Part shown: in pieces, positions 1-64,000 of the stretch | Layout: the number at the start of each line of letters is the position of its first letter | Numbering within the stretch: position 1 is the stretch's first letter | Assembly: GCA_023250195.1 (NCBI GenBank) | Contig: JAHFBF010000001.1 | Coordinates: 406,661 to 470,660 of the forward strand | DNA: 64,000 nt | Direction: 5' to 3' | From: Candidatus Melainabacteria bacterium | GTDB taxonomy: Bacteria > Cyanobacteriota > Vampirovibrionia > 2-02-FULL-35-15 | Made by a program: the position numbers and the translations under genes | Notes under the pieces: model-generated | Database searches by the model: none | Seen by the model: the letters and a program-made list of their open reading frames with translations, nothing else | Told to the model about the DNA's origin: nothing

Positions 1-1
1 T

Positions 2-985
2 ACTTGGATTAATACACGCGGACTTGAAAGTGGAAAATGGATTCAAAATATTTTTACTTCGACAAAAATACTTTCTTTATTAGGAATTATTTTTATTGGA
101 ATAACAATAGGAAGAAATCATTCAGCAATTACTCATAATCTGCAAAATATCTGGAGTAGTTCATGGATACATACATTACCAAAATTTCATATTGAAAATT
201 TAAATAGTTTGTCAATTTTCAGTGCTCTAGGCGTAGCCATGGTAGGTTCACTTTTTTCCTCAATTGCATGGGATACAGTTACCTACACTGCAGGTGAAAC
301 AATCAACCCAAAAAAAAATATTCCTCTTAGCTTAGGGATTGGAGTTGGTATAGTAACACTTTTATATGTTCTTGTTAATGTCGCATATCTAAGTGTCTTA
401 CCACTTCATGGAAATATAAACGGTAGTGATGTTTTCTCTCACGGAATTCAATTTGCCAGCAATGACAGAGTAGGTACAGCCTGTGCAGAGATGATATTCA
501 GCAGCTCTGGAGCTTTGATAATGGCTATTTTAATTATGATTTCAACTTTTGGCTGCAACAATGGAATAATACTTTCAACTGCACGTGTTTACTATGCAAT
601 GGCAAAAGATGGTTTGTTTTTTAAAAAGGCAGGTGAACTTAATAAGCATTCAGTGCCGCAATACGCTCTAATAATTCAATGTATATGGTCTTGTATTCTT
701 TGTATAACAGGTACTTATAGTAATCTGCTTGACTATGTAATTTTTGCAGTCTTAATTTTTTATATGCTAACTATTTGTGGACTTATTGTTCTTAGAATTA
801 AAAAACCAAATGTAGAAAGGCCTTACAAAGCTATTGGTTATCCTTTTATTCCCCTTATCTACATAATTTTTGCAGCTGCTATTTCAATAGATTTACTAAT
901 CCTAAAACCACTTTATACATGGCCTGGATTAATAATAGTTTTAATCGGACTACCAATTTATTATTTATGGAATCAGGAAAGATAA
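2..985 (+). CDS. amino-acid/polyamine permease (APC superfamily), 5'-partial
   Basis: Frame is open from the window edge to the stop at 985; polytopic hydrophobic product; GETINPKKNIPLSLGIGVGIVTLLYVLVNVAYLSVLP resembles the conserved TM core of APC permeases. True start lies upstream of the window. Confidence 0.65.
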   Translation, partial: TWINTRGLESGKWIQNIFTSTKILSLLGIIFIGITIGRNHSAITHNLQNIWSSSWIHTLPKFHIENLNSLSIFSALGVAMVGSLFSSIAWDTVTYTAGETINPKKNIPLSLGIGVGIVTLLYVLVNVAYLSVLPLHGNINGSDVFSHGIQFASNDRVGTACAEMIFSSSGALIMAILIMISTFGCNNGIILSTARVYYAMAKDGLFFKKAGELNKHSVPQYALIIQCIWSCILCITGTYSNLLDYVIFAVLIFYMLTICGLIVLRIKKPNVERPYKAIGYPFIPLIYIIFAAAISIDLLILKPLYTWPGLIIVLIGLPIYYLWNQER

Positions 986-990
986 ACAGA

Positions 991-3900
991 TTATTCACAT
1001 TTACTTGTTAAAGCATTAAACACCTTTCCTTCAGTACAGCCATCTGTTGCAGTTATAGTATTACTGCAAATAGTACGATCGATTGATAAACATAACTTAA
1101 ACGAATCACCAACACCAAATTTAGTAGTACCTCCATTACTTGCAATAGCAGCAAGAGTCAAATCATTTGTACCATTGGTACATACTGTAAAATAACTTAC
1201 AGTTGAAGAACCTTTGAAAAGATCGTAGCAAAGAGTACCTTCAGAAGAACTATGAGTAATTTTCATTTTGTCGTCAATGAGAACCGCACTGCTAAAGTTT
1301 ATTGTAGGATTATTAATACATGAAGTACCTGATGTAAGTGTTGCATAAAGTTGACCACTAGGACATTGACAAACATTTGCTGAACTAAAAGATGCCCCTG
1401 TACCACACTGGCAAGGATTTGATGATGAATAAGTTTCACCACGATAGCAGGTACGTGCAGTTGTCGGGCAACCAGTATTAACTTCTGGATACATCCCGTT
1501 AATGGTACATTTACAATAATCTGGATTAGACGGATCTTGATATTGATTAGTTGGGCACTTACAAGTATTAGTTGCTGGATCTAATACCTTAGTTGATGTG
1601 CAAGTTATTCCACCACTACAACCTGATACAGTATAACTTTGACCATTTGCACATTGACAACTTCCACCCGAACCTAATGTTGCACCAGAAGCACAGGTAC
1701 ATGGACTTGCTGCTGTTGATATTTCTCCTGATACACAGGTATGAGGAGCATTACAACCAGTTTCTTTTGTATAAGAAGCACTCGTTGGACACACACAATT
1801 TCCATTATTAGGATATGCTCCACCAGCCGGATTACATGTACAACCAGTTGACGTAGAAATACCTGGAGAACAATAGTTTGCAGTTGATGTATCACTACAC
1901 TGACCATCTGATCCTGGATTTTGTAAAGTTCCAGCACATAAGCATGAAGGTATTGGACCAGCAGGACCTGTTAATGGAGTACCAACTACAAGTGAACCTG
2001 GGCAAGCAGCTACACAGTCATTATTATAATAATATTTTCCATCAGGACATTTACATGGAGGCGTATAACCTGAATTCGAAGAATTATAAGCTAAATTATT
2101 TACATATGGTGATGAGCAAGTTTGCGCTGTTGAACCACTACATATTCCATTACTATTCGGATAGCTACCATCAGAACATTTACAAACTTTTCTTGAACTG
2201 CTATTTGAAGTAGCAGGAGCTGTAGATGCTACAAGATTAGATGGGCAAACAGAAACACAAGTTGTACCAAATTCATAAGGCACAGATTCCGGGCAAGCAC
2301 ATTGTGTAGGAAATGTCGGATCTTTAATATATGGTGATGGGCAACTTGATGATGGTGAATTACAACCAGATTCTTTTGTATAAGGAGCACTGGTTGTACA
2401 CACACAATATCCATTTAAAGCATATGCTCCACCAGCTGGATTGCATGTACAACCAGTTGACGTAGAAATACCTGGCGAGCAATAGTTTGTACTACTAGTA
2501 CACGTTCCGTTTTGATCAGGATAACTTTTATCAGGACATTGACAAGCTAATTGTGGTGCATAGTTACTAGCAGTTGTACCGCTGGTTTGTGGATAACCAG
2601 CAGTTAACCCTTCAGGACATTTTGCTACACAAGTAGCACCAAAATTTATCGGTGTAGCTTCTGGACATTTACATGGTGGGTTACCATTTAGATTTGTAAT
2701 ATATGGTGCTGGACAGCTTTGTGTTGTTAAAGTACCACAACCATTAGTTGTATAAGGTCCATTGTAATTTGCAGGACATTGGCATGGACCATTTCCATTT
2801 GCTCCACTTGCTACTGCTGGTGATGCACATGTACAATTATTTGCTTTTGGATATTCTCCATTTAGACAAATACGAGTTCCACTAGTAACACATGGCTGTG
2901 GAGATTTTGACGGAAGAGCTGGACTAGGTACAAGTCCATTTGGACAGCTTGATACACATGCAGTTCCATTCCAGAACTTTAATCCATCCGGACAGATACA
3001 TTGTGCTTCTCCATTGTTGTTTGGATTTGACAATAAATTACTTCCACACTGTGATTCTGTAACACACTTGCCACTAACTGGATCTTTTGTTTGACCAGCT
3101 GGACATGCACAACCTCCGGAACCATCACTTACAAATCCTTCTGGACATTTTTTCTTGCAAATTGATTGAGCTTCTGGTTTTACAAATCCTTTATCATCAA
3201 AATTATTTATTTGATCCTTACACAAACAATTTCTAGAATCACTGGAAGAAGTTGAAATCCCCTGCTTACAGCATTTAATTGAAAAATATTTAGATGATGG
3301 GTTTTCACAGTCTACTACTCTCCCGGCTTCTGCATCACAGACAAAATGGCAGTCACATACATCACACTTTGATAGATTTGTTTCAACTGAAGTCGTATTA
3401 AATCCAAATTTTTCTTCACATTCCCTATGGCAAGCACTTATTTCACATTGTTCAGCAATTTCTTCCGGCGTTGAAGGTGTGGATTTTGAAAAATTAGAAG
3501 GAACACAATATTCATTTCCTTTTGAGTTTTTTACAACTTTCCAGCCTGGCTTAAACTCAAGTCCACTAAAATTATCATCACTACAATCTTCTGCATGAAT
3601 ATCAATTCCAATTCTTGAACAATATAAATCTTTAACTGGTTTATGAACACAATTGTTTGTCACATTAGAATCTTCACAAAACCCGCTTCCATCAGAACAT
3701 TTTAATGACTTGTTTTGAAGCTCTTTACAGGACGAGGGAGGACATGGAAGGTTTTTGATTTTCCCTACTTTATAATCACTTAAAATCTCTGCATAAGCCT
3801 GACATGATTTATCATTATTCACTTCTCTGGTGTAATGCTCGCAGTAAGCCTTCCCAATTAAAACATTCTGATCATCAGGTGAAGCAAGAATTATTTTTTT

Positions 3901-4977
3901 AATTAAATCAAATTGAGGAAAATCACATTCTGCATCCTCAAGGAAATCTTTAAAATCCTTACCAATCGGAGTAAAAATAGATTCGTTATCAGATGTACAT
4001 CTAGAGGCAAACTTATCAATATTACAGCCAGTGGCACTGCTATTACCATTGTCCGTATTCCCTCCAGTGTTATCATTTGCTCCATTATCTAAGCCTTGTA
4101 ATTGATCATTTGCCACCTCAAAAGCCAGTTCTTCATTTTCCATTGCTAAATTTGCTGTTAAGGTTGAGTCTTCATCTACTATTAAATCTTGGTTAGTTAT
4201 ATCTCCATTTTTATCAGGATCTAAAAATGTTATTGCATACAGATCAGTATCAGTAACACAATGAACTAATGCTGTATCAATTTCTTTTGTTGAGCCATCC
4301 TCAACAGTCTGTGCTTTTAAATACTTTCTAGCTTTTGTCTGTGATCCTATTTTATCAGCTCTTACCTCTGTAAAAAAAGTACCATTTGGATCTGCTGCAA
4401 CAGTATTGTCTGAAATCTTATTCCCATTTAAATCTTCAATGGTAACCAAAGCAGCAACTTTAGAATCAACAGTACCTACAACCAATGCAGGTGTTTTGTA
4501 ATTAAAGGAATCTGTTGTTAAATCAACATTATCACCTAAAATCTTTATTATGTAATCATCATTCGGTAATGAGCTTGGAGATATAGTTATTCCGGAAGGA
4601 GTAGTTAAATTAAATAAGCTGATTACCAAATATTTACCTGAAATATTTTTAATTTTCTTCTTTTGTATACTTATTGAATTTTCTGGAATAGAATAAGTTT
4701 TTGTGCTATCAAGTTTTGAAGTTATGCTACAAGTAAGTTTATCCAGTTTAACTTGCCTGAATTTTTCAATTGTACTTTTTGGAAGCCGTACATTTATCTC
4801 ATCTTCTTTAGGATTTAAAACACTTCCATAAATGGTACTTTCACCTTTATTACTATAAACTTTGAATACCTGAATAGAAAGAGAATCTTTCTTTGCCGCA
4901 AGAACAGAATTAGAAGCAATTGTATAGAACAAAAGTACTATTAATAAATAAAAAAATATCCTACAGAATTTATTCAT
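991..4977 (-). CDS. giant secreted Cys-rich repeat protein (EGF-like CxCPxG modules); function unknown
   Basis: 1328-aa ORF with N-terminal signal peptide (MNKF...SVLAAKKD); about 300-aa N-domain clearly homologous to 5089..8604; then more than 100 Cys in tandem 25-35 aa modules (GxCxCPxG, CxCxxGxxY), including a near-identical internal duplicate (CSPGISTSTGCTCNPAGGAY...TKESGCN twice). Confidence 0.8.
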   Translation of the reverse strand: MNKFCRIFFYLLIVLLFYTIASNSVLAAKKDSLSIQVFKVYSNKGESTIYGSVLNPKEDEINVRLPKSTIEKFRQVKLDKLTCSITSKLDSTKTYSIPENSISIQKKKIKNISGKYLVISLFNLTTPSGITISPSSLPNDDYIIKILGDNVDLTTDSFNYKTPALVVGTVDSKVAALVTIEDLNGNKISDNTVAADPNGTFFTEVRADKIGSQTKARKYLKAQTVEDGSTKEIDTALVHCVTDTDLYAITFLDPDKNGDITNQDLIVDEDSTLTANLAMENEELAFEVANDQLQGLDNGANDNTGGNTDNGNSSATGCNIDKFASRCTSDNESIFTPIGKDFKDFLEDAECDFPQFDLIKKIILASPDDQNVLIGKAYCEHYTREVNNDKSCQAYAEILSDYKVGKIKNLPCPPSSCKELQNKSLKCSDGSGFCEDSNVTNNCVHKPVKDLYCSRIGIDIHAEDCSDDNFSGLEFKPGWKVVKNSKGNEYCVPSNFSKSTPSTPEEIAEQCEISACHRECEEKFGFNTTSVETNLSKCDVCDCHFVCDAEAGRVVDCENPSSKYFSIKCCKQGISTSSSDSRNCLCKDQINNFDDKGFVKPEAQSICKKKCPEGFVSDGSGGCACPAGQTKDPVSGKCVTESQCGSNLLSNPNNNGEAQCICPDGLKFWNGTACVSSCPNGLVPSPALPSKSPQPCVTSGTRICLNGEYPKANNCTCASPAVASGANGNGPCQCPANYNGPYTTNGCGTLTTQSCPAPYITNLNGNPPCKCPEATPINFGATCVAKCPEGLTAGYPQTSGTTASNYAPQLACQCPDKSYPDQNGTCTSSTNYCSPGISTSTGCTCNPAGGAYALNGYCVCTTSAPYTKESGCNSPSSSCPSPYIKDPTFPTQCACPESVPYEFGTTCVSVCPSNLVASTAPATSNSSSRKVCKCSDGSYPNSNGICSGSTAQTCSSPYVNNLAYNSSNSGYTPPCKCPDGKYYYNNDCVAACPGSLVVGTPLTGPAGPIPSCLCAGTLQNPGSDGQCSDTSTANYCSPGISTSTGCTCNPAGGAYPNNGNCVCPTSASYTKETGCNAPHTCVSGEISTAASPCTCASGATLGSGGSCQCANGQSYTVSGCSGGITCTSTKVLDPATNTCKCPTNQYQDPSNPDYCKCTINGMYPEVNTGCPTTARTCYRGETYSSSNPCQCGTGASFSSANVCQCPSGQLYATLTSGTSCINNPTINFSSAVLIDDKMKITHSSSEGTLCYDLFKGSSTVSYFTVCTNGTNDLTLAAIASNGGTTKFGVGDSFKLCLSIDRTICSNTITATDGCTEGKVFNALTSKCE

Positions 4978-5088
4978 AATTTACAATTCACAAAGAATTT
5001 AGCCTATGGTAAATAGATTACATTTATATTTTTAATTTCACAATGGAGCAAAGGGGAACTTCAAGGGTCATCTCTGAAAAAATTAATA

Positions 5089-8000
5089 TTATGGACATCC
5101 AGCCACCGGGGCATTACTGCCATCAGAACATACACAAACTCCATTTACTTTTGTTGCATTGGTAGGGCAGACACAAGTATTATAGTAATCATACTGACCA
5201 ATACCGCATATGCAGCCGTTTACCTGATCATAAGTATTCCCATAATTACATGAACATCCATTGGAACTTTGATATGAACTACCAGCACATGTACATGAAT
5301 TAGTCGAAGTAGAAACTTGTCCAGAAGCACAGTTTGGAGTACCAGTAGTTGTTACTACAGAACTGCACACAGTTAGATCACTATTACAAAGTTTTACATC
5401 AAGGTTAGATTGGAAACTGGAATTAAACTTAGATATTAAAGGTGATGTAGAACTATTTCCACAAAACACTGATGCATCAGAATGTACAGCAACATGATGA
5501 ATTGTCACAAGGTTTACACAGGAAGAAAAGTTTTTATTGTAATTTACTGTTACTGAACTACCGTTAATAGTGACACTATTTAATGTAATCTGATTTGCAG
5601 CACCTGTACAACCGCTGGCAACAGTATATGTTTGTCCTGATGGACACTGACAGGTTGAATCACTTCCAAGAGTTGCACTTCCAGTACATGTACATGGATT
5701 AAGATTTGAATACGCTTCGCCCGGCTCACAGTTATGAGCCCTAAAACAACCATTTGAAGAATAAGGTCCACTACCAGAAGGACATTGACATGTACCATCT
5801 GAACCTGCCATTGCATCTCCTGCACAATTACATGGATTTGATGAAGTTGAAACCTGCGAATTAGTACAAGTAGGAGTAGGACATCCAGATGCTGCATAAG
5901 TCTGTCCGTTTGTACATTGGCAGTATCCATTTGAATTAACTGTTGCACCAGAGGCACATGTACATGGATTACTAGATGTAGAAGCCTGGCTTGGTGAGCA
6001 ATAAGTTGTACTTCCAGCTGTTACAGTTACTATCTTTGAATCTTCTGAACATCCATTTGCATTGCATGCAACTACACGATACTCATAGCTTGTTCCTGAT
6101 GTAATACCATTATCGGTATATGTAGTAGTATTTGTTGAAAGGCTTTCTGTTAACAATGTCCAGGTTGATACCCCATAGTTTCGTCTGTATACTGAAAATA
6201 CTGTTTCATTATCTGCATTATCTGTCCATGTTAACAGTATTGTTCCATAAGTCTGTGAGTAAGCTGCTGTAAGAGCTGTTGGTGTTCTGGGGGAAGATCC
6301 TGTGGTACACCCGCTTGCTGAATAAGTTTGCCCACTTGGACACTGGCAAATTCCATTTGAATTTTTTGTTGCTGCTCCTGCACATTTACATAAATTAGAG
6401 GAGTTTGAAACTTCATCAGCGGCACAAGTATGCTGTGCTGCTGAACATTTTCCATTAGAATCAGGACTTGAGCTGTCAGAACATAAGCAGGTTAATAACC
6501 CGGTAGAAGATTTTTGAGGAGTAAGTAAAGCTGGACATGCTGCAACACATGTATCAAGGTAAGAATATTGAAGAGAATCAGGACACTTACATGATGGTGT
6601 CCCACCAGAATTAGAGATAAGTGGTGACTTGCATTGTGTTCCTAATAATGTTGATGATATACAAGAACCTGTCAATGGATCTTTCTTTTGACCTTCCGGA
6701 CAAATACAAATTCCTGAAATATCTTTTATAAAGCCAGGAGAACATGTACCATTACAAGCCAGTTTAGATTCCTCATATGCATATCCAATATCATCAAAAT
6801 TATTATTATCCCTGCAGAGACAGGCAGCTACATCCAGAATGACAGGAACTGAAGAAATTTTACCTGTAGAAAGATTAGATAAACTGGCAGAACTGCTGGA
6901 AACAGCCTGATAAGATAACTTTGAAGCCATACGAGCTTTTATAGAGTTACAGCATTGAATTGAAAAATATGGAGAGTTTCCATCAGTACAATCAATTATT
7001 TCTCCAAAGTCTAAATCACAGTTAAAATGACAGTTTTCAATCTCCGCTGGTGAGTTGTTTTCACATTGTCTGTGACAAAAATTATATTCACATTCTTCTG
7101 CCACATCTCCTGGAGAAGAATCTATCCCTGTAATTGGAGATAAAATAACTGGATTTGAAGGAACACAATACCGGTTCCCAAGAGAATTTTCTGCTACAAC
7201 CCAGCCAGGTTGTATTTCATCTGGACTAGCACTACTATCATCCACACAATCAGACTCTGAAAGTTCATCAGGCACCTGCAGGCAAAACAAATCTCTCTCG
7301 GGTTTACTAATACAGCTGTCACTTTGTATATCAATATCACAAAAGCTTTTCGAAGGTACACATTTTGGAGGTTTTATATTCTGGAAAACAGTACATTCAG
7401 AAGGTGGACAAGGGAGCTGTTTCACAAGACCAACCATAAAGTCATTTAACACCATAGAATAATTCCTACAAACTCTGGAACTATCTTCAGTCCTGCCAAC
7501 AAACTCACAATACCCTTTCCCAATACTACCTTCTTCAGCACTTAAGACAAAGTCAGTAACAAAATTAGGAAGGTTGCATTGAGGATTTGAAATGAGATTT
7601 TTCACATCATTACCAAGAGAAGCAGCTGCTTCTTCATCTTCTGTATCACAACGATCTGCAAACTGATTTATGTCACAATTTAAATCTCCAAATTCTGTAT
7701 CATCACCTGTATTAGACTGTAAATTTTCTAATTCTTTTTTTGCAACTTCCAGAGCCAGCTCTTCATCCTGTTTTGCCAGATTAGCTGTTAATGTAGTGCT
7801 TTCATTAACTATCAAAGGTTCATCTGCCTGTGCCCCATTGATTTCCGGATCATTATCCAAAGGAGTAATTGCAAAGAGATCTGTATCTGAGATTACATGA
7901 ATAACACCTACTGATAAGTCATCTTCAGCTACCTGATTTTTTAAGCTTGACCTTAAGGGATTCCTGTTGTTTACTGGTTTTACCATATCTGCTCTAACTT

Positions 8001-8604
8001 CAGTAAAAAAGGAACCATTTGGAGTTAACGTTACAATGCTATTCGAGATTTTATTACCAAGCAAATCTTCAACTACAACAAAACCAGAATTTTTTTGACT
8101 CACCATACCAACTACCAGTGTCGGAGTCCGGTAACTAAATGACTCTGTAGAAACATCAAGCATATTACTGACTATTCTTAGCTTGTAATTATCTGTCTGA
8201 AGAGCACTTGGTGGAATAGTTACACCTGATTGTGTTTTAACATTGAATAAGTTTACTGATAAAAATTTGCCATTTTTTTTATTCACTTTTCTGTTCTGTA
8301 ATTTAACTGCATCCTTAGATATGAGGAATTTTTTTGATGGATCTGCTATTGAACTTAAAATAATGGAAACATTATTCAAATCCCCCCTTAAAGTAGATAC
8401 AAGTACGGAATGGAGCGCAATAAACATTTGATCTTCCGTAGAATCTAAGACACTACCGTTAAGAACCTTCTCACCTTTATTATTTATAACTGTTAAAGCT
8501 CCATTGTTTGTGTTTTTTTTCTTAGCCACTGCTTCTGTAGAAAGGCCAAGAGATAAGAAAATCCCCATAAAAAAAGATAAAAATATAAAAGACAGTTTCC
8601 GCAT
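5089..8604 (-). CDS. giant secreted Cys-rich repeat protein with fibronectin type III-like domain; paralog of 991..4977
   Basis: 1171-aa ORF, signal peptide (MRKLSFIFLSFFMGIFLSLGLSTEAVA); N-domain alignable to the neighbour (e.g. TPTLVVGMVSQ / TPALVVGTVDS, FFTEVRAD in both); FN3-like segment TWTDNADNETVFSVYRR...YEYRVVACNANGCS; Cys-rich EGF-like modules. Confidence 0.8.
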   Translation of the reverse strand: MRKLSFIFLSFFMGIFLSLGLSTEAVAKKKNTNNGALTVINNKGEKVLNGSVLDSTEDQMFIALHSVLVSTLRGDLNNVSIILSSIADPSKKFLISKDAVKLQNRKVNKKNGKFLSVNLFNVKTQSGVTIPPSALQTDNYKLRIVSNMLDVSTESFSYRTPTLVVGMVSQKNSGFVVVEDLLGNKISNSIVTLTPNGSFFTEVRADMVKPVNNRNPLRSSLKNQVAEDDLSVGVIHVISDTDLFAITPLDNDPEINGAQADEPLIVNESTTLTANLAKQDEELALEVAKKELENLQSNTGDDTEFGDLNCDINQFADRCDTEDEEAAASLGNDVKNLISNPQCNLPNFVTDFVLSAEEGSIGKGYCEFVGRTEDSSRVCRNYSMVLNDFMVGLVKQLPCPPSECTVFQNIKPPKCVPSKSFCDIDIQSDSCISKPERDLFCLQVPDELSESDCVDDSSASPDEIQPGWVVAENSLGNRYCVPSNPVILSPITGIDSSPGDVAEECEYNFCHRQCENNSPAEIENCHFNCDLDFGEIIDCTDGNSPYFSIQCCNSIKARMASKLSYQAVSSSSASLSNLSTGKISSVPVILDVAACLCRDNNNFDDIGYAYEESKLACNGTCSPGFIKDISGICICPEGQKKDPLTGSCISSTLLGTQCKSPLISNSGGTPSCKCPDSLQYSYLDTCVAACPALLTPQKSSTGLLTCLCSDSSSPDSNGKCSAAQHTCAADEVSNSSNLCKCAGAATKNSNGICQCPSGQTYSASGCTTGSSPRTPTALTAAYSQTYGTILLTWTDNADNETVFSVYRRNYGVSTWTLLTESLSTNTTTYTDNGITSGTSYEYRVVACNANGCSEDSKIVTVTAGSTTYCSPSQASTSSNPCTCASGATVNSNGYCQCTNGQTYAASGCPTPTCTNSQVSTSSNPCNCAGDAMAGSDGTCQCPSGSGPYSSNGCFRAHNCEPGEAYSNLNPCTCTGSATLGSDSTCQCPSGQTYTVASGCTGAANQITLNSVTINGSSVTVNYNKNFSSCVNLVTIHHVAVHSDASVFCGNSSTSPLISKFNSSFQSNLDVKLCNSDLTVCSSVVTTTGTPNCASGQVSTSTNSCTCAGSSYQSSNGCSCNYGNTYDQVNGCICGIGQYDYYNTCVCPTNATKVNGVCVCSDGSNAPVAGCP

Positions 8605-8966
8605 AATTTACATTACATAGAAATTTAATCCTATTAGGTGTTTACCATCACTTCTAAGAATTAAAACCCTGCCCACTAGGGTTATCATTAGAATCCTTAA
8701 CTAAACTTTAGTTACCACCAAACAAGTTCACATTATTTTTCTGTCTGTTTTTTATTATTTATTGTCTGGTTATCTGAACCCATGTAAAAACTTATTTTAA
8801 AATTGTGTCAATCAAATCAAATGAAGGGTAGAATATCCCTACAGGACTTGAGTTAAACTGAATTTGATACTATAGAAGGTGTAAAACTCAGCAAATCCGA
8901 TCCGGTAATTAAGTAATTGATCGAAGGAAACTCAAGTTTGTCTGGAACTATAAAAAAGGAGAAGAT

Positions 8967-9689
8967 ATGAAAAAGATAATTGCATTTGCACTGGCGTTGA
9001 TCTTGTTTGCACCAGTTGCATTAGCTGAAGAAAGCAGTTTTGAAAATTTGGTTTTAGATATTATTAAAAAAAATCCACAAGTTGTTAAAGAAGCTCTGGA
9101 AAAATATGAAAAAGAAGCTTCTGGCAAAAAACAGGAAGATGAATTTAATAAATTGTTTGAAGATACTGTAAAAGTTGAAATTGGTGATTCTCCTATAAGA
9201 GGAGATAAAAAAGCAGAATATACAATAATTGCTTTTTCAGATTTCCAATGCCCATTTTGCAAACGTGGTGATGACACAATTAAAGAGCTTATGAAAAAAT
9301 ATGACAAAAAAGTTAACTATGTTTTTAAAAATCTTCCTTTAGGTTTTCACCCTGAAGCAAAAAATGCAGCAAAAGCAACATGGGCAGCAGGCAAACAAGG
9401 GAAGTTTTACGAATATCACGATAAGTTATTCGAAAACCAAGGTAAACTTGCTGAGGATCTTTATGTTCAAATAGCAAAAGACTTAGGATTAAATCTTGAT
9501 AGATTCAACAAAGACAGGGCAAGTGAAGATGCTGAAAAATCAATTCAGGCAGACTCAAAACAAGCACAGGATATCGGTATTCAAGGAACCCCGGGATTTG
9601 TCTTGAACGGTGTTAAAATTCTTGGTGCCTATCCAATTGATCATTTTGAAAAAATTATTTCTCACTTTGAAACTACAGCAAAGAAGTAA
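8967..9689 (+). CDS. DsbA-like thioredoxin-fold thiol:disulfide oxidoreductase, secreted
   Basis: RBS AAGGAG 7 nt upstream; signal peptide (MKKIIAFALALILFAPVALA); CxxC active-site motif in FSDFQCPFCKRG; size typical of DsbA family. Confidence 0.75.
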   Translation: MKKIIAFALALILFAPVALAEESSFENLVLDIIKKNPQVVKEALEKYEKEASGKKQEDEFNKLFEDTVKVEIGDSPIRGDKKAEYTIIAFSDFQCPFCKRGDDTIKELMKKYDKKVNYVFKNLPLGFHPEAKNAAKATWAAGKQGKFYEYHDKLFENQGKLAEDLYVQIAKDLGLNLDRFNKDRASEDAEKSIQADSKQAQDIGIQGTPGFVLNGVKILGAYPIDHFEKIISHFETTAKK

Positions 9690-9713
9690 AGAACAAATTT
9701 ATGTAGACACATT

Positions 9714-9760
9714 AACGTTGGAGTTTTTCATAAAAAGCTCCAGCGTTATTATTTTTAAAT
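9714..9760 (+). terminator. hairpin plus T-tract downstream of DsbA-like gene
   Basis: AACGTTGGAGTTTTTCATAAAAAGCTCCAGCGTT imperfect inverted repeat followed by ATTATTTTTAAAT. Confidence 0.5.
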
Positions 9761-9840
9761 CCTGATAATAAAATAAATATATACCTCTTTAAAGAGAGTA
9801 TATAATGTAGAAGTTAGTTTAAAAACCAAGGAGAACGTAT

Positions 9841-10242
9841 ATGAAAAAGAGTTTTAACAAAAGAGCAATTATGTCAGCATTAGCAATTACAGTCGGTGCT
9901 GCCGCCAGCACTTCTGCAGCTGATTTCAGTCTAAAAGAAGTTAATAGCCAGTCCTTACTTATTGCACATGACGGAGAAGCCAAGTGTGGTGAAGGTAAAT
10001 GCGGTGAAAAGAAAGAAACCACTACCAAAGCAAAGGCTGCTGAAGCCAAATGCGGTGAAGGTAAATGTGGTGAAAAAAAAGAAACCACTACCAAAGCAAA
10101 GGCTGCTGAAGCCAAATGCGGTGAAGGTAAATGTGGCAGCAAAAAAGAGAGAAAAACAAAAAAAGAAGCTACTAAAAAAGCAAAAAGTGCTGAAGCCAAA
10201 TGCGGTGAAGGTAAATGCGGCGAAGGCAAAACAAAGAAATAA
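9841..10242 (+). CDS. secreted Cys-Gly repeat protein, candidate HvfA/bufferin-like RiPP metallophore precursor
   Basis: RBS AAGGAG; Sec-type signal peptide (MKKSFNKRAIMSALAITVGAAASTSAA); four tandem copies of EAKCGEGKCGE(KKETTTKAKAA); the core matches EAKCGEGQCG at the end of the small ORF upstream of the MNIO gene at 45292..45444. Confidence 0.6.
   Translation: MKKSFNKRAIMSALAITVGAAASTSAADFSLKEVNSQSLLIAHDGEAKCGEGKCGEKKETTTKAKAAEAKCGEGKCGEKKETTTKAKAAEAKCGEGKCGSKKERKTKKEATKKAKSAEAKCGEGKCGEGKTKK
9978..10230 (+). repeat. about 66-bp tandem coding repeats (4 units) within 9841..10242
   Basis: Units AGCCAA(G/A)TG(T/C)GGTGAAGGTAAATG(C/T)GG... repeated head-to-tail; the opposite-strand ORF 9819..10229 is an artefact of this repeat. 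Confidence 0.85.
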
Positions 10243-10287
10243 AAGCTAAAACCTGCAGTTTATCAAAAGGAGAAATAATCTAATCCA

Positions 10288-10656
10288 ATGGCAGATATCT
10301 TAATTTATATTGTCATTGGGTTAGTTGCAGGAATATTAAGTGGTTTAATTGGAATTGGTGGTGGGATTATAATTATTCCTGCTCTGGTTTTATTAGTGGG
10401 TCTCTCTCAACACGAAGCCCAGGGAACCACATTGGCAATGATGATTCCACCAATTGGAATCTTTGCTGCATGGACATATTATAAAAGTGGTTATGTAAAC
10501 CTGCCAATTGCAATTTTTTTATGTGTTGGGTTTTTATTCGGGGGATTGATTGGAGCAAAGATAGCCACAAGCGCCTCCTCAATAGTTTTACAAAAAGTAT
10601 TTGGCACAGCATTACTTTTAGTCGCTTTGAAAATGGTTTTTTTTAGTAAAATTTAA
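10288..10656 (+). CDS. short TauE/SafE-like (DUF81) membrane protein
   Basis: RBS AAGGAG; four predicted TM segments; N-terminal GxxxGxxSGxxGIGGGxxxxPAL motif typical of the TauE/SafE family. Confidence 0.55.
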   Translation: MADILIYIVIGLVAGILSGLIGIGGGIIIIPALVLLVGLSQHEAQGTTLAMMIPPIGIFAAWTYYKSGYVNLPIAIFLCVGFLFGGLIGAKIATSASSIVLQKVFGTALLLVALKMVFFSKI

Positions 10657-10707
10657 ACCTATTGTATAATTGAGCTTGTGATTTTTACATAAAGGAGATA
10701 GAACAAA

Positions 10708-11178
10708 ATGATTAAGAACTTTCTAATTTTAAATTTTTTAGTAATATCTTTAGTTTTAACAGGCATTTTGACTTCAAATGCAACAGCAGAAATTAAAAAA
10801 GAGGTTAAAAAAATGCAAAAGACAGATGAAATAACTACACCCAGTGGACTAAAGTATATAGATAAAGTTGTTGGAACCGGTAAATCACCAACTAAAGGAC
10901 AAACAGTAACAGTACATTACACAGGATGGCTTAATAACAATGGAGAAAAAGGGAAGCAATTTGACAGTTCTGTAGATCACGGACAACCCTTCCAATTTAC
11001 AATCGGCGTTGGCCAGGTAATAAAAGGTTGGGATGAAGGTGTAAGCACAATGAAAATAGGTGGAGAAAGAGAATTAATTATCCCTTCATTGCTTGCATAT
11101 GGAGAACGAGGAGCTGGCGGTGATATTCCTCCAAATGCAACTTTAATTTTTAACGTTAAGCTTTTAGGGGTGAAATAA
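10708..11178 (+). CDS. FKBP-type peptidyl-prolyl cis-trans isomerase, secreted
   Basis: RBS AAGGAG; signal peptide; canonical FKBP core VTVHYTGWLNNNGEKGKQFDSS...PFQFTIGVGQVIKGWDEGVSTMKIGGERELIIPSLLAYGERGAGGDIPPNATLIFNVKLL. Confidence 0.9.
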   Translation: MIKNFLILNFLVISLVLTGILTSNATAEIKKEVKKMQKTDEITTPSGLKYIDKVVGTGKSPTKGQTVTVHYTGWLNNNGEKGKQFDSSVDHGQPFQFTIGVGQVIKGWDEGVSTMKIGGERELIIPSLLAYGERGAGGDIPPNATLIFNVKLLGVK

Positions 11179-11360
11179 ATCGATTAAGGACATCTTTACC
11201 AGGATTAATTTTAGTATTACGCCTAGTTTTTTGTGTATTGATAACATTTATCCTGCACTTTACTTATAATTTCATTAGGGATTAATTAGAAACCCTGCTT
11301 ATTTATAAGCGTCAGTCTATTTAGAAATAACTAAAAAATATTTTTTATGAGGTGATAAAT

Positions 11361-12335
11361 ATGAGATTCGTAAATTCTTTACTAGCAATAATTTTAATCG
11401 GTCAGTTAGCTTGTTTTTTACCAGCTTCTGCAAGGCCAGGCGAAGTCATTGGCAGCGTGTTAAAAAAATATGACTTAGAAGGACAAAAACCTACTACACA
11501 GGGAGATTATGTTTTATATAAAGTCACAAGCAAATTTGTTTCACAACCCACATTGTTTTTTAAAGTAGGCGCAAATGGAATTGTACTTGAAGAGAATTTC
11601 CTTTTTGACAAAAACACTGTTCACGAAAAAGATGTTCAACGATCAAAAAACGATTCACTTCCTACAGTCAGTATTCCACATGCTTTTTATTTAGTAGGCG
11701 ATTTTTCACAATTGCCAAGAGAACAATTCAATACAAAATCCAAAGCAATTGGAGCTGTAGCTGCTCCGTTTGGTGCAGCAGTTGGTACTATTACAGGAGC
11801 TGGAAAAGGTTTAGTTGAAGGTACAAAAATTGGAGTGCAGACTGCAAATTCAGCAAGCAGAGCATTAGGTGGTGATATTTCAGGAAAAGCAGGAGCCTGG
11901 GCTTCATCTGCTACAGCAGTAGCAACCGGTGCAGTTACCGGTCTTTTTGCAGGTTTTACTGGTGGAGCTGTTGAAGGTTCTGTCCGTGGCGCTAGAGTTG
12001 CAGTTGAAGGAATAGCCGGTGCAGACAGGCAAATTACCGGAGTTACATCTGCTACTTCTAACTACGTAGTTATTGGTGGAAGAATTGGAAAAGAACTAAC
12101 CCCTGAAGAGCAAAAGTCACTTTTAGAAGAGTTGTCCAAACTGGAACAAAGTAGACTTGCCGGACTAAATCCAGAAGACTTAAATAAGGATTTAGCTATC
12201 AATAAACCTGATGAAAACTCCGAAGACCTGAATAAATTAAAAGATTTTGATTCTGCAAAGGATAAAGGCTTTGACAGTGATTCAAACTATCTCTCAGAAG
12301 ATGCAGCAAATAAAAACGTTGCCGGAATGTGGTAG
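11361..12335 (+). CDS. hypothetical secreted Gly/Ala-rich protein
   Basis: ATG at 11361 preceded by GAGGTGA RBS (the ORF-track start at 11352 is GTG); signal peptide; Gly/Ala/Thr-rich central region; no recognisable catalytic motif. Confidence 0.5.
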   Translation: MRFVNSLLAIILIGQLACFLPASARPGEVIGSVLKKYDLEGQKPTTQGDYVLYKVTSKFVSQPTLFFKVGANGIVLEENFLFDKNTVHEKDVQRSKNDSLPTVSIPHAFYLVGDFSQLPREQFNTKSKAIGAVAAPFGAAVGTITGAGKGLVEGTKIGVQTANSASRALGGDISGKAGAWASSATAVATGAVTGLFAGFTGGAVEGSVRGARVAVEGIAGADRQITGVTSATSNYVVIGGRIGKELTPEEQKSLLEELSKLEQSRLAGLNPEDLNKDLAINKPDENSEDLNKLKDFDSAKDKGFDSDSNYLSEDAANKNVAGMW

Positions 12336-12397
12336 TACTAGAGACCCGGTTAGAGACTAGGAACTAGAGGGAATAAAAGACTAGAAAAAGGAGTTTT

Positions 12398-13120
12398 ATG
12401 AGAAGGATATTAATAGCTTTAGTATTACTAACAGTTATTCAAATACCTGCACTTGCTTTGAGGAATTTAAATGAAAACTACGAGCTTGTGTTAAACGTAG
12501 CTGCTAAAAAACTCGTTCTTTATACTAATGGAGAAGCCACAAAAGAATATCCCGTAGGAGTTGGCGCATCGCTAACACCAACACCACTTGGTGTTTTTAA
12601 AGTCGTAAGAAGAATTTATAACCCAGCCTGGGTAAATCCTTACAGACAGTCAAAAGTAATAGCACCAGGTGAAAAAAATCCAATTGGTCAACACTGGCTT
12701 GGATTTGCAATGAATAAAAAGACCCAGGAGTATGGATTTCATGCCACAAGCGACTTAAGTTCAATTGGAAGAGCAAGCACACATGGTTGTATAAGATTAC
12801 ATCCTGACGATATGAAAGAACTTTTTAATCTTGTAATGGTTGGTACAACAGTTCACGTAATTTATAATCCAATTGAAGTTAAAGAGTTCCAGAATAAACT
12901 TTTTGTAAGAGCATATCCAGATATTTATGGCTATATGACAGAAGAAGAATATTTAAAGTTTGCAAAAAATCAATTAAGCGGTGCAAATCTTGTAAAAGAA
13001 GAAAACCTTTATAAAGCAATTGCAAGCAAGGATGCAAAAGATTATTTTATTGGTTGGACTGGTGCTGATGTACTAAATGAGCAGGAAACAGGACCAACTG
13101 AAAAAGGGAAGTTACAATGA
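12398..13120 (+). CDS. L,D-transpeptidase (YkuD domain)
   Basis: RBS AAGGAG; signal peptide; catalytic His/Cys motif GFHATSDLSSIGRASTHGCIRLHPDD. Confidence 0.85.
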   Translation: MRRILIALVLLTVIQIPALALRNLNENYELVLNVAAKKLVLYTNGEATKEYPVGVGASLTPTPLGVFKVVRRIYNPAWVNPYRQSKVIAPGEKNPIGQHWLGFAMNKKTQEYGFHATSDLSSIGRASTHGCIRLHPDDMKELFNLVMVGTTVHVIYNPIEVKEFQNKLFVRAYPDIYGYMTEEEYLKFAKNQLSGANLVKEENLYKAIASKDAKDYFIGWTGADVLNEQETGPTEKGKLQ

Positions 13121-14557
13121 CGTGGAAAGACTAACTTTCCCTTCAAACAAATTCTGTCCGCTTTTTAACATCTTTTCAACAAATTCCTTACTTCTTCCTT
13201 CGCTGTAAATTCTTAGTAATGGCTCCGTCCCAGAAGCTCTAAAAAGCAGCCAGCTATCATCTTCAAAAACCAGTTTAGCTCCGTCAAGAGCTTGCAGCTC
13301 TTTTACTTTTGCATTGTTAACTTCTTTAGGAGGAGCTAATTTAATTTTTTCTACAAAATCAATTCCAATTTGACTGCTTAGAATATGAAGGTCAACTCGA
13401 TCATAATAAAAAGCTCCAAACTCATCATGTATTTTTTTCACAAGCTGGCTTGGCTTTAATCCAAACGAATTAACTGCTTCAAGTAAAAGTAGTGCATTAA
13501 ATATACCGTCTCTCTCGGGTATAAAATGCAGCTTTGAACCAATACCATTAGCTTCTTCCCCACCAATTAAAATATCTTCCTTTATCATTAAATCTGCTAT
13601 GTGTTTAAACCCAATTGGCACCTCATAAACTTTAAATCCATATTTTTGAGCCATTTTTTTCACAAGGACACTCTGTGAAAAAGTAACTACTACACCACCG
13701 GAAAGTTTTTTCTTTTCAACCAGGTAATAAAGCAAAATTGCCAGTAATTTATGTGTATTTAAATATTCGCCATTTTCATCCACTGCTCCTACACGATCAG
13801 CATCACCATCAGTTGCTAAGCCCATTAAAGCCCTGCTTTTAAGAACTTCATCTGAAAGAGGTAAAAGCTGCGGCATCATAGGCTCAGGATTAACACCGCC
13901 AAAATTAACGTCAATATCTCCTCTAATTGTTTTTACCTTAATTTTCCCATTTTTCAAAAATGATTCTATATAATCACCACCTGTGCCATGCATAGAATCT
14001 ACAATTACAGTTTCATTTATATTTTTTAGCTTATCTAGATCAATTGTCTTTTTTATAAAGCCAGAATAATCCTTGGAAGGATCTATAGTTGAGGCAGGTT
14101 TAAAACCTGCCTTTACATCTACCTCAACAGATATATTACTTAATCTTTTCTCTATAAGATCAGTATAACTTTTTGATGCTGAACAACCATCTGGAAGTTT
14201 AATTTTAAAACCAGAAAAATTGGGGGGATTATGACTTGCAGTAATTACTATTCCAGAAACAGCATTTTGTTTTTTAACATCAAAAGAGACCATTGGAGTA
14301 GGAACATCTTTGTTATAAAGACTCACATTCAATCCCTTTTCAGAAAAAATCAAGGCAGCACGTTCAGCAAATTCCCTGCCAAGGAATCTTCTGTCATAAC
14401 CAATAAAAACAAGATTATTTAATTTTTTATTCTTATCTAAATCTTCTAAAAACTGATCTGCACATACATTGGATACAAGTTCTACATTTTCAAATGTAAA
14501 ATCCTCTGCTATTACCCCTCGCCACCCATCAGTGCCAAATTTAATCCCTTTTACCAT
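13112..14557 (-). CDS. phosphomannomutase/phosphoglucomutase (alpha-D-phosphohexomutase family)
   Basis: N-terminal GTDGWRG; active-site phosphoserine loop TASHNPPNFSGFK; metal-binding DGDADR; GGEEANG sugar-binding loop. Confidence 0.85.
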   Translation of the reverse strand: MVKGIKFGTDGWRGVIAEDFTFENVELVSNVCADQFLEDLDKNKKLNNLVFIGYDRRFLGREFAERAALIFSEKGLNVSLYNKDVPTPMVSFDVKKQNAVSGIVITASHNPPNFSGFKIKLPDGCSASKSYTDLIEKRLSNISVEVDVKAGFKPASTIDPSKDYSGFIKKTIDLDKLKNINETVIVDSMHGTGGDYIESFLKNGKIKVKTIRGDIDVNFGGVNPEPMMPQLLPLSDEVLKSRALMGLATDGDADRVGAVDENGEYLNTHKLLAILLYYLVEKKKLSGGVVVTFSQSVLVKKMAQKYGFKVYEVPIGFKHIADLMIKEDILIGGEEANGIGSKLHFIPERDGIFNALLLLEAVNSFGLKPSQLVKKIHDEFGAFYYDRVDLHILSSQIGIDFVEKIKLAPPKEVNNAKVKELQALDGAKLVFEDDSWLLFRASGTEPLLRIYSEGRSKEFVEKMLKSGQNLFEGKVSLSTSL

Positions 14558-14573
14558 GGATTAAATATTAACA

Positions 14574-14608
14574 CAGCGTAGAGACACAGTTACCGCGTCT
14601 CTACGCTG
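14574..14608 (-). terminator. 12-bp stem hairpin overlapping the stop of 14601..14894
   Basis: CAGCGTAGAGAC-N11-GTCTCTACGCTG between the LuxR-type gene and the PMM gene start. Confidence 0.4.
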
Positions 14609-14894
14609 TCTTTACTTCTTGTTCTTTTTTCTTTTCAACAGCGGAACTTAATAATCCGGAATAGATTGCAATTGCTGTAGCCTGTGATCTATTTGAGATT
14701 TTTAATTTTATAAAAATACTTGAAATATGATTTCTCACAGTTGAAGGACTTAATATTAAGCATTCAGATATTTGCTTATTAGTCTTTCCTTGTCCAAGAT
14801 GAACCAAAACCTCTTTCTCTCTGTTTGTTATAGGAAGATTAGACAGCCTATCTACAAAACTTAAATCCATAACATCGTTTTCTTTTATGCCCAT
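14601..14894 (-). CDS. LuxR/GerE-family HTH transcriptional regulator (single-domain)
   Basis: C-terminal LuxR-type HTH: REKEVLVHLGQGKTNKQISECLILSPSTVRNHISSIFIKLKISNRSQATAIAI. Confidence 0.8.
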   Translation of the reverse strand: MGIKENDVMDLSFVDRLSNLPITNREKEVLVHLGQGKTNKQISECLILSPSTVRNHISSIFIKLKISNRSQATAIAIYSGLLSSAVEKKKEQEVKTA

Positions 14895-15279
14895 ACTTCC
14901 CCCCTTGCTTTTCCTCGAACATTATCAAACTTTAGTGACTATAATAACTATTAATGTTAGAACCTTAGATTTAAGAACAGACTAAGATTCTATACCCAAG
15001 TAAAATTTCCTTTACAATCTTTATAAAGTTTTTAGATTGTTGAAATATTTTATATAGAAAAAATATATTGTCAAAAATTTGTTTATGTTGAATGGTTTTC
15101 ATAGTATTAAATACCCAATAATAAAAATATTGACTTATATTTTTCAAATTTACTTTTTATCAAATAACAGTGCCATGACAATCATACTATTGACATATTA
15201 AGTTTTAAATTTCAAGGAACAAAAAATTTATGTCAAACAAATCATGACAAAATTATTTATTTAAGACTTATCTGCCTGA

Positions 15280-15579
15280 TTAATTTACTGCAGGCACCGG
15301 TTCATCTTTTTCAAATGGACTTAGATTCAATAGACCTGCATAAATAGCTATTGCTGTAGCTTGAGATCTATTAGAAATATTTAATTTATTAAATATACTG
15401 GATATATGATTTCTAACAGTAGAAGAACTCAACACCAGCACTTGGGATATTTGTTTGTTCGTCTTGCCTTGAGCAAGGTGAACTAATATTTCTTTTTCCC
15501 TTTTAGTAATTGGTAGCTCAGTTATTCTGTTTACAAATCCAAGATCGAGAAGAGGACTTTCTTTTAATTGTAATTCCAT
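15280..15579 (-). CDS. LuxR/GerE-family HTH transcriptional regulator (paralog of 14601..14894)
   Basis: REKEILVHLAQGKTNKQISQVLVLSSSTVRNHISSIFNKLNISNRSQATAIAIY, nearly identical HTH to the neighbour. Confidence 0.8.
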   Translation of the reverse strand: MELQLKESPLLDLGFVNRITELPITKREKEILVHLAQGKTNKQISQVLVLSSSTVRNHISSIFNKLNISNRSQATAIAIYAGLLNLSPFEKDEPVPAVN

Positions 15580-15755
15580 TATATTTCTCCTTATTTCTGC
15601 CTGCCCTGACCTTAATACTAAAAAACTATGTTTAAGGCAGCGCTAAGATATCAAACTTTTTATTTATTCCTGGAATATTTCTAATTTAATGCTTTTAAAT
15701 TAATTTTTTAATCAAAAGTTAACAAAATAAACACTCAAAGTTATAATTAATCTGC

Positions 15756-17468
15756 ATGCCAAAAGAAAAAGACGAAAAGCCTACCAAAGAAGAGCAAATA
15801 AAAGAAAACAGTGACTACTTACGTGGCACTATAAAAGAAGAATTAGCAAAAGATTCTTCTCGTTTCGATGAAATAAATACAAAACTTTTAAAATTTCATG
15901 GTATTTACCAGCAGGATAATAGAGACACAAGACAGGAAAGAATAGCAAATAAGCTTGAAAAAGAATATTCTTTCATGATTCGTACAAAACTTCCTGCAGG
16001 GGAGCTGACTTCCAGGCAATATATTGCCTTAAATGAAATCTGTGACAAATACACAAATAAGACTCTCAGACTTACAACCCGCCAGACAATTCAATTTCAC
16101 GGAACTATCAAAGGTAATTTACATAAAACATTAAACGAAATAAATAAAACTTTAATTCTTACTTATGGTGCATGTGGTGATGTAGTAAGAAATATAATGG
16201 CTTGTCCGGTTTGTGATATTGATTCTGAATATTCAGTTAACCTGGCCGAGATAGCAAAAACAATTTCAGATCATTTACTGCCAAATACAAGATCATATTA
16301 CGAAGTCTGGATTAATGAAGAAAAAATCGACCTTGATGATAAAAAAGAAGAAGAACCTCTCTATGGAAAGACCTATTTGCCAAGAAAATTTAAAATTGGA
16401 CTTGCTTTGCCGCAGGATAACTGCATTGATGTGTTTACACAGGATATAGGTCTTGTAGGGATTACAGAGGAACCTGTCATTGCGAGGAGCAAAGCGACGA
16501 AGCAATCTGCTGACGCTACACGAAATGACGTGAAACTATTAGGCTTCAATCTCCTTATCGGCGGCGGACTTGGACATCATCACAACAAACCAGAGACATA
16601 CCCACGATTAGCAAGCGAGCTTGGTTTTATTACACCAGAGAAGTTAGTTGATACTCTTAAAAAAATAGTAACTATTCAAAGAGATTATGGCAGTAGAACA
16701 AATAGAAAACATGCCAGAATGAAATATTTAATTGATGATAAAGGGCTTGACTGGTTTAAAACAGAATTAGAAAAGAGAACAGGGGCCAAATTAGAATCAC
16801 CAAAAAAGATTACAGAATACAAAATGTGTGACCATCTTGGATGGAACAGACAGAGGTCAGAGGTCAGAGATCAGAGATCAGAAAACAGAGATCAGAAAAC
16901 AGAAGAAAAAAGTGATTTATGGTATTTAGGATTATTTATTGAAAATGGAAGGATTACTGATACTAATAAAAGACAAATAAAAACTGGATTACGGGAAATA
17001 GTTGAAAAATTTGAGCCTGGCATCCGATTAACCCCACATCAAAATGTCGTTTTAACAAACATAAAAGAAGAAAACAAAAGTAAAATAAATGAACTTCTGG
17101 CAAAGTATAAAATTTACACAAAAGAAACCGTTTCACAATTACGAAGAAATTCAATGGCATGTCCTGCCCTGCCTACATGCGGACTTGCACTGGCTGAGGC
17201 TGAGAGAACACTGCCGGATATAATTGATAAACTTGAAAAACTTGGATTTGGCAATGAAAGAGTATCCATCAGAATGAGCGGCTGTCCAAACTCATGTTCC
17301 CGTCCACCAGTAGCAGAAATTGGAATTATTGGAATGAGTGCAGATAAATACAATATTTATACAGGTGGAGACTTTGAAGGAACCAAATTAAACAAATTAT
17401 TCAAAGAAAATATTTTAGGCGAGAAGGTTGCTTCTGAACTAGCTTTAATACTAAAGAACAAGCAATAA
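15756..17468 (+). CDS. cysI: sulfite reductase hemoprotein (siroheme/4Fe-4S), CysI-like
   Basis: N-terminal LRGTIKEEL...KFHGIYQQDNRDTRQER...SFMIRTKLPAG...RLTTRQTIQFHG matches CysI/NirA; Cys cluster CPALPTCGLA and GCPNSCSRP for the siroheme-[4Fe-4S] site. An NirA-type assignment cannot be excluded. Confidence 0.8.
   Translation: MPKEKDEKPTKEEQIKENSDYLRGTIKEELAKDSSRFDEINTKLLKFHGIYQQDNRDTRQERIANKLEKEYSFMIRTKLPAGELTSRQYIALNEICDKYTNKTLRLTTRQTIQFHGTIKGNLHKTLNEINKTLILTYGACGDVVRNIMACPVCDIDSEYSVNLAEIAKTISDHLLPNTRSYYEVWINEEKIDLDDKKEEEPLYGKTYLPRKFKIGLALPQDNCIDVFTQDIGLVGITEEPVIARSKATKQSADATRNDVKLLGFNLLIGGGLGHHHNKPETYPRLASELGFITPEKLVDTLKKIVTIQRDYGSRTNRKHARMKYLIDDKGLDWFKTELEKRTGAKLESPKKITEYKMCDHLGWNRQRSEVRDQRSENRDQKTEEKSDLWYLGLFIENGRITDTNKRQIKTGLREIVEKFEPGIRLTPHQNVVLTNIKEENKSKINELLAKYKIYTKETVSQLRRNSMACPALPTCGLALAEAERTLPDIIDKLEKLGFGNERVSIRMSGCPNSCSRPPVAEIGIIGMSADKYNIYTGGDFEGTKLNKLFKENILGEKVASELALILKNKQ
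16849..16906 (+). repeat. tandem heptamer-like repeat (CAGAGRT/CAGAAAA) translated in-frame inside cysI
   Basis: CAGAGGTCAGAGGTCAGAGATCAGAGATCAGAAAACAGAGATCAGAAAACAG encodes RQRSEVRDQRSENRDQKTEE, an apparent insertion relative to the CysI core around HLGW...LFIENGRI. Confidence 0.7.
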
Positions 17469-17538
17469 ACTTTTAATCTATATTACAAATTAAACTTGAG
17501 GTAGAATTTAACGCAGGTTAGCTTAAAAGGAGATCAAA

Positions 17539-18846
17539 ATGCTTATAAGAATATTAATTATTTTATCAATGATTTTAGGGAATTGTTTTTCATTACAAGC
17601 AAATGCACAGAATGAAAATCTAAGTCAGCCAATTCCTGGACAATTTATAGTTAAGTTTAAAGATCAAAAAGGAAATGCCTCAGATAAAATAGGCAATCTG
17701 GAAAAAAAGCATGGTGCAATGACAGATAATGTTTTTGAGAACTCATTTAAAGGAGCAACTATACATGTGCCTCCTGGAAAAGAAAAAGATGTAGCAAATG
17801 ATCCAGATGTTGCACAATTAGTTCAGGACTTTACTGTTTATGCAGTAGACAGAAATAACCATGATGACCATGGTTCACCAGAAATAGAAGCAAATGGAAT
17901 GTCAAGTGCTTCTATGGGTGGAGCACCAGCTCAGGTAATCCCCACAGGAATTAACTGGATTGATGCTGAATTAAATACTACAAATGAAGGTAATGGAGTA
18001 ACAGTAGCTGTACTGGATACAGGAATTGATTTTAACCATCCTGATCTTATGGTGAACACATTTCTAAGCAGAGATTTTTCCGGTGACAATACCGGTGGAA
18101 ATGATAATAATAGAAGTATTGGCGGACATGGTACACATTGTGCAGGTGTTATTGCTGCACTGGATAACTCAATAGGTGTATTAGGCACAGGATCTAAAAT
18201 TACTCTTGTCTCAGTAAAAGTTTTAAGAAGTTCCGGCATTGGGAGTTTTAGCGGCATTATAGCCGGACTTGACTATGTTACTGCAAACGCAGGTACCATA
18301 GCAGTTACAAATTCAAGCTTTGGAGCAAATGGAGGGATAAATCCATCTCAGAGCTATTTAGATGCAGTAAATCTTTTACACGCAGCCTATCAAAGAGCAG
18401 CAAATGCAGGAGTAGTAAATGTAGTCGCTGCAGGAAATGAATCCGTAAATGTCACCACAAACAATTGTGCTCCAGCAATGTACCCGGAAGTAATTACAGT
18501 ATCAGCAGTAAGCGACAGCAATGGTATTCAGGATAGTGCTGATACATGGGCATACTTTAGTAACTTTGGAACTGAAGTAGACATTATTGCACCAGGAGTA
18601 AATATTCTTTCAACAGCTCTTGGTGGCGGATATAGTTCTCTTTCCGGTACAAGTTTTTCATCACCATATGTAGCCGGGACAGTAGCTCTTTATATTTCAA
18701 AGAATGGCAGACCAGCAAATGGAAATGCACAACTTTTAAGTTCACTTATAAGTACGATTTCAAAGACACGCTCTCCACTTCCAAGTGAACCATCCGATGG
18801 ATATACAGAACCTTCCTGTTACGCTAATGGAGCAGGTTTAAAGTAA
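17539..18846 (+). CDS. secreted subtilisin-like serine protease (peptidase S8)
   Basis: RBS AAGGAG; signal peptide; catalytic triad motifs VAVLDTGID (Asp), GHGTHCAGVIAA (His), GTSFSSPYVAG (Ser). Confidence 0.9.
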   Translation: MLIRILIILSMILGNCFSLQANAQNENLSQPIPGQFIVKFKDQKGNASDKIGNLEKKHGAMTDNVFENSFKGATIHVPPGKEKDVANDPDVAQLVQDFTVYAVDRNNHDDHGSPEIEANGMSSASMGGAPAQVIPTGINWIDAELNTTNEGNGVTVAVLDTGIDFNHPDLMVNTFLSRDFSGDNTGGNDNNRSIGGHGTHCAGVIAALDNSIGVLGTGSKITLVSVKVLRSSGIGSFSGIIAGLDYVTANAGTIAVTNSSFGANGGINPSQSYLDAVNLLHAAYQRAANAGVVNVVAAGNESVNVTTNNCAPAMYPEVITVSAVSDSNGIQDSADTWAYFSNFGTEVDIIAPGVNILSTALGGGYSSLSGTSFSSPYVAGTVALYISKNGRPANGNAQLLSSLISTISKTRSPLPSEPSDGYTEPSCYANGAGLK

Positions 18847-18889
18847 GCATTATTTGCAACATTTCCTTTTCTCCAATGTCTCATAATAC

Positions 18890-20161
18890 ATGAGTATTGT
18901 TGAAAATATTACCCGTGCGTTTAAACATAAAAATTACAGAAATTTTTTTTTCTGGCAGTTCTTATCATTTACTGGGACATGGCTTCAAAATACTGCACAA
19001 AGCTGGCTTATATATCGCCTAACTGGCTCTGCTTTATTTTTAGGTCTGGTTAGCTTTGCAAGTTCATTGCCTGCATTAATACTTGCACCAATATCCGGAG
19101 TAACTGCCGATCGGTTTAACAGAAGAGATATACTGCTTACAACCCAAATATTATGCGTAATACAGGGAGTAATTTTGTCAGCGTTGTTTTTTAGTGGCCA
19201 TATAAACAAATGGCAGATTTTAATTCTTGCGATTTTTCTTGGCATGGCAAATTCTTTTGATGTTACAGCCAGACAAACATTTATTCCGCTTCTTGTTACA
19301 AAAGGCGATCTTTTAAATGCAATTGCACTTAATTCATCCATGTTTAATGCAGCCAGAATCATCGGTCCGGCACTTGCCGGAATATTAATATCAAAATACG
19401 GTGAAGGCGTTTGTTTTATTTTAAATGTACTTAGTTATTTGCCTTTTATTGTATTTTTATTTCTTGTAAACATAAAAGAACAAAAAGCAAAAGAGTTTAC
19501 ATCTTCATTAGCACATTTAAAAGAAGGTATTTCATTTGCCTGGAATGCACTGCCTATAAGAAATTTGCTTCTTTTACTTGGCATATATAGTCTTTTCGGT
19601 ATGTCATTTACAACCTTAATGCCGATTTTCAGCGATCAGATATTACATAAAGGAGCAAAAGGACTTGGAATATTAATGGGAGCATCAGGGATTGGTGCTG
19701 TAGTTGGAGCATTGTTTTTAGCATCCAGAGAAAAGGTTCTTGGCATAAAAAAAATAATTGCTCTCTGCAGTGTAGTATCAAGCATTTGTATCTTTATTTT
19801 TGCTTTTTCAAAAATATATTTGCTTTCAATCTCACTCCTAACCATAATAGGATTCTGTTCAATCATAATAATCTCAGGCAGCAATACTGCAATGCAGGCA
19901 ATGTCTCCTGACAACTTGCGAGGAAGAGTTATCGGGCTTTTTTCAATGATGTTTATGGGAATATTTCCGCTTGGCAGTTTAACTGTAGGCTTTTTAGCAC
20001 ACATGTTAGGTGCACCAATAGCTGTCTCAATCGGAGCTGTGATTTGCTTCTTGATGGCAATATATTTTTCAATGAAAGTTCCAATGTTGACTAAAAAAGC
20101 TAAGGAGCTGATTTGCACACAGGAAAGAGCAGGTATTGTAATAGAAGAACAGATTAGTTAA
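18890..20161 (+). CDS. MFS transporter
   Basis: 12-TM hydropathy pattern; loop 2-3 motif GVTADRFNRRDILL typical of major facilitator superfamily. Confidence 0.85.
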   Translation: MSIVENITRAFKHKNYRNFFFWQFLSFTGTWLQNTAQSWLIYRLTGSALFLGLVSFASSLPALILAPISGVTADRFNRRDILLTTQILCVIQGVILSALFFSGHINKWQILILAIFLGMANSFDVTARQTFIPLLVTKGDLLNAIALNSSMFNAARIIGPALAGILISKYGEGVCFILNVLSYLPFIVFLFLVNIKEQKAKEFTSSLAHLKEGISFAWNALPIRNLLLLLGIYSLFGMSFTTLMPIFSDQILHKGAKGLGILMGASGIGAVVGALFLASREKVLGIKKIIALCSVVSSICIFIFAFSKIYLLSISLLTIIGFCSIIIISGSNTAMQAMSPDNLRGRVIGLFSMMFMGIFPLGSLTVGFLAHMLGAPIAVSIGAVICFLMAIYFSMKVPMLTKKAKELICTQERAGIVIEEQIS

Positions 20162-20454
20162 GTTTTTTTCAATTCTAATTTTATACTTGCTAATTCTGAC
20201 AAGACTCTATCCATCTTATTTTCAAGTCTATCAACTCTCTTTTCAACAGATCCAATTTTTTCGCCAAGAGAACCTATACTTTTATCCATGGATGTCAGTC
20301 CAAAGCTGTTCCATGATGTGGCCAAAAAAATTGAAAGCATAATCGGTAAAGTCATCTGAATAAATGGAGTATTTTTCCAATTTTCAAGGAATCCAACCTT
20401 TAACTCTAAAGCTTTTACTCTTTGTTCAATAGGATCAATCATAGCTTTATTCAT
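20158..20454 (-). CDS. hypothetical small membrane/coiled-coil protein
   Basis: ORF only; one hydrophobic segment flanked by heptad-like charged regions. Confidence 0.35.
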   Translation of the reverse strand: MNKAMIDPIEQRVKALELKVGFLENWKNTPFIQMTLPIMLSIFLATSWNSFGLTSMDKSIGSLGEKIGSVEKRVDRLENKMDRVLSELASIKLELKKT

Positions 20455-20504
20455 AATTATACCTTCATAATACAGATCTGATAGAAGCGCGATAAATCGC
20501 GCTT

Positions 20505-20861
20505 CTACGCAGGCTTTTTCTTTGAATCCAATGACTGTATTGAATTAGCCAGGATAGTCAGACGATAATGGTTTTTATTTTCCTTGTCTTTCCACCTATC
20601 AGGTTTTAGTTCACCATGAACTACAATCATTCTGCCTTTAGTCAGATAATTTTCAGCAAACTCTGCCTGCTTACCCCAGGCTACAATACCATCTATAAAG
20701 TCTGCATCAATTTGCTTTTCACCCTCCTTATGTTTTTTTCTAATATTCCTGACAGCAAGGCTTAAATTTGCTTTGAAATATTTTTTATTTATACCTACCT
20801 CTTCGACCTCCGGATCTCTCGCTAATCTACCGATTAATGTAACTTGATTTTGAGCTGACAT
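20505..20861 (-). CDS. single-stranded DNA-binding protein-like OB-fold protein (no acidic C-terminal tail)
   Basis: NQVTLIGRLARDPEV...GIVAWGKQAEFAENYLTKGRMIVVHGELKPDRWKDKENKNHYRL follows the SSB OB-fold pattern; canonical DDDIPF-type tail absent. Confidence 0.6.
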   Translation of the reverse strand: MSAQNQVTLIGRLARDPEVEEVGINKKYFKANLSLAVRNIRKKHKEGEKQIDADFIDGIVAWGKQAEFAENYLTKGRMIVVHGELKPDRWKDKENKNHYRLTILANSIQSLDSKKKPA

Positions 20862-20922
20862 TTTGAACCTCCTTTTTAATATAAATCCAGTAGAGGCGAG
20901 ATAATCCCGCCTCTACAAAGAT

Positions 20923-21132
20923 TTATTGTTTTTTTGCTTTTTTATGTTTCTTTGTTTTCTTTGTTGACTTTTTTTTCTTTGGAGTTTCGTTTTCACTATC
21001 TTCCAAAGCTGCAGTTTGGACTTCCTGAACACCTGCGCTAAGCTGTTCTGAAGCTGTTTTTATCTCTTGTGCTTTTACAGAAGCATTAAGAAACAAAGAT
21101 ACAGCACAAAGTGCGATTATTGTTTTTTTCAT
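20923..21132 (-). CDS. small secreted Lys-rich protein
   Basis: Internal Met (MKKTIIALCAVSLFLNASVKA) gives a signal peptide; the ORF-track N-terminal extension to 21228 runs through inverted repeats and is probably not translated; C-terminus poly-Lys. Confidence 0.4.
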   Translation of the reverse strand: MKKTIIALCAVSLFLNASVKAQEIKTASEQLSAGVQEVQTAALEDSENETPKKKKSTKKTKKHKKAKKQ

Positions 21133-21337
21133 TTTCTTCTCCTTATTGTTTCTACCAGAAAAATCCCTACGAGATTTTCCCTTTCCCTTTCCGGCATGCA
21201 AGATATTCTTCCTCAGAACATCTTGCACTTATATTTTGTACATGAGAAAAATTTCTCATGTCCCGGCTCAGAAAAAAAATTATATTAAAAAAGAGGATTT
21301 GATTTCAATAGATGATCCTGTAAATTCTTTATAAATC

Positions 21338-21404
21338 TGTAACCGTAGGTTACACGAATTGATAAAAAATTTTTAAGGTTCGTGAAATGTAACCGTGGGT
21401 TACA
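21338..21404. promoter_or_regulatory. pair of 17-bp palindromes TGTAACCGTAGGTTACA and TGTAACCGTGGGTTACA (operator-like)
   Basis: Two TGTAAC-N5-GTTACA sites with 50-bp centre spacing; the same motif pair recurs at 41284..41330. Confidence 0.5.
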
Positions 21405-21411
21405 TTGTTAC

Positions 21412-22731
21412 TTAAAGAAATTTCTTTTTTATGTATTCAAAGTGTGAGTAAGTAAGAAAGAAAAGTAGTTCAATTACAAAAAGTAGCTGATAAAAATATC
21501 TTGATTCAGGCTGGTAGGGAAATGAAACAATAATTACAGAAAGGGGAATTGAAATTAAAAATAAGACCTTACTAATAGGTATAATTTTTTTCTTAAGCGG
21601 GGAATATAGCAGCAAGCTAAAACAGGACATAAACACCATTAACCACTTTGAAATATCTATTAATGGATGGAAATATCTGGCACTTGAAAATCCAGGGAAT
21701 AAGTTTCCAAGAAAGAGTTCCTTTAAATTTAAAACCCGCTCTTTAAGCCAATGAGGATTTTTTTTCATACATTCCCACCCTAAGTCATAAAAATACTTTT
21801 GATCATTTATTGGATGATTTGTTTTAAATGTGGGCCATTCCTTGTGCTTCCAGTTCAGCGGTGGACCAAGCGAAAAATTATGTTTTTTATATGATGAAGA
21901 TAGTCCACGGTATTTACACTGGGCAAGAAAAAAATTTGCTCCTGTACTGTTATGCAGACCGGATACATTTCCTTTTGAAATATAAAATATCTGGGAACTG
22001 GCAATAAAGATGACTAAAAAGAAACCAAGAGAAAAAATCACGCTTTTTACAAGATGACTAATTCCAGACTTCTTTCCGGAAAGTAAAAGATAAAACAAGA
22101 AAGACAGGAAAATTGGAGCTAAGCTGGGCTTTAATGCAACTGTAAATCCAAACACAATGCCACTAAAGAATATTCTCGGGTTTTTATTATTAGAACTGAA
22201 AAGCAAATAAACTGAAAAAATAAAAACAGGGATAGCAATATTTTCTGTAAGTATAAATGCGTTTAAATATATCAATGGATAGCTAAATGCATAAAACAAA
22301 GTAGCAAGCATGGGAATAGGTGATTTATTAATTAGATCTTTAGCAATAAAATAGAAAAACACTATAGAAATAGAAGATAAAAAAATATGAAAAGTTAACA
22401 CACTTTCCAGCAAATGTTTATATAAACCAATAAAAGCAATAATCTTAAAAAGGAATGAAAGATATATTTTAAAAAAAACAGGCCATGCTGCCCAGTGAAA
22501 CATTGAAAAAATATTACCTTCATACATTGCAAGCGCTCTATTCCAATACCCACTCATATCACTTACAAGGTAATGTTTATAATCAGTGAAATAAAAAACA
22601 TAAACAATTCTTGTTATGAATGAAGTAACTACTATTAATGCTAAGTAGTAATAATCTGTGGGCAGTTTCTTTAATCTATCCAGCAAATCATTTTTGTAAG
22701 TTTCTAATTGGGTCATTTGAATCTTAGTCAC
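21412..22731 (-). CDS. polytopic membrane protein, possible GT-C-fold glycosyltransferase (ArnT/PMT-like)
   Basis: 439 aa, about 11 predicted TM helices with loops, resembling glycosyltransferase family 39/83-type topology; no decisive motif read. Confidence 0.4.
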   Translation of the reverse strand: MTKIQMTQLETYKNDLLDRLKKLPTDYYYLALIVVTSFITRIVYVFYFTDYKHYLVSDMSGYWNRALAMYEGNIFSMFHWAAWPVFFKIYLSFLFKIIAFIGLYKHLLESVLTFHIFLSSISIVFFYFIAKDLINKSPIPMLATLFYAFSYPLIYLNAFILTENIAIPVFIFSVYLLFSSNNKNPRIFFSGIVFGFTVALKPSLAPIFLSFLFYLLLSGKKSGISHLVKSVIFSLGFFLVIFIASSQIFYISKGNVSGLHNSTGANFFLAQCKYRGLSSSYKKHNFSLGPPLNWKHKEWPTFKTNHPINDQKYFYDLGWECMKKNPHWLKERVLNLKELFLGNLFPGFSSARYFHPLIDISKWLMVFMSCFSLLLYSPLKKKIIPISKVLFLISIPLSVIIVSFPYQPESRYFYQLLFVIELLFFLTYSHFEYIKKKFL

Positions 22732-22874
22732 CAGTTTTGGTTTCTTTTAGCTCCTAAGTATATATTTCATCTAGATACCTGTAAAGCCAAAAAGAAAAGT
22801 TGGGTTTTGTATTGAACGCTAAAAAAAATAGCTCAATTTCTTGAGCTATTTAATTAGTGTAATTTACGGAAGCT

Positions 22875-24785
22875 TTATTTTGTTCTTGCTCTTCTATCTC
22901 TAGTTAATGCAAGATCTTTAGATAATATAGTTCTTTCCGTTGCAAGAACTACTACTGAATTTCCCAAATCTATCATTGAACCTGATAGGGTAAATTTAAC
23001 TGTAATAACCCCGTTTTTATTTACCGTTACCTGTTCATCTCCTTGACTTATGCCGCTTGGGAATACAGTAGCAACAATATCATTGGTGATACTGTTAGCA
23101 GTTTTGTTGTGCAGTCCTTTCCTTGCAGCAACTAAAGAACGACCTCTTAAGGTTATAGTAGCTTTGTTGCCATGATGTACATTCAAAGACAATCTTCTTA
23201 TTACAGTAGGGCTTACAAGAGGATTAAAGTTAATTATCTCAATAATTCCACTTAGTGAGAGTCCATTACTTAAATTAAATGAAAATACTGCATCGCCTGT
23301 ACTGACTGCATTCCCATCTGGTAAAAGCAGAGTAAGAATGTATTTGTTAGGTTCATTAGAAATACTCATTATTTCATACTGAAGATCATTGAATACATTT
23401 CCATTACTGGATGAAAGGCTTAAAGAGAGTATTTCTGTATCTATTAAGGGCAATGAAGACCTAATTTCAAAAGATGGGTTAGAACCAGGATAAGCAGTTC
23501 CAACTTTCCCAATAAACTCATCTGGAATTAATGGAAGTTCAACTGCATTTGGTAGTTTTGGAGTTCCTGTAATATCGATATCATATCCTCTTCCTGCTTC
23601 AAAGCCACCGGAGGAAGAACTAGAAGAGGAACTACTAGAAGAAGAGCCGGAAAATTGGTCTGTTCCTAAATTCCCTGAAGATGAAGTTCCTGGTACACAT
23701 TCCGGGAGATTCGAACAAATTTCTGGATTAAATTCACAGCAGCCAAATATACAGCAGTTGTTTCCGCACATTGTCCATTGACAGTCTGGAACGTTAGATA
23801 TTCCTCCTCCTCCTACAGGTACACAAACTGGGGCAGGATTGTTACAGAGTAGTGCTTCTTGATGACGAATAACTGTTCGAGTAGGTAAATTGTCTCCTAC
23901 TGTACAACAGGCAGGTGTATTCTCTGAACAAGATGGTGAACCTAAAGAAGGGCAAGCAGGAGTAGAACCAGTAGGACATGTTACTGCTCCATCTACACAA
24001 CTTATACCACCTGAAGAAGAACCTCCTGATGATGTAGAACTTGAAGTTGTTGATGATGTTGAGCTTGTTGAACCTGATGTTGAACTTGAAGTGCTTGATG
24101 TTGAGCTTGAAGTGCTTGATGTTGAGCTTGAAGTGCTTGATGTTGAGCTTGTTGATGATGATGTGCTAGAAGAACCATGATGATCATCGTCGTCATCATC
24201 ATGACCGCCTGTTGATGATGTACTACTTGATGTTGAGCTTGTTGATGATGATGTGCTAGAAGAACCATGATCATCATCGTCATCATCATGACCGCCTGTT
24301 GATGATGTACTGCTTGATGTTGAACTTGAAGTGCTTGATGTTGAGCTTGAAGTACTTGATGTTGATGAGTTAGATCCTGAAGTCGATGAGTTGGATCCTG
24401 ATGTTGATGAACTAGAACTTGATGCAGGATCACACTTAACCTTGTCATCACACATTGACATAGAATCACAACAATTTGGTTCTCCATCTATGCAAGATAA
24501 AGTATCCATACCACTACATGATGCTACTTCTCCACTAGTACAAAAAACATTCCCATTGGAACAAAATGCAGTTTCTTTATCTTTCTTTGTCTTTATTGAA
24601 TGTGAAGTTCGTGATATAGAAGTGTAATTTCTATTTCTACCATTTGAATATGCTTGTGCTGCAGAATAATCTTTTGTCTTGAATAGAGCCAGTGTTGGTA
24701 AATTAAGAATTAATATTAAAGTAAGACTAACTAAAAATTTAAAGGCCTTTAATTTGATGTTTTTATTTGATTCTTGATTTTGCAT
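22875..24785 (-). CDS. secreted mucin-like Ser/Thr-rich, Cys-rich repeat protein
   Basis: Start taken at the Met preceded by AAGGA (signal/anchor KAFKFLVSLTLILILNLPTLALF); long (SST/SSS)n tracts, repeated GGHDDDDDDHGSSSTSSS units, Cys-rich blocks at both ends. Confidence 0.7.
   Translation of the reverse strand: MQNQESNKNIKLKAFKFLVSLTLILILNLPTLALFKTKDYSAAQAYSNGRNRNYTSISRTSHSIKTKKDKETAFCSNGNVFCTSGEVASCSGMDTLSCIDGEPNCCDSMSMCDDKVKCDPASSSSSSTSGSNSSTSGSNSSTSSTSSSTSSTSSSTSSSTSSTGGHDDDDDDHGSSSTSSSTSSTSSSTSSTGGHDDDDDDHHGSSSTSSSTSSTSSTSSSTSSTSSSTSSTSSSTSGSTSSTSSTTSSSTSSGGSSSGGISCVDGAVTCPTGSTPACPSLGSPSCSENTPACCTVGDNLPTRTVIRHQEALLCNNPAPVCVPVGGGGISNVPDCQWTMCGNNCCIFGCCEFNPEICSNLPECVPGTSSSGNLGTDQFSGSSSSSSSSSSSSGGFEAGRGYDIDITGTPKLPNAVELPLIPDEFIGKVGTAYPGSNPSFEIRSSLPLIDTEILSLSLSSSNGNVFNDLQYEIMSISNEPNKYILTLLLPDGNAVSTGDAVFSFNLSNGLSLSGIIEIINFNPLVSPTVIRRLSLNVHHGNKATITLRGRSLVAARKGLHNKTANSITNDIVATVFPSGISQGDEQVTVNKNGVITVKFTLSGSMIDLGNSVVVLATERTILSKDLALTRDRRARTK
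24001..24420 (-). repeat. tandem coding repeats (Ser-tract and HD6H units)
   Basis: Repeated GATGTTGAGCTTGAAGTGCTT and CATGATCATCGTCGTCATCATCATGACCGCC blocks; the opposite-strand ORFs 23890..24180, 24002..24487 and 24331..24627 are artefacts. Confidence 0.8.
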
Positions 24786-24950
24786 TTTAATATCCTTAAT
24801 TTCCCTTGAAACTTCTAAAACTACTAGAAGTAAAATCATATGACACAGTTAATACAAAGTCAATAAATCCTAAAAGTTAATTTTAGATCTTAAGCATTAA
24901 TCTTAAACTCTTTATGTTTAGCTTTAGATATATCTATATAAGATTAAAAA

Positions 24951-24980
24951 TTTAGGGTGCACTGTTACATGCACCCTAAA
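24951..24980 (-). terminator. rho-independent terminator downstream of 25016..27964
   Basis: 11-bp stem TTTAGGGTGCA/TGCACCCTAAA with 8-nt loop, followed on the transcript by a U-run; near-identical copy at 28132..28157. Confidence 0.7.
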
Positions 24981-25015
24981 AGCTTTTCACAAAGAAATGC
25001 GATTAATTGCGTTCT

Positions 25016-27964
25016 CTACTGCCCTGCAGGGAAGTCACAAATTACACGGAAGCCACGAGTACTCCCTGTAGCTGTAGTTTGATTTCTAAAGTCTGCTGTA
25101 ATAGGCGATGTAGCATCACTGGTTGAAGTATAATTTCCTCCACGAGTTATTGCATATTGAGCATCAGTACTATCCGTAAACAGTTTACCGCTATTCTTAC
25201 CACCATTTAAGTCAGCAGTAGCTCCAGATTGTGTTGGAAGACCTGATCCTTCAAAGTCTATGTCTACAGCAGCAGCACCACCTGCAATATCCTGAAAATT
25301 AAAGACACTGTTGTTTGTTGTAAATGGCAGTACTATTCCAGCTCCTGGATAGCCAGAATCAACTATAAAATCTGAACCACCAGACATAGAAGAATTTGTA
25401 ATCGTAAGGTCTCCCCATTCTTCTACATTACCAATCAAGTCATATACCTGCTTATCACCATCAAATGCACTATTTGAGTTAGTTACATCATCAGCTATTG
25501 CACTGGATGCAAATGTAGTACCATCAGTATTCTTAGTAGCTGAACCATCCAAAATATGTCCCCAGCTTTTAAAGCCAGTACCAGTTAAACATCTATCTCC
25601 AGTACCACTTTGATTTGGATCATCAGCACATTGGAATGAAGCACTATTTCTTAGATCTCTGTTTCCATCCCTGGTATTTCCTCTTTCATTCCAACCATTT
25701 GTAGCGGTTGCACCAAAGATGCTTTTTTGTTTTGCAAATCTGCCCAGTATATAAAGTGCTGTCCATTCCTTATTTCCAATAAGTTTACACGATCCTAAAG
25801 ATGAAATTTGGGCACTGGAAGCAGATGCGTTTGCTTTTGCAGTTGAGTGGCTTATGTTAGTCCAAGGTACTACATTTCTCTGACTGACAGGAATAGAAGA
25901 ACTGCCCTCTGCGGTAGCAGTAGCATCTGCTTTTGATGCTTCATATTTATTAATCCAGAAACCCCCAAAAACAATTCCATTAATAATAAATCTTGGTATT
26001 CTTACCATTCTTGTTGTACAAAGTGAAGATGGTGATACATCACATGAGCTTGTTGAGAAGGTCTTTTCATCTGAGTATGAATTCCAGCTAGAGGAAACTT
26101 CCTGAACTGTAGGAATATCATTTGCTCCTTGGCAGTCAGCCACTGTACATGACCCACTTACGTTTATATCTTCAGTAGCTGTATCACATGAACCATTGCC
26201 GTTTAAATCCCAGCAATTTAAACCATTAGTTCCATTGGTACCGTTAGTTCCGTTGGTTCCATTTGCTCCATTAGTCCCATTGGTTCCATTTGCTCCGTTG
26301 GTTCCATTAGTTCCATTACAGACATAATTTGTTGCTGTGACTTCACCGGAATCTAAAGTATTGTCATTATTTGAATCAAGCCCTGATTCTACTTTCTTGC
26401 CACCAGTAGAACAATTTGTTCCTGCTGATTCTGTAGTAATCTTTACCAAACTGTTTAAACCATTAGTTCCATTGGTACCGTTAGTTCCGTTGGTTCCATT
26501 TGCTCCATTAGTTCCGTTAGTTCCGTTAGTTCCATTGGTTCCATTACAGACATAATTTGTTGCTGTGACTTCACCGGAATCTAAAGTATTGTCATTATTT
26601 GAATCAAGCCCTGATTCTACTTTCTTGCCACCAGTAGAACAATTTGTTCCTGCTGATTCTGTAGTAATCTTTACCAAACTGTTTAAACCATTGGTTCCAT
26701 TGGTACCGTTAGTTCCATTGGCTCCGTTTGCTCCATTGCAGACAAAAGATGTTGAACTTACTTCACCAGAATCAAGCACACTATTTCCATTAGCATCAAG
26801 ACCAACTTCTATTTTTCTTCCACCTGTTGCACAATTTGCTCCGGCTGATTCTGTGGTTGATTTTGTAAGTGCATTATTTCCACCCATTCCATCACTACCA
26901 TTGCTTCCTGCATTTCCAGCAGTTCCAAGTGGAATAGTAAAAGTCAGGTTACAAAGAACCGGATCAAAAAACGCATCAGCCTTTGTCCCTGGTGCACCAT
27001 TATTTGCTGAGATCATTAATAATGCATTTAGATCATTACAGACACCCATACCATCCATGCCATTAATCCCATCCATTCCATCCATAATTACAACGGTAGG
27101 GATAGTTTCAGGAGACAAACTATTTGTTCCAAGGGTCTGATTATTTACAAATACTCCACCTACAATAGTTACTGTTGAGTTAAGAATCGGACTTGTAATA
27201 GTTATATCTCTAGATCCAACTGGAGCATCACTTTTCGGAGTAGCTAACACATCCAAAGTTGAATCATCTAAAGCTATAGTCTCTCTTACAGTAATATCAT
27301 TATTGCTGAATGAAACTTCTGTAAATGCATCTAATCCTTTACCTTTAATTGTAAGTTTATTTTCTACCCCGGCCTTTAGATCCCGTGTTATTGAATCAAG
27401 CCTAAACTCAGGTAGAGTAAACACAATCGTGTCAGCAGAATCATTGCCATCAACAGTAGCTCTTAAAGTATATTGGCCTGGTTTTAACCCTTTTACAAAA
27501 ATTTTGAATATTTTAAAGTCCAGGGCCTGAACTATTGAGCTTTGATTTTGAGTTTTATTTAAATTAAACGTAACTGATTGATTTTTTGTAACTATTTTAT
27601 TTTTACCTGTTTTTATTAAGTTTTGATCTTCTCTAAGCTCTGATATTCTAAATATCTTTAATCCAGTCATTAAAAGTGTGGCATTGTCAATTCCAAGACC
27701 TGTTCCCTGTGCACCAATAACTTCTACTTTTACAACCATTGCATCAGGCTTAAGTAACAGATCCAGGGATACTCTTTGATCAAGTTCTATATTATTCCTG
27801 TTATATCTGAATGCCGGCAATAAATTAGCTGATATTCTCTCTTGAGAAATTGTACTTCTGGCTTTTACTGCATAAATATTAACTGCATAAGCAGCACCGC
27901 TTTGATTCAGCAGAAGTACAGCTATTAATACAACCTTACATAGAAGACTTAACTTATTTTTCAT
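25016..27964 (-). CDS. giant secreted protein: conserved N-domain, Gly-Thr-Asn triplet tracts, Asp-rich repeat modules, C-terminal FGE-sulfatase (SUMF1)-like domain
   Basis: Signal peptide; N-terminal 330 aa nearly identical to 28187..32443; (GTN)n tracts; about 45-aa modules ...TESAGTNCSTGGKKVESGLDSNNDNTLDSGEVTATNYVCNG; C-terminal FGE-type motifs MVRIPRF...WINKYEAS, NKEWTALYILG, QVYDLIGNVEEW, TRGGNY...GFRVICD. Confidence 0.85.
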   Translation of the reverse strand: MKNKLSLLCKVVLIAVLLLNQSGAAYAVNIYAVKARSTISQERISANLLPAFRYNRNNIELDQRVSLDLLLKPDAMVVKVEVIGAQGTGLGIDNATLLMTGLKIFRISELREDQNLIKTGKNKIVTKNQSVTFNLNKTQNQSSIVQALDFKIFKIFVKGLKPGQYTLRATVDGNDSADTIVFTLPEFRLDSITRDLKAGVENKLTIKGKGLDAFTEVSFSNNDITVRETIALDDSTLDVLATPKSDAPVGSRDITITSPILNSTVTIVGGVFVNNQTLGTNSLSPETIPTVVIMDGMDGINGMDGMGVCNDLNALLMISANNGAPGTKADAFFDPVLCNLTFTIPLGTAGNAGSNGSDGMGGNNALTKSTTESAGANCATGGRKIEVGLDANGNSVLDSGEVSSTSFVCNGANGANGTNGTNGTNGLNSLVKITTESAGTNCSTGGKKVESGLDSNNDNTLDSGEVTATNYVCNGTNGTNGTNGTNGANGTNGTNGTNGTNGLNSLVKITTESAGTNCSTGGKKVESGLDSNNDNTLDSGEVTATNYVCNGTNGTNGANGTNGTNGANGTNGTNGTNGTNGLNCWDLNGNGSCDTATEDINVSGSCTVADCQGANDIPTVQEVSSSWNSYSDEKTFSTSSCDVSPSSLCTTRMVRIPRFIINGIVFGGFWINKYEASKADATATAEGSSSIPVSQRNVVPWTNISHSTAKANASASSAQISSLGSCKLIGNKEWTALYILGRFAKQKSIFGATATNGWNERGNTRDGNRDLRNSASFQCADDPNQSGTGDRCLTGTGFKSWGHILDGSATKNTDGTTFASSAIADDVTNSNSAFDGDKQVYDLIGNVEEWGDLTITNSSMSGGSDFIVDSGYPGAGIVLPFTTNNSVFNFQDIAGGAAAVDIDFEGSGLPTQSGATADLNGGKNSGKLFTDSTDAQYAITRGGNYTSTSDATSPITADFRNQTTATGSTRGFRVICDFPAGQ
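26221..26317 (-). repeat. hexanucleotide (GTTCCR/TTGGTN) tract encoding (Gly-Thr-Asn)n
   Basis: CCATTAGTTCCATTGGTACCGTTAGTTCCGTTGGTTCC...; further tracts at 26458..26548 and 26688..26740; the opposite strand reads PLVPLVP (artefact ORFs 26337..26555, 26565..27140). Confidence 0.85.
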
Positions 27965-28131
27965 TTTTGCAGCTCCCCAATTTTCTTAACTGGATAACTC
28001 TTCTCAGATCAAGACTAAGAATAAGTTAAATCCAAGTACAAGCCCTTTTGTGATCCATGGCAACCCTAAGATCATGTTGCACTGGACATCATTCACTTGA
28101 TATAAAGACAAAGTTATTTATTGCAAAAAAA

Positions 28132-28157
28132 TAGGGTGCACTGTTACATGCACCCTA
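28132..28157 (-). terminator. rho-independent terminator downstream of 28187..32443
   Basis: TAGGGTGCA-CTGTTACA-TGCACCCTA hairpin, duplicate of 24951..24980. Confidence 0.7.
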
Positions 28158-28186
28158 AAAGTTTTTCACGAAGAGGCTCTTACTCT

Positions 28187-31100
28187 TTAGAAGTCACAGA
28201 TTACACGGAATCCACGACGCTCGTCAGTAGTAGTAGTCACATCATTACCATCAATTATAAGTGGTGAAGGAGCACTGGCACCATCATTACAAGCACCACC
28301 ACGAGTTATACCGTATTGTGCATCTGTTGTAGTTGTAGAAAGAGTTCCTGAATTCTTCCCGCCATTTGTATCATTCAAGCCACCATTTGCAGTAGCAGGA
28401 AGTCCAAGTCCACTAAAAGTAGATGATGTTGATATATCTATAGAGTTAAAGATCGCTCCATCTGTCGTAAATGGAAGCACTGATCCTGCTCCTGTATAGC
28501 CAGTATCAACTACAAAGTCTGAGCCAGACATGGTAGAAGAATTTGTAAAAGTATAGTCAATCCATTCTTTTACATTTCCAACAAGATCATAGACCTGTTT
28601 ATCACCATCCAAAGTATCAGCACCTGATCCACCATTGTCATCTTTAACAGCATCTGCTGTACTACCAAGTGAAGTACCTGTCGCATTTATAGTAGCTGAA
28701 CCATCTAAAAGATGTCCCCAGCTCTTATAACCTGTTCCAGTTAAGCAGACATCGCCAGTACCACTTTGATCTGGATCATCTTCACATACAGATGAACCAC
28801 TATCTCTGCCATCTCTGTTTCCATTTCTGGTATTCCCTCTTTCATTCCAACCGTTTGTAGCAGTTGAACCAAAGAGTCCTGTACTTTTTGCAACTTTACC
28901 AAGAATATAAAGAGCAGTCCACTCTTTCATTCCTATAAGTCTGCATGAACCAATACCAGTAATTTGTCTATTTAAACTAGATGCATTTGTCTTTGCAGTA
29001 GCCTGACTTATGTTTGTCCATGGCTCTACTCTACGTTGGCTTACAGGTACACTAGAAGTTCCTTGATCTGTTGCTGTAGCATTTGCTCTAGAAGCTTCAT
29101 ACTTGTCTATCCAGAAACCACCATACTCTACACCTTTATAAGTAAACTTTGGTATTTTTACCATTCTAGTCATACTGCTCATGTCATTTGTAGTGTAGTT
29201 TACTTCATCAGATAAAGTATTCCAGTTATTCACCAAACCGATAATTGCTGCTTCCTGGCAATCATCAGCTGTATATAAACCGTCATTATTTACATCTTCA
29301 GCTGCATCATTTACACCATCTTCATCTACATCCCAGCAGTTAATTCCATTAGTTCCATTTGAACCATTGGTTCCGTTTGTACCATTAATTCCATTACAGA
29401 CATAGCTGGTAGAAGCGATTTCACCACCAGTTAGCATATTGTCATTATTTGCATCAATACCGGCTTCCACTTTCTGACCGCCAGCTGTACAGTTTGCACC
29501 TGAACCTTCAGATGTTACAACAACTAAGCTAGTTGAGCCATTGGTTCCGTTAGTACCATTAGTTCCATCAGTTCCAGCACAATCAGCAACGTCTACTACA
29601 GTATCACCATTTAGATCTTCAGTTGCTACATCACCTACTCCATTATTATTTAAATCCCAGCAGGCTTGTCCGTTGGTTCCATTAGTACCGTTAGTTCCAT
29701 TAGTTCCGTTGGTTCCGTTAGTACCATTGGTTCCGTTTGTACCATTAGTTCCATCAGTTCCAGCACAATCAGCAACGTCTACTACAGTATCACCATTTAG
29801 ATCTTCAGTTGCTACATCACCTACTCCATTATTATTTAAATCCCAGCAGGCTTGTCCATTGGTTCCGTTGGTTCCGTTAGTTCCATTGGTTCCGTTAGTT
29901 CCGTTAGTTCCGTTGGTTCCGTTAGTTCCATTAGTTCCGTTGGTTCCGTTTGTACCATTGGCTCCATTACAGACATAGTTTGTAGAAGTAATTTCACCAC
30001 CAGCTAAAGAACCATTATTATTTGTATCCAGTCCAGATTCTACTTTTTTCCCACCATTAGCACAATTTGCACCAGCTGATTCTGTAGTAACCTTTACCAA
30101 GCTGTTCAAACCGTTGGTTCCATTTGTACCATTAGTTCCGTTGGTTCCGTTTGTACCATTGGCTCCATTGCAGACATAGTTTGTAGAAGTAATTTCACCA
30201 CCAGCTAAAGAACCATTGCCATTTGTATCTATTCCAGATTCTACTTTCTTTCCACCATTAGCACAATTTGCACCGGCTGATTCTGTAGTAATCTTTACCA
30301 AACTGTTCAAGCCATTGGTTCCGTTAGTTCCGTTAGTACCATTAGTTCCATTTGTACCGTTGCATACATAAGTAGTTGATGTAATTTCTCCTCCACTTAA
30401 AGAACCATTGCCATTTGTATCAACCCCACTCTGTATCTTCTTTCCACCATTAGCACAGTTTCCACCTGGGTTTTCATTTGAGGATGTTACAAGTGTTTGT
30501 AAACCATTGCAAACATATGATGTAGCATCAACTTCTCCCGAGTCAAGAGTACTATCACCATCATCATCTACTCCTACCTGAATTTTTCTTCCACCGTTTG
30601 CACAGTTTCCACCTGGGTTTTCATTTGAGGATGTAATTAAACTGTTTGATCCATTACATGCATAAGTCGTAGAGTCTATTTCACCTGCATCAAGTGTGTT
30701 ATCTCCATCATCATCTACTCCTACGCGAATCTTTCTACCACCGCTTGGACAGTTTGCTCCAGATGGTTCGCTTGAAGATGTAATTAAACTGTTTGATCCG
30801 TTACATGCATAGGTTGTAGAGTCTATTTCACCTGCATCAAGTGTGTTATCTCCATCATCATCTACTCCTACGCGAATCTTTCTACCACCGCTTGGACAGT
30901 TTGCTCCAGATGGTTCGCTTGAAGATGTAATTAAACTGTTTGATCCGTTACATGCATAAGTCGTAGACTCAACTTCTCCAAGATCAAGAACATTGTCTCC
31001 GTCATCATCTACTCCTGCCTGAAATTTTCTACCACCACTTGGACAGTTTGCTCCGGATGGTTCGCTTGAGGATGTAATTAAACTGTTTGATCCATTACAT

Positions 31101-32443
31101 GCATAGGTCGTTGATGTAATTTCTCCACTATCAAGAACACCACTTCCATCAGTGTCAGTACCAACTTCAAACTTTTGCCCACCGCTTGGACAGTTTGCTC
31201 CGGATGGTTCGCTTGATGTATTAGTTAAACTATTTTCACCTGCAGGAATACCAAGAACTAAAGTACACAAAATAGAATTAAAAGTAGTAGTAGCTGCTAA
31301 ACCTGGCGCAAGGGTAACATTTGAAATTACAAGTGTTGCATTCATATCATCACAAACACCCATTCCATCAGATCCATTACTTCCATTAATTCCATTAAAA
31401 CCTACAGGAATGCTGAAAGTAAGGTTACAAAGAACTGGATCAAAAAACACATCAGACATTGAACCTGGGATTCCATTGTTTGTAGTAATCATTAATAAAG
31501 CATTCATATCATCACAAACACCCATTCCATCCACGCCATTCATACCATCCATAATTACAACAGATGGATTAATGTTTGCATTATCAGGAGATAAACCATT
31601 TGTTCCAAGGGTCGGATTATTTACAAGTACTCCATTTACTATAGTGACCGTATTGCCAGTAAGCGGACTTGTAATAGTTACATCTCTATAACCATTTGGG
31701 GCATTACTTGTTGAAGTTGCCAATACCTTTAAAGTAGAATCATCTAAAGCTATGGTATCTCTTACAGTAATATCACCATTGCTGAATGAAACTGCTGTTA
31801 ATGCATCCAATCCTTTTCCTAGAAGTGTAAGTGTAGTTTCAACACCGGGATTTATAACTGATGGGGTTACTGCATCCAGTCTAAAGTTTGGCCTTGTAAA
31901 CACAATCGTGTCAGTAGAATCATTATCATCAATAGTAGCTCTTACAGTATATTGGCCAGGAAGACGTCCTTTTACAAATACTTTGAATATTTTAAAGTCC
32001 AGAGCCTGAACTATTAAGCTTTGATTTTGAGTTTTATTTAAATTAAAAGTAACTGATTGATTTTTTGTAACTATTTTGTTCTTGCCTGTTTTTGTCAACT
32101 TTTGATCTTCTCTAAGCTCTGATGTTCTAAATATCTTTAATCCACCCATTAAAAGTGTGGAATTATCAATTCCAAGGCCTGTTCCCTGTGCACCAATAAC
32201 TTCTACTCTTACAACCATTGCATCAGGCTTAAGTAACAGATCCAGGGGTATTCTTTGATCAAGTTCTATATTATTCCTGTCATATCTGAATGCCGGCAAT
32301 AAATTAGCTGATACTCTCTCTTGAGAGATTGTAGTTTTGGTTTTAACTGCATAAATATTAACTGCATAAGCAGCACCGGTTTGATTCAGCAGAAGTGCAG
32401 CTATTAACACAACCCTACATAGAAAGCTTAATTTATTTTTCAT
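28187..32443 (-). CDS. giant secreted protein, paralog of 25016..27964 (expanded repeat modules, C-terminal FGE-sulfatase-like domain)
   Basis: 1418 aa; same signal peptide and N-domain; at least 7 tandem 45-aa modules SLITSSSEPSGANCPSGGRKxxVGVDDDGDNTLDAGEIDSTTYACNGSN (three nearly identical); (GTN)n tracts up to 13 triplets; duplicated CWDLNNNGVGDVATEDLNGDTVVDVADC units; C-terminal YDLVGNVKEW / GFRVICDF. Confidence 0.85.
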   Translation of the reverse strand: MKNKLSFLCRVVLIAALLLNQTGAAYAVNIYAVKTKTTISQERVSANLLPAFRYDRNNIELDQRIPLDLLLKPDAMVVRVEVIGAQGTGLGIDNSTLLMGGLKIFRTSELREDQKLTKTGKNKIVTKNQSVTFNLNKTQNQSLIVQALDFKIFKVFVKGRLPGQYTVRATIDDNDSTDTIVFTRPNFRLDAVTPSVINPGVETTLTLLGKGLDALTAVSFSNGDITVRDTIALDDSTLKVLATSTSNAPNGYRDVTITSPLTGNTVTIVNGVLVNNPTLGTNGLSPDNANINPSVVIMDGMNGVDGMGVCDDMNALLMITTNNGIPGSMSDVFFDPVLCNLTFSIPVGFNGINGSNGSDGMGVCDDMNATLVISNVTLAPGLAATTTFNSILCTLVLGIPAGENSLTNTSSEPSGANCPSGGQKFEVGTDTDGSGVLDSGEITSTTYACNGSNSLITSSSEPSGANCPSGGRKFQAGVDDDGDNVLDLGEVESTTYACNGSNSLITSSSEPSGANCPSGGRKIRVGVDDDGDNTLDAGEIDSTTYACNGSNSLITSSSEPSGANCPSGGRKIRVGVDDDGDNTLDAGEIDSTTYACNGSNSLITSSNENPGGNCANGGRKIQVGVDDDGDSTLDSGEVDATSYVCNGLQTLVTSSNENPGGNCANGGKKIQSGVDTNGNGSLSGGEITSTTYVCNGTNGTNGTNGTNGTNGLNSLVKITTESAGANCANGGKKVESGIDTNGNGSLAGGEITSTNYVCNGANGTNGTNGTNGTNGTNGLNSLVKVTTESAGANCANGGKKVESGLDTNNNGSLAGGEITSTNYVCNGANGTNGTNGTNGTNGTNGTNGTNGTNGTNGTNGTNGQACWDLNNNGVGDVATEDLNGDTVVDVADCAGTDGTNGTNGTNGTNGTNGTNGTNGTNGTNGQACWDLNNNGVGDVATEDLNGDTVVDVADCAGTDGTNGTNGTNGSTSLVVVTSEGSGANCTAGGQKVEAGIDANNDNMLTGGEIASTSYVCNGINGTNGTNGSNGTNGINCWDVDEDGVNDAAEDVNNDGLYTADDCQEAAIIGLVNNWNTLSDEVNYTTNDMSSMTRMVKIPKFTYKGVEYGGFWIDKYEASRANATATDQGTSSVPVSQRRVEPWTNISQATAKTNASSLNRQITGIGSCRLIGMKEWTALYILGKVAKSTGLFGSTATNGWNERGNTRNGNRDGRDSGSSVCEDDPDQSGTGDVCLTGTGYKSWGHLLDGSATINATGTSLGSTADAVKDDNGGSGADTLDGDKQVYDLVGNVKEWIDYTFTNSSTMSGSDFVVDTGYTGAGSVLPFTTDGAIFNSIDISTSSTFSGLGLPATANGGLNDTNGGKNSGTLSTTTTDAQYGITRGGACNDGASAPSPLIIDGNDVTTTTDERRGFRVICDF
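29670..29970 (-). repeat. hexanucleotide tracts encoding (Gly-Thr-Asn)n plus duplicated about 190-bp unit
   Basis: GTTGGTTCCATTAGTACCGTTAGTTCC... tracts at about 29670..29760 and 29858..29970 flanking duplicated ...CAGCACAATCAGCAACGTCTACTACAGTATCACC... units; the opposite-strand ORF 29541..29978 is an artefact. Confidence 0.85.
30470..31210 (-). repeat. tandem about 135-bp coding repeats (45-aa Asp-rich modules)
   Basis: Repeated ...TCCACCTGGGTTTTCATTTGAGGATGT... and ...GGACAGTTTGCTCC(A/G)GATGGTTCGCTTGA(A/G)GATGTAATTAAACTGTTTGATCC... blocks; boundaries approximate. Confidence 0.75.
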
Positions 32444-32761
32444 TTTGAAAATTCTCCTGTTTTTTTAACTAGCTAACTCTTCTCAGATTAAGAAATAAGT
32501 TAAATCCAAGTACAAGCCCTTTTTACGATCCATGACAGCCCTAAGGTTATATTATAACTGGATATCATTCAACTCTTTTTATAATTTATTTATCTTCATT
32601 TTGTTATAAAGACAAAATACACTTGCTTCAAAAAACTCTAAAACAAAGATTGATCAGGAAATATATATTTTTAGATTAATTATTTTTAATATATTATGAT
32701 CATTGAACTGATTCCAGTTAATCTACATTGATTTTTTTAATTTAGGTACTAAAACACTAAA

Positions 32762-33325
32762 GTGAACTTAATACAACTTATCAGGTTACAAATAATTCTT
32801 CTATCAGGGACTCTTTTACTGTTTGTTTGTTTTTTTAGTGCTTCTTTTGCTCAAATAACTTCAAGCACTACTCAAACAAATATTAAAACAAGCAGCAGTG
32901 AAATAACCTCTTCTTTAAAAGAGAAATATCAGGTAGATAAATATTACTGGGTCATCTATGATAATGTCTGCCCATACTGCCGCTCAGCTACAAAACATAT
33001 TAAGGACCTTGACTGGGAGAAAAAAATCAAGTTTCTATCTTATAGAAATCCTTTGACTTATAGAATATTTCCTGATCTGTCTAAAGAAGAATGTGAGAAA
33101 GATGTACACATGGTTACACCAAAAGGTGAAATTTTGTCCGGTTATAAAGTATTCAGAACGATAATAGATAACTTAACAGCTACAAAGATTTTGAATCCTC
33201 TTCTTAAAAATAATTATGCAGAAGCAAAGCTAAATGAAATCTACGAAAAGATGGTTAAAGAGAGAAGTTGCTATTATAAGAAGTCCGAGACCTGTGGTTT
33301 AACAAGCCGTAAAGAAGAACAATAA
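32762..33325 (+). CDS. thiol-disulfide oxidoreductase-like protein (DCC/DUF393-like, CPYC motif)
   Basis: GTG start; N-terminal hydrophobic segment; YWVIYDNVCPYCRSATKHIKDLDWEKKIKFLSYRN resembles the DCC-family CxxC...D...F pattern and a glutaredoxin-like CPYC site. Confidence 0.45.
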   Translation: MNLIQLIRLQIILLSGTLLLFVCFFSASFAQITSSTTQTNIKTSSSEITSSLKEKYQVDKYYWVIYDNVCPYCRSATKHIKDLDWEKKIKFLSYRNPLTYRIFPDLSKEECEKDVHMVTPKGEILSGYKVFRTIIDNLTATKILNPLLKNNYAEAKLNEIYEKMVKERSCYYKKSETCGLTSRKEEQ

Positions 33326-33545
33326 AGTCCAGGGTTACACCTTCCATAATCAGCCAAGAAGCACGTCGAATAAGGATTTGTGGTACAATGCCTACATCTA
33401 CCTGAGTGTAGATGTTTAGTATGATTTAGGTTTTGTGATCTTGAGAAGAGTATTAAGTTTTTATTGTGTTTTTAAATTAAGCGGTCTCGAGCTTAGTCCT
33501 CTTTCGAAAGTTTTCAGTGCCTAGTTAAAGAAAGAGGATAAAGAA

Positions 33546-33914
33546 ATGACAAAGAAATTATTTGTTGGTAATCTGCCATTTGGAATTGCAGATTTTGAAC
33601 TTGAAGATTTATTCAAGGGATATGGTGAAGTTACTTCAGCAAAAGTAATCGTAGATAGAAGAACCGGTCGTTCAAGAGGATACGGTTTTGTAGAAATGGG
33701 AACTGAGGATCTTGCCCAACAGGCAATCGAAGCATTGAATGGTACTGAATTAAAAGGCCGGCCCATTAATGTCAGTCTTGCAAGAGAGCAGACTGAAGGC
33801 GGTGGCGGACGTGATCGTGGCGATCGTGGCGGTTTCTCAGGAGGCTACGGTGATGGCAGTGGTAGTAGTGACGGCGGTTTCAGAAAAAGAAGCAGCTATA
33901 ACAATAACTACTAA
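33546..33914 (+). CDS. RRM-type glycine-rich RNA-binding protein
   Basis: RBS; RNP-2 KLFVGNL and RNP-1 RGYGFVEM motifs; Gly/Arg/Ser-rich C-terminus; long structured 5' UTR. Confidence 0.85.
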   Translation: MTKKLFVGNLPFGIADFELEDLFKGYGEVTSAKVIVDRRTGRSRGYGFVEMGTEDLAQQAIEALNGTELKGRPINVSLAREQTEGGGGRDRGDRGGFSGGYGDGSGSSDGGFRKRSSYNNNY

Positions 33915-34058
33915 AAGTCCAAATTAAAAACCATATAGAACTTCTCAGAGGTTTTATCTATTTTAAACTTCCAGGAAGTTCTACATTTTTTAGTTTTGTC
34001 GTAACTTTTATGTAAAATACTACTGATGTTCTTAAAATAAATCAAAAGGCAGGAACTT

Positions 34059-35213
34059 GTGGCAGTTAATTTAAATGTAAAACCTAACGACATTAGTTTT
34101 AAAAAAAACTTTGAATCTGGTTCGACTAAAGAACTAAATTTAATTTCCAAGAACGAGTACAGAGCAGTACTGGCAAAACTCCTTCCGGAAGAATGTTTCA
34201 AGCCTGATACAAAACATGTTCTTCATTATCTTGTATGTATGGGGATTTACCTGATAGGAATATTTTCTATAGTAAACATTTCATTTTTACCTTTAAAAAT
34301 TATCATCTCGGCAGTTATGGGAATTACTCTTACTGCTTTGACTTTTTTCCTGCATGATCTTTTTCATGGTTCAATCATCAAATCAAATCTGCTTGCTTAC
34401 CTCACAGGACTTTCTGTCGGTATATTTAATTTATTTGCTCCGATCTTCTGGAAAAGAGTACATAATTTTCATCATGCAAGAACAGGAAGTATTGATGATC
34501 CTGACAGAAGTTATATACTGCATGAAAAGCCTACTAATGCTCTTGAAAAATTTGTTTATTCAATGAGAATCTCCGATGAAGCAATACACCCGTTTATAAG
34601 TATGCTTTTTATGTCCTTGGGATTTTTCTTCTACTTTTTTAATAATATGTTTTATGGCCTTGTTGCAAATAGAGCAAGCATAAAAGAAGATAAGAAATAT
34701 CAGAGAGTCCAGGAGTTATTCAAAAAGAAAAGAGACAGACTTTTTGTGCTTGGAGAATTAATTCTAATATTTTCCTTTCAGGCTTTCTTATTTGTTTATG
34801 TCTGCAATCAAAACTTCTTGAATTATTTCCTGGTATCTCTGATGCCTGTTGGAATTGCACACATAATTGCAATGTCATATATTCACACAAATCATTTCCT
34901 TTCTCCGCTTACAGGAGATATTGATGATCCATTGGTAAACTCACTTTCACTAAAAAACAGCTGGTTTGTTGACAAAATATTTTCAAATTTTTCTCACCAT
35001 GTAGAACATCATTTATTTCCATCAATGGGTTCATATCATTATCCTAAAGTAAGAAAACTGCTTTTAAAACTTTATCCTGAAAGATATCAGCTTATTCCAA
35101 TGATCGATACCATGAAGATGCTCTTCAAAACACCACGAATATACGGGGATTATACACACCTTGTAAATATTGATGGTACAAAGAAAATTGATTGTCTTTT
35201 GCCCACAAATTAA
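34059..35213 (+). CDS. membrane fatty-acid desaturase family protein
   Basis: Three His boxes HDLFHGS, HNFHHART and HHVEHHLFP in a polytopic membrane protein; start codon uncertain (GTG at 34059). Confidence 0.8.
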   Translation: MAVNLNVKPNDISFKKNFESGSTKELNLISKNEYRAVLAKLLPEECFKPDTKHVLHYLVCMGIYLIGIFSIVNISFLPLKIIISAVMGITLTALTFFLHDLFHGSIIKSNLLAYLTGLSVGIFNLFAPIFWKRVHNFHHARTGSIDDPDRSYILHEKPTNALEKFVYSMRISDEAIHPFISMLFMSLGFFFYFFNNMFYGLVANRASIKEDKKYQRVQELFKKKRDRLFVLGELILIFSFQAFLFVYVCNQNFLNYFLVSLMPVGIAHIIAMSYIHTNHFLSPLTGDIDDPLVNSLSLKNSWFVDKIFSNFSHHVEHHLFPSMGSYHYPKVRKLLLKLYPERYQLIPMIDTMKMLFKTPRIYGDYTHLVNIDGTKKIDCLLPTN

Positions 35214-35214
35214 A

Positions 35215-35673
35215 TCACTTCTTCTTAAATGTTTTATTAACATAATCTATTTCCTGCCAGATGGATTTCATTGTAAATTGACGCTCAGCAACCAATAAAA
35301 TTGAAGCAATAGGCATTATTAAAACTCCCAATATACCGGTTCCAAGAGTAAAGGCACTTAAGTCATTTGAAATGATTTGATCAATAGATAATACTAATGT
35401 AGTAAGAGTAAAAGAACTTATTGAAACATAAAAAAGTGTAAGTGCAGTTTCAAGAAGCTTGATTCTAGGTCCAATTTTTTCGAGCTGATAAAAAATTTGC
35501 TCTAACTCTGTTTGGTTAGTTTCTGTTTTTGCTTTTTCACAAAGTCCCCTGCAAATATCCGTTACTCTTATTAATCTCCCTGAAGTTGAAATGATTAAAC
35601 TCCCACAGGCTGAAATTAAAATTGCAATGGTTACAATTGAAGTCGTAAATAGTGCTGTAGTTAAAGTGTTCAC
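35215..35673 (-). CDS. hypothetical membrane protein (DUF2721-like)
   Basis: 152 aa, two hydrophobic helices flanking a charged segment; pattern resembles the DUF2721 family; weak. Confidence 0.35.
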   Translation of the reverse strand: MNTLTTALFTTSIVTIAILISACGSLIISTSGRLIRVTDICRGLCEKAKTETNQTELEQIFYQLEKIGPRIKLLETALTLFYVSISSFTLTTLVLSIDQIISNDLSAFTLGTGILGVLIMPIASILLVAERQFTMKSIWQEIDYVNKTFKKK

Positions 35674-35756
35674 AAAAACTATTCTAACAACATAAATCTG
35701 TAATAAGATTTAAATCTTAAGAGAATTTTTATTTTTGAACATACCACTATATGCTC

Positions 35757-36437
35757 TTACTCAGTATTGAATGTATATCCAACACCTCTAATAGTCTGAA
35801 AAATAGTAGGCTTGCGGGGATTATCTTCAAATTTTTTCCTCAAATATCCAATATGAATATCAACAGTCCTTGTCTCACCATATTGAGCCCAGCCCCAGAC
35901 ATTAGTTAACAGTTCATTTCTTGAAAATACTTTGTTCGGACATTTTGCAAGAGCATATAAAAGCTGGAATTCTTTTTGAGTAAGTTCTCTGATTTCACCT
36001 TTATGTTTTACTTTTCTTTTTTCAAGATCAATTTCCAGATCTTTAACTGAGATTTTTTTTAGGTTTTCTTCATTGCTCTTTTTTAAATTAACTTCAATTC
36101 GAGCAAGCAGTTCATTAATGTGCAATGGTTTCCTTATATAATCCTGAGCACCAAGCTCAAGTCCAATTACTGCATCTATTTCAGATATTTTCTTTGTTAG
36201 AAATATTATTGGATTACTATATCCTTCAGAACGTAAAGATTTACAGACTGAAAATCCATCCAGCTCAGGAAGTGAAACTTCAAGAACAACTAAGTCAGGT
36301 TTCTCTTTTAGTGCAAGCTCTAAGCCTGTTTTTCCGTTCCTAGCAATAATTAATGAATAGCCATTGCGTAACAAGGCATTTTCTACTTGAGCTAACACAT
36401 CGTCATCATCATCGACAACAAGGATTCTCGCATTCAT
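35757..36437 (-). CDS. OmpR/PhoB-family response regulator (orphan)
   Basis: Receiver domain (ILVVDDDDDV, phospho-acceptor Asp in VVLEVSLPELDG) and winged-helix output (TVDIHIGYLRKK...IRGVGY); no adjacent histidine kinase. Confidence 0.9.
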   Translation of the reverse strand: MNARILVVDDDDDVLAQVENALLRNGYSLIIARNGKTGLELALKEKPDLVVLEVSLPELDGFSVCKSLRSEGYSNPIIFLTKKISEIDAVIGLELGAQDYIRKPLHINELLARIEVNLKKSNEENLKKISVKDLEIDLEKRKVKHKGEIRELTQKEFQLLYALAKCPNKVFSRNELLTNVWGWAQYGETRTVDIHIGYLRKKFEDNPRKPTIFQTIRGVGYTFNTE

Positions 36438-36620
36438 AAGTTTGTACTAATCTATCTTTGTTATCATTCTACTACAGTATTTAAAAACTATAAGGACTTT
36501 TTATCTGTTTACTTACTTTGTTTCAATTAGTTACATTAATCAGCTAAATTTTTTACCTTTGTAAAGAACCAATTATTAATACTTAAGATTTCATACATAG
36601 GTTAACCTCTAACTCATTTA

Positions 36621-37538
36621 CTAAGTGAGTAAAGTTATTAACAAAGGTACATAAATCAGAGCAACCAATGTACTTAAAAACACTACAAGTGAAGCCTTTT
36701 CAGGCTGTGCTCTCAATTCTGTAGAAAAAGCTACTAGATTTGCCGCTAAAGGCATCACAGATAATAAAATCATTACCTTATGAACAGAACTGTTAAAAAT
36801 ACTAATAAAATTTACATCAACAAAAACTAACATTCCAATTAAGAGAGGCCAGATTACAAATTTTGCCCCAAATGCAGAAAGTAAAAACTTCAAATCCAAC
36901 TTAAAACTCTTCATATCTGAAAGTCCTAAGCCAATTAACATCATCCCAAGCACTGTATAAGCTCCAATAAAATTGCCTGCAAAACTTAAATAATTTTTCC
37001 CAAGCTGCAATCCAAAAAAATTAACCAGAAGTCCAATTAAAAATGCATAAACTGTCGGAAGCTTTAAAAGTCTTAATATTGAATCTCTACCCGTATGATT
37101 TCCTCTTGCAATTATAAAAAATCCAAGAGAGTTTTCAAATACTGTAAAACCAAGTATTCCTAAAATCATAATTCCAACTGCTTGTTCTCCTAAAAATTCA
37201 ATAGCTACAGGTATACCAAAATAACCGGTATTTGCAGTGCCGGCCGCAAGAGCCAAAAGATTTTTTGTGTTGTCCTTAAAAAGCACTCCTCCAAGCAGGT
37301 AAAACAAAATGCATATAAAAGAACAGCAAATAAAAAATATCAACGGTAAAAGAAGTAATTGAAATGTAATCTTTGTAGTAACTATGCTGTTAAAAATTAC
37401 TATTGGAGCAACAACATAAATTAAAATAGAAGCAATGGTTTCTTTTTTAGCATTTAATTTTTTCCCTGCAATAAATCCAAGCACAATGAGCATGTATAAA
37501 GGAATAATTTTAATTAAAAGTGAGAAAAATATTTGCAC
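36621..37538 (-). CDS. auxin-efflux-carrier (AEC) family membrane transporter
   Basis: 10-TM protein; N-terminal IIPLYMLIVLGFIAGK...VVAPIVIFNSI pattern typical of AEC/malate-permease family. Confidence 0.6.
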   Translation of the reverse strand: MQIFFSLLIKIIPLYMLIVLGFIAGKKLNAKKETIASILIYVVAPIVIFNSIVTTKITFQLLLLPLIFFICCSFICILFYLLGGVLFKDNTKNLLALAAGTANTGYFGIPVAIEFLGEQAVGIMILGILGFTVFENSLGFFIIARGNHTGRDSILRLLKLPTVYAFLIGLLVNFFGLQLGKNYLSFAGNFIGAYTVLGMMLIGLGLSDMKSFKLDLKFLLSAFGAKFVIWPLLIGMLVFVDVNFISIFNSSVHKVMILLSVMPLAANLVAFSTELRAQPEKASLVVFLSTLVALIYVPLLITLLT

Positions 37539-37558
37539 TTAGTTATTTTAGCTTGAAC

Positions 37559-37981
37559 TTAAGCAGTAATTTCCTTAGGTACTGAATCAAGAGGACAGGA
37601 TTTAATCTGAGCAAACAGAGTTTCAATACCTACAACTTCTTCATTAGGAGCCCCTGAATTAGGGTTTGTTATATTCAATCCAAAAAGAGCTATTTTAGGA
37701 CTACCAAACCGACTTGCATAATTGCCACTTATGAAAACTGATCTTGTCTCACAAAGACTTCTTCCATCTGGTGCAGTAACTGGTTCTCCAATAGGACTGT
37801 CCTCTTCATCTCTTCCATAATATTCAACTGATAATTCATAATTGTATTCAGCTGGTCTATTACCACTTTCTTCAAATAAAGCACCATAGCGCTGTTCTAA
37901 ATTTCTTTTTAATACTGCAGAGGTTGATGGGAATTTGTTTACAAAACCTAAAACGCAAGATTGTCTTAAACCAATTTCCAT
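37559..37981 (-). CDS. hypothetical protein
   Basis: ORF with codon usage consistent with neighbours; no recognisable motif. Confidence 0.3.
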   Translation of the reverse strand: MEIGLRQSCVLGFVNKFPSTSAVLKRNLEQRYGALFEESGNRPAEYNYELSVEYYGRDEEDSPIGEPVTAPDGRSLCETRSVFISGNYASRFGSPKIALFGLNITNPNSGAPNEEVVGIETLFAQIKSCPLDSVPKEITA

Positions 37982-38120
37982 AACATTTCCTTTCTAGTAA
38001 AATTCTAAGCGAGGATTTTCTGTAAACGAAAATCCGAGCGGGTTAAGTGAGACAAAGCGAGGAGTCATCGTAGTTCATCAAGAAAAAATCAATGAACGAA
38101 GATGCGACGAGCGAAGGAAT

Positions 38121-38193
38121 TGGACCCAAGCGGGTTCGAACCGCTGACCTCCTCCGTGCAAGGGAGGCGCTCTACCAACTGAGCCATGGGCCC
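38121..38193 (-). tRNA. tRNA-Ala (anticodon UGC)
   Basis: Reverse complement GGGCCCATGGCTCAGTTGGTAGAGCGCCTCCCTTGCACGGAGGAGGTCAGCGGTTCGAACCCGCTTGGGTCCA folds as a cloverleaf: 7-bp acceptor stem with the G3:U70 alanine identity pair, anticodon loop CTTGCAC, T-loop GGTTCGAAC; CCA not encoded. Confidence 0.85.
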
Positions 38194-38195
38194 GT

Positions 38196-38240
38196 TCAGA
38201 AAATCAGATATCAGAGATCAGAGAATCAGAATGATTCAGT
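38196..38240. repeat. ATCAGAG/ATCAGAA heptamer tandem repeat 5' of tRNA-Ala
   Basis: CAGAAAATCAGATATCAGAGATCAGAGAATCAGAATGATTCAG; same heptamer family as the in-frame repeat in cysI (16849..16906). Confidence 0.7.
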
Positions 38241-38257
38241 GAATTATTATAGCGTTT

Positions 38258-39601
38258 TTATTTGAACAATTCCTGAAATCCTTTTGTATTAGTTATTTCG
38301 TCTTCTAGTTCAGGAGCAAAGACAAGACATGTTTTGACAATGTTTTCCTGACTTAATGCCTTTACTAATCCTGATACTTCTGAAAGCTCTTTTACGACTC
38401 CATTATTCTGCTTTATAAAAATTGCTTTACCGGTTTTATCAGTAACCTGATATGGTTCATATGGCTTTGCAGCTGATTGTTCAATCCCTAAATAAAAAGT
38501 TGGATCAACGTCTTTATTTTTTGAAATTGGTTTTAATTTTTCCAGAACCTCACTGATTTTATTTTTGTTAACTTCCTGACGAAACTCAAGTGACTTAAAT
38601 AACTTACGCATTGTAAAGCGACCTGATAAATCTTTCAAGATTTTGTCACCTGTTAAATCTTCTGAAAAACTTTGAATGGCTGACATAAGATAAAAATCAT
38701 CAACCCCTAAATATGGACTCAAATCAATTTTTTCTAATTGCTTTTTGTCAATATTCAACCACTCATATAAAACATGAGGAATATTTTTTGGTTTAACTTC
38801 CTTTAATCTCTCAATAATTTTTCTAAGCAAAAAGTCACATGCAAGATTTTTTTTGTGCTGGTAAACCTGCTGGTACATGGAGTATCTGGCTTGCAAATAA
38901 TGAATTACTGCATCCAACCCTACATTTTCATTTATAACCAGCAGAGGCGAAGTTCCCTCACCCCTGACTTTATCAACTTCAAGAGAAGCAATTATTCTAT
39001 CTGACCCCGTTAAACCATAAGGCACCCCGATATAATATGAATCTCTATGAAGATAATCCAGCCTATCACAATCCACATAACTCGAAATAATCTGACTTAA
39101 GTAGAGGCGGGGTAATCCAGCCTCTACTTTACCATTCATTATTTCAATAACATCATCAAGAAAGTTCTTGTCAAATTCTACAAAGAGTTTACGAATCTCT
39201 GAATCACCTTCGATAATTTTCTTTGTCCATTGCTCATGACTAAAACCTAAAAGCTTCTCAGAAGTATGGCTGAACGGACCATGTCCAATATCATGTATCA
39301 AAGCAGAAACCAATATTCTGGCTTTATATTTATTTATTTCTTCAAAGTTATCTGCCAGGTGAGTTATCATTTTCTTTGCAACAAACATTGCACCTATACT
39401 GTGACCAAAGCGGGTATGTTCTGCCCCATGAAAAGTAAACCAGCCAAGCCCCATCTGCCTTATCCTTCTCAATCTCTGAAATTCTTTTGTATCAATTATA
39501 TTTGCAAGCAAAAAGTCTATAGGATCATTCAAATTAAGCTTAATTGGCCCATGTATCGGATCTAAAAATGTTCTCTGTTTGTAAGTATTTTTTGTTATCA
39601 T
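38258..39601 (-). CDS. HD-domain metal-dependent phosphohydrolase (dNTP triphosphohydrolase-like)
   Basis: HD motif region FGHSIGAMFVAKK...LIHDIGHGPFSHTSE; carries an in-frame GC-rich palindrome at 39101..39127. Confidence 0.75.
   Translation of the reverse strand: MITKNTYKQRTFLDPIHGPIKLNLNDPIDFLLANIIDTKEFQRLRRIRQMGLGWFTFHGAEHTRFGHSIGAMFVAKKMITHLADNFEEINKYKARILVSALIHDIGHGPFSHTSEKLLGFSHEQWTKKIIEGDSEIRKLFVEFDKNFLDDVIEIMNGKVEAGLPRLYLSQIISSYVDCDRLDYLHRDSYYIGVPYGLTGSDRIIASLEVDKVRGEGTSPLLVINENVGLDAVIHYLQARYSMYQQVYQHKKNLACDFLLRKIIERLKEVKPKNIPHVLYEWLNIDKKQLEKIDLSPYLGVDDFYLMSAIQSFSEDLTGDKILKDLSGRFTMRKLFKSLEFRQEVNKNKISEVLEKLKPISKNKDVDPTFYLGIEQSAAKPYEPYQVTDKTGKAIFIKQNNGVVKELSEVSGLVKALSQENIVKTCLVFAPELEDEITNTKGFQELFK
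39101..39127. repeat. 27-bp GC-rich palindrome GTAGAGGCGGGGTAATCCAGCCTCTAC inside the HD-domain CDS
   Basis: Translated in-frame as ...VEAGLPRLY...; near-identical intergenic copy GTAGAGGCGAGATAATCCCGCCTCTAC at 20890..20916. Confidence 0.8.
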
Positions 39602-39643
39602 TATAAATCTCTAAGGTTAATTATATACATGATGATATAACTT

Positions 39644-40255
39644 ATGAAATTAAAACAAATGATCCGGGTCTTTTTTATTCTGTTAATTATCTTTGGTCAT
39701 TTAAGCGATGCTTATGCATTTTCTAATTGTCAGGTGAAATATGACAGTGATAAGAGAGCTCTGCCGGCACTAAAAGGAATGTGTAATGTATGCCATTTAA
39801 GTGCAAACGGCAGTGGTCCACAGAATGAATTTGGAGTTGCCTTTAAAAATGCTGGTTTTAAAATCACTAATGATCTTGTAGCAAAATTTCCTGACTTCTT
39901 TCAGAAGCAGGTCTTAGATAATCTTCCCTCAGGTTCTACCTCAAGCAGTGGAGAAATTTTAAATAATCCTACTTCAGGTTCCACCTCAAGCAGTGGAGAA
40001 GCCCTGAAACCTGTTATAAGCAGAATAAAACCAGGCAAAGTAAAAACAAATGTTCAAACAATGATTTCAATAATGGGAAAGAATTTTGTCAACGGTGCAA
40101 AAACATTTGTAGACAATAATGAAGCTATAACTACATTTAAATCAAATGTTTTATTATTTGCAGATTTTATTTTAAATACAGTAGGCAAGCATGAAGTAAA
40201 AGTACAAAATCCTGATGAGCAGGAATCGAATACAGTTAAGGTAAAATCGAAGTAA
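39644..40255 (+). CDS. secreted protein with CxxCH motif (possible monoheme c-type cytochrome) and Ig-like C-terminal domain
   Basis: Signal peptide; KGMCNVCHLSANG contains CxxCH; two SGSTSSSGE repeats; C-terminal beta-rich segment. Confidence 0.45.
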   Translation: MKLKQMIRVFFILLIIFGHLSDAYAFSNCQVKYDSDKRALPALKGMCNVCHLSANGSGPQNEFGVAFKNAGFKITNDLVAKFPDFFQKQVLDNLPSGSTSSSGEILNNPTSGSTSSSGEALKPVISRIKPGKVKTNVQTMISIMGKNFVNGAKTFVDNNEAITTFKSNVLLFADFILNTVGKHEVKVQNPDEQESNTVKVKSK

Positions 40256-41185
40256 TTATTTCCTCAATAAATAAACAAAAACACCGCCAACATCATATGC
40301 CGGACCAAATCGTTTAACCAATTCAACTCTAAAACCAATGTTTTCTACTTCATTTCGAAATATAGAGTCTGATATTTTATAGTCGCCCCGGGATAAATCT
40401 ATTGAATTATCACCGATCGATTTAGTATTATACAATTCATCTATCTTATCCAGAAGCCGGCTTGCAAGTTTGTTTGCCATTTGAAAATCTTTTGTTTTAG
40501 CAGCATCTTCAATTAAATTTACATTCTCAATAATCAAGCCTATTTGTTCTTTGGATTTTACAGCTTCTTCATTATGGTTTTCATTTAAATCATCAAGTAA
40601 TGTTTTTACTTCTTCCTGGGCTAAATAATTAAACCCTGAATTCAATCCATTAGAAATGATATGCGAATACCAGATAACTGCTTTTATTCTTCTTTCAAGA
40701 TTATTAGAATATTCCGGTAAGTATTCATCACCAATAATATACACACCACCATTTTTCAGTTGGTTGTAAATGTTTTCAAGATACGACTTTAAAGGGATTC
40801 CCTTTTTAACATGGTGGTGAAAACCCTCACTATAAAATACATCTACAGGGAAAGGATGAACGTAGTTAGTAACATCATCACTAATTACTTTTATAGGCAG
40901 GCACTGTTCTTTTATTTTCCTGGAAGCATATTGAATAAAATCTTCGTCATAATCTACCCCTGTAAGATTTATATTTTTAACCTGTCCAATTAAAGTAAGA
41001 ATTCTTGCAGGACCGCATCCAAGTTCAATCACCTCTATAGATGTACTTAATTTCTCTGCTTCTATTGCAACCAGCTCTTTAATAAAATTATCAGCATTTG
41101 CAATATATAAATGTTCATGAGTATTTATGCGAATGTATTCTTCCGGTGAAATGATTGAAGAATAAGTAGGTAAATGCAGGCTCAT
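40256..41185 (-). CDS. class I SAM-dependent methyltransferase
   Basis: Motif I VIELGCGPARIL and acidic motif II LTGVDYDEDF. Confidence 0.7.
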   Translation of the reverse strand: MSLHLPTYSSIISPEEYIRINTHEHLYIANADNFIKELVAIEAEKLSTSIEVIELGCGPARILTLIGQVKNINLTGVDYDEDFIQYASRKIKEQCLPIKVISDDVTNYVHPFPVDVFYSEGFHHHVKKGIPLKSYLENIYNQLKNGGVYIIGDEYLPEYSNNLERRIKAVIWYSHIISNGLNSGFNYLAQEEVKTLLDDLNENHNEEAVKSKEQIGLIIENVNLIEDAAKTKDFQMANKLASRLLDKIDELYNTKSIGDNSIDLSRGDYKISDSIFRNEVENIGFRVELVKRFGPAYDVGGVFVYLLRK

Positions 41186-41283
41186 AATTACTTTAATTAT
41201 GAGGAATAAAGGCTTTAACCTTCAAGTGATTTCATCGATTAAAAATTAAATGTTTCTTAAGAATACTATGATTAACAGATCAA

Positions 41284-41330
41284 TGTAACCAGGAGTTACA
41301 TTTAGATTGAGTTTGTAACCCTGGGTTACA
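41284..41330. promoter_or_regulatory. pair of 17-bp palindromes TGTAACCAGGAGTTACA and TGTAACCCTGGGTTACA (operator-like)
   Basis: Two TGTAAC-N5-GTTACA sites 30 bp apart in the divergent promoter region between 40256..41185 and the ORF6N gene. Confidence 0.5.
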
Positions 41331-41359
41331 CAAAAATAAAGTTACTTATTCAATTTACT

Positions 41360-41917
41360 TTGATAAAAATAATTTTATGCTTTAATAAAGCACTAATTAT
41401 GAGAACTATCTTAATTCCAGAAGAAAAAATTGAAAATAAAATCTTCCTTATGAGAGGAAAAAGAGTAATGCTAGATAAAGATTTAGCTGAACTTTATGGA
41501 GTAAAGACCAAAGTTTTAAATCAAGCTATAAAAAGAAACATGGAAAGATTTCCTGAAGATTTTATGTTTCAATTGACAAAAGAAGAGGCTAATTCTTTAA
41601 GGTCACAATTTGTGACCTTAAAACGTGGAGAACATTTAAAATATCTGCCTTATGCCTTTACAGAACAAGGTGTAGCTATGCTATCCTCTGTTTTAAATTC
41701 CAAAAGAGCAATTCAAGTAAATATCCAGATTATGCGGATATTTACAAAGCTTAGAGAAGTCATAGCCAACAATAAGGAAATTATGCAAAAGCTTAATCAA
41801 CTTGAAAGTAAAATTGAAAAACACGATTCAGAAATTCAGTCTATCTTTGAAGCAATCCGGCAATTAATTTCTATTCCGGAAAAACAAAAAAGAAAGGTTG
41901 GTTTTTATACAAATTAA
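41360..41917 (+). CDS. ORF6N (KilA-N-related) domain DNA-binding protein
   Basis: MRGKRVMLDKDLAELYGVKTKVLNQAIKRNMERFPEDFMFQLTKEE...YLPYAFTEQGVAMLSSVLNSKRAIQVNIQIMRIF is a near-consensus ORF6N domain; coiled-coil C-terminus. Confidence 0.85.
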   Translation: MIKIILCFNKALIMRTILIPEEKIENKIFLMRGKRVMLDKDLAELYGVKTKVLNQAIKRNMERFPEDFMFQLTKEEANSLRSQFVTLKRGEHLKYLPYAFTEQGVAMLSSVLNSKRAIQVNIQIMRIFTKLREVIANNKEIMQKLNQLESKIEKHDSEIQSIFEAIRQLISIPEKQKRKVGFYTN

Positions 41918-42081
41918 GAATGCTGCGGATTAATTGGTATTGGTTCTGATTTTTTCTCTTGATTTTGATTTTCTTGTTGATTTTGTAGATTGTTATTTTG
42001 TTTATTTCCAAATTTACTTTGAATAAAAGAACATCCCTGACAACAGACACAAATTAAAATTATTAGTAAAAACTTAGACAT
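41913..42081 (-). CDS. unannotated small secreted/lipoprotein-like ORF (55 aa)
   Basis: ATG at 42081..42079; MSKFLLIILICVCCQGCSFIQSKFGNKQNNNLQNQQENQNQEKKSEPIPINPQHS; hydrophobic N-terminus with Cys cluster; below the ORF-track length cutoff. Confidence 0.3.
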
Positions 42082-42093
42082 AGTAGTCAGATT

Positions 42094-42402
42094 TTAACCC
42101 GATATATTCTCTTTATACAAGAGGTCATTTAAGACTTCTCCACCAAGCAGATGTTTTTGAATTAAATCTTCAACTCTATCTTCTGTAAAGCCACAATATA
42201 CTGTCCCTTCAGGCCATACCACTATATTTGGCCCTTTTCCGCATAAACCCAGACAAAGCACCCTTGAAGGCCTATAAGTTTTCTTTAAATCAAGCTCTTT
42301 TATCCTTGCTTTAAGTTTTTCAAAGACTTTATCACTACCCTGACATTTACAGGTTTCATTTAAGCAAACCAATACATGCTTTTTATATGGAATGTTATGC
42401 AT
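42094..42402 (-). CDS. thioredoxin-like [2Fe-2S] ferredoxin
   Basis: Four Cys in the family pattern: HVLVCLNETCKCQGS ... VLCLGLCGKGPNIVVWPEGTVY. Confidence 0.7.
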   Translation of the reverse strand: MHNIPYKKHVLVCLNETCKCQGSDKVFEKLKARIKELDLKKTYRPSRVLCLGLCGKGPNIVVWPEGTVYCGFTEDRVEDLIQKHLLGGEVLNDLLYKENISG

Positions 42403-42883
42403 TTCCCTTTAATCTCTTTTCTATAATCTTATTATATTTTTCAATGTTATCCTCACCAATTAAACTTTCAATAACCTGTTTTGTCTTTGAATCAATAAAA
42501 ATAACTATGCCACTATATCTTTGTGATTTATAAACTGCTTCCAAGTCAAGTACTTTTGCTATTCTTTTTGACTTAATTACTGTAAAAGGATTTGAAAGAT
42601 CATACTTTAAAAAAACTAAATCTGGATTTTGTGAATAATCCTGCTGAAGCTTCTCAAATACAGGTTCAATGAATTTGCAGGTCTCACATCTGTTGTGATA
42701 AACATCCAGAATTATTAACTTTGAATTATTTACCTTGTTTACTATATCCTGCACATTTGCTTTTTCGGCTGCTGATTGAATACCTAAATTACTGCAACCG
42801 CAGAATAAAATAATCGTAAGTGATAATAAATAAGTAGTAAGTAAAAGCTTTTTTAAAAAAATCATCAGATTCAATCTTTTCAT
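42395..42883 (-). CDS. thioredoxin-like protein (CxxC), probable lipoprotein/periplasmic
   Basis: Signal peptide ending LFCGCS; CxxC motif HNRCETCKFIEPVFEKL; overlaps the ferredoxin gene start by 8 nt (operon). Confidence 0.6.
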   Translation of the reverse strand: MKRLNLMIFLKKLLLTTYLLSLTIILFCGCSNLGIQSAAEKANVQDIVNKVNNSKLIILDVYHNRCETCKFIEPVFEKLQQDYSQNPDLVFLKYDLSNPFTVIKSKRIAKVLDLEAVYKSQRYSGIVIFIDSKTKQVIESLIGEDNIEKYNKIIEKRLKGNA

Positions 42884-43014
42884 AGTAAGATTATATTATG
42901 TCAGCTGCATTTACGTTCTCACAGTTTATAGGCTTTGTCCGATTTATTCGGCAAAGCCGGTCAAATGTAATTACAAAGCCACGGGAAGTGCAAACTTGTT
43001 TTGCACTATAAAAA

Positions 43015-43722
43015 ATGAATAACCTTCTTAGCAACTTTGAACAAGCAGTTTCAAATTTTTTAAAAGGAACACACGGATTGCCTTTACCTTTCCTTATATT
43101 GCTTTCTTTTGGCGGAGGGCTTGCTGCAAGTTTAACCCCCTGTGTAGTTGCAATGTTACCAATGAACTTAAGTTATATTGGTACTGCTAATATCACATCC
43201 AAATTTGACGCATTGAAAAAATCTCTTTTTTTTGTTTTAGGCGCTGCCTTTATTTTTAGTCTGCTTGGATTGTTTGCTTCTTTTGCCAGTTTTATTATGA
43301 TTGAGTACAGAGGCTATGTACATGTAATTATTGGAATATTTGTTTTATTTATGGCATTATCAGAACTTGAAATAGTAAAACTCCCATTACCACAGTTCAT
43401 TACACAAATTCCAAATGGTGGACCATTTCTTGTAGGTATGGCATTTGCACTTGCAAGTTCTCCATGCGCAAGCCCAATTTTATTTGCAATTTTAGCTATG
43501 TCCAGTACTGCCGGATCATTAATCGGTGGGACACTAATAATGATTGCTTATTCTATAGGCTATACAGGGGTAATTTTTATAGCAGGCTTATTTGCAGGCA
43601 TTGCAAAACAGTTGGATTATTTTAAAAAGCATTCAAAAATTATTTCAATAGTAAGCGCAACAATCCTTGGAATTATTGGTGGATTTTATTTATATTCAGG
43701 GATTAGATGGTTTACAGGATGA
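43015..43722 (+). CDS. CcdA/DsbD-family transmembrane thiol:disulfide electron transporter
   Basis: 6-TM protein with the two conserved Cys: LSFGGGLAASLTPCVVAMLP and LASSPCASPILFAIL. Confidence 0.75.
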   Translation: MNNLLSNFEQAVSNFLKGTHGLPLPFLILLSFGGGLAASLTPCVVAMLPMNLSYIGTANITSKFDALKKSLFFVLGAAFIFSLLGLFASFASFIMIEYRGYVHVIIGIFVLFMALSELEIVKLPLPQFITQIPNGGPFLVGMAFALASSPCASPILFAILAMSSTAGSLIGGTLIMIAYSIGYTGVIFIAGLFAGIAKQLDYFKKHSKIISIVSATILGIIGGFYLYSGIRWFTG

Positions 43723-43725
43723 CAA

Positions 43726-44472
43726 TCAAATTAATATTCTGCTCTTCTTTAATACACTAACTAATTTCATAGCTTCTTTCTCAAAATTCTTATAATTACT
43801 CTTATCCACCTGGTAAGCATTTGCCAGGAAATATATAACCATATCAATTGATAACCCGGATTTTAAAAGTTCTATAAATGCAAAACTACTTGTTGAAAGC
43901 TCAAAAAATCTTACATTGAAATTCTTTGGATCCCGATAAATTAGAACATTTGTTATTTGTTTATATATCTTCCCTAAAGGTTGATTATTTTCAATCATTT
44001 CAACAATTTCAGGAATTGCATATTGAAAAGCACAAATCTCATGTACTGGATTCAAGCAAAGAGTCTTATTAGCTTTCTTAATTCCTTCTTTCTCATATAT
44101 TTTCACTTCAAGCCATTCATAACATGCAAGTTCACTTATAAAAGGATAGTTTTTTAAGATGTCTTTTCTCGTAAATAAATATTCGGGTAAATGCTCAACT
44201 ACTTTATTAAAAATTGGAGAGCCTGGCGGATATTTTTCCAAATAATCAGATAATAAATCGTCCCAAATTTTACTCAATAACTTATAAGTCACCGGATAAA
44301 TATTTACAGATAAATCGTGAAAAGAACCTCTGACTAATTCACGGTAAATTTTTATTCTTTCAAGGATTGACCTGGATAAACCTTTAACTTTATTTTTTTT
44401 ACTCCAGACAGAATCAAATAGAATCAAATCTTTAATTACTTTTTGAGTTTTTTTTAGACTATTTAAAGTCAC
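43726..44472 (-). CDS. DUF2063-family partner protein of the MNIO enzyme (HvfC/BufC-like)
   Basis: Start overlaps the MNIO stop (translational coupling); N-terminal half follows the DUF2063 pattern (IYRELVRGSFHDLSVNIYPVTYKLL...YPPGSPIF...LPEYLF...PFISELACYEWLE). Confidence 0.65.
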   Translation of the reverse strand: MTLNSLKKTQKVIKDLILFDSVWSKKNKVKGLSRSILERIKIYRELVRGSFHDLSVNIYPVTYKLLSKIWDDLLSDYLEKYPPGSPIFNKVVEHLPEYLFTRKDILKNYPFISELACYEWLEVKIYEKEGIKKANKTLCLNPVHEICAFQYAIPEIVEMIENNQPLGKIYKQITNVLIYRDPKNFNVRFFELSTSSFAFIELLKSGLSIDMVIYFLANAYQVDKSNYKNFEKEAMKLVSVLKKSRILI

Positions 44473-45347
44473 TAAGCCGCCTTCTTAAAAGATTTCATAA
44501 TAGTCTTGATTTTTTTTATTTCATTGAGCAGTTCTGAGAACTTTGGGAAATTAAAATCCCTTTCCAGCAATACTGCTTTTGGTGTGCATCTTTTTAAAAG
44601 TTCACCAAATAAATTGTAAACATCTCTGATAATTGGTTCACCATGCGTATCAATAATAATTTTCCCTCTGTTTAAATGCCCTGCTATATGTACCTGTACA
44701 GTACGTTCAATAGGAATACTATCCAAAAACCTTATCGGGTCATATTTATGATTTTTACTGTTTACATAAACATTATTTATATCTAGAAGTAACCCACAAT
44801 CTGCTTTTTCAAGGATTTGTGAAATGAAATCTGCTTCACTCATTTCATTATCTATAACCATATAATAAGAAGGATTTTCAATCAAAAAAGGAACCTGGAA
44901 AATATCCTGAGCTTTTTTTATTCTATTTACTAAATGTTTGACTGTAACTTTGTTATAAGGTAAAGGAATCAAGTCATGAATGTATGTTTTCTCAACATAG
45001 TTAAAACATAAATGATCACTAAACCATGAGGGGTCTATAATTTTAAAAAGCTTTTTTACGTTATTAATTAAAGCCGGATCAAACGGTTCTGTACCACCAA
45101 TTGAAAGATTTAATCCATGAGGAATAATTGGAAAATATTTTTTAGCATTTACAAGCCTTTCAAATATTTCTCCACCACGACAGATATAATTCTCAGGAGC
45201 AATTTCAAGCCAGTCAATTTGATTTTTATGTCTCAGAATAGGGCTATATAACTCTCTTCTTAGTCCAAGTCCAACCCCAAAATTTGGTAATTTATTTTTT
45301 TCTTTTTGAAATGTTTTTCCCATCACCGCCACATTGACCTTCACCAC
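44472..45347 (-). CDS. MNIO (multinuclear non-heme iron-dependent oxidative enzyme, DUF692), RiPP-modifying
   Basis: Ordered DUF692 hallmark motifs: FGVGLGLRRE, WLEIAPENY, HGLNLSIGG, FSDHLCF, FLIENPSYY, LLLDINNVYVNS, VQVHIAGH, IIDTHGEPI, AVLLERDFNFP. Start uncertain (GTG 45347 or ATG 45323). Confidence 0.85.
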   Translation of the reverse strand: MVKVNVAVMGKTFQKEKNKLPNFGVGLGLRRELYSPILRHKNQIDWLEIAPENYICRGGEIFERLVNAKKYFPIIPHGLNLSIGGTEPFDPALINNVKKLFKIIDPSWFSDHLCFNYVEKTYIHDLIPLPYNKVTVKHLVNRIKKAQDIFQVPFLIENPSYYMVIDNEMSEADFISQILEKADCGLLLDINNVYVNSKNHKYDPIRFLDSIPIERTVQVHIAGHLNRGKIIIDTHGEPIIRDVYNLFGELLKRCTPKAVLLERDFNFPKFSELLNEIKKIKTIMKSFKKAA

Positions 45348-45444
45348 ACTTAGCTTCTATGTAATGCTTCAATCGATCCTCACAAGATCGGATTTGCCGG
45401 ATAAACCAGACAAATCCTTTAAATACTAGAGCATTGTTTGTCAT
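45292..45444 (-). CDS. candidate RiPP precursor peptide (leader plus EAKCGEGQCGGDGK core)
   Basis: 50-codon ORF from ATG 45444 (alternative TTG 45474), 20 nt downstream of the CoA-transferase stop and overlapping the MNIO start; C-terminal core EAKCGEGQCG matches the repeat of 9841..10242; no Sec signal peptide. Confidence 0.5.
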   Translation of the reverse strand: MTNNALVFKGFVWFIRQIRSCEDRLKHYIEAKCGEGQCGGDGKNISKRKK

Positions 45445-45463
45445 ATCAGATAAAATATTAACA

Positions 45464-47260
45464 CTATTTTGCAATTACCTGCCCAGTTGGATCAATCTCT
45501 TTTCTTAATATTTTCAGTTCTTTTTGTGTAGGCTCTTTTGTTATTGGAGCAGCTTTGAGACCTGCTTTTACATTAATCTTGAAGGATGATCTGTTTTGCA
45601 CTTCTTCTAATGTAATCCCCGGATGCAAACTCTCAATTTGCATTTCTTTTGTTTCTTTATCAAATCCAATTACACAACAATCAGTTATTACTTTTAAAGG
45701 GCCTGCATTTGGTGGTAGTCCTGCTTTTTCTCTGCTCCCTGCTCCAGTTAAATATCCCGGCGTGGTTAGAAAATCAAGCTTCTCTACAAATTTATGCTTG
45801 TCCATCTTGATTATAATAATAGTATTCCAGCAAAGGGAAGCCAGATCATTTGCCCCGCCGCTGCCGGGAAGCCTGACTTTTGGTTTTTCATAATTAGTGC
45901 CAATCATAGTGGAATTTAGATTCCCATATTTATCTATCTGAGCACCACCTAAAAATGCATAATCAACCATTCCACGGGCACAGGTCTCCATAATCTCAGG
46001 CATGCTTGTTGCTACAAGGCTTTTATAGTGGGTCCTTGAATCACCTACAGACATTGGAAGTGATGGAAGTAAAGGTGCTATACCACCTGCTTCAAACATC
46101 ATTAAAAGATTTGGTGCCTGAGTTTTCTGTGCAAGCATAGCAGCTAACATTGGAAGCCCTGTTCCAACAACGACAGTCTTTCCATCTTCTAAAAATCTGC
46201 TTGCGGTACAGATCATGAACTCAGTCATGTTATATGACTGCGTATTGCGTATCGAGTATTGTGTATTGAGTTTAGGCTCTGGTTTGAGTTCCATCGTCTT
46301 TAATTCTTCCAATTTATTTTTTCCACCACAAATTTCCAGATAGCCATTCCAATCTTTAATATCATAAATGTATTTATTTAAAAATTTTTCGAAGGTCTGA
46401 AGCTCTTTTTCTGCTTCACTCCACTCTCTCAAATGCTCCAAATCAAAGTAATATTTCCCCGGCATGTTACATGGATAAGAACCATAAGGCACATGAACAA
46501 CAGCATCTACACAATAATAAGGAATAATAGTTCTTTCAGGCTCTGATCTTATTTGATCCGTAGAAATTATTTCTTCTGTAGTAATGATTATCTTTTTTGA
46601 CGCTCTAGCTAAATCACTATCAGAAACAGTAATTCCATCTATCTGGCAATTTCCAAACTCATCTGCTCGCGGAACATGAATTATTGCTACATCAGGGGAA
46701 CAGGCTGGAACAAGAGCATATATTTCTCCAGTAAATGGACATTTGTATTCAATTGCCCTGCTGTGTTTTATGGTTTCAGTTCCAAGCATAGATCGAACCG
46801 GCAAAAATGATAATCCCATCGCAGCTGCTTTAAATCGCCATGCAAGTGTTGCGTTTGTCCATTCAGTAACTTTTACTTTTCCTTCCTGAAAAACTCTTCT
46901 GTAATTTGGTGAAAGTCCTAAAAGCTCAATACCCACCACATACGCTGCATCTACTTTATCTATACAACCTCCTGCACAAAGAATCTGCCCATCATGCGTA
47001 GCAGTATGTCCTGCAAGTGCCAGGTGTTTTTTCTTTTGCCTGACAATTTCATGCAATGCAGCAGCCGGGATTCTATCCATTCCAAATCCGCCAATTCCAA
47101 GATAATCTCCATCCTGAACAAGTCTTTGAATCGCAGACTTTAGATCAGTGATTTTACTGATCATTTTTCTTGATTTTTTAAGGTTAATTTCTCGAAGCTG
47201 ATCGGGCGAGGTAAAACCATATAGTTCACGATCTTGTTTTGTATAAGTGGATATATTCAT
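45464..47260 (-). CDS. family I CoA-transferase, fused A and B subunits (glutaconate/3-oxoacid CoA-transferase-like)
   Basis: N-half LVQDGDYLGIGGFGMDRIP...TEWTNATLAWRFKAAAMGLSFLP (A subunit) and C-half with GSGGANDLAS and MMFEAGG (B subunit); linker contains a short tandem repeat. Confidence 0.75.
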   Translation of the reverse strand: MNISTYTKQDRELYGFTSPDQLREINLKKSRKMISKITDLKSAIQRLVQDGDYLGIGGFGMDRIPAAALHEIVRQKKKHLALAGHTATHDGQILCAGGCIDKVDAAYVVGIELLGLSPNYRRVFQEGKVKVTEWTNATLAWRFKAAAMGLSFLPVRSMLGTETIKHSRAIEYKCPFTGEIYALVPACSPDVAIIHVPRADEFGNCQIDGITVSDSDLARASKKIIITTEEIISTDQIRSEPERTIIPYYCVDAVVHVPYGSYPCNMPGKYYFDLEHLREWSEAEKELQTFEKFLNKYIYDIKDWNGYLEICGGKNKLEELKTMELKPEPKLNTQYSIRNTQSYNMTEFMICTASRFLEDGKTVVVGTGLPMLAAMLAQKTQAPNLLMMFEAGGIAPLLPSLPMSVGDSRTHYKSLVATSMPEIMETCARGMVDYAFLGGAQIDKYGNLNSTMIGTNYEKPKVRLPGSGGANDLASLCWNTIIIIKMDKHKFVEKLDFLTTPGYLTGAGSREKAGLPPNAGPLKVITDCCVIGFDKETKEMQIESLHPGITLEEVQNRSSFKINVKAGLKAAPITKEPTQKELKILRKEIDPTGQVIAK

Positions 47261-47267
47261 TTGGAAT

Positions 47268-47364
47268 ACGTCATTGCGAGGGCTTTAGCCCGAAGCAATC
47301 TCCCTAACTAATTCACGTTTTTGAGATTGTTTCGTCAGCCCTTTGGGCTTCCTCGCAATGACGT
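47268..47364. repeat. compound palindromic element (14-bp terminal inverted repeats ACGTCATTGCGAGG / CCTCGCAATGACGT with two internal hairpins)
   Basis: Lies 8 nt upstream of the CoA-transferase start and just downstream of the flavin-reductase stop; related to elements at 48071..48154 and 63073..63148. Confidence 0.75.
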
Positions 47365-47392
47365 GAATAGTTCTTTTTTTGTAATTCAGTAC

Positions 47393-48052
47393 TCATTTGT
47401 TATTTGGGTTCTCTCCAACAGGTATTTTTATCGTAGGCCTTGGTAAGCTAAATATATCAGTCACTCTTGCATAATCTGTACCGCCTAGCCTTGCTATCGG
47501 TTTTAATTCACTTAAAATAATTTTACCATCCTTATAAACATTCTCCTGGACATGAAAATATACAACTTCACCAATAACTACCGTTCCACCACCTGGTTTG
47601 TTTCCAATTTCTACCAGGTGTAACAACTTACACTCCATGTTTATTTTTGCTTCTTTTACAAGTGGTGGTTTAACCATATTTGCTCGTACAGGTGTTAAAC
47701 CACTTTCCTTAAACTCATCAACACCATAAGAATATTCAGCAGAACATTGATTCATCTTTTCAGCAATTTCTTCAGAAACAATATTTACAACAAACTCTTT
47801 AGTAACTTTTATGTTTTTTAAAGTGTCTTTTTCCTGTCCATCAGATCCACGAACAACCGGACAAAATAAAACAGTCATTGGCTCAGAACAAACACCATTA
47901 AAAAAACTAAAGGGGGCAAGGTTATAAATACCATTTGGGCTTACAGTAGAAACAAATCCAATTGGCCTTGGAACAATTGAACCAATAAGTAATTTATACC
48001 GATCCTGAAAAGGAATTTCTTTTGTATTTATAGAGATTTTATTTTCAGTCAT
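47393..48052 (-). CDS. flavin reductase-like (FMN-binding split-barrel) protein
   Basis: YKLLIGSIVPRPIGFVSTVSPNGIYNLAPFSFFNGVCSEPMTVLFC matches the flavin-reductase-like domain. Confidence 0.8.
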   Translation of the reverse strand: MTENKISINTKEIPFQDRYKLLIGSIVPRPIGFVSTVSPNGIYNLAPFSFFNGVCSEPMTVLFCPVVRGSDGQEKDTLKNIKVTKEFVVNIVSEEIAEKMNQCSAEYSYGVDEFKESGLTPVRANMVKPPLVKEAKINMECKLLHLVEIGNKPGGGTVVIGEVVYFHVQENVYKDGKIILSELKPIARLGGTDYARVTDIFSLPRPTIKIPVGENPNNK

Positions 48053-48070
48053 GAAAATATTTTAGCGTAT

Positions 48071-48154
48071 ATGTCATTCCCCGGCTTGACCGGGGAATCC
48101 AGAAACTCACACTAATAACTATCTCCTGGATACCCGCTTCCGCGGGTATGACAT
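48071..48154. repeat. compound palindromic element (ATGTCATTCC-hairpin-GGAATCC ... GGATACC-hairpin-GGTATGACAT)
   Basis: Two GC-rich hairpins (CCCCGG-CTTGA-CCGGGG; CCCGC-TTCC-GCGGG) bounded by inverted ATGTCAT/ATGACAT; 19 nt upstream of the flavin-reductase start. Confidence 0.75.
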
Positions 48155-48191
48155 TTTATTGTAATGGACATTTCTACATTACAATTATTAT

Positions 48192-48920
48192 ATGTTCCTT
48201 CAAAAAGATGAATTAAGCAAATTTAACTTTATCTCTACAAAAGAATTTCTTTTAGCACTATTGCTAATGCTAATTACAACAATCTCCTGCTTTATCATTC
48301 TGCCCGTTTTTCTCAAACAGAATTCACTTGTCCAGAAAGATTTTTTTGACTCAAATTACTTTGGAATTATTGTTTTTTTTCTTTCTTCTATATTCACCTT
48401 ATACATTACTTATTTCTTCTGTTGTCAAAGAAAAAACAGACCTTTAAAAGAAGGATTGTTTCTATCTATGCCATCAAACAAAATTTTTCTTATCTCTATT
48501 TTAATTGGAATCCTTATGCCTTTGCTCTCACTGCCAGTAATTTTTAAATTTGCACCAGATGAATTTTACGCAATGGATCTGATTAATACAAAAGCTGGTC
48601 TTCTTTATCTTTTTACATGTGCACTATTCGCTCCGATATTTGAGGAAATCTTTTATCGCGGTTTTATCTTTCCTTTTTTTCAAAGCAAATTAAATAGTTT
48701 CTGGGCCATTATAATCACTGCTTTATTTTTTGGATTTTCACATTTTATGAATATTGGAAATGCTCATATTTTGCTTAGTTTGTTTATTTTTTATGGCTTT
48801 GTTTTAACCTTAATCAGATACTTTTCAAACTCTTTAATCCCTTCCATAATCACCCATTTCGTTCATAATCTGACACTTATGATCAGCTTTTTTATAATGT
48901 CAAAGACTGCTTTAGGTTAA
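48192..48920 (+). CDS. CPBP-family intramembrane metalloprotease (CAAX protease / Abi-like)
   Basis: Conserved motifs FAPIFEEIFYRG (EExxxR), FGFSHFMN (FxxxH) and ITHFVHNL (HxxxN) in a polytopic membrane protein. Confidence 0.8.
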   Translation: MFLQKDELSKFNFISTKEFLLALLLMLITTISCFIILPVFLKQNSLVQKDFFDSNYFGIIVFFLSSIFTLYITYFFCCQRKNRPLKEGLFLSMPSNKIFLISILIGILMPLLSLPVIFKFAPDEFYAMDLINTKAGLLYLFTCALFAPIFEEIFYRGFIFPFFQSKLNSFWAIIITALFFGFSHFMNIGNAHILLSLFIFYGFVLTLIRYFSNSLIPSIITHFVHNLTLMISFFIMSKTALG

Positions 48921-48997
48921 GAAGATTAAGTTATTTTAAGGATTCAATTTCACTAGGAAAGACTTGCTAGGATAAAAATATATTTAAGGAAATTTCA

Positions 48998-50482
48998 TTG
49001 ATACCAACGAGACCAAAATCTTCTGAAGAACCTCGTGCCTATAATAGGCTTGAGTTCCTTGCATTGAGGATAAAACAAGGCTTAAAATCTGAGGCATTAC
49101 CAATAGAACCCGATAAACGAAGAGGATTAGTTGATGATCTTGAGAACCAGTTAAGGTTAGGGAATTACAACTATGCCGTTACAGTTGCACTTCGAGAAAT
49201 GGGTTTAACCAGCAAAGAGCTTCAAATAATTGGCGATACCTATACTCCTCCAGGTCTTTATTCCAAAGTAGAATCATCTAGAATACTTGGTTTTAATGAA
49301 TATAGAGATCCTGATTTATTAAAAGGCAAACCACTTGGTGGATTTAATGTTCAATCCATAACCACTCCATCCGGTGAATGGGCAAGGAAACCTACTCTTA
49401 TTGATGGAAGGACTTGCTTTGATAACAACCTGGAAATAGTAAGGTCTGATCTTTTAATGAGAGAACTTATTCAGAGATATTTACCCAGAATCATTGTTCC
49501 TGATGCATTTGCCCATGTAAGTGATAACTACATTATAAAAGTCTGGTCAAAGATAGTAGAGTCAGAAGAAATTAAACCATTAAACGATTCAGAGGAAGCA
49601 AAAAGAAAAGCAGAGGAAGAAGCACAATCCTTATGTAAAAATTATATGGAAGATTTATCTTTAGCATCTTTTCTTTTTGGAGTAAGAGACTTAAGGAAAG
49701 TTAACATCCGTTGGAAAAATGAGCAACCAGTTTTAGTTGATTTTGGAATGCTTGTTACAGAACCTTACATTTATCCAGTTGCAAAAGCAAAAACACTGAT
49801 AGAATCCGGCGAAACACCTTTCGTAGATCCTGCAGGAGGTAACAGATTAGAACCTTATCTGGCTAGACTGGAACAATGGAAAAGAGAATCCTATAAACCA
49901 GCTGAAATTCGTTCTATGATGCATGATTTAGGTTTTGATACTGCTTCAATTGACAAGTATCTCAAGACTTTATCTAAAAATATTGATTCATCATATGAAA
50001 CTAATATGAAAACTTTTATTGCTTTAGCTAACGGTACATTACCGGAAGACTTTTTAAGTAAACTTGGCTGGAGAGGCAATAAAACCCCAGGAACAAATAT
50101 TACATTTCCATCCCCTATTCCTGAAGAACTAGCTGAAGATAAGGACTTAGTAGCTAAATTGTTAATTGATCAAAGGAAAGAAATTGATTTCCCTAAACAT
50201 GGTCAAATTTTACTTGAAGTAGGTTCAAGTAATTTTGTAATTTTAGAAAAATTGCCTGATAAAGCCGGCTTTAAGATCACCTTTATTAAAGGCAGTGGAA
50301 AAGAAGAACTGGAAGAAGTAATAATTAATAAAGATAATTTCGTAATTGGTAGCAAGACAGGAGACCTTCTAATTGAAAACCAGTCGGTAGCTAGAAAAGG
50401 ACATGTTCAAGTAGAATTTAAAAATAATAGAGTTTTATTAACGCCACTGGATATAGACTATACTACTAAAATTTGGTCCTAA
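48998..50482 (+). CDS. hypothetical protein with protein-kinase-like core signature and FHA-like C-terminal domain
   Basis: TTG start with AAGGA RBS; YIIKVWSK (VAIK-like), VRDLRKVNIRW (catalytic-loop-like), LVDFGM (DFG), VTEPYIYP; C-terminal FVIGSKTGDLLIENQSVARKGHVQVEF...LTPLD resembles an FHA domain. Assignment is by eye only. Confidence 0.35.
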   Translation: MIPTRPKSSEEPRAYNRLEFLALRIKQGLKSEALPIEPDKRRGLVDDLENQLRLGNYNYAVTVALREMGLTSKELQIIGDTYTPPGLYSKVESSRILGFNEYRDPDLLKGKPLGGFNVQSITTPSGEWARKPTLIDGRTCFDNNLEIVRSDLLMRELIQRYLPRIIVPDAFAHVSDNYIIKVWSKIVESEEIKPLNDSEEAKRKAEEEAQSLCKNYMEDLSLASFLFGVRDLRKVNIRWKNEQPVLVDFGMLVTEPYIYPVAKAKTLIESGETPFVDPAGGNRLEPYLARLEQWKRESYKPAEIRSMMHDLGFDTASIDKYLKTLSKNIDSSYETNMKTFIALANGTLPEDFLSKLGWRGNKTPGTNITFPSPIPEELAEDKDLVAKLLIDQRKEIDFPKHGQILLEVGSSNFVILEKLPDKAGFKITFIKGSGKEELEEVIINKDNFVIGSKTGDLLIENQSVARKGHVQVEFKNNRVLLTPLDIDYTTKIWS

Positions 50483-50617
50483 TATTTTAAAATAAAGCGC
50501 CTTCCTTTTAATTTGTTAACTAATTCAAAGCTTTACAATTAATTTAATTGACAGACATCCAACATTAATTCTAAACTTACCTGGTATCTATAGATTTAAA
50601 TTAGAAGGATAAAATCA

Positions 50618-51043
50618 ATGTCTATCTCAGATCTAACAATTTCAGCAAAAATTCCTACCGGAATAAAAAGTCCACCTGGAAGTGTTAAAGAACTACTTCT
50701 TCCTCCAAAAATAAGAGAAAATTCAGTAATCCTGGAAATTAAACCTGATGTAAATTTAACTGGAAATGCATTACACCGTAATAAAAGAATCCTTAAAGCT
50801 GAGATTTTAGAAAAAGCAGGAAAGGCTGATGTTGTGATTTTACAGATTGGTAATGTCGGTATTGATAATGCAGGATATAAATTTTTAATTGATCTCGATA
50901 GAGAGCTAAAGTCAGAAGGCAAAATCTTAATTCTTTTTACTGAAGATGAAGTCTCATTAAAAGGCATGAGTGATTTGCCATTGCCTATTGTAGTTTCTAA
51001 TGTAAAAGATTTAGAAAAAGTAACTTCTTCTTTTGCAGCATAG
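50618..51043 (+). CDS. STAS-domain protein (anti-sigma-factor-antagonist-like)
   Basis: VVILQIGNVGIDNAGYKFLIDLDRELKSEGKILILF matches the STAS fold pattern including a Ser/Ala at the phosphorylation-site position; preferred over the antisense ORF 50596..50967. Confidence 0.5.
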   Translation: MSISDLTISAKIPTGIKSPPGSVKELLLPPKIRENSVILEIKPDVNLTGNALHRNKRILKAEILEKAGKADVVILQIGNVGIDNAGYKFLIDLDRELKSEGKILILFTEDEVSLKGMSDLPLPIVVSNVKDLEKVTSSFAA

Positions 51044-51050
51044 CTTTTAT

Positions 51051-52223
51051 TTAATTTTTGAGCATTTCTCTTGCAATAACCAGTCTTTGGACTTCGCTTG
51101 TCCCTTCACCTATTTCACAAAGTTTTGCATCACGCAAATATCTCTCTACCGGAAATTCTCTTATATAACCATATCCGCCATGTATCTGAATAGCCTTATT
51201 GCAGACTCTCATAGACATTTCTGAAGCGAAAAGTTTTGCCATTGATGCTTCAATCGTAAATGGCTTACCTGCAGCTGCCAAAGATGCTGCCCGATAAACA
51301 AGTAATCTTGCTGCATCAATCTCAGTTTTCATATCTGCAAGCATAAATTTTATAACTTCATGATCTTTTAAAAGTCTTCCAAACGTTTCTCTCTGATGAA
51401 CATATTTAAGTGATTCATCCAACGCTGCCTGTGCAAGCCCCAGAGCTAAAGCTCCAATACCTACACGCCCTTTATCAAGTATCATTAAAGTGTTTATAAA
51501 ACCTTGATTTAATTCTCCAAGTCTTTTTGAATCTGGGATTTGTACATCTTCCAGAATAAGTTCACTGGTATCAGACGATCTCATTCCCATTTTTTCAAGT
51601 TTTTTCCCGGCTTTAAATCCTTTATCACCCTTTTCTACAATAAAAGCAGTTATGCCTTTTTGTTTTTTTAGTGGATCAGTAACTGCCAGAACAACAAAAG
51701 TTTCACCAACCGATCCATTTGTAATAAACATTTTTGTACCATTAAGTACCCAGTTATTTCCATCTTTCTTGGCAGTAGTCTTCATTCCTGCTGCATCTGA
51801 ACCTGAACCAGGCTCAGTCAGTGCCCAGCCTGCAAGTTTTTTTCCACAGGCTAAATCCGGTAAATATTTTTGTTTTTGTTCTTCAGTGCCAAAACGTGCA
51901 ATATGTCCGGAACCAAGTCCATTATGTGCTGCTACAGTAAGTGCAAGTGAGCCATCTCCCCGGGATAATTCTTCTATAACCACTGCAATTGAAAGAGTAT
52001 CAAGTCCTGCACCTCCATACTTTGGATCAATTGCCATCCCCATAATTCCAAGGTTAGACAGTTTTTTAATTGTACTTAAAGGGACTTCTTCTTTTTCATC
52101 CCAATCTTTTGCATAAAGAATAACTTCTTTTTTTACAAAGTCACAAATGGTTTGTTGAAGTAAGAGTTGTTCTTCGCTTAATGAAAAAATCATTGTTTCT
52201 TTTTCTGTTATAGCAGCACTCAT
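51051..52223 (-). CDS. acyl-CoA dehydrogenase
   Basis: ACAD signatures incl. C-terminal QIHGGYGYIREFPVERYLRDAKLCEIGEGTSEVQRLVIAREMLK and the N-terminal ...GGAGLD... region. Confidence 0.9.
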   Translation of the reverse strand: MSAAITEKETMIFSLSEEQLLLQQTICDFVKKEVILYAKDWDEKEEVPLSTIKKLSNLGIMGMAIDPKYGGAGLDTLSIAVVIEELSRGDGSLALTVAAHNGLGSGHIARFGTEEQKQKYLPDLACGKKLAGWALTEPGSGSDAAGMKTTAKKDGNNWVLNGTKMFITNGSVGETFVVLAVTDPLKKQKGITAFIVEKGDKGFKAGKKLEKMGMRSSDTSELILEDVQIPDSKRLGELNQGFINTLMILDKGRVGIGALALGLAQAALDESLKYVHQRETFGRLLKDHEVIKFMLADMKTEIDAARLLVYRAASLAAAGKPFTIEASMAKLFASEMSMRVCNKAIQIHGGYGYIREFPVERYLRDAKLCEIGEGTSEVQRLVIAREMLKN

Positions 52224-52228
52224 TATTA

Positions 52229-52909
52229 TTATTCAGGTACAAAATAAACATCAGTAGGACTAAATTTGGAATTTCTAACAAACTTTGCTTTTACATCCAT
52301 CCCAACCCAGTCAAGATTTGGTTCCTGAGGATCTAATCCAACAATCCTTGTTAAAAAGCAAGTATCAATTCCCTTAAATTCAATCAGTGCAAGAACAAAA
52401 GGAGTTTGTTTTAAAAATGCTTCTGAACCAAAATAACAAACAGTAAAAGTATGAATCTTCCCTTTTTGTGACAACTCAATCCATTTACATTTGGAACCAC
52501 ATTCACTACATGACAAACGTGGCGTTGCAAACTTTGTATGGCATTCTTCACATTCTGTCCCCAGCAATCTTTTATTTGCCAGTCCTGCAAAAAATGGTGA
52601 GTCCTGTCCATAAGAATGAATATAATCAATATGGTACGGTTGCTTGATTATTATAGGACCATAATTTTCTAAATCTTTTAATCTTCTTTCATCCAATTCC
52701 TGGGGGAACGGTACATTAAATAGAATTGTTCCTTCATCATCCTCTGGAATAGCAGTTTTTATAGCGCTCCGCAATTTCTTGAAATCGCTCTGTTTTTCGC
52801 GGCTGATCTCTTTCGACATTCCGGTTTGTCGGAAAGACAGACCTACACTTGTTCCTTGGTCACCATTTTTTCCATTTGTTTCTATTTTTCTTTTTTTTAT
52901 CTTTTGCAT
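52229..52909 (-). CDS. Zn-ribbon/OB-fold (DUF35) protein, thiolase partner
   Basis: CxxC...CxxC zinc ribbon (CEECHTKFATPRLSCSECGS) followed by an OB-fold segment GKIHTFTVCYFG...LALIEFKGIDTCFLTRIVG; adjacent to a thiolase-like gene. Confidence 0.7.
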   Translation of the reverse strand: MQKIKKRKIETNGKNGDQGTSVGLSFRQTGMSKEISREKQSDFKKLRSAIKTAIPEDDEGTILFNVPFPQELDERRLKDLENYGPIIIKQPYHIDYIHSYGQDSPFFAGLANKRLLGTECEECHTKFATPRLSCSECGSKCKWIELSQKGKIHTFTVCYFGSEAFLKQTPFVLALIEFKGIDTCFLTRIVGLDPQEPNLDWVGMDVKAKFVRNSKFSPTDVYFVPE

Positions 52910-52949
52910 TTAATTACCTCTACAGGCAAACACGCTGATTTGCCACTAC

Positions 52950-54263
52950 TTAGCCTTCTCTCTCCAGAATAGAGACTGTCACATATGTACCTGTTCCAGC
53001 ATGGCTGTGAATAATTCCACGTTTTGAATTTTTCACTTGAAGAGTGTCATCTTTGAAATGTTTTTTAATTGAATTTTGTAACTGCCAAAGAGCAAAAACC
53101 CCCTGCATAAGACCTGTTGCTCCAACTGGATGTCCACATGCAATTAATCCACCTGAAGGATTAACAGGACAAATTGTTTTTTGTTTTAATTTTAATCCGT
53201 AATCAACACTTGGCATAAATGTAGCGCCTGACTCTGCAAAATTTCCACCTTCACCATACTTGCAAAGTCCCATATCTTCATAAGTTTGAATTTCACTTGA
53301 TGTATAAGCATCATGCAATTCAACAAAATCAATCTCTTTTAATGGATCTGTGATTTTTGCCATTTCATAAGCCTGTTTGGATGCCATACGCCCTGCTCTA
53401 AACGAATGAACTCCTGGATATTTTAAACCTTTATAATCAGATTCTTTTTCATGAGGAAGTAAGATTACTTTTTTATGCGGTCTGTCTGCCATTCTCATAG
53501 CATCAGTACCACGACCTATCCCTGTAACTTTTACCTTTGGCAAAGACTTCCTGCATGCTTTTTCAATTTTCTTTAATCCTGCTTCACTCGCTAAAAGTAT
53601 ACAAGCAGCTCCGTCACTCATTACACATACATCTCTACGGGTTAGCGGCCATGCAACCATTGGAGAATTTCTCACATCTTTAATCGAAAGTTTTTCCCTC
53701 TTTTGTGCATATGGATTATAAAAAGCATTTGCATGGTTTTTAACCGACACATGTGCAAGCTGTTCCGGAGTAGTCCCAAACTCCTGCATATGGCGTACAA
53801 CCATCATTGCATAATAGCCTGTATAAAAACCACCAACAGGATAATCAAAGCTCACATCAGAAGCAAGTGCAATAAACTCATTACCTTTCCAGGTGTTTAC
53901 ATGTGACATGGTTTCAAACCCAAAAATCAGACATACATCCATATTTCCGGATGCTACACTTTTCCAGCCTTCCTGAAATGAAAGTCCACCGGTAGCACCA
54001 CCACCTTCTACTCTGTGAGATGGTTTTGGGCAGAGCCCTAGATAATCCTGAACCATAGTGGCCCCTTTTAACTGACGTAAAAAGTGATCACTAAAATATG
54101 AAGCGACTGTTCCATCAATTAATTCATATGCCTGTCTTGGTTCAATACCAAGATCTTCAAGTAAAAGTTCATAAGATTCTTTTACTATTGCAGGAAATGT
54201 TTTATCTGGCCTGGCTTTTGCAAATTTACTTATGCCGCCCGCTACTACATATACTGATCTCAT
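52950..54263 (-). CDS. thiolase-like protein (SCP-x-type 3-ketoacyl-CoA thiolase family)
   Basis: Thiolase fold motifs: N-terminal VYVVAGGISKFAK, active-site Cys region VCVMSDGAACILLASE, C-terminal GGLIACGHPVGATG. Confidence 0.8.
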   Translation of the reverse strand: MRSVYVVAGGISKFAKARPDKTFPAIVKESYELLLEDLGIEPRQAYELIDGTVASYFSDHFLRQLKGATMVQDYLGLCPKPSHRVEGGGATGGLSFQEGWKSVASGNMDVCLIFGFETMSHVNTWKGNEFIALASDVSFDYPVGGFYTGYYAMMVVRHMQEFGTTPEQLAHVSVKNHANAFYNPYAQKREKLSIKDVRNSPMVAWPLTRRDVCVMSDGAACILLASEAGLKKIEKACRKSLPKVKVTGIGRGTDAMRMADRPHKKVILLPHEKESDYKGLKYPGVHSFRAGRMASKQAYEMAKITDPLKEIDFVELHDAYTSSEIQTYEDMGLCKYGEGGNFAESGATFMPSVDYGLKLKQKTICPVNPSGGLIACGHPVGATGLMQGVFALWQLQNSIKKHFKDDTLQVKNSKRGIIHSHAGTGTYVTVSILEREG

Positions 54264-54306
54264 AGTTTTTTCATTTTATCACGGCAGAGGTTTACAATAA
54301 TCTTAT

Positions 54307-54927
54307 ATGAACATAACAATCCCTAAAAGCTTTTGGTATGAAGAACTTGATTCCACTATGGATGAAGCTAGAAGATTAATACAAAGTGGAAAAATTAAAG
54401 ACATTGCATATGTAATTGCAAATTCACAGACACAGGGACGGGGAACACGTGGAAGAAAGTGGTCTTCTCCTTCAAACTCAGGAATATATCTGTCAGTTAT
54501 TCACAAACCAGAAGATAAAAAGTTTTTTGAATTAACTACATTATATACACTGGCCTGCGGAATTGCATGTGTAGAGGCAATTAAAGAAATCACTGGCATT
54601 GAAACAAAACTAAAACCAGTAAATGATATTTATTTCAATAATAAAAAACTGGGCGGGATTTTAGTTGAGAGCAGGTTACATAAAAAAGGAATTTCGTTTT
54701 TAATCAGCGGCATAGGAATTAACACACACACAACAAGACATGAACTTGACAGGAATGCAGTAGAACCAATATCTCTTGAAGAGATAATGAAGGAAGAAGA
54801 TTTTGAAAAATTTTCAAAAGAAAAGCTTATTGAAAGTCTTATAAAGAAAACCTGTTTTTGGTATGAAAAAATATTCGACGATAAGCAGTCTTCAATTCAG
54901 AAGAAGTGGGAGAATTATAAGTTATAG
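54307..54927 (+). CDS. biotin--protein ligase catalytic domain protein (BirA-like, no N-terminal HTH)
   Basis: Hallmark SQTQGRGTRGRKWSSPSNSGIYLSV (GRGRxGRxWxSPxGxGLYxS) and KPVNDIYFNNKKLGGILVE. Confidence 0.8.
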   Translation: MNITIPKSFWYEELDSTMDEARRLIQSGKIKDIAYVIANSQTQGRGTRGRKWSSPSNSGIYLSVIHKPEDKKFFELTTLYTLACGIACVEAIKEITGIETKLKPVNDIYFNNKKLGGILVESRLHKKGISFLISGIGINTHTTRHELDRNAVEPISLEEIMKEEDFEKFSKEKLIESLIKKTCFWYEKIFDDKQSSIQKKWENYKL

Positions 54928-55455
54928 ATCTGCTACCAGTTCCACTTTGTTTTTAATCAAATCCTCTACTGTAAAGAATAGAAACCTTGGCGGTTTTAGT
55001 CCAAAGTTACTCATCTCTATATTTAAATAGCCCGTAAATATGATTTTTTTATCTTTTGATCTATTATTTAACTTTACTGTTACTCTTTTTATTTCTCCAT
55101 GAAACAAAACATCTCCCGATAATTCAATAACCTTTACCCCATTTATCTGTATGGGCTTAGTAAGTATTGAAGCAAATTGAAAATCTGGATATTGTTCAAT
55201 GTTTATAAACTTTTTAAATATTGGATTTTTTGATGTGAACTTGGCTTTTAATTCAAGTCTTTCCAGCATTTCCGAGTTTTCACTTAAACCAATTTCACCT
55301 GTCGTCGGTAATGCCTTTCGCTTAAATGGAAATCCAAAACTAGTTAAAGTATAAGTAATCTTACTTTTCTTTTCATCAAGCTGAAAAGTTTTTGCATTAG
55401 CTTCTATGCAACAAATAAAAATGCAAAAAATTGTAAATATTGTTTTCCAAAACAT
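54922..55455 (-). CDS. YceI-like secreted protein
   Basis: Signal peptide; size and beta-rich pattern with VLFHGEIKRVTV resemble the YceI polyisoprenoid-binding family; weak. Confidence 0.4.
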   Translation of the reverse strand: MFWKTIFTIFCIFICCIEANAKTFQLDEKKSKITYTLTSFGFPFKRKALPTTGEIGLSENSEMLERLELKAKFTSKNPIFKKFINIEQYPDFQFASILTKPIQINGVKVIELSGDVLFHGEIKRVTVKLNNRSKDKKIIFTGYLNIEMSNFGLKPPRFLFFTVEDLIKNKVELVADL

Positions 55456-55495
55456 AGGTATAATTTAACTTGAATCAACCCTAAAATCATATCAA

Positions 55496-57004
55496 ATGAA
55501 AGAAACTAAAAAAAACAATAGATTGTTTTGGACTTTTGTTATTGCTTTTTTGATTATTATTTTAATTCCTTTCTGTTTTAAAGATAGATATATCTGCGAA
55601 AATTTGAAACTGAAAGAAGCCATAAGCTGCTTATCTTATAGCGATTTAGTAAACCTTACAAAACAACCAATACCAAATTCACCACTTTACTTTAAACTTC
55701 AAAAACAGTTAAATACTCCTTATATATTTAATAAAACTTTCCTTACCATGTTCTCAGGGCGCGATAAATCGCGCCCATACAATTTTTTACGTCTTGCACA
55801 TTGGAACATACAAAGAGGGTTTAATGTAACTGCAATTAAAACCATCCTAAGCAATAAATACCGGTACTACAATAGTTATAAAAATAATCTGGATAGTTCT
55901 ACACAAAGTGATTTAAAAAAAGAACTGGAAGATATCTCCAGAAGCGATATTATCTCCTTAAATGAAGTCGATGTTGGAATGCCAAGAACCGACTATAAAA
56001 ATATTGCATCTGAAATAGCAATGGCACTTAATTATAATTATGTTTTTGCTACTGAGTTTATAGAATTAAATTCAATAATTTACAAACAAAGGATTAATCC
56101 TGCTCGTTACCTGGGTTTACATGGAAATGCAATTATTTCCAGATACCCAATTAAATCTGCTCGTATAATCAGGCTTCCTGAATACTATAAGTGGTACGAA
56201 GCTGAGATTCAAAAGAAATCTATGCTAGAAAGTGTCCGTCGAGTTGGTGCAAAAGGAGCATTTAGTGAAAATATTACAAAAAATGAGGTACGGCGTGGGG
56301 GGCGAAATGCCCTTATTGCAGATATAGAACTGCCAAATAAAGAAATTATTACAGTGGTTTCAACACATCTTGAAGACAGATGCTTCCCTGACAAACGTTT
56401 TCAGCAATTTGAATATTTACTTTCAAACTTAAGAACTTTAAGGAGATCTGTTGTACTTGCCGGTGATTTTAATACCACTACTACAGACTCAGCCCCTGCA
56501 TCATTGAAGAAAGAACTTGTAAAAAGGATTAGAGATCCTCACTATCTTACCCGTCAGGCAGTTTTAGCAATAATTCCTATAGGTGGCATACCAGGAGTAG
56601 TCAATCTTGCTTCTTTTGGCTTAAGCAAATTAATTCAATACAAAGATCCTACTGCACCAAGTATTCCAATATTTCTTCCAAACCAGGAGAAAAAATTTTT
56701 TAACTATTTAAAAGATTTCCGTTTTACTGATGGTGAAGTCTTTGATATAAGTGGAGATAGAAGTTCAAATGGTAAAAGAGGATTGCTTGCAAGCTCAAAC
56801 GAAAGACAACTAAAAGGTTTCGAAAGTACATTTAAATTCATAGAACCGCGAGTTATTGCATATTATAAGCTTGACTGGTTTTTTGTAAAACCAAAAGGAA
56901 ACAGGTTCAAACCCTTTAACGGTCAAACATTACAACTGATTAACCATGTATATCCTGGAAGAGTTTCTGATCATGAGCCTATTATTGTAGATTTAAATTT
57001 ATAG
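55496..57004 (+). CDS. endonuclease/exonuclease/phosphatase (EEP) family protein
   Basis: EEP motifs LRLAHWNIQRG, GLHGNAIISRYPI, VVSTHLEDR, VLAGDFNT, SDHEPIIVDL; N-terminal TM anchor; contains in-frame palindrome at 55757..55776. Confidence 0.8.
   Translation: MKETKKNNRLFWTFVIAFLIIILIPFCFKDRYICENLKLKEAISCLSYSDLVNLTKQPIPNSPLYFKLQKQLNTPYIFNKTFLTMFSGRDKSRPYNFLRLAHWNIQRGFNVTAIKTILSNKYRYYNSYKNNLDSSTQSDLKKELEDISRSDIISLNEVDVGMPRTDYKNIASEIAMALNYNYVFATEFIELNSIIYKQRINPARYLGLHGNAIISRYPIKSARIIRLPEYYKWYEAEIQKKSMLESVRRVGAKGAFSENITKNEVRRGGRNALIADIELPNKEIITVVSTHLEDRCFPDKRFQQFEYLLSNLRTLRRSVVLAGDFNTTTTDSAPASLKKELVKRIRDPHYLTRQAVLAIIPIGGIPGVVNLASFGLSKLIQYKDPTAPSIPIFLPNQEKKFFNYLKDFRFTDGEVFDISGDRSSNGKRGLLASSNERQLKGFESTFKFIEPRVIAYYKLDWFFVKPKGNRFKPFNGQTLQLINHVYPGRVSDHEPIIVDLNL
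55757..55776. repeat. GC-rich palindrome GGGCGCGATAAATCGCGCCC inside the EEP-family CDS
   Basis: Translated as ...SGRDKSRP...; shares the 16-bp core GCGCGATAAATCGCGC with the intergenic palindrome at 20482..20507. Confidence 0.8.
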
Positions 57005-57088
57005 ATTTTTGTTGCAACAAAAATAAAATCTTTATTAAGACCAGAAAGACAATTTTCTTATGGAGTTATAATCAAAACAACTTTTTAG

Positions 57089-57544
57089 ATGGTTTCGTGG
57101 GATGGGGGAACATACATGAGTATTACTGCTGATTTAAATAGAGTCAAAACTAGATTAGGTCCTAATCAAAGACATGACACTTATGTTGGTGTCAAAGAAA
57201 GAGGCTCACAAAGGCATTTTTCAATTACACCAACAAATATAGGTCCTGGAAATAATGTCAATGTAGAGGTAACTTCAGGTCCTGTTTTCTTTTTTGGCGA
57301 TTTATATAATGCAGTAAGTGGTGAAAGAAAGCCTTTAGAAAGAATAAAGACATCGATTGCTTCCCCAGCTGTTTTCAGAGCACCGCTTAAAATCGGAGAC
57401 TCCGTAATTCTTAATAAGAGAGGTGAGGATTCCAATCCTGATGAAGTAGCTCCTGAAGAAGACGTAGTTCAGTATGATTTTTGTGGTGTAGAAGGCAATG
57501 AAGCTCTTTTTACTATTGCCTCAAGACGATATACTATTGATTAA
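57089..57544 (+). CDS. hypothetical protein
   Basis: ORF only; no recognisable motif. Confidence 0.3.
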   Translation: MVSWDGGTYMSITADLNRVKTRLGPNQRHDTYVGVKERGSQRHFSITPTNIGPGNNVNVEVTSGPVFFFGDLYNAVSGERKPLERIKTSIASPAVFRAPLKIGDSVILNKRGEDSNPDEVAPEEDVVQYDFCGVEGNEALFTIASRRYTID

Positions 57545-57545
57545 T

Positions 57546-59156
57546 TTAAACTAAGATTTTCAATTCTTTCTGCAGCATTTCTCTGATTTTATACTTTTGG
57601 ATTTTTCCATTCGCCGTCATTGGAAATTCATTTACAAACTTTATGTAATAAGGAATCTTATAGTTTGCAATTTTACCGCAGCACCACTGTTTTGCCTCTT
57701 CTTCAGTCCATTGTTCATTTGGTTTTAATTTTATTATTGCTGCTGCCTGTTCCCCAAATTTTTGATCCGGGACTCCAACTACCTGTATCATTTCTACTTT
57801 TGGATTTGTCATAAAAAACTCTTCTGTCTCAGCAGGATAAATATTTTCACCGCCGCGAATTATCATATCTTTTATTCTGCCTACTATTCTACAAACCCCA
57901 TTCTTATCCATAGCAGCCAGATCTCCTGTATGCATCCAGCCTTCAGCATCTATAACATCTTTTGTTTTATCCGGCATTTTATAGTAGCCCTTCATGGCAT
58001 TGTAACCATATGCACAAAGTTCACCGGCAGTATCAAAAGGAATTTCTTTCTTGGTTTCAGGATCGACAATTTTTACTTTTACATTTTGATGTGCTTTTCC
58101 CACTGTTCCAACTTTTATTTCAAGTGAGTCATCATATCTGGTCTGAGTAATTAACGGTGATGCTTCTGTAAATCCATAACCAATCGTAATTTCAGTCAGA
58201 TTCATTTTTTCAATAAGCTGTTTCATAAGTTCCATCGGACAGGGCGCTCCTGCAATTACACCTGTTCTAAGTGAGCTTAAATCATAATTATTAAAATCAT
58301 CCAGGGCAAGTTCAGCTATAAACATAGTCGGCACACCATATAATGCTGTACATTTTTCTTTATGTACTGCTTCAAGCGTTTTCCGCGGCTCAAAAACATC
58401 TGATGGAAAAACCATTGTAATTCCATAATTTACACAAACCAGAGTCCCAAGCACACATCCAAAACAATGATATAAAGGCACAGGGATACAAATAGAATCT
58501 CTGTTTGTAAGATTCATATTCGCACCACAGTAATATGCGTTATTTAAAATCCCAAGATGCGTTAACTGTGCACCTTTTGGAAAACCTGTTGTCCCTGAAG
58601 TATATTGAATATTTATTATATCTTCATGATTTAACTTATTTTCATGTTCTGCCAAATCTTCATCAGATATATTTTTTGCAAGTTGAGATAAATCATCCCA
58701 GCACATAAAATCATTTATTTGTTTTGTTCTGATTGTTATAACTCTTTTCAATTTGCCTGTTTTTTTCCTGTCTACACTGCTTAAAACATCAATCATCGAT
58801 GAATTTTTAAAATACGGGGTTAAAAACAAAGTAGTAATGTCACCCTGCTCAAGTATGTATTCAAGTTCATGACTCTTAAGTGCCGGATTAATATTTACCA
58901 GGACTGCTCCAACTTTTGCTGCTGCAAACTGCAAAATTACCCACTCAGGACAATTTACCGCAAATATCCCTATATGTTCACCTTTTTGAATATGAAGAGC
59001 AAGAAGTCCTTTGGCAATTTCATCTGTAAGTTTTTTAAAGTTTTTATAAGTTAATCTGTAATTCAGATCACAAAAAACAATTGCGTCTTTATCTGCATAC
59101 TTAAGTGCAGTACTATCTAAAAGTTGTCCAATGGTCTTAGTAATAAGGTCTGTCAT
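57546..59156 (-). CDS. acyl-CoA synthetase (AMP-forming fatty-acid--CoA ligase)
   Basis: AMP-binding motif IQYTSGTTGFPKGAQLTH, GYGFTE, and C-terminal GDLAAMDKNGVCRIVGRIKDMIIRGGENIYPAETEEF. Confidence 0.9.
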   Translation of the reverse strand: MTDLITKTIGQLLDSTALKYADKDAIVFCDLNYRLTYKNFKKLTDEIAKGLLALHIQKGEHIGIFAVNCPEWVILQFAAAKVGAVLVNINPALKSHELEYILEQGDITTLFLTPYFKNSSMIDVLSSVDRKKTGKLKRVITIRTKQINDFMCWDDLSQLAKNISDEDLAEHENKLNHEDIINIQYTSGTTGFPKGAQLTHLGILNNAYYCGANMNLTNRDSICIPVPLYHCFGCVLGTLVCVNYGITMVFPSDVFEPRKTLEAVHKEKCTALYGVPTMFIAELALDDFNNYDLSSLRTGVIAGAPCPMELMKQLIEKMNLTEITIGYGFTEASPLITQTRYDDSLEIKVGTVGKAHQNVKVKIVDPETKKEIPFDTAGELCAYGYNAMKGYYKMPDKTKDVIDAEGWMHTGDLAAMDKNGVCRIVGRIKDMIIRGGENIYPAETEEFFMTNPKVEMIQVVGVPDQKFGEQAAAIIKLKPNEQWTEEEAKQWCCGKIANYKIPYYIKFVNEFPMTANGKIQKYKIREMLQKELKILV

Positions 59157-59208
59157 GTTAGGATAATTCCATTGTTAATATTATGGCACCATATTAAATT
59201 TTATTTCA

Positions 59209-60093
59209 ATGTTTGATAAAGAAAAAAAATCGTTAAATTACTTAAATGCCCGATTGGTTGGCATTTTAAGAACAAAGCCGGATACTCCTGCTATTAATGC
59301 AATTAACGCAATACAGTCTGCATTTGATTCTGGAGCCACTGCTGTTGAAGTCACTTCAAATTCTGATTTTTGGCAAAACATTGTAGATGAATGTGTAAAA
59401 AGGAATTTAAATATCGGTGTTGGCTCAATTAAAAACGAAAAAACTGCAAAAGAAGCGATAGACCATGGTGCAAAATTTCTGGTAAGCCCAGGATTTTTTG
59501 AAGATGCTATAGAAGCAGCGAATAAACATAATATCCCTATTCTTCCTGGAGTTTTTACAGAACCAAACTTTAAACAGGCAGTTGATCTTAGAATTGCTGA
59601 TGTAAAGTTCTTCCCTGCGCATGTAAAAACAAATGAAGAATTATTCAAAGCAATAAGAGAGCCCTTCAGGGATGAATTTGAAGAGTTAAATAAAATTGGC
59701 TGGGAGATTTTAGCATCCGACGGTCAGTCAATTAACTCTGAGAATGTGTTCATTATTAAAAGCCCGACACAATTTTATAAATTCTATTTAAAAGCTAAAA
59801 ATGAAAAGCCCAGCAAGCAGGCATTCATAAAACTTTCTGATGAAAAAGTTGGGTTTGAAAAATTAAAAGAATTCTCAGACCAATTATTGGAACACAATAT
59901 CAGAACTTATGCAGTTGGTGGAGTTAATGACAAAAATATGAAAGAAGTTTTAACAAAATATGGTGCTTATGGAGTTTGCCCTGGAAGCGGGATGTTCAAT
60001 GCTGATGCTATTATCGGTGGAGATTATGAAAGAGTAAAAGCTGATGTAAAAAGGCATGTAGCTGTGATTAGAGAAATATTTTCACCGACATAA
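59209..60093 (+). CDS. KDPG/KHG-aldolase-family protein with insertion
   Basis: VGILRT, ATAVEVTSNS, IGVGSI, GAKFLVSPGF, IPILPGVFTEPN, VKFFPA and C-terminal YAVGGVNDKNM follow the Eda-type aldolase pattern. Confidence 0.55.
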   Translation: MFDKEKKSLNYLNARLVGILRTKPDTPAINAINAIQSAFDSGATAVEVTSNSDFWQNIVDECVKRNLNIGVGSIKNEKTAKEAIDHGAKFLVSPGFFEDAIEAANKHNIPILPGVFTEPNFKQAVDLRIADVKFFPAHVKTNEELFKAIREPFRDEFEELNKIGWEILASDGQSINSENVFIIKSPTQFYKFYLKAKNEKPSKQAFIKLSDEKVGFEKLKEFSDQLLEHNIRTYAVGGVNDKNMKEVLTKYGAYGVCPGSGMFNADAIIGGDYERVKADVKRHVAVIREIFSPT

Positions 60094-60125
60094 AACATCT
60101 AATTTTTACTGATATAATTTCCATT

Positions 60126-61502
60126 ATGCCGGAAACCCTTACAAAACAAATCAGCAAAGCAAAAGAAATTGCAAGTTATGTTTTATCACAAAAGAAAGAA
60201 TCACTTTCAAAAGAAGTTATTCATGAAGTAAAAAGAAGAATTATTGATAGCCTTGCCTGTGCAATAGGGGCATATGATTCAAAGGTCTGTAAAATTGTTT
60301 TAAAGGCATGTTCAAAAATAAAAGGAAAATATAAAGCTCCCTTATTTGGAAAAGGAAAAGAAGTTTTTTATGAGGAAGCTGCTTTTGCAAATGGGGCACT
60401 TGTTAGATATCTGGATTTTAATGATACTTATTTATCTTTAGAGCCTGCTCATCCATCAGATAATATTGCACCTCTATTAGCATGTGCACAAGCATATGGA
60501 AAAAGCGGTCTTGATTTAATCCTGGCTATTGCAATTGCTTATGAAATACAATGTCAGCTCTGTGATGGTGCATCACTTCGTGCTAAAGGAATTGATCATG
60601 TTACTTACGGAGCATTTTCCACTGCATGCGGTGCAACTGTATTAATGGATTTAGATGAAGAACAGTTGGAAAATGCACTTGGTATTGCCGGTGTTTGTAA
60701 CATTGCCACACGTCAGACAAGAGTCGGCGAAATGTCCATGTGGAAAGCATGTGCATTTGCTAATGCTGCAAGACAGGGACTATTTGCAGCAAGATTAGCA
60801 AAAGAAGGAATGACAGGACCTGCTCCAATATTTGAAGGAACAAAAGGGTTTGAAACCTTAGTTTCAGGACCAATGAATTTAAAACTTCCAAATATTGGCG
60901 AACCACCAAAGAAAATTCTAGAAACCTATATTAAACCTTATCCTGTAGAATATCATGCACAGAGTGCAGTTGAAGCTGCTATAAAATTAAACAAAGAGGG
61001 TTTAAAAATTGATCAGGTTCAGGAAATGACTGTTTATACTCATGGCGCTTCTTACCAAATAATTGGTTCAGAACCTGAGAAGTGGAGACCTACATCAAAA
61101 GAAACCGCTGATCACAGCCTCCCTTACTGCACAGCTATTGCACTTCGGGATGGAAACGTAACCGATGAAAGTTTTCATAAGAAAAACTACAAAGACTCTA
61201 ATTTGCTAAAGTTCTTAAAGAAAATAAAAGTAGTTGAAGATCAAAGATATACTTCTGATTATCCAAAAAGTTTTGGAAACAGATTAGAGATAAATTTATT
61301 TGATGGAAAGAAAATTATAAAAGAAGTTTTACATCCATTTGGTCACCCAAGAAATCCTATGAAGGATGAGGATGTATTTAGTAAGTGGAGAACACTGGCT
61401 GGTCCGCACCTTGGACAAAATAATATTGAAGAGCAGATTGAGAAAGTAATGATGCTTGAGCATCAAAAAGGACTCTCCACATTAATGCCAGAAGTCAGTT
61501 AA
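60126..61502 (+). CDS. prpD: MmgE/PrpD-family protein (2-methylcitrate dehydratase-like)
   Basis: RRIIDSLACAIGAYDS, HPSDNIAPLLACAQAYGKSGLDLILAIAIAYEIQCQL and downstream PrpD-type segments; methylisocitrate lyase gene lies downstream. Confidence 0.75.
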   Translation: MPETLTKQISKAKEIASYVLSQKKESLSKEVIHEVKRRIIDSLACAIGAYDSKVCKIVLKACSKIKGKYKAPLFGKGKEVFYEEAAFANGALVRYLDFNDTYLSLEPAHPSDNIAPLLACAQAYGKSGLDLILAIAIAYEIQCQLCDGASLRAKGIDHVTYGAFSTACGATVLMDLDEEQLENALGIAGVCNIATRQTRVGEMSMWKACAFANAARQGLFAARLAKEGMTGPAPIFEGTKGFETLVSGPMNLKLPNIGEPPKKILETYIKPYPVEYHAQSAVEAAIKLNKEGLKIDQVQEMTVYTHGASYQIIGSEPEKWRPTSKETADHSLPYCTAIALRDGNVTDESFHKKNYKDSNLLKFLKKIKVVEDQRYTSDYPKSFGNRLEINLFDGKKIIKEVLHPFGHPRNPMKDEDVFSKWRTLAGPHLGQNNIEEQIEKVMMLEHQKGLSTLMPEVS

Positions 61503-61654
61503 ATCCAGGTAAACAAATATTTTTTTGATCTCTTTTTTATCATTTTTTCTAATTTTAGAAAATAAAAATATTTTAATCTTAAGTCCTATAAAAATTTCCG
61601 GGGGGCCTTTATATAAGTGCAAAGGTTAATCAAGAAAAAAATCAAGGAGATAAT

Positions 61655-61858
61655 ATGTCAGAATTATATTTGAATGCAATAAGAAATGCTCAACAGCAAG
61701 CACAAGAAGTTGAAAGGAGAATCCAAACAACAACAACTGCACTTGCTACGCCTAATCCAGCAGATAGAGCAAGATTAAAGGAAGCAATAATCAACTTGGA
61801 AAACAAGAGTTATTTTGAAGGTCTGTTCTGGCAATTCTTGGGGATATCACCTCCATAA
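61655..61858 (+). CDS. small hypothetical protein (cassette ORF 1)
   Basis: Preceded by AAGGAG RBS within a leader that is duplicated at 62760..62806; followed by a hairpin/T-tract. Confidence 0.35.
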   Translation: MSELYLNAIRNAQQQAQEVERRIQTTTTALATPNPADRARLKEAIINLENKSYFEGLFWQFLGISPP

Positions 61859-62055
61859 TAGCCCTTAAGTTTATATTCATCAGCAAATGTAAGTTCAAAA
61901 AGCCATCTCAAAAAAGGTGACTTTTTTTATAAAGTGGAAGGTGAAAAAATAAAGTTAGCCTTATTGGAGCATTATTCTCTATTTTTAATCAACCTATAAC
62001 CTGTTATAGTTATACTCCATAGTGGTAGAATGGCATTATGGGGAATTGAAATGAC

Positions 62056-62367
62056 ATGGCAAAGAAAGAATCACTAAATAAAAACTGGACCGAAATTGGT
62101 GTGGTAAATGGCCCTGATCTTCAAAATAGGATCGTTATAACTCCTATTGTAACTTGGTTAAAACAACATATTGATAGCTTCAAAGTATTTATAAACTCTA
62201 GTGGTAATGTACTTTTAAAACCAATGATTAGTCTTCCGCTAGAAGAAGCATGGCCTTATCAAGATCCCAAGATATTATCCAACGTTCTAAAAGGTATCGA
62301 GGAAGCAAAAGCAGGAAAAGCCAAGCCATTTGATTTAAAAAAATTAAAAGAATTAGATGATGTTTAA
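62056..62367 (+). CDS. putative type II antitoxin (AbrB/MazE-like swapped-hairpin)
   Basis: RIVITPIVTWLKQHIDSFKVFINSSGNVLLKP resembles the SpoVT/AbrB fold; stop overlaps the start of the downstream toxin-like gene. Confidence 0.45.
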   Translation: MAKKESLNKNWTEIGVVNGPDLQNRIVITPIVTWLKQHIDSFKVFINSSGNVLLKPMISLPLEEAWPYQDPKILSNVLKGIEEAKAGKAKPFDLKKLKELDDV

Positions 62368-62653
62368 TATCAAATTAACTCCTTTAGCTTTGAAACAATT
62401 GGAGGAGATAAAAAAACGAGAGCCAAGGCAAGGATTACTAAAGCAAATCATAAAGACAATCAGATTTTTAAGTGAAAATCCAAGACATCCTTCTTTGCAT
62501 ACTCATAAAAATCAAAGGTTGAGCAATCTACATGGTTTAGATATTTTTCAAGTATATGCACAGAACTACACTTCAGGTGCTTACCGTATCTTCTTTACTT
62601 ATTCTGCTAAAGATGAAATTACTATTACTTCTATAGAAGCACATCCAGATTAG
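62357..62653 (+). CDS. putative type II toxin (RelE/ParE-superfamily-like)
   Basis: 98 aa basic protein; C-terminal ...SGAYRIFFTYSAKDEITITSIEAHPD resembles the RelE/ParE C-terminal pattern; 11-nt overlap with the upstream small gene. Confidence 0.45.
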   Translation: MMFNIKLTPLALKQLEEIKKREPRQGLLKQIIKTIRFLSENPRHPSLHTHKNQRLSNLHGLDIFQVYAQNYTSGAYRIFFTYSAKDEITITSIEAHPD

Positions 62654-62806
62654 ATATTTATAAATAACAAATATCATAGACAAAAAAGCCTATGTAAAAA
62701 CTCTCCCCATTAATGCCAGAAGTCGGTTAAATCCAGGTAAACAAATATTTTTTTAGCTTGATATAAGTGCAAGGTTAATCAAGAAAAAAATCAAGGAGAT
62801 AAAATT

Positions 62807-62977
62807 ATGTTTATATTAGATTTAGAAATTAGTTTGGCACCGGTTAACCAGTTAATTAGTACTGCTGTCAGACGATTTCAGGAAAGAGAACAAGCACAAA
62901 TAAAACCATTCTCATTCCTTGAGCAAAGTCCGCCATATAAGAAGGACTATTTTGAATACCCTCCTTCTGACAGATAA
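62807..62977 (+). CDS. small hypothetical protein (cassette ORF 2, unannotated)
   Basis: 56 codons, MFILDLEISLAPVNQLISTAVRRFQEREQAQIKPFSFLEQSPPYKKDYFEYPPSDR; same duplicated leader/RBS and 3' hairpin as 61655..61858 but unrelated coding sequence. Confidence 0.3.
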   Translation: MFILDLEISLAPVNQLISTAVRRFQEREQAQIKPFSFLEQSPPYKKDYFEYPPSDR

Positions 62978-63072
62978 CTTCTGTTGTAAGCTGAACTGTT
63001 TTAAAAAGCCATCTTAAAAAGGTGGCTTTTTTGTTTTTGATTATAAATCAGTTTTGCTCAATTAATGTTTTC

Positions 63073-63148
63073 ATGTCATTCCCGCGAAAGCGGGAATCCA
63101 GTATCGGTAGCAGTCTTGCCTGGATTCCGGGTCAAGCCCGGAATGACA
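63073..63148. repeat. compound palindromic element (TGTCATTCC-hairpin-GGAATCC ... GGATTCC-hairpin-GGAATGACA)
   Basis: Hairpins CCCGCGAAAGCGGG and CCGGGTCAAGCCCGG bounded by inverted TGTCAT/ATGACA; 45 nt upstream of the prpB start; same family as 48071..48154. Confidence 0.75.
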
Positions 63149-63193
63149 AGGAAATGACAGAAGAATCTAAAATGAGCTAAAATAACTTCTGTA

Positions 63194-64000
63194 ATGAAAC
63201 CTTTCCACCAGCTTTTAAAAGAACAAAAAACTCTTGTTATTCCTGGAGTATTTAATGCAGCATCTGCTCTACTGGCAAAAAACGCTGGATTTGAGGCATT
63301 GTATTTATCTGGTTCTGGCATTGCCACAGGATGTTTTGGTGTTCCTGATCTCGGGATTACAACGTTAGAAAATGTCTGCGAAGAGACACGAAGAATTACA
63401 AACGTAAAGGCGTTGCATGCAACGTCTCTTCTGGTAGATGCCGATACCGGTTTTGGCAATGAAGCCGATGCGGTAAAACAATTAGAAAAATCCGGCGCAG
63501 CAGGCATCCATTTAGAAGATCAGGTTTTTCCGAAACGCTGTGGTCACAGGCCAGGCAAAGAAGTAATTTCCCCTGAAGAGATGGTTTTAAAAATTCAAAA
63601 TGCAATAAAAGCAAGAACAAATTCAGATTTTTTTATAATTGCAAGAGTAGATTCAAGAAACGTTATAGGATTTGACGATGCCATTGAAAGAGCAAAAAAA
63701 TATCAAGATGCAGGGGCAGATGCAATATTTGCAGAAGCGCTTGAAAGTAAGGACGAGTATAAAAAGTTTGTTGATACTTTAAAGATTCCTGTATTAGCTA
63801 ATATGACTGAATTTGGCAAGACTCCTTACCTTTCAGTCTATGAGTTTGAGTCAGTAGGAGTACGTATGGTCATTTTCCCTTTAACTGCATTCAGACGAAT
63901 GATGAAAGCTACAGAGGAAGTGTATCGTATTATCAAAAAGGAAGGAACCCAGAAGCCAATACTAAACAGCATGCAAAGCAGGGATGAACTTTACCGACTT
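63194..64000 (+). CDS. prpB: 2-methylisocitrate lyase (ICL/PEP-mutase superfamily), 3'-partial
   Basis: Not in the ORF track because it runs off the window. ATG at 63194, open to 64000; MKPFHQLLKEQKTLVIPGVFNAASALLAKNAGFEALYLSGSG...VDADTGFG...GIHLEDQVFPKRCGHRPGKEV...ARVDS contains the KRCGH active-site motif. Confidence 0.85.
   Translation, partial: MKPFHQLLKEQKTLVIPGVFNAASALLAKNAGFEALYLSGSGIATGCFGVPDLGITTLENVCEETRRITNVKALHATSLLVDADTGFGNEADAVKQLEKSGAAGIHLEDQVFPKRCGHRPGKEVISPEEMVLKIQNAIKARTNSDFFIIARVDSRNVIGFDDAIERAKKYQDAGADAIFAEALESKDEYKKFVDTLKIPVLANMTEFGKTPYLSVYEFESVGVRMVIFPLTAFRRMMKATEEVYRIIKKEGTQKPILNSMQSRDELYRL

Follow-up and report, generated by a model that had tools for sequence, protein, structure and literature searches.

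Two genes lying about 35 kb apart in the 64-kb stretch of Melainabacteria DNA analysed here (the window) raise the question whether one modifying enzyme can serve a precursor peptide encoded far from it. One codes for a secreted protein of 133 amino acids with repeated Cys-Gly motifs, the other for a multinuclear non-haem iron oxidase (MNIO) with a related motif directly beside it. An earlier note, made from the letters of the sequence, had taken the secreted protein for a second, multi-core substrate of the MNIO, resembling the HvfA/bufferin-type metallophore precursors.

The distal gene and its product

The hvfA-like gene (9841..10242, forward strand) starts with an ATG and encodes 133 amino acids, which are divided into a signal peptide (residues 1-26), an N-region (residues 27-45) and four core units beginning at residues 46, 68, 90 and 118; the Sec signal peptide and the four repeats that had been described are thus both present. 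The gene is preceded by a strong Shine-Dalgarno sequence, AAGGAGAA, at 9828..9835, with the ATG 5 nucleotides downstream. By inspection and hydropathy, the predicted Sec-type signal peptide (9841..9918, forward strand) consists of a basic n-region (MKKSFNKR), a hydrophobic core (AIMSALAITVGAAA, with a Kyte-Doolittle value of about 2) and a small-residue site, where cleavage was placed by eye as STSA-AD, between TSA and AD. In the alignment it is kept in 10 relatives. The N-region that follows, ADFSLKEVNSQSLLIAHDG (9919..9975, forward strand), is also conserved, with F29, L31, E33, A42 and G45 invariant (alignment A2). By analogy with the published study of HvfA (PMC11252979), it is presumed to be the region contacted by HvfC. 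The closest relatives have the signal peptide and the N-region, (KDPL)FSLKEINSQSxLIAHDGE, in common and vary in the number of units.

The first (residues 46-56, 9976..10008), second (residues 68-78, 10042..10074) and fourth (residues 118-128, 10192..10224) units read EAKCGEGKCGE and the third (residues 90-100, 10108..10140) reads EAKCGEGKCGS, all on the forward strand. Together they contain all eight cysteines of the protein, as the pairs Cys49 and Cys54, Cys71 and Cys76, Cys93 and Cys98, and Cys121 and Cys126. The linkers between the units are rich in lysine and threonine and give a period of 22 amino acids; in the DNA, units 1-3 form a 66-nucleotide tandem repeat (2.4 copies, 95% matching). 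When the window is translated in six frames, the pattern KCGxxxCG is found at the four hvfA sites and at one more, at 45328..45351 on the reverse strand, where it reads EAKCGEGQCG. This fifth copy is located immediately 5' of the MNIO gene, as the earlier note had observed.

The AlphaFold2 model of the 133-residue protein has a pLDDT of 43.9, a low-confidence value which fits a disordered, peptide-like substrate and does not amount to proof of one. A sequence search of the PDB gave no relative of HvfA and none of HvfC. The exact sequences of the window HvfA and of the small peptide described below are absent from the protein collection, in which the DsbA-like neighbour is present at 100% identity. 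An open reading frame on the opposite strand (9819..10229) was rejected as a real gene, its minus-strand product (PSPHLPSPHL...) mirroring the repeat. In one assembly (L022), the gene caller picked the opposite strand.

Assignment to the HvfA family

The protein matches the NCBIfam profile NF050137 (KCGExKCG_twice), named 'HvfA family oxazolone/thioamide-modified RiPP metallophore', in three stretches, with 59.6 bits against a cutoff of 19.5 (E = 1.7e-16). A database search returned 1539 homologues at E <= 1e-3, several of them named HvfA family RiPP metallophore, which bears out the resemblance to HvfA/bufferin-type precursors that had been suggested for the repeat. No Pfam model matches the protein. 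It has the features of the HvfA family, a Sec signal peptide and paired E-[GA]-K-C-G 5-mers, the latter in four units, and by its sequence is a recognisable precursor of the HvfA/oxazolin (Buf_EGKCG, 'captophorin') type. With the HvfA equivalog model NF050188 it scores 74.3 bits, below the cutoff of 95. The HvfA, HvfB and HvfC equivalog models are all matched below their curated cutoffs, so the proteins of the window are diverged relatives and not equivalogs.

The low-complexity composition, the pLDDT and the opposite-strand call in L022 might be taken to mean that the motif is a chance Gly/Lys/Cys linker, or that the real gene is the open reading frame at 9819..10229. This has next to no likelihood, given a profile match three times above the cutoff, a strong Shine-Dalgarno sequence followed by a signal peptide, and an N-region conserved in 10 relatives. 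The match to a curated profile and the conserved N-region together rule out the common low-complexity linker, which the earlier note had named as the case that would count against its proposal.

Bufferin precursors are, according to the accessible part of PMC12452194, in sizeable proportions not adjacent to MNIO genes, stand-alone genes exist, and tandem precursors suggest MNIOs with more than one substrate. The 133-residue protein itself is therefore an ordinary member of its family, of the canonical, secreted and multi-repeat precursor type.

The HvfB/HvfC enzyme pair

One hvfB gene and one hvfC gene, the sole copies in the window, are situated about 35 kb from hvfA on the reverse strand. 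HvfB, the MNIO (DUF692) enzyme (44472..45323), has 283 amino acids from the ATG at 45323 and matches PF05114 (MbnB_TglH_ChrH) over its full length, with 320 bits and profile positions 1-262 of 263 covered. Its best NCBIfam match is HvfB (NF003818, 299 bits, below the cutoff of 360), with the BufB family close behind (286.5 bits). It can further be matched to PDB entry 3bww (8.5e-55) and, distantly, to MbnB (46.8 bits). HvfC (43726..44472) is a DUF2063/NGO1945_C partner protein, with HvfC (NF050145) as its best NCBIfam match at 91.4 bits versus a cutoff of 142; PF09836 gives 38.7 bits and PF22106 gives 22.7 bits, below the gathering score of 27. By these profile matches, the pair belongs within the HvfB/BufB super-cluster.

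The GTG start codon of hvfC overlaps the stop codon of hvfB (TAGTG), which suggests coupled translation. The start of hvfB is likely the ATG at 45323. The GTG at 45347, given as the start of the MNIO reading frame in the earlier note, was rejected: it has the motif KCGEGQCG read in the wrong frame, and in relatives hvfB begins at the ATG or at an equivalent TTG or GTG. A DoxX (HvfX) gene was found neither among the neighbours of hvfA or hvfBC nor among the other open reading frames of the window that were scanned. Scanning the surroundings of hvfBC for promoters and terminators gave no useful signal, and an Rfam scan of the window gave one tRNA only, with no riboswitch near hvfA or the hvfBC locus.

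A small open reading frame overlapping the start of hvfB

The fifth copy of the motif lies within a small open reading frame (mini-ORF; 45292..45444, reverse strand) of 50 amino acids from an ATG at 45444, MTNNALVFKGFVWFIRQIRSCEDRLKHYIEAKCGEGQCGGDGKNISKRKK, which overlaps the hvfB ATG by 32 nucleotides. Its product has no signal peptide and a single two-cysteine core, CGEGxCGGDG. The mini-ORF is found at six of the nine related hvfB loci (the window, L001, L002, L006, L007 and L009) and is missing at L003, L004 and L008; at these three, the start codon of hvfB is a TTG that overlaps the stop codon of the CoA-transferase gene. In a tree of HvfB from the nine loci, those with and those without the mini-ORF are in separate clades. 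The peptides are 29-62 amino acids long, none with a signal peptide, and have the core I-E-x-K-C-[GS]-E-[GE]-x-C-G-G-D-G in common; the leader shows little conservation and in L006 is almost missing. No Shine-Dalgarno sequence precedes the mini-ORF. Searching with a profile of the mini-ORF yielded seven gene-called members and no other match; one of the seven has 67% identity to the window peptide along its entire length.

An origin from hvfA is suggested by the peptide of L001, whose alignment with the window HvfA (BLASTP E = 2e-7) spans residues 27-65, comprising the mature N-terminus and the first unit. Against NF050137 the mini-ORF scores exactly at the cutoff (19.5 bits), on one half-repeat. 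It is unlikely, if conceivable, that the mini-ORF is no functional precursor and that the distal protein is the sole substrate, the mini-ORF then being a decaying in-operon remnant of hvfA, or an upstream open reading frame or ribosome-binding region for hvfB. Its absence at three loci, the missing Shine-Dalgarno sequence, the very variable leader (peptides of 29 to 62 amino acids) and the overlap with the hvfB ATG, where GGxGGxGATG looks like a ribosome-binding site, would all agree with this. Its pattern of variation does not. Within the 14-codon core, third positions vary in 13 of 14 codons, first positions in 3 and second positions in 5 (hypergeometric P = 8e-5), and pN/pS is 0.19 in the frame of the mini-ORF versus 1.64 and 1.20 in the other two frames; the sample is small, and some of the constraint could come from hvfB, as part of the core overlaps its start region. 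At L006, a change from GAT to GAC keeps the aspartate and destroys the hvfB ATG, and the serine codon is AGT in L007 and TCG in L009. Both cysteines and the frame are intact in all 11 distinct sequences.

At the level of codons, this shows coding-type purifying selection. Our conclusion from the sequence comparisons is that the mini-ORF is genuinely coding, is under selection and arose from hvfA. The view that it is simply what is left of the 3' end of an ancestral hvfA is unsupported, the peptide aligning to the first unit and not the last, with purifying selection acting on its codons. The MNIO pair with a local precursor that had been claimed is thus present, HvfB/HvfC-like by profile and accompanied by a one-core peptide from a conserved reading frame. 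It is this local peptide, devoid of a signal peptide, and not the distal protein, that is the atypical precursor. In the accessible part of PMC12452194, no description was found of a mini-precursor without a signal peptide that overlaps an MNIO start codon.

Gene neighbourhoods

The gene upstream of hvfA (8967..9689, forward strand) encodes an ScsC-like, DsbA-family periplasmic thiol oxidoreductase with a CPFC motif at residue 95, whose best solved relatives are the ScsC copper-resistance proteins (PDB entries 4xvw, 6mhh, 6nen and 4gxz). Downstream, after a gap of 45 nucleotides, is a gene for a half-size TauE/SafE-family membrane protein (10288..10656, forward strand) with its own AAAGGAGAA; the DsbA-like and TauE-like flanks are as the earlier note gave them. 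A TauE protein of 120 amino acids is also encoded at L017 and L023. Between the ScsC-like gene and hvfA, a terminator-like hairpin of 16 pairs followed by a T-run is present (9713..9748, forward strand). Probably, hvfA begins its own transcript, separate from that of the ScsC-like gene, and the TauE/SafE gene is co-transcribed with it. Wherever the upstream flank of hvfA was recovered from a relative, the neighbour there was the ScsC-like gene; as the hairpin divides the two genes, the pairing may be positional only.

At the other locus, a gene for a CcdA/DsbD-type transmembrane thiol-reductant transporter (43015..43722, forward strand) converges with hvfC, and beyond it a thioredoxin-fold protein with a CETC motif and a hydrophobic N-terminus is encoded (42395..42883, reverse strand). 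The CcdA and thioredoxin-fold genes form a conserved neighbourhood, flanking hvfC in all loci where the flank was recovered. A fused CoA-transferase gene (45464..47260, reverse strand) is directly upstream of the mini-ORF and hvfB and is probably on the same transcript, position alone linking them. The ScsC-like neighbour of hvfA and the CcdA and thioredoxin-fold genes beside hvfC suggest, by their annotation, a role in copper handling.

The two-locus arrangement in related genomes

Proteins closely related to HvfB, at 76-88% identity, are encoded in groundwater 'Candidatus Melainabacteria' metagenome-assembled genomes (MAGs) and metagenomes. In all loci long enough to show it, the gene order is flavin reductase, CoA-transferase, the mini-ORF where present, hvfB, hvfC, CcdA, thioredoxin-fold protein and 2Fe-2S ferredoxin. 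Nine Melainabacteria hvfA loci were collected, with six distinct proteins (L005; L010, L011 and L012; L013 and L014; L017; L019; L023). Their order is the ScsC-like gene where recovered, hvfA, a variable part that may contain YceI, a half-size TauE or an MFS gene, and then FKBP, a 32x-amino-acid protein, YkuD and PGM. None of the nine loci has an MNIO gene. Contig JACQBQ010000026.1 carries hvfA (L005) and hvfBC (L002) about 25 kb apart in convergent orientation, as they are in the window at 35 kb. For P0009, the longest recorded contig (280,759 bp) is of the same size as the contig holding hvfB locus L007.

As the split recurs in related genomes, it is an old and stable feature of the clade and not an accident of assembly. 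The split arrangement pointed out in the earlier note is real, then; its description as unusual was overstated, stand-alone precursors being reported in the accessible part of PMC12452194. Locus L003 retains hvfBC with no EGKCG-type open reading frame within about 10 kb on either side, and the HvfA homologue search returned no match from its contig of 555,854 bp; with no local precursor there, the enzyme pair must act on something encoded elsewhere.

That the 133-residue protein is an unmodified, cysteine-rich periplasmic metal or redox buffer, its thiols handled by the ScsC-like enzyme and HvfBC serving the mini-peptide only, seems rather improbable to us. It would agree with the distance of 35 kb between hvfA and hvfBC, with the presence of hvfA always by a DsbA/ScsC-like gene and never by an MNIO gene in the nine loci, and with a score under the HvfA equivalog cutoff. 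Against it, the units are identical to an MNIO substrate motif shown by experiment, the local and distal cores have the same motif, with the L001 peptide aligning to the N-terminus and first unit of HvfA, L003 has hvfBC without any local precursor, and stand-alone precursor genes are common in the class, as far as the accessible part of PMC12452194 shows. A different MNIO pair acting on the distal HvfA, with the local HvfBC again confined to the mini-peptide, could exist elsewhere, as the window is only part of the genome, about 64 kb of one represented by contigs of more than 600 kb. We consider this more improbable still: hvfA and the same hvfBC locus are on one contig in two further genomes, no second MNIO was seen in any fetched locus, and the two peptides share their core motif. 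With the two-locus layout recurring, the most parsimonious interpretation is that a single enzyme pair acts on two precursors.

Proposed pathway

The gene at 9841..10242 is, in our judgement, probably a stand-alone hvfA coding for an HvfA/oxazolin metallophore precursor that is modified in trans by HvfBC, exported by the Sec machinery and able to bind Cu(I). Modification of the distal protein by HvfBC is plausible by analogy, from the identity of the motifs, the co-occurrence of the loci and the published tolerance of such enzymes. The minimal substrate core of FonA, EAKCG+EGKCG, is converted to two 5-thiooxazoles by FonBC; a peptide needs just two 5-mers to be modified, and none of the leader residues is indispensable by itself. 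FonBC tolerates T, A or R but not E before the cysteine, and only G or A after it (PMC13097082). That HvfBC acts on both peptides, in the cytoplasm, is most likely in view of the identity of the motifs, the sufficiency of two 5-mers, the co-occurrence of the loci and the lack of a local precursor at L003. The thiooxazole chemistry, the export and the copper role of the 133-residue protein we infer as follows. The pre-protein of 133 amino acids would be made in the cytoplasm, where the HvfB/HvfC pair (43726..45323) would oxidise all eight cysteines of the units to 5-thiooxazoles. It would then be exported by the Sec machinery and lose its signal peptide by cleavage close to residue 26. Once in the periplasm, the chain, rich in lysine and largely disordered, could bind up to about four Cu(I) ions, one per pair of heterocycles, and buffer or scavenge copper alongside the ScsC-like thiol oxidoreductase encoded next door. 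HvfBC probably also modifies the small peptide (45292..45444), with its one two-cysteine core and no export signal.

More tentatively, and as a possibility that we would not favour, one HvfBC pair may generate two copper ligands for two compartments: the exported, periplasmic four-site protein and a translationally coupled peptide of 29-62 amino acids with a single Cu(I) site, the latter being a cytoplasmic copper buffer or a methanobactin-like chalkophore. In the chalkophore variant, the small peptide, with its HvfA-type thiooxazole core, would be released from the cell through some other route.

The protein takes the HvfA/oxazolin family, mainly known in Pseudomonadota, into the non-photosynthetic relatives of cyanobacteria, and hvfA and hvfBC offer a clean natural case of an MNIO presumably acting in trans on a far-away precursor. 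Four points set the present case apart from earlier reports: the host lineage, the lack of a DoxX gene close to hvfA or hvfBC, the stable association with genes for ScsC-like, CcdA and thioredoxin-fold proteins and, most importantly, the mini-precursor, which is conserved, has one site and no signal peptide, and overlaps the beginning of hvfB. If functional, the mini-precursor would be an HvfA-type substrate devoid of an export signal, the first of its kind, and a near-minimal natural substrate like the engineered FonA peptide, and would raise the question whether thiooxazole metallophores also work within the cell or as small chalkophores able to diffuse. The ScsC-like, CcdA and thioredoxin genes that recur in the neighbourhoods point to a possible link between these metallophores and the envelope thiol-redox response to copper.

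Comparison with known systems

The closest comparison is with the HvfA of non-typeable Haemophilus influenzae (NTHi; NTHI1441, with HvfB, HvfC and HvfX), in which AEGKCGEGKCG repeats, nearly identical to the units of the window HvfA, are present and all six motif cysteines are modified (PMC11252979); the modification has been reassigned to 5-thiooxazole (bioRxiv 10.64898/2026.06.05.730506). Like the window HvfA, it has a Sec signal peptide, a short N-region and the repeated motif A-E-[GA]-K-C-G-E-G-K-C-G, with three units as compared to four in the window. The partners are also alike, an MNIO and a DUF2063 protein, and the expected product carries Cu(I)-binding 5-thiooxazoles, two per unit. 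However, the NTHi genes form one operon, hvfX-A-B-C, whereas in the window 35 kb separate hvfA from hvfBC, and a DoxX gene was not found close by. The N-region of the NTHi protein contains a C38-C43 disulfide, while that of the window HvfA contains no cysteine and its linkers are longer (22-residue period). The NTHi host is a member of the Pseudomonadota, the window host of a Melainabacteria MAG lineage.

The 5-mers of FonA (fontiphorin, 'captophorin' class), EAKCG+EGKCG, are identical to those in the units of the window HvfA (PMC13097082). The mini-ORF offers just two 5-mers, like the minimal FonA substrate (PMC13097082), but in the second 5-mer Q, N, T or D replaces K before the cysteine, and in L007 and L009 Ser replaces Gly after the first cysteine. 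The Buf_EGKCG/oxazolin precursors, in the accessible part of PMC12452194, resemble the window HvfA in having a signal peptide and EGKCG repeats, and in the occurrence of stand-alone genes. The same part of that source places the Buf_EGKCG family mostly in Pseudomonadota, in forms with a signal peptide or a transmembrane segment, and describes clusters in 'various combinations', not all of them with DoxX; no Melainabacteria entry is present in the accessible part of its supplements.

The methanobactin precursor MbnA, with MbnBC, resembles the mini-ORF in architecture only: a short cytoplasmic peptide made of a leader and a core, with two modifiable cysteines that would make one Cu(I) site, and a gene placed directly 5' of the MNIO gene. 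The sequences themselves are not similar, and the chemistry would be thiooxazole as opposed to oxazolone/thioamide. No MATE exporter, TonB receptor or MbnC homologue was seen.

The last comparison is with the ScsC/ScsB system. The neighbour of hvfA can be matched to ScsC structures along almost the whole of its sequence, the N-terminal stem included, and contains the CPFC motif. The similarity is moderate (E of about 1e-19) and extends across the DsbA family, a full ScsB is missing, and the link with HvfA is drawn from synteny only. As a further point of resemblance, a CcdA-type membrane reductant carrier and a thioredoxin-fold protein are encoded beside the hvfC gene of the window.

Neighbourhood of hvfA

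In the window, a TauE/SafE-family gene (10288..10656, plus strand) lies beyond the precursor gene hvfA and is of half size, as are its counterparts in the relatives L017 (1152..1514) and L023 (3465..3827). The products contain 120–122 amino acids and cover profile positions 2–109 of 237 in all three genomes. Since window, L017 and L023 are alike in this, the gene is a conserved short form and not a truncated one. Directly 3' of hvfA, several relatives (L005, L017 and L019) contain a YceI gene, but the window does not; its YceI-like gene (54922..55455, minus strand) is located away from hvfA, as is a gene for a DCC1-like thiol-disulfide oxidoreductase (32762..33325, plus strand). In the related locus L013, the ScsC-like gene is separated from hvfA by an insertion of an ECF sigma factor gene and a gene for a 245-residue putative anti-sigma factor (2614..3887), oriented divergently from hvfA. 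This insertion is a hint of control by envelope stress in the L013 genome.

Near the ScsC-like gene, two very large secreted proteins of 1328 and 1171 amino acids are encoded on the minus strand (991..4977 and 5089..8604, respectively). At least the 1171-residue protein is extremely cysteine-rich; it has an fn3 domain and repeated C-x-C...NG-x-C-x-C-P-x-G-Q-T-Y modules. Comparable giant genes are located upstream of the ScsC-like gene in the relatives L010 and L019. The giant proteins could be clients of the ScsC-like oxidoreductase. Elsewhere in the window, two tandem paralogues of 982 and 1418 amino acids (25016..27964 and 28187..32443, both minus strand) have near-identical signal peptides and amino-termini, MKNKLS[L/F]LC[K/R]VVLIA[V/A]LLLNQ[S/T]GAAYAVNIYAVK...

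Repeat number and gene calling

An ENA contig from a strain variant encodes a DsbA-like protein (P0123) 100% identical to that of the window. The gene called at the hvfA position has the same offset as in the window, 152 nt past the DsbA stop codon, and is called at 111 amino acids. Compared with the 133 residues of the window product, encoded at 9841..10242, this call is shorter by exactly one 22-residue (66-nt) repeat unit, so the number of repeats seems to differ from one closely related strain to another. On the opposite strand, the repeats generate a mirror open reading frame of 136 codons (9819..10229, minus strand; PSPHLPSPHL...), and in one public assembly (L022, 2667..2933) the gene caller picked this opposite strand. 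The exact window HvfA sequence is absent from the protein collection searched. The family may be under-called in metagenome-assembled genomes.

Variation around hvfB

In the related loci L004 and L008, the carboxy-terminus of the MNIO protein HvfB is altered and longer, and the place of hvfC is taken by unrelated genes, among them one for an 884-residue Ala/Gly/Thr-rich protein; the hvfBC system looks disrupted in this sub-lineage. At L001, a palindromic element TGTCATTGCGAGG...CCTCGCAATGACA (about 900..1060), 5' of the mini-ORF that overlaps the hvfB start, replaces the CoA-transferase gene, and in L006 the DNA upstream of the mini-ORF is likewise different. The CoA-transferase/hvfB junction is therefore not universal.

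Between the 2Fe-2S ferredoxin gene and that of a 203-residue secreted protein, the window contains a methyltransferase gene (minus strand) and an ORF6N-domain gene (plus strand), both within 40256..41917. Because nothing is present at this position in the related loci L002, L003, L006 and L007, the segment is a small insertion specific to the window genome. A tRNA gene is located at 38121..38193 (minus strand).

A stand-alone HvfA-like gene in another phylum

On a Bacteroidota contig (JBPLRG010000104.1; L024, 10001..13538), a stand-alone gene for a 159-residue HvfA-like protein adjoins genes for gluconate-2-dehydrogenase subunit 3, a GMC oxidoreductase and DoxX. With no MNIO gene found within 10 kb of it, this is a further stand-alone HvfA-like arrangement, in a phylum other than that of the window.

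Follow-up and report, generated by a model that had tools for sequence, protein, structure and literature searches.

What could be the role of two perfect TGTAAC-N5-GTTACA palindromes that stand close together upstream of a gene for a small Lys-rich secreted protein? The window, by which we mean the whole 64-kb stretch of DNA analysed here (34.8% GC), contains four such 17-bp palindromes against 0.01 expected by chance, and none of 100 shuffles of the window had four or more exact matches. As the sequence-only reading had noticed, two of them precede the Lys-rich gene, 50 bp apart from start to start (site 1), and the pair recurs elsewhere in the window with a distance of 30 bp (site 2); the matches are exact at all four positions (Table 1). 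Neither pair lies within a gene. Site 1 is flanked by the stop of a gene for a 439-aa membrane protein and by the start of the minus-strand Lys-rich/SSB operon, and site 2 separates a methyltransferase gene from the divergently oriented ORF6N gene. When two mismatches were allowed, the window gave only four further matches, which is about the chance level. Isolated half-sites were not enriched either (49 vs ~44 expected from base composition), so the signal resides in complete, paired palindromes. We show here that these palindromes are real, strongly conserved promoter elements. What their sequences and positions suggest is that they are most likely docking sites for a dimeric regulator of a lineage-specific gene set.

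Table 1. Positions of the palindromes, promoter elements, leader repeats and genes at the two sites of the window
Feature	Position	Strand	Basis or remark
Site 1 distal palindrome, TGTAACCGTGGGTTACA	21388..21404		exact match
Site 1 inter-palindrome spacer, 33 nt, AT-rich, TTTCACGAACCTTAAAAATTTTTTATCAATTCG on minus strand	21355..21387	-	kept in orthologs
Site 1 proximal palindrome, TGTAACCGTAGGTTACA	21338..21354		exact match
Block GATTTATAAAGAATTTACAGGATCATCTA between proximal palindrome and -35	21309..21337	-	kept in 6 orthologs
Sigma-70-type promoter TTGAAA-18-TATAAT of the Lys-rich/SSB operon	21279..21308	-	11/12 matches, predicted
5' leader, Y-shaped RNA structure	21133..21272	-	predicted fold
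Inverted repeat CATGAGAAA/TTTCTCATG	21241-21260
Inverted repeat TGCAAGAT/ATCTTGCA	21197-21227
Gene for small secreted Lys-rich protein, 69 aa, signal peptide, KKKKSTKKTKKHKKAKKQ tail	20923..21132	-	operon gene 1
SSB gene, 118 aa	20505..20861	-	Pfam SSB 2e-23; PHROG 44
Gene for 98-aa membrane + coiled-coil protein	20158..20454	-	operon gene 3
Site 2 distal palindrome, TGTAACCAGGAGTTACA	41284..41300		exact match
Site 2 proximal palindrome, TGTAACCCTGGGTTACA	41314..41330		exact match
Extended -10 TGCTTTAAT of the inferred ORF6N promoter	41378..41386	+	48-56 nt past proximal palindrome
ORF6N-domain gene	41399..41917	+	Pfam ORF6N 6e-38; PHROGs anti-repressor; PADLOC PDC-S05 2e-66

The paired arrangement is found well beyond the window. 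Scanning 596 Gb of genomes for the paired pattern returned 100 stretches, where ~0.1 would be expected by our own calculation, and metagenomes added 33 further stretches; a stricter scan of them gave ~25 additional contigs of Melainabacteria type. In total, ~45 pairs are present in low-GC genomes and metagenome contigs of this type. Their hosts, low-GC MAGs that form a coherent group, carry the label Candidatus Melainabacteria or Caenarcanales, except for one with the same genes that is labelled Gammaproteobacteria; assemblies with the motif include GCA_016201905.1/JACQBQ01, JAHFBG01, JAHFBE01, MFRN01, JAGVKQ01 and CAZRTB01. Proteins of the window are 75-94% identical to their counterparts in the Melainabacteria-type loci, which are syntenic with it. 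On the basis of these closest relatives, the window can be assigned almost certainly to this clade. Clusters of TGTAAC-N5-GTTACA also occur in other phyla, as arrays of 21-22 bp in Collinsella, triplets in Ignavibacteria/WOR-3, mirrored pairs in Nocardioides and repeats in Clostridia and Gilliamella. These differ from the Melainabacteria-type pairs in spacing and central bases and were rejected as members of the same system; their contexts are heterogeneous and mostly phage- or plasmid-like, and they were left out of the regulon. No Melainabacteria-type pair was found on viral contigs, and the sites of locus L147 fall inside a phage gene.

Within the Melainabacteria-type loci the motif is sharply defined. 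The consensus of 86 distinct sites is A-TGTAAC(C/T)-S-W-S-(G/A)GTTACA-T, and the inner C/G at -2/+2 is strongly conserved in the logo; the distal palindrome of site 2 carries a minor A variant at +2 that is seen in ~12% of sites. The length of the centre is fixed, as 97 sites with N5 but none with N0-N4 or N6-N11 were found in 317 kb of low-GC loci. The start-to-start spacings fall into groups of 29-32 bp (n = 13), 39 bp (n = 1) and 48-51 bp (n = 29), which correspond to 3, 4 or 5 helical turns and therefore place both sites of a pair on the same face of the helix. The near-total perfection of the sampled palindromes is partly due to the retrieval of the loci by exact match. A search of 326 kb for degenerate or single sites with up to two mismatches gave one extra site only, the partner of a known site.

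Which genes stand behind the pairs? ComM/YifB accounts for 9 pairs, the operon of the Lys-rich secreted protein and SSB (the orthologs of site 1) for 7, and ORF6N for ~8, three of which (in loci L122, L126 and L133) share one pair with a Lys-rich/SSB operon that is transcribed in the opposite direction. Another ~18 pairs precede genes of 70-aa two-helix membrane miniproteins (MITEEQKYxSGIxKNIGFAFLAP...). RhuM/Fic, GIY-YIG, OsmC, zinc dehydrogenase, DUF4127 and a 72-aa unknown protein have 1-2 pairs each. The window itself has neither a ComM nor a miniprotein gene. The miniproteins had no match in Pfam or PHROGs, and only 8 relatives were found among 5.8 billion protein clusters; their promoters are paralogous and thus not fully independent evidence. 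ORF6N and RhuM/Fic match the candidate defence families PDC-S05/PDC-S23. The theme of the regulon is drawn from few annotated genes. The proposal of the sequence-only reading that the palindromes are sites of a dimeric factor defining a regulon is strongly supported by the comparison of genomes, as the paired motif takes fixed promoter positions before orthologous and unrelated genes alike in many related genomes.

The fixed positions become apparent once each pair is read in the direction of the gene behind it. All ComM promoters and most of the miniprotein promoters share one arrangement, namely a palindrome, an AT-rich spacer of 32-33 nt, a second palindrome, 18 nt, an extended -10 of the form TGnT(A/T)nnnT, and 6-10 nt to the start codon, and they have neither a -35 element nor a Shine-Dalgarno sequence. 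When both flanks of every pair were counted irrespective of annotation, the extended -10 began at offset 19 exactly in 25 of the 90 flanks, against 0.36 expected per offset. Transcription starts, here and below, were all placed from consensus matches. With the extended -10 at offset 19, the proximal palindrome would occupy about -50..-34 with its centre at -42, and the distal palindromes of this class would have their centres at -72, -81 or -91. Such transcripts would have no leader or almost none. In a second class, which includes site 2 of the window and loci L102, L057 and L128, TGcTT(T/A)AAT lies 47-56 nt past the palindrome, and the centres would be at ~-71/-101. For site 2, these positions are measured from the extended -10 of the ORF6N gene, whose transcript would begin near 41393; the same extended -10 is found at the same offset in L102, which also has ORF6N, and at an offset of 47-48 in L057 and L128. 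The third class comprises the Lys-rich/SSB promoters, in which a near-consensus TTGAAA-18-TATA(A/C)T starts 29-30 nt past the palindrome. The start of the operon in the window would be at ~21272, and the two palindromes of site 1 would be centred at ~-74 and ~-124. The mutL gene of locus L034 stands apart. Its start codon is embedded in the middle of the proximal palindrome, with TGcGACAAT placed between this palindrome and the distal one, so that the two sites would span ~-37..-21 and -7..+10 and overlap the core promoter.

These arrangements are conserved. The site-1 promoter was compared among 6 orthologs with SSB proteins of 75-94% identity. Every one of the 14 specified positions of the palindromes is invariant, and so are the spacer module, the TTGA of the -35 and the ATATA of the -10. 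A module related to the site-1 spacer is also present, in either orientation, in the ComM and miniprotein promoters; it could be an UP-like element or a bend. The block between the proximal palindrome and the -35 contains ATTTACA, which resembles a half-site and could be a third, weak site with its centre near -55. In the ComM clade, which extends from 92% down to 59% identity (ComM of other phyla follows from ~52%), the extended -10 is kept, as is the proximal site with a gap of 18 nt before it, while the sites gradually lose perfection. At 70% identity (L164) the proximal site is still perfect and the distal site, 50 bp upstream, has 2 mismatches; at 63% (L163) only the proximal site is found, with 2 mismatches; at 60% (L162) each site has 1 mismatch and the two are 51 bp apart (a TGTACC variant); and at 59% (L161) the proximal site has 2 mismatches and a weak distal candidate with 3 mismatches lies 39 bp upstream. 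This persistence is the pattern of a selected regulatory element of which the proximal site is essential.

The same conservation bears on whether the palindromes are instead repeat elements, be they REP- or MITE-like sequences, DNA-uptake sequences, recombination sites or terminator hairpins of the upstream gene. At first sight such an origin would not be surprising, as the palindromes are perfect, could form hairpins and are present many times per genome, site 1 directly follows the stop of the upstream 439-aa gene, and the TGTAAC-N5-GTTACA clusters of other phyla look like phage or plasmid iterons. Conservation, however, ends with the pair. Sequence upstream of the distal palindrome is unalignable among the 6 orthologs of site 1, where different genes precede the pair but the same gene always follows it. 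Both the exact offset to the -10 and the helical phasing are properties of promoters, and no transposase or integrase is associated with the pairs, nor do pairs of Melainabacteria type occur on viral contigs. A known RNA or an intrinsic terminator was likewise rejected: no run of T follows the palindromes, no terminator was called at either site, and Rfam matched one tRNA only in the whole window. We therefore consider a repeat element extremely unlikely.

The transcription unit behind site 1 has features of its own. Orthologs of the Lys-rich gene are preceded by the same palindrome pair at 6 other loci, and the Lys-rich protein has no match in Pfam or PHROGs. The SSB ends in ...SLDSKKKPA and is without the acidic C-terminal tip of canonical bacterial SSBs. 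The 98-aa membrane/coiled-coil gene is also found downstream of SSB in L122, L126 and L133. The sequence-only reading had noted further inverted repeats following the palindromes. The repeats do exist, but their place is in the 5' leader, past the predicted promoter, and not beside the palindromes; they are two hairpin arms of the Lys-rich leader RNA and not operators. In the predicted leader fold, an outer CCGG stem encloses these two hairpins, at 21240-21261 and 21196-21228, as well as a third one at 21157-21181. The 143-nt leader has a minimum free energy of -46.2 kcal/mol (z = -6.0), and none of 200 shuffles folded equally well. In the orthologs, the leaders are ~107 nt shorter and have a single covarying hairpin, the foot of which is paired with the Shine-Dalgarno region, with compensatory changes at 5 of its 13 pairs.

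Do the palindromes serve to activate or to repress? The sequence-only reading had called the motif operator-like. The positions -42/-91, -71/-101 and -74/-124, mostly at promoters without a -35, suit an activator better than they do the operator of a classical repressor. From -71 to -124, bound sites would be unable to occlude the polymerase, which favours activation, as do the exact -10 offset and the missing -35 at most targets. We have weighed the alternative that the palindromes are repressor operators on which cooperative dimers of a divergent LexA-like or Xre/DdrO-like protein sit until DNA damage relieves the repression, and we regard it as unlikely. Repressor sites are normally variable in position, whereas an exact -10 offset is kept in 25 flanks here; the window and 10 other promoters have sites 60-130 bp upstream of the start, beyond the reach of a simple repressor; and promoters without a -35 are typical of activator dependence. 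Moreover, searches of the window and the fetched loci gave no LexA homolog, and neither recA, lexA nor uvrA adjoins the ~45 pairs. What speaks for repression is the gene content, which resembles that of damage regulons (ssb, comM, mutL, a GIY-YIG protein and small membrane proteins), the overlap of the mutL sites with the -10/-35 region and the start codon, and the fact that a site at -50..-34 could also block the polymerase at promoters without a -35. Two observations count against activation itself: the site-1 promoter is already near-consensus (11/12), so that its need for an activator is not evident, and the arrangement at mutL is repressor-like.

The ORF6N product has a predicted DNA-binding domain, resembles phage anti-repressors and matches the candidate defence family PDC-S05. 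It had been named from the sequence as a candidate for the protein that reads the palindromes. In this explanation, ORF6N would be the cognate DNA-binding protein that regulates its own gene and controls the others. The motif precedes ORF6N at 8 of the 8 Melainabacteria-type copies examined, including the three that diverge from the Lys-rich/SSB operon, and clustering of the 60-420-aa ORFs within 3.5 kb of pairs gave ORF6N as the only recurrent DNA-binding family. An autoregulatory operator would be expected wherever a close relative of ORF6N occurs, and this is not what we found. Five ORF6N genes with 65-73% identity, from four contexts outside Melainabacteria (two in Omnitrophica, L135/L137 and L166; Elusimicrobiota, L138; and an unclassified MAG with two genes, L168), have no TGTAAC-type palindrome before them even with 3 mismatches allowed. 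The ORF6N subfamily is 65-80% identical across phyla, whereas the motif is confined to one clade. As these homologs in other phyla are without the motif, ORF6N appears to be a regulated target and not the regulator, and we hold it to be very unlikely that the palindromes are its operators.

ORF6N genes carry a palindrome of another kind. About 200 nt into the coding sequence of every ORF6N gene of the subfamily there is a perfect palindrome with the core GGTCRCAAWTTGYGACC; in the window the core lies at 41601-41617, and the palindrome extends to 25 nt. It is upheld by covariation, including a Val/Ala change in the protein, with 3 of 12 pairs double-changed and none broken. In L166 and L090, additional copies precede the ORF6N gene. 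The palindrome thus seems to have a function as nucleotide sequence. Judged by its sequence pattern, the internal palindrome is possibly the binding site of ORF6N itself, for which it would be a better candidate than the TGTAAC motif.

Other regulator families were sought as well. Searches with phmmer for E. coli and B. subtilis LexA, CRP and RecA gave nothing relevant in the window or ~160 kb of loci, and probes for TnrA, GlnR and GlnA had no match in the window or the loci. No WYL protein was present among the window proteins scanned with Pfam, and neither the window nor the fetched loci gave a protein of the CI/S24 type. The regulators encoded in the window, namely two solo GerE/LuxR proteins, an OmpR-type response regulator and a DUF2063 protein, are not preceded by palindromes, and homologs of them are missing from the other loci.

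Taken together, we think it probable that a clade-specific dimeric regulator of the helix-turn-helix type binds the sites as paired dimers and activates most of its targets. We argue that each 17-bp palindrome would bind one dimer of this putative regulator, which would be specific to a clade of Melainabacteria, non-photosynthetic relatives of cyanobacteria, and that two dimers, separated by 3, 4 or 5 turns and bound to one face of the helix, would probably cooperate. At the -42 targets (ComM, the 70-aa miniproteins, RhuM/Fic and some ORF6N copies), the proximal site would take the place of the missing -35. The regulator would there recruit RNA polymerase, assisted by the second dimer at -72, -81 or -91, in a manner like that of class II/III CRP-type activators, of lambda CI at PRM or of DriD, and the transcript would start at or beside the start codon. 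The sites at -74/-124 (site 1) and -71/-101 (site 2) occupy what would be class-I-like positions for activation from upstream. At mutL, the same protein may also repress; the geometry of this single case suggests a regulator of dual function.

It is intriguing what signal such a regulator could respond to. Our guess is DNA stress or foreign DNA, from transformation or phage, because ComM, a tail-less SSB, mutL, GIY-YIG and genes of defence and mobile-element type are in the set. One can picture a programme of natural transformation or phage response in which the regulator turns on ComM, the tail-less SSB, a periplasmic Lys-rich partner that binds DNA, ORF6N, RhuM/Fic and the miniproteins, and turns down mutL. 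We put this scenario forward tentatively, as a possible but doubtful extension. If it were true, it would be the first cis-regulatory network described for Melainabacteria, with a novel regulator and novel effectors. To our knowledge, these bacteria are uncultured and nothing is known of their gene regulation. The regulon and its cis-element are new, while the kind of mechanism, sites of a transcription factor, is ordinary; the value of the finding therefore lies in providing an entry point and not a new principle. The element is sharply defined and easily scanned for, with a rigid grammar of paired 17-bp dyads, no -35, an extended -10 and a predicted leaderless start. It would join ComM, a special SSB, mobile-element and defence genes and orphan miniproteins into one co-regulated set. 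It also opens the search for the regulator and the question of whether the response is competence-like or damage-like, and gives the miniproteins and the Lys-rich protein their first context.

How does the motif compare with known systems? LexA boxes are GAAC-N4-GTTC in Gram-positive bacteria and RGTAC-N3-DGTWCB in cyanobacteria, and comM is reportedly, from the work of Erill and colleagues, a LexA target in Alphaproteobacteria. A palindrome before ssb and comM is common to the SOS regulon and the present one, but the spacing of the half-sites and the fixed, activator-like positions differ; an operator lying over the core promoter, as is usual for LexA with its variable positions, is seen only at mutL in L034, and neither LexA nor RecA homologs are found in the window or the pair-bearing loci.

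Competence regulons show other similarities. In Haemophilus and Vibrio, both comM and an ssb belong to the CRP-S/Sxy regulon. In Bacillus, ComK uses boxes of two dyads an integral number of helical turns apart, and the competence SsbB of B. subtilis is without an acidic tail. Gene content, dyad phasing and the tail-less SSB are thus alike, while the motifs differ. No dprA, comEA, comEC or pilin gene adjoins the pairs so far, and the targets here are mostly orphan miniproteins and genes of mobile-element type.

Lambda CI also has 17-bp operators of 7-3-7 geometry on which neighbouring dimers cooperate, and from OR2 at ~-42 it activates PRM while repressing other promoters. The 7-3-7 form of the site and the -42 position are shared with the motif described here. 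Lambda operators, however, are 24 bp apart and confined to the prophage immunity region, whereas the sites here have spacings of 30-50 bp within pairs that are distributed over genes of the chromosome.

Positions of the kind found here are familiar from E. coli CRP, which acts from ~-41.5 at class II promoters, from -61.5, -71.5 or -92.5 at class I promoters, and from -41.5 plus -90.5 at tandem promoters. The centres measured from the predicted -10 elements (-42 with -72, -81 or -91; -71/-101; -74/-124) follow the same plan, and a dimer site near -42 that replaces the -35, with further sites upstream on the same face, is common to both. Among the papers searched, the motif string had no match apart from the predicted site of the CRP/FNR-type regulator HcpR2, GTAACnnnnGTTAC, with GTAAC-N4-GTTAC (Rodionov et al. 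2005, PMC1274295). Its half-site GTAAC/GTTAC is identical to that of the window motif. The geometry of the CRP/FNR family, however, is xxA-N6-Txx (5-6-5, as in TGTGA-N6-TCACA), and the N5 centre here gives TAA-N7-TTA. Since the 5-nt centre breaks this geometry, with no N4 among 97 sites, membership in the family is not supported, and the gene set has no relation to hcp or nitrosative stress.

The TnrA/GlnR box of Firmicutes is TGTNA-N7-TNACA, and GlnR can both activate and repress through two sites (PMC6191146). The box shares its 17-bp length and outer bases with our motif, and TGTAA-N7-TTACA formally fits its consensus. The inner C/G at -2/+2, which is conserved here, is absent from the TnrA consensus as written, and neither a nitrogen-assimilation gene (such as glnA or amtB/nrgA) adjoining the ~45 pairs nor a GlnA homolog in the loci was found, nor did the window or the loci give a protein like MerR, TnrA or GlnR.

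DriD, the WYL-domain activator of an SOS-independent response to DNA damage in Caulobacter, binds ATACGAC-N7-GTCGTAT, a single 21-bp site of 7-7-7 geometry, and its targets include the small membrane protein DidA and DNA-processing genes (PMC13004042). The motif and its geometry are different, since the sites described here are 7-3-7 and paired. As in our promoters, however, the DriD palindrome stands at a constant distance from the -10 and covers a missing -35. By this analogy, DriD would be the closest functional counterpart of the regulator proposed for Melainabacteria.

The TGTAAC-N5-GTTACA palindrome pairs also accompany an orphan family of two-helix membrane miniproteins of ~70 residues (MITEEQKYxSGIxKNIGFAFLAPxGS...), which has several paralogs per genome and none in the window. 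Among the loci fetched from other genomes and metagenome contigs (L-numbers), these genes occur in L006, L025, L033, L038, L041, L068, L071, L072, L086, L106, L112, L116, L118, L120, L123, L124 and L129, and every one of them has a palindrome pair of its own and a predicted leaderless promoter. Just eight relatives of the miniproteins were found among 5.8 billion protein clusters, and none of the eight is named.

One target departs from this picture. At the mutL gene of L034, the ATG is central in the proximal palindrome; between this palindrome and the distal one lies an extended -10 element. This layout would be a repression geometry, the reverse of that at every other target.

The ORF6N genes carry a distinct inverted repeat. 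Located ~200 nt into the coding sequence, it is a perfect palindrome of 17-25 bp that is present in all ORF6N genes of the subfamily, across three phyla (besides the window, in L005, L089, L102, L133, L135, L138, L139, L166 and L169). It is kept intact by covariation (TCA..GTG to TCG..GCG), despite the resulting change between Val and Ala. In L166, another palindrome that shares this core is found 31 bp off, upstream of the gene. The internal palindrome may be the DNA site of ORF6N itself, form a hairpin in the mRNA or serve as a site of recombination. In L090 (472-1242), a palindrome pair comes first; behind it lie, in this order, a truncated ORF6N remnant (MANLIPIEKIESKIFIINRI*), one copy of the ORF6N palindrome and an intact ORF6N gene. 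L122 and L126 have an ORF6N pseudogene too. The arrangement in L090 is evidence that ORF6N loci undergo turnover or recombination.

Features in the window and in the compared loci
Feature	Position	Strand	Remarks
GerE/LuxR-type HTH genes, stand-alone	14601-14894, 15280-15579	minus	two paralogs, 97 and 99 aa
SSB gene	20505-20861		protein ends in SLDSKKKPA, without acidic C-terminal tip
Secreted peptide gene	20923-21132		poly-Lys tail; always co-transcribed with SSB
Lys-rich/SSB operon 5' leader	21133-21272	minus	Y-shaped predicted fold
Very large secreted proteins	22875-24839, 25016-27964, 28187-32443	minus	series
ORF6N internal palindrome	41597-41621 (core 41601-41617)		inside ORF6N gene; perfect, GGTCRCAAWTTGYGACC
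MbnB/TglH/ChrH-family RiPP-modification enzyme gene, then DUF2063 gene	43726-45323	minus	
ParE-type toxin gene and overlapping 103-aa ORF	62056-62653		toxin of 98 aa; the ORF precedes its gene
Additional ORF6N-palindrome copies	L166 934-950; L090 630-646		upstream of ORF6N gene
Palindrome pair on mutL start	L034 (JACQBQ010000022) 700-746		30-bp spacing

Beyond the Melainabacteria-type pairs, further phyla have TGTAAC-N5-GTTACA clusters of their own type. Collinsella arrays consist of 5-6 sites at 21-22 bp spacing (L001, L014, L026, L046, L067, L073, L076, L080, L082, L083, L092, L100), and triplets with a GAAAC/ATTTT centre are found in Ignavibacteria (Ignavibacteria/Bacteroidota loci L015, L017, L037, L044, L045) and WOR-3 (WOR-3/Stahlbacteria loci L024, L028, L031, L036, L060, L088). 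Nocardioides genomes (L004, L008, L020 etc.) have many pairs each, at 53-55 bp and with mirror-image centres. In part, the surroundings of these arrays resemble the replication regions of phages or plasmids. The metagenome-assembled genome CAZRTB01 (L005, L006, L050, L068), labelled 'uncultured Gammaproteobacteria', has 31-34% GC and shares the motif, the ComM promoter, ORF6N and the miniproteins with Melainabacteria genomes; its label is probably wrong.

Elsewhere in the window, the two GerE/LuxR-type genes, which are 385 bp apart and adjoin a sulfite/nitrite reductase gene, show no connection to the palindromes. The MbnB/TglH/ChrH and DUF2063 genes look like a RiPP-like biosynthetic pair, and the 103-aa ORF and the ParE-type gene are a probable type II toxin-antitoxin pair. 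A Ser/Thr-rich and Cys-rich secreted protein of 654 residues with repeated GGHDDDDDDH motifs has no Pfam match, and two giant secreted proteins contain three and nine DUF7151 repeats together with collagen-like repeats.

The leader of the Lys-rich/SSB operon is predicted to be very stable (-46 kcal/mol, z = -6) and is ~107 nt longer than those of orthologous loci. The orthologous leaders have one covarying hairpin, and the base of this hairpin is paired with the Shine-Dalgarno region; the leader structure could thus be a translational control or stability element. The poly-Lys-tailed peptide could be a periplasmic DNA-binding partner of SSB. Speculatively, the combination of a tail-less SSB with a poly-Lys peptide would recall competence-type SsbB and a DNA receptor.

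Follow-up and report, generated by a model that had tools for sequence, protein, structure and literature searches.

Genes for a glycosyltransferase and for a Ser/Thr-rich exported protein that stand side by side raise the question of whether one product modifies the other. Such genes occur in a 64,000-nucleotide stretch of a Candidatus Melainabacteria genome (the window), where the sequence-only reading saw a membrane protein resembling PMT/ArnT-type GT-C enzymes beside a mucin-like secreted protein, and took the two for a possible protein O-glycosylation pair. Both open reading frames (ORFs) are present on the minus strand where it placed them (Table 1).

Table 1 Features of the GT-C and Ser-rich genes and of the DNA around them (positions in the window).
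Feature	Position	Strand	Description
GT-C-fold glycosyltransferase gene	21412..22716	(-)	434 aa from ATG 22716
Promoter-like site, GT-C gene	22757..22785	(-)	TTTACA-17-TATACT; consensus scan 10/12, pattern match only
Terminator-like hairpin	22826..22851	(-)	11-bp stem then T run; 24 nt past Ser-rich stop codon
Exported modular Ser/Thr-rich protein gene	22875..24785	(-)	636 aa; homologs P0012-P0014, E 1e-32 to 1e-25; relatives L018-L022
Conserved C-terminal domain	22878..23603	(-)	aa 395-636; two beta-sandwich (Ig-like) domains and basic tail; from alignments, AF2
Ser-rich linker	23604..23669	(-)	aa 373-394, includes run of 12 Ser
Cys-rich region 2	23697..23999	(-)	aa 263-363, 16 Cys; first six Cys echo module 1 spacing
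(SST)n mucin-like tract	23997..24431	(-)	aa 119-263, broken by two HD6H acidic clusters
87-bp tandem duplication	24134..24328	(.)	2.2 copies, 93% matches; yields two GGHD6H(H)GSSST units
HD6H clusters	24267-24290, 24177-24203	(-)	aa 166-173 HDDDDDDH; aa 195-203 HDDDDDDHH
Cys-rich module 1	24432..24563	(-)	aa 75-118, 8 Cys, C-x6-C-x7-C-x7-C-x6-CC-x5-C-x5-C
N-terminal signal peptide or signal anchor	24651..24785	(-)	aa 1-45; lone hydrophobic segment
Promoter-like site, Ser-rich gene	24835..24863	(-)	TTGACT-17-TATGAT; pattern match only
Terminator-like hairpin, end of upstream DUF7151 gene	24951..24980	(-)	pattern match only

GT-C fold and conserved residues of the membrane protein

The mechanical ORF of the membrane protein (21412-22731, minus strand) begins at GTG 22731 and yields 439 aa. 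The shorter form starting at ATG 22716 is the likely gene, because homologs align from that Met and the exact 434-aa form is found in the public protein collection, from which the 439-aa GTG form is absent. Pfam scans (with E up to 10 allowed) and NCBIfam scans returned zero direct matches for the protein itself. Among 11 of its homologs, seven matched PF13231 PMT_2 (best E 1e-10), six matched NF047440 (best E 4.1e-8), the LA_3751/LA_3752 family that is itself only a "putative" glycosyltransferase, and a single one matched PF02366, the PMT N-terminal domain (E 0.057); no PMT_4TMC match was listed. The window protein would thus belong to PMT_2 by transitive homology only, and its subfamily, which counts 157 representative clusters at E<=1e-30 and has its nearest relatives in MAGs labelled Candidatus Melainabacteria, is related to PMT_2 and to the Leptospira LA_3751/LA_3752 family.

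Searching PDB sequences with a profile of the GT-C alignment gave no match at E<=10, so the fold was reached via fold comparison only. Foldseek placed STT3 structures at the top, with Pmt4, a protein O-mannosyltransferase, as the best single structural match, and the polytopic protein shows the conserved GT-C transmembrane core. We conclude that it is a GT-C glycosyltransferase, probably of the lipid-linked-sugar type, which allows a confident annotation of a formerly hypothetical protein as a GT-C enzyme of an uncharacterised subfamily. The earlier GT-C assignment is therefore borne out, both by the PMT_2 matches of homologs and by the conservation of Asp58, Glu163 and Arg411 in 61 relatives, whereas the narrower choice between GT39/PMT and GT83/ArnT yielded no specific placement.

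In the alignment of these relatives, Asp58 is kept as D in 48/61 and as E in 2/61. It lies within an SDMxGYW motif directly after TM1, giving the predicted first extracytoplasmic loop a conserved acidic residue; the outward orientation of this loop is suggested by the Lys/Arg-rich N-terminus. Position 163 is E or D in 59/61 sequences and Arg411, part of an ExRY motif, is kept in 57/61. Also, a small outer domain of about 95 aa (aa ~252-348) bears a conserved cysteine pair, C272 (52/61) and C321 (51/61), which probably forms a disulfide. In the mechanism that we propose, the enzyme would transfer a sugar from a polyprenyl-phosphate-sugar donor at the outer face of the cytoplasmic membrane, with Asp58 as the catalytic or acceptor-activating residue and with Glu163 and Arg411 binding the donor phosphate or a metal.

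Among GT39 PMTs, MtPMT (Rv1002c) has its catalytic D74 in the first outer loop, together with an EL4 C-terminal hairpin and an Rx2Y motif (PMC12331936). The window GT-C shares with these enzymes (yeast Pmt1/2/4, MtPMT) the conserved Asp in the first outer loop, and its beta-hairpin outer loop between late TM helices and the conserved Arg in its last outer loop are reminiscent of the MtPMT hairpin and Rx2Y motif, respectively. However, its identity to GT39 PMTs is 11%, it is much shorter at 434 aa, and the family-defining PF02366 and PMT_4TMC domains are not matched by it. Its loop-1 motif reads D-M, whereas that of PMTs is D-E. Bacterial PMTs favour Pro-rich targets (PMC12331936), whereas the candidate tract of the Ser-rich protein is pure Ser/Thr. 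The window GT-C showed no MIR, TPR or WWDYG domain and no large acceptor-binding domain at its C-terminus. Its compact build resembles PMT_2/ArnT-like enzymes with lipid or glycan acceptors, a group (PF13231) that we take to be linked to CAZy GT83; unlike in ArnT systems, L-Ara4N and lipid A genes were not found near the window gene.

Architecture of the Ser-rich protein

The Ser-rich ORF has AAGGA 8 nt ahead of its start and encodes a protein with 22.6% Ser and 10.4% Thr. By inspection, its N-terminal hydrophobic segment fits a cleaved signal peptide, with a possible cleavage site between AQA and Y, as well as a signal anchor. Mucin-like secretion is thus a fitting description insofar as the protein combines predicted export with dense Ser/Thr tracts, but "dominated by" such tracts overstates runs that cover about 26% of the chain (aa 119-263 and 373-394). 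Likewise, His-Asp6-His units are present, as had been proposed, but they occur only twice, both inside the one 87-bp duplication; they are probable divalent-cation sites. The 24 Cys lie in two blocks that are N-proximal and central instead of terminal, and the last 245 aa are Cys-free. Blocks spaced like module 1 are visible by eye in the sequences of relatives. Tandem DNA repeats of 21, 42 and 87 bp run through the (SST)n region, and we read the ORFs 23890-24180(+), 24331-24627(+) and 24002-24487(-) inside it as repeat by-products.

Pfam and NCBIfam scans of the Ser-rich protein at permissive E-values returned nothing, the exact protein is absent from the protein collection, and a second gene copy was not found. 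Its C-terminal tandem beta-sandwich is the defining module of a small uncharacterised family, whose members hold this domain constant and vary the N-terminal part. In P0012 and P0014, the N-terminal parts carry CxDGxDNDxDG motifs and acidic/His-rich tracts; the relative in L019 contains HEIGHAIGLDH, a motif resembling the zinc site of metalloproteases, along with a sub-threshold Peptidase_M10 match. An AF2 model of the C-terminal domain built from four sequences is all-beta with a pLDDT of 65, and Foldseek with this model gave generic antibody Fab-like matches; therefore, function cannot be read from it. A domain common to the Ser-rich protein and its DUF7151 neighbours was considered and rejected, as BLASTP gave low-complexity matches only.

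These features are consistent with an exported, disulfide-rich, modular surface protein, in which the Ser/Thr stalk and the two His-Asp6-His clusters would join variable N-terminal Cys modules to the conserved tandem beta-sandwich, the latter probably acting as the invariant module for anchoring or sorting across the family. Mucin-like and serine-rich bacterial surface proteins likewise have long exported stretches of Ser/Thr that separate folded modules and are encoded by imperfect tandem DNA repeats. In contrast to these, the window protein shows no LPXTG motif (NCBIfam LPXTG-adhesin matches were far below cut-off), and no SecA2/GtfAB-type genes were seen among the scanned window ORFs; its family is marked instead by the novel tandem beta-sandwich and the Cys-rich modules.

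Linkage of the two genes

The GT-C and Ser-rich genes adjoin on one strand with a 143-bp spacer, within a row of four consecutive same-strand genes that encode two DUF7151/collagen-like proteins, the Ser-rich protein and the GT-C. All three genes upstream of the GT-C gene encode exported repeat proteins, either Ser/Thr-rich or with G-T-N repeats. The spacer contains both a terminator-like hairpin and a promoter-like site, pattern matches that speak against co-transcription and make the two genes look like separate transcription units. On its 5' side, the Ser-rich gene appears to be isolated by the hairpin at the end of the upstream DUF7151 gene, a near-identical twin of which lies at 28132-28157.

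Adjacency is also not conserved. Searches with tblastn found a GT-C homolog in none of seven other loci encoding the Ser-rich C-terminal domain, and this domain in none of the other GT-C loci among 17 fetched (about 13 distinct places), so that the window is the sole fetched locus with both families. For L010 (64% identity), the closest GT-C whose upstream flank is available, the 985 bp upstream contain no gene of the Ser-rich family, and DUF7151 proteins were found by tblastn in no other GT-C locus. Of the ~10 GT-C loci whose upstream flank could be read, one (L004) has an S/T-rich neighbour. Since nothing besides adjacency ties the two genes, the O-glycosylation pair put forward by the sequence-only reading becomes a minority possibility, with the sites in the spacer, the missing conserved linkage and relatives that point to glycan assembly counting against it.

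Acceptor of the GT-C enzyme

Relatives of the enzyme have telling neighbours. In L013/L014, the GT-C homolog lies downstream of UbiA, FAD_binding_4 (DprE1-like) and SDR (DprE2-like) genes, and adjoins a second GT-C and polytopic membrane proteins of 751 and 762 aa; GT2, UbiA, GMC oxidoreductase and SDR genes surround the homolog in L002, and 12-TM and 7-TM proteins flank that in L015. Additionally, longer relatives carry PA14 and NPCBM carbohydrate-binding modules at their C-terminus. The UbiA/DprE1/DprE2-like multi-GT-C clusters and these module fusions suggest glycan acceptors, and the most likely acceptor of the window GT-C would be a cell-envelope glycan or glycolipid, not the neighbouring protein specifically. 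The UbiA/DprE1/DprE2-like and GT2 genes adjoining relatives give an indirect hint of a polyprenyl-phosphate donor for the window enzyme.

Such clusters of several GT-Cs, with a donor pathway like that for decaprenyl-phospho-arabinose, recall the mycobacterial arabinan enzymes AftA/AftB/AftD/Emb, as do the carbohydrate-binding modules of some relatives, which Emb proteins also carry. The window gene, in contrast, has neither donor genes nor partner GT-Cs around it, and we know of no arabinan described from Candidatus Melainabacteria. The 64 kb yielded no genes for envelope glycans or donor synthesis (donor genes being scanned among ORFs of at least 150 aa), and their sole sugar-related gene is PGM/PMM (13112-14557); thus, the glycan-acceptor reading rests on relatives at about 40% identity. 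Overall, we give a probability of about 50% to two independent genes lying side by side, a GT-C with an envelope-glycan acceptor and an exported modular protein.

Counting against a glycan acceptor is L004, from a Candidatus Melainabacteria MAG, where the GT-C homolog (44% identical to the window's) is the last gene of an operon-like row that starts with two exported (SST)n proteins, followed by a GLF-like FAD enzyme, with zero terminator-like sites between the genes. This arrangement has the expected look of a protein O-glycosylation system and is, as one related locus, in partial support of the pair. Its S/T-rich proteins belong to a different family from the window Ser-rich protein, and the GLF-like enzyme, which adjoins the GT-C in L001 as well, has no homolog in the window. 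Because of this row, protein O-glycosylation by the window GT-C is possible, at odds short of even. The structural match to Pmt4 and the exported repeat proteins encoded upstream of the window GT-C also weigh against a glycan acceptor.

In its broadest form, which we regard as tentative, an undescribed compact GT-C subfamily would O-glycosylate the (SST)n stalks of exported modular proteins, with the window pair and L004 as two instances. A furanose (Araf or Galf) might be the sugar, given the link of relatives to DprE1/DprE2/UbiA-like or GLF-like enzymes. A GT-C member that attaches its sugar at Ser/Thr sites is TfpW. This oligosaccharyltransferase of P. aeruginosa Pa5196/PA7 puts D-arabinofuranose on type IV pilin from a donor that PsPA7_6246, DprE1 and DprE2 synthesise (bioRxiv 10.1101/2020.04.19.049825). 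UbiA/DprE1/DprE2-like genes likewise adjoin relatives of the window GT-C (L013), and the S/T-rich proteins beside the L004 relative have a weakly Flp-pilin-like N-terminus. However, window ORFs of at least 150 aa include no pilin and no D-Araf pathway genes, and the large periplasmic C-terminal domain of TfpW is missing from the window GT-C.

Somewhat more doubtful is a dedicated pair, in which the GT-C would use a polyprenyl-phosphate sugar to O-glycosylate the Ser/Thr tracts of the adjacent protein at the outer face, by analogy with bacterial PMT and TfpW. GT-C enzymes act at the outer face of the membrane, where an exported substrate would be within reach; the close same-strand spacing, the L004 tie of the same GT-C subfamily to unrelated (SST)n exported proteins and the UbiA/DprE1/DprE2-like genes beside the L013 member would fit, and chance adjacency in the window is ~0.04 by rough estimate (one gene per kind among ~55). 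Yet the window and L004 adjacencies jointly reach only ~p=0.07, again a rough estimate, and the spacer sites, the lack of co-occurrence in either direction and the single S/T-rich neighbour among readable flanks all argue against such a pair, as do the small outer domain and the acceptor-binding modules not found in the enzyme.

An enzyme of broader reach, decorating many exported S/T-rich or (G-T-N)n proteins including the two upstream DUF7151 giants, would need no conserved adjacency and would account for the missing linkage. The row of four same-strand genes and the other-family S/T-rich proteins of L004, which fit recognition of composition and not fold, speak in its favour; we nonetheless consider it unlikely, as DUF7151 proteins accompany no other GT-C and as the PA14/NPCBM fusions and multi-GT-C donor clusters indicate glycan substrates. 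Finally, an inactive GT-C-like scaffold or transporter, by analogy with PIG-U/GAB1, the GT-C-fold subunits of GPI transamidase, is highly improbable given that the putative catalytic and donor-binding set is conserved across the subfamily and that donor-synthesis genes adjoin relatives.

The locus is a cautionary case in which an enzyme-substrate pair is not established by adjacency alone. We found nothing relevant in the literature on O-glycosylation in Melainabacteria and, to our knowledge, no such system has been proposed in this non-photosynthetic sister lineage of Cyanobacteria. The analysis also brings to recognition a small new family of exported modular proteins, whose tandem beta-sandwich is conserved and is combined with a poly-Ser/Thr stalk and an N-terminal part that varies. 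If the GT-C truly glycosylates Ser/Thr stalks, it would represent a family new to bacterial protein O-glycosylation, from a lineage that has received little study, and at 434 aa would be a minimal GT-C suited to structural studies and engineering.

The GT-C membrane protein and its relatives

Two neighbouring minus-strand ORFs lie where the sequence-only reading had placed them. The downstream ORF (21412-22731) encodes a polytopic membrane protein of 439 aa if read from a GTG. Alignments with homologs begin at its Met6, and a start at ATG 22716 gives 434 aa. The public protein collection contains an identical protein, encoded on NCBI and ENA contigs of up to 632 kb, but not the GTG-started form; we therefore set the gene at 21412-22716.

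Features of the locus and of other genes in the window
Feature	Coordinates	Strand	Detail
GT-C gene	21412-22716	-	434 aa
Promoter-like site	22785-22757		precedes GT-C gene
Terminator-like hairpin, strong	22851-22826		11-bp stem and T run; 3' of Ser-rich gene
Ser-rich gene	22875-24785	-	636 aa; start best read as ATG 24785
AAGGA sequence			8 nt upstream of ATG 24785
Promoter-like site	24863-24835	-	precedes Ser-rich gene
Cys module, copies	24432-24563; 23906-23999		aa 75-118; aa 263-294
87-bp tandem duplication	24134-24328		2.2 copies, 93% matches
ORFs in other frames of repeat region	23890-24180; 24331-24627; 24002-24487	+; +; -	96-161 aa
Giant exported paralogs	25016-27964; 28187-32443	-; -	3 and 9 DUF7151 repeats
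Near-identical hairpins	24951-24980; 28132-28157		core TAGGGTGCATGTAACAGTGCACCCTA; one 3' of each DUF7151 gene
DsbA-like gene	8967-9689	+	
Thioredoxin gene	42395-42883	-	
DsbD-TM gene	43015-43722	+	
DUF2063 and MbnB/TglH/ChrH (DUF692) genes	43726-45347	-	adjoining; E 1e-95 for DUF692

Scans of the membrane protein against Pfam and NCBIfam gave no match, even at permissive thresholds, nor did a profile search of PDB sequences with the family alignment. A sequence search returned 11 homologs, one a 100% identical fragment and the remaining ones 39-66% identical; among the 11 aligned family members, seven match PMT_2 (PF13231, best E 1e-10), six NCBIfam NF047440 ('LA_3751/LA_3752 family putative glycosyltransferase') and two DUF2079. 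In a library-wide profile search the subfamily proved sizeable, with 157 representatives at E<=1e-30, a number that rises to 430 when the cut-off is E<=1e-10. Across 61 members, conservation is seen at Asp58 (SDMxGYW, immediately after TM1; 48/61), Glu/Asp163 (S/T-E-N motif; 59/61), Arg411 (ExRY motif; 57/61), Cys272 (52/61) and Cys321 (51/61). The GT-C assignment is thus sound. The protein had been described as resembling PMT/ArnT-type GT-C enzymes, of which the GT-C part holds, but placing it in GT39 or GT83 specifically is not sound, and it belongs to an uncharacterised GT-C subfamily.

The best fold match is Pmt4 (listed comparison value 23.0), followed by ALG12 (21.1), AglB (20.1), ALG3 (19.8), GPI-MT-I (19.6), ALG9 (18.3), AftA (18.1), ArnT (17.1), PglB (13.6) and EmbA (9.7). 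By analogy with solved GT-C enzymes (e.g. PMC12331936, PMC6801728), the donor would be a polyprenyl-P-sugar, catalysis would take place on the outer face of the membrane, and Asp58, Glu163 and Arg411 may have the roles seen in those enzymes.

The Ser-rich protein and its family

The sequence-only reading of the 636-aa protein was right in kind but overstated on four counts. Far from dominating the protein (Ser 22.6%, Thr 10.4%), the S/T-rich runs at aa 119-263 and 373-394 make up about 26% of its length, and the supposedly repeated His-Asp6-His unit has only two copies, which stem from the 87-bp tandem duplication. Two Cys blocks with 24 Cys do exist; rather than terminal, they are N-proximal (aa 75-118) and central (aa 263-363), both with the spacing C-x6-C-x7-C-x7-C-x6-CC, a module covered by no Pfam family. 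The final ~245 residues form a conserved domain without Cys or repeats. We read the three ORFs overlapping the repeat region as by-products of repetitive sequence, not genes. The window also encodes DsbA-like, thioredoxin and DsbD-TM proteins, which is consistent with an oxidative folding system for exported Cys-rich proteins like this one.

With the non-repetitive part as query, we found three related proteins (E 1e-32 to 1e-25), and a metagenome scan added five loci. All family members found have in common a C-terminal ~240-aa domain with the motif TPKLP..LPLIPDEFIGKxGxAYPGSNPSFEI, modelled at low confidence (pLDDT 65) as two beta-sandwiches with structural matches only to generic Fab-like folds. 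In every member a poly-Ser/Thr stretch connects this domain to an N-terminal part that varies: P0012 and P0014 have acidic/His-rich tracts and CxDGxDNDxDG motifs; P0013, P0014 and L018 have Cys-rich blocks of similar spacing, judged by eye; and L019 has a HEIGHAIGLDH motif resembling a metalloprotease zinc site, with a sub-threshold Peptidase_M10 match. Three of the four aligned members have acidic or His-rich segments, which probably bind cations. This is a small, previously undescribed family of modular exported proteins, and we infer that they are display proteins whose variable head is joined by a flexible S/T stalk to a constant C-terminal module for anchoring or sorting. Two family loci, L011 (3588-4217, -) and L019 (5701-6342, +), have in common a ~210-aa exported neighbour (33% identity) with no Pfam match and no counterpart in the window.

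Elsewhere in the window, the giant exported paralogs, 59% identical over their N-terminal ~630 aa, also carry collagen-like (G-T-N)n tracts, and the DUF2063 and DUF692 genes encode the predicted enzyme pair of a system that modifies a RiPP precursor.

Gene context and the likely acceptor

The reading we favour, at a probability of about 0.5, is that the GT-C is an 'orphan' whose acceptor is an envelope glycan or glycolipid, and that it lies beside an exported S/T-rich surface protein by chance. Gene contexts of relatives point to glycan assembly: L013/L014 has UbiA, a DprE1-like FAD_binding_4 gene, a DprE2-like SDR, two tandem GT-Cs and proteins of 751 and 762 aa with 11-14 TM-like segments; L002 holds GT2, UbiA, a GMC oxidoreductase and an SDR; and L015 has polytopic neighbours. 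The apparent L013 operon (4092-12001, +), made up of the UbiA, DprE1-like, DprE2-like and 751-aa (11-TM) genes and the GT-C pair, comes from an uncultured metagenome bacterium and looks like a decaprenyl-phospho-arabinose-type donor pathway. Longer members of the GT-C family additionally possess carbohydrate-binding modules of the PA14 and NPCBM types.

The sequence-only reading had proposed a dedicated pair in which the GT-C glycosylates the adjacent Ser-rich protein, which we now consider unlikely. In its favour, the genes adjoin on one strand with a 143-bp spacer, the putative acceptor protein is exported, the top fold match is Pmt4, and there is a precedent in TfpW, an oligosaccharyltransferase adding D-arabinofuranose, made by DprE1/DprE2 homologs, to pilins (bioRxiv 10.1101/2020.04.19.049825). 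A MAG that carries the label Candidatus Melainabacteria (L004) also has a 44% identical GT-C, which closes an operon-like row of two exported (SST)n or T/S-rich proteins and a GLF-like FAD enzyme, with spacers of 33 bp and 4 bp and no terminator-like site between the genes. Against the pair, however, a strong terminator-like hairpin and a promoter-like site separate the two genes in the window, and the adjacency is not kept in relatives: by tblastn across all fetched loci, both families occur together in the window only, with a GT-C homolog in none of the seven further loci where the Ser-rich family domain occurs and that domain in none of the other GT-C loci, including L010 (GT-C 64% identical, 985 bp of upstream sequence). 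A scan of the GT-C loci found S/T-rich ORFs near the GT-C solely in L004. The window GT-C has an outer insert of only ~95 aa and no recognisable peptide-binding domain, and among the scanned ORFs of at least 150 aa in the 64 kb, no donor-synthesis or other glycosylation genes were found except a PGM/PMM 7 kb away. By our own rough estimate, not a tool result, chance adjacency in the window is ~0.04 and chance proximity in L004 ~0.3; combined (~p=0.07, equally rough), the two are suggestive, not conclusive.

The tandem L004 proteins (6535-7380 and 7555-8568, +) each combine an N-terminus that weakly resembles Flp pilin (E 0.002) with a C-terminal domain that weakly resembles Hint (E 0.006), and both contain long tracts of (SST)n or (TTTAMATSS)n.

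That the GT-C acts as a general protein O-glycosyltransferase is more doubtful still. Protein O-glycosylation by this compact GT-C, if true, would raise the interest of the locus.
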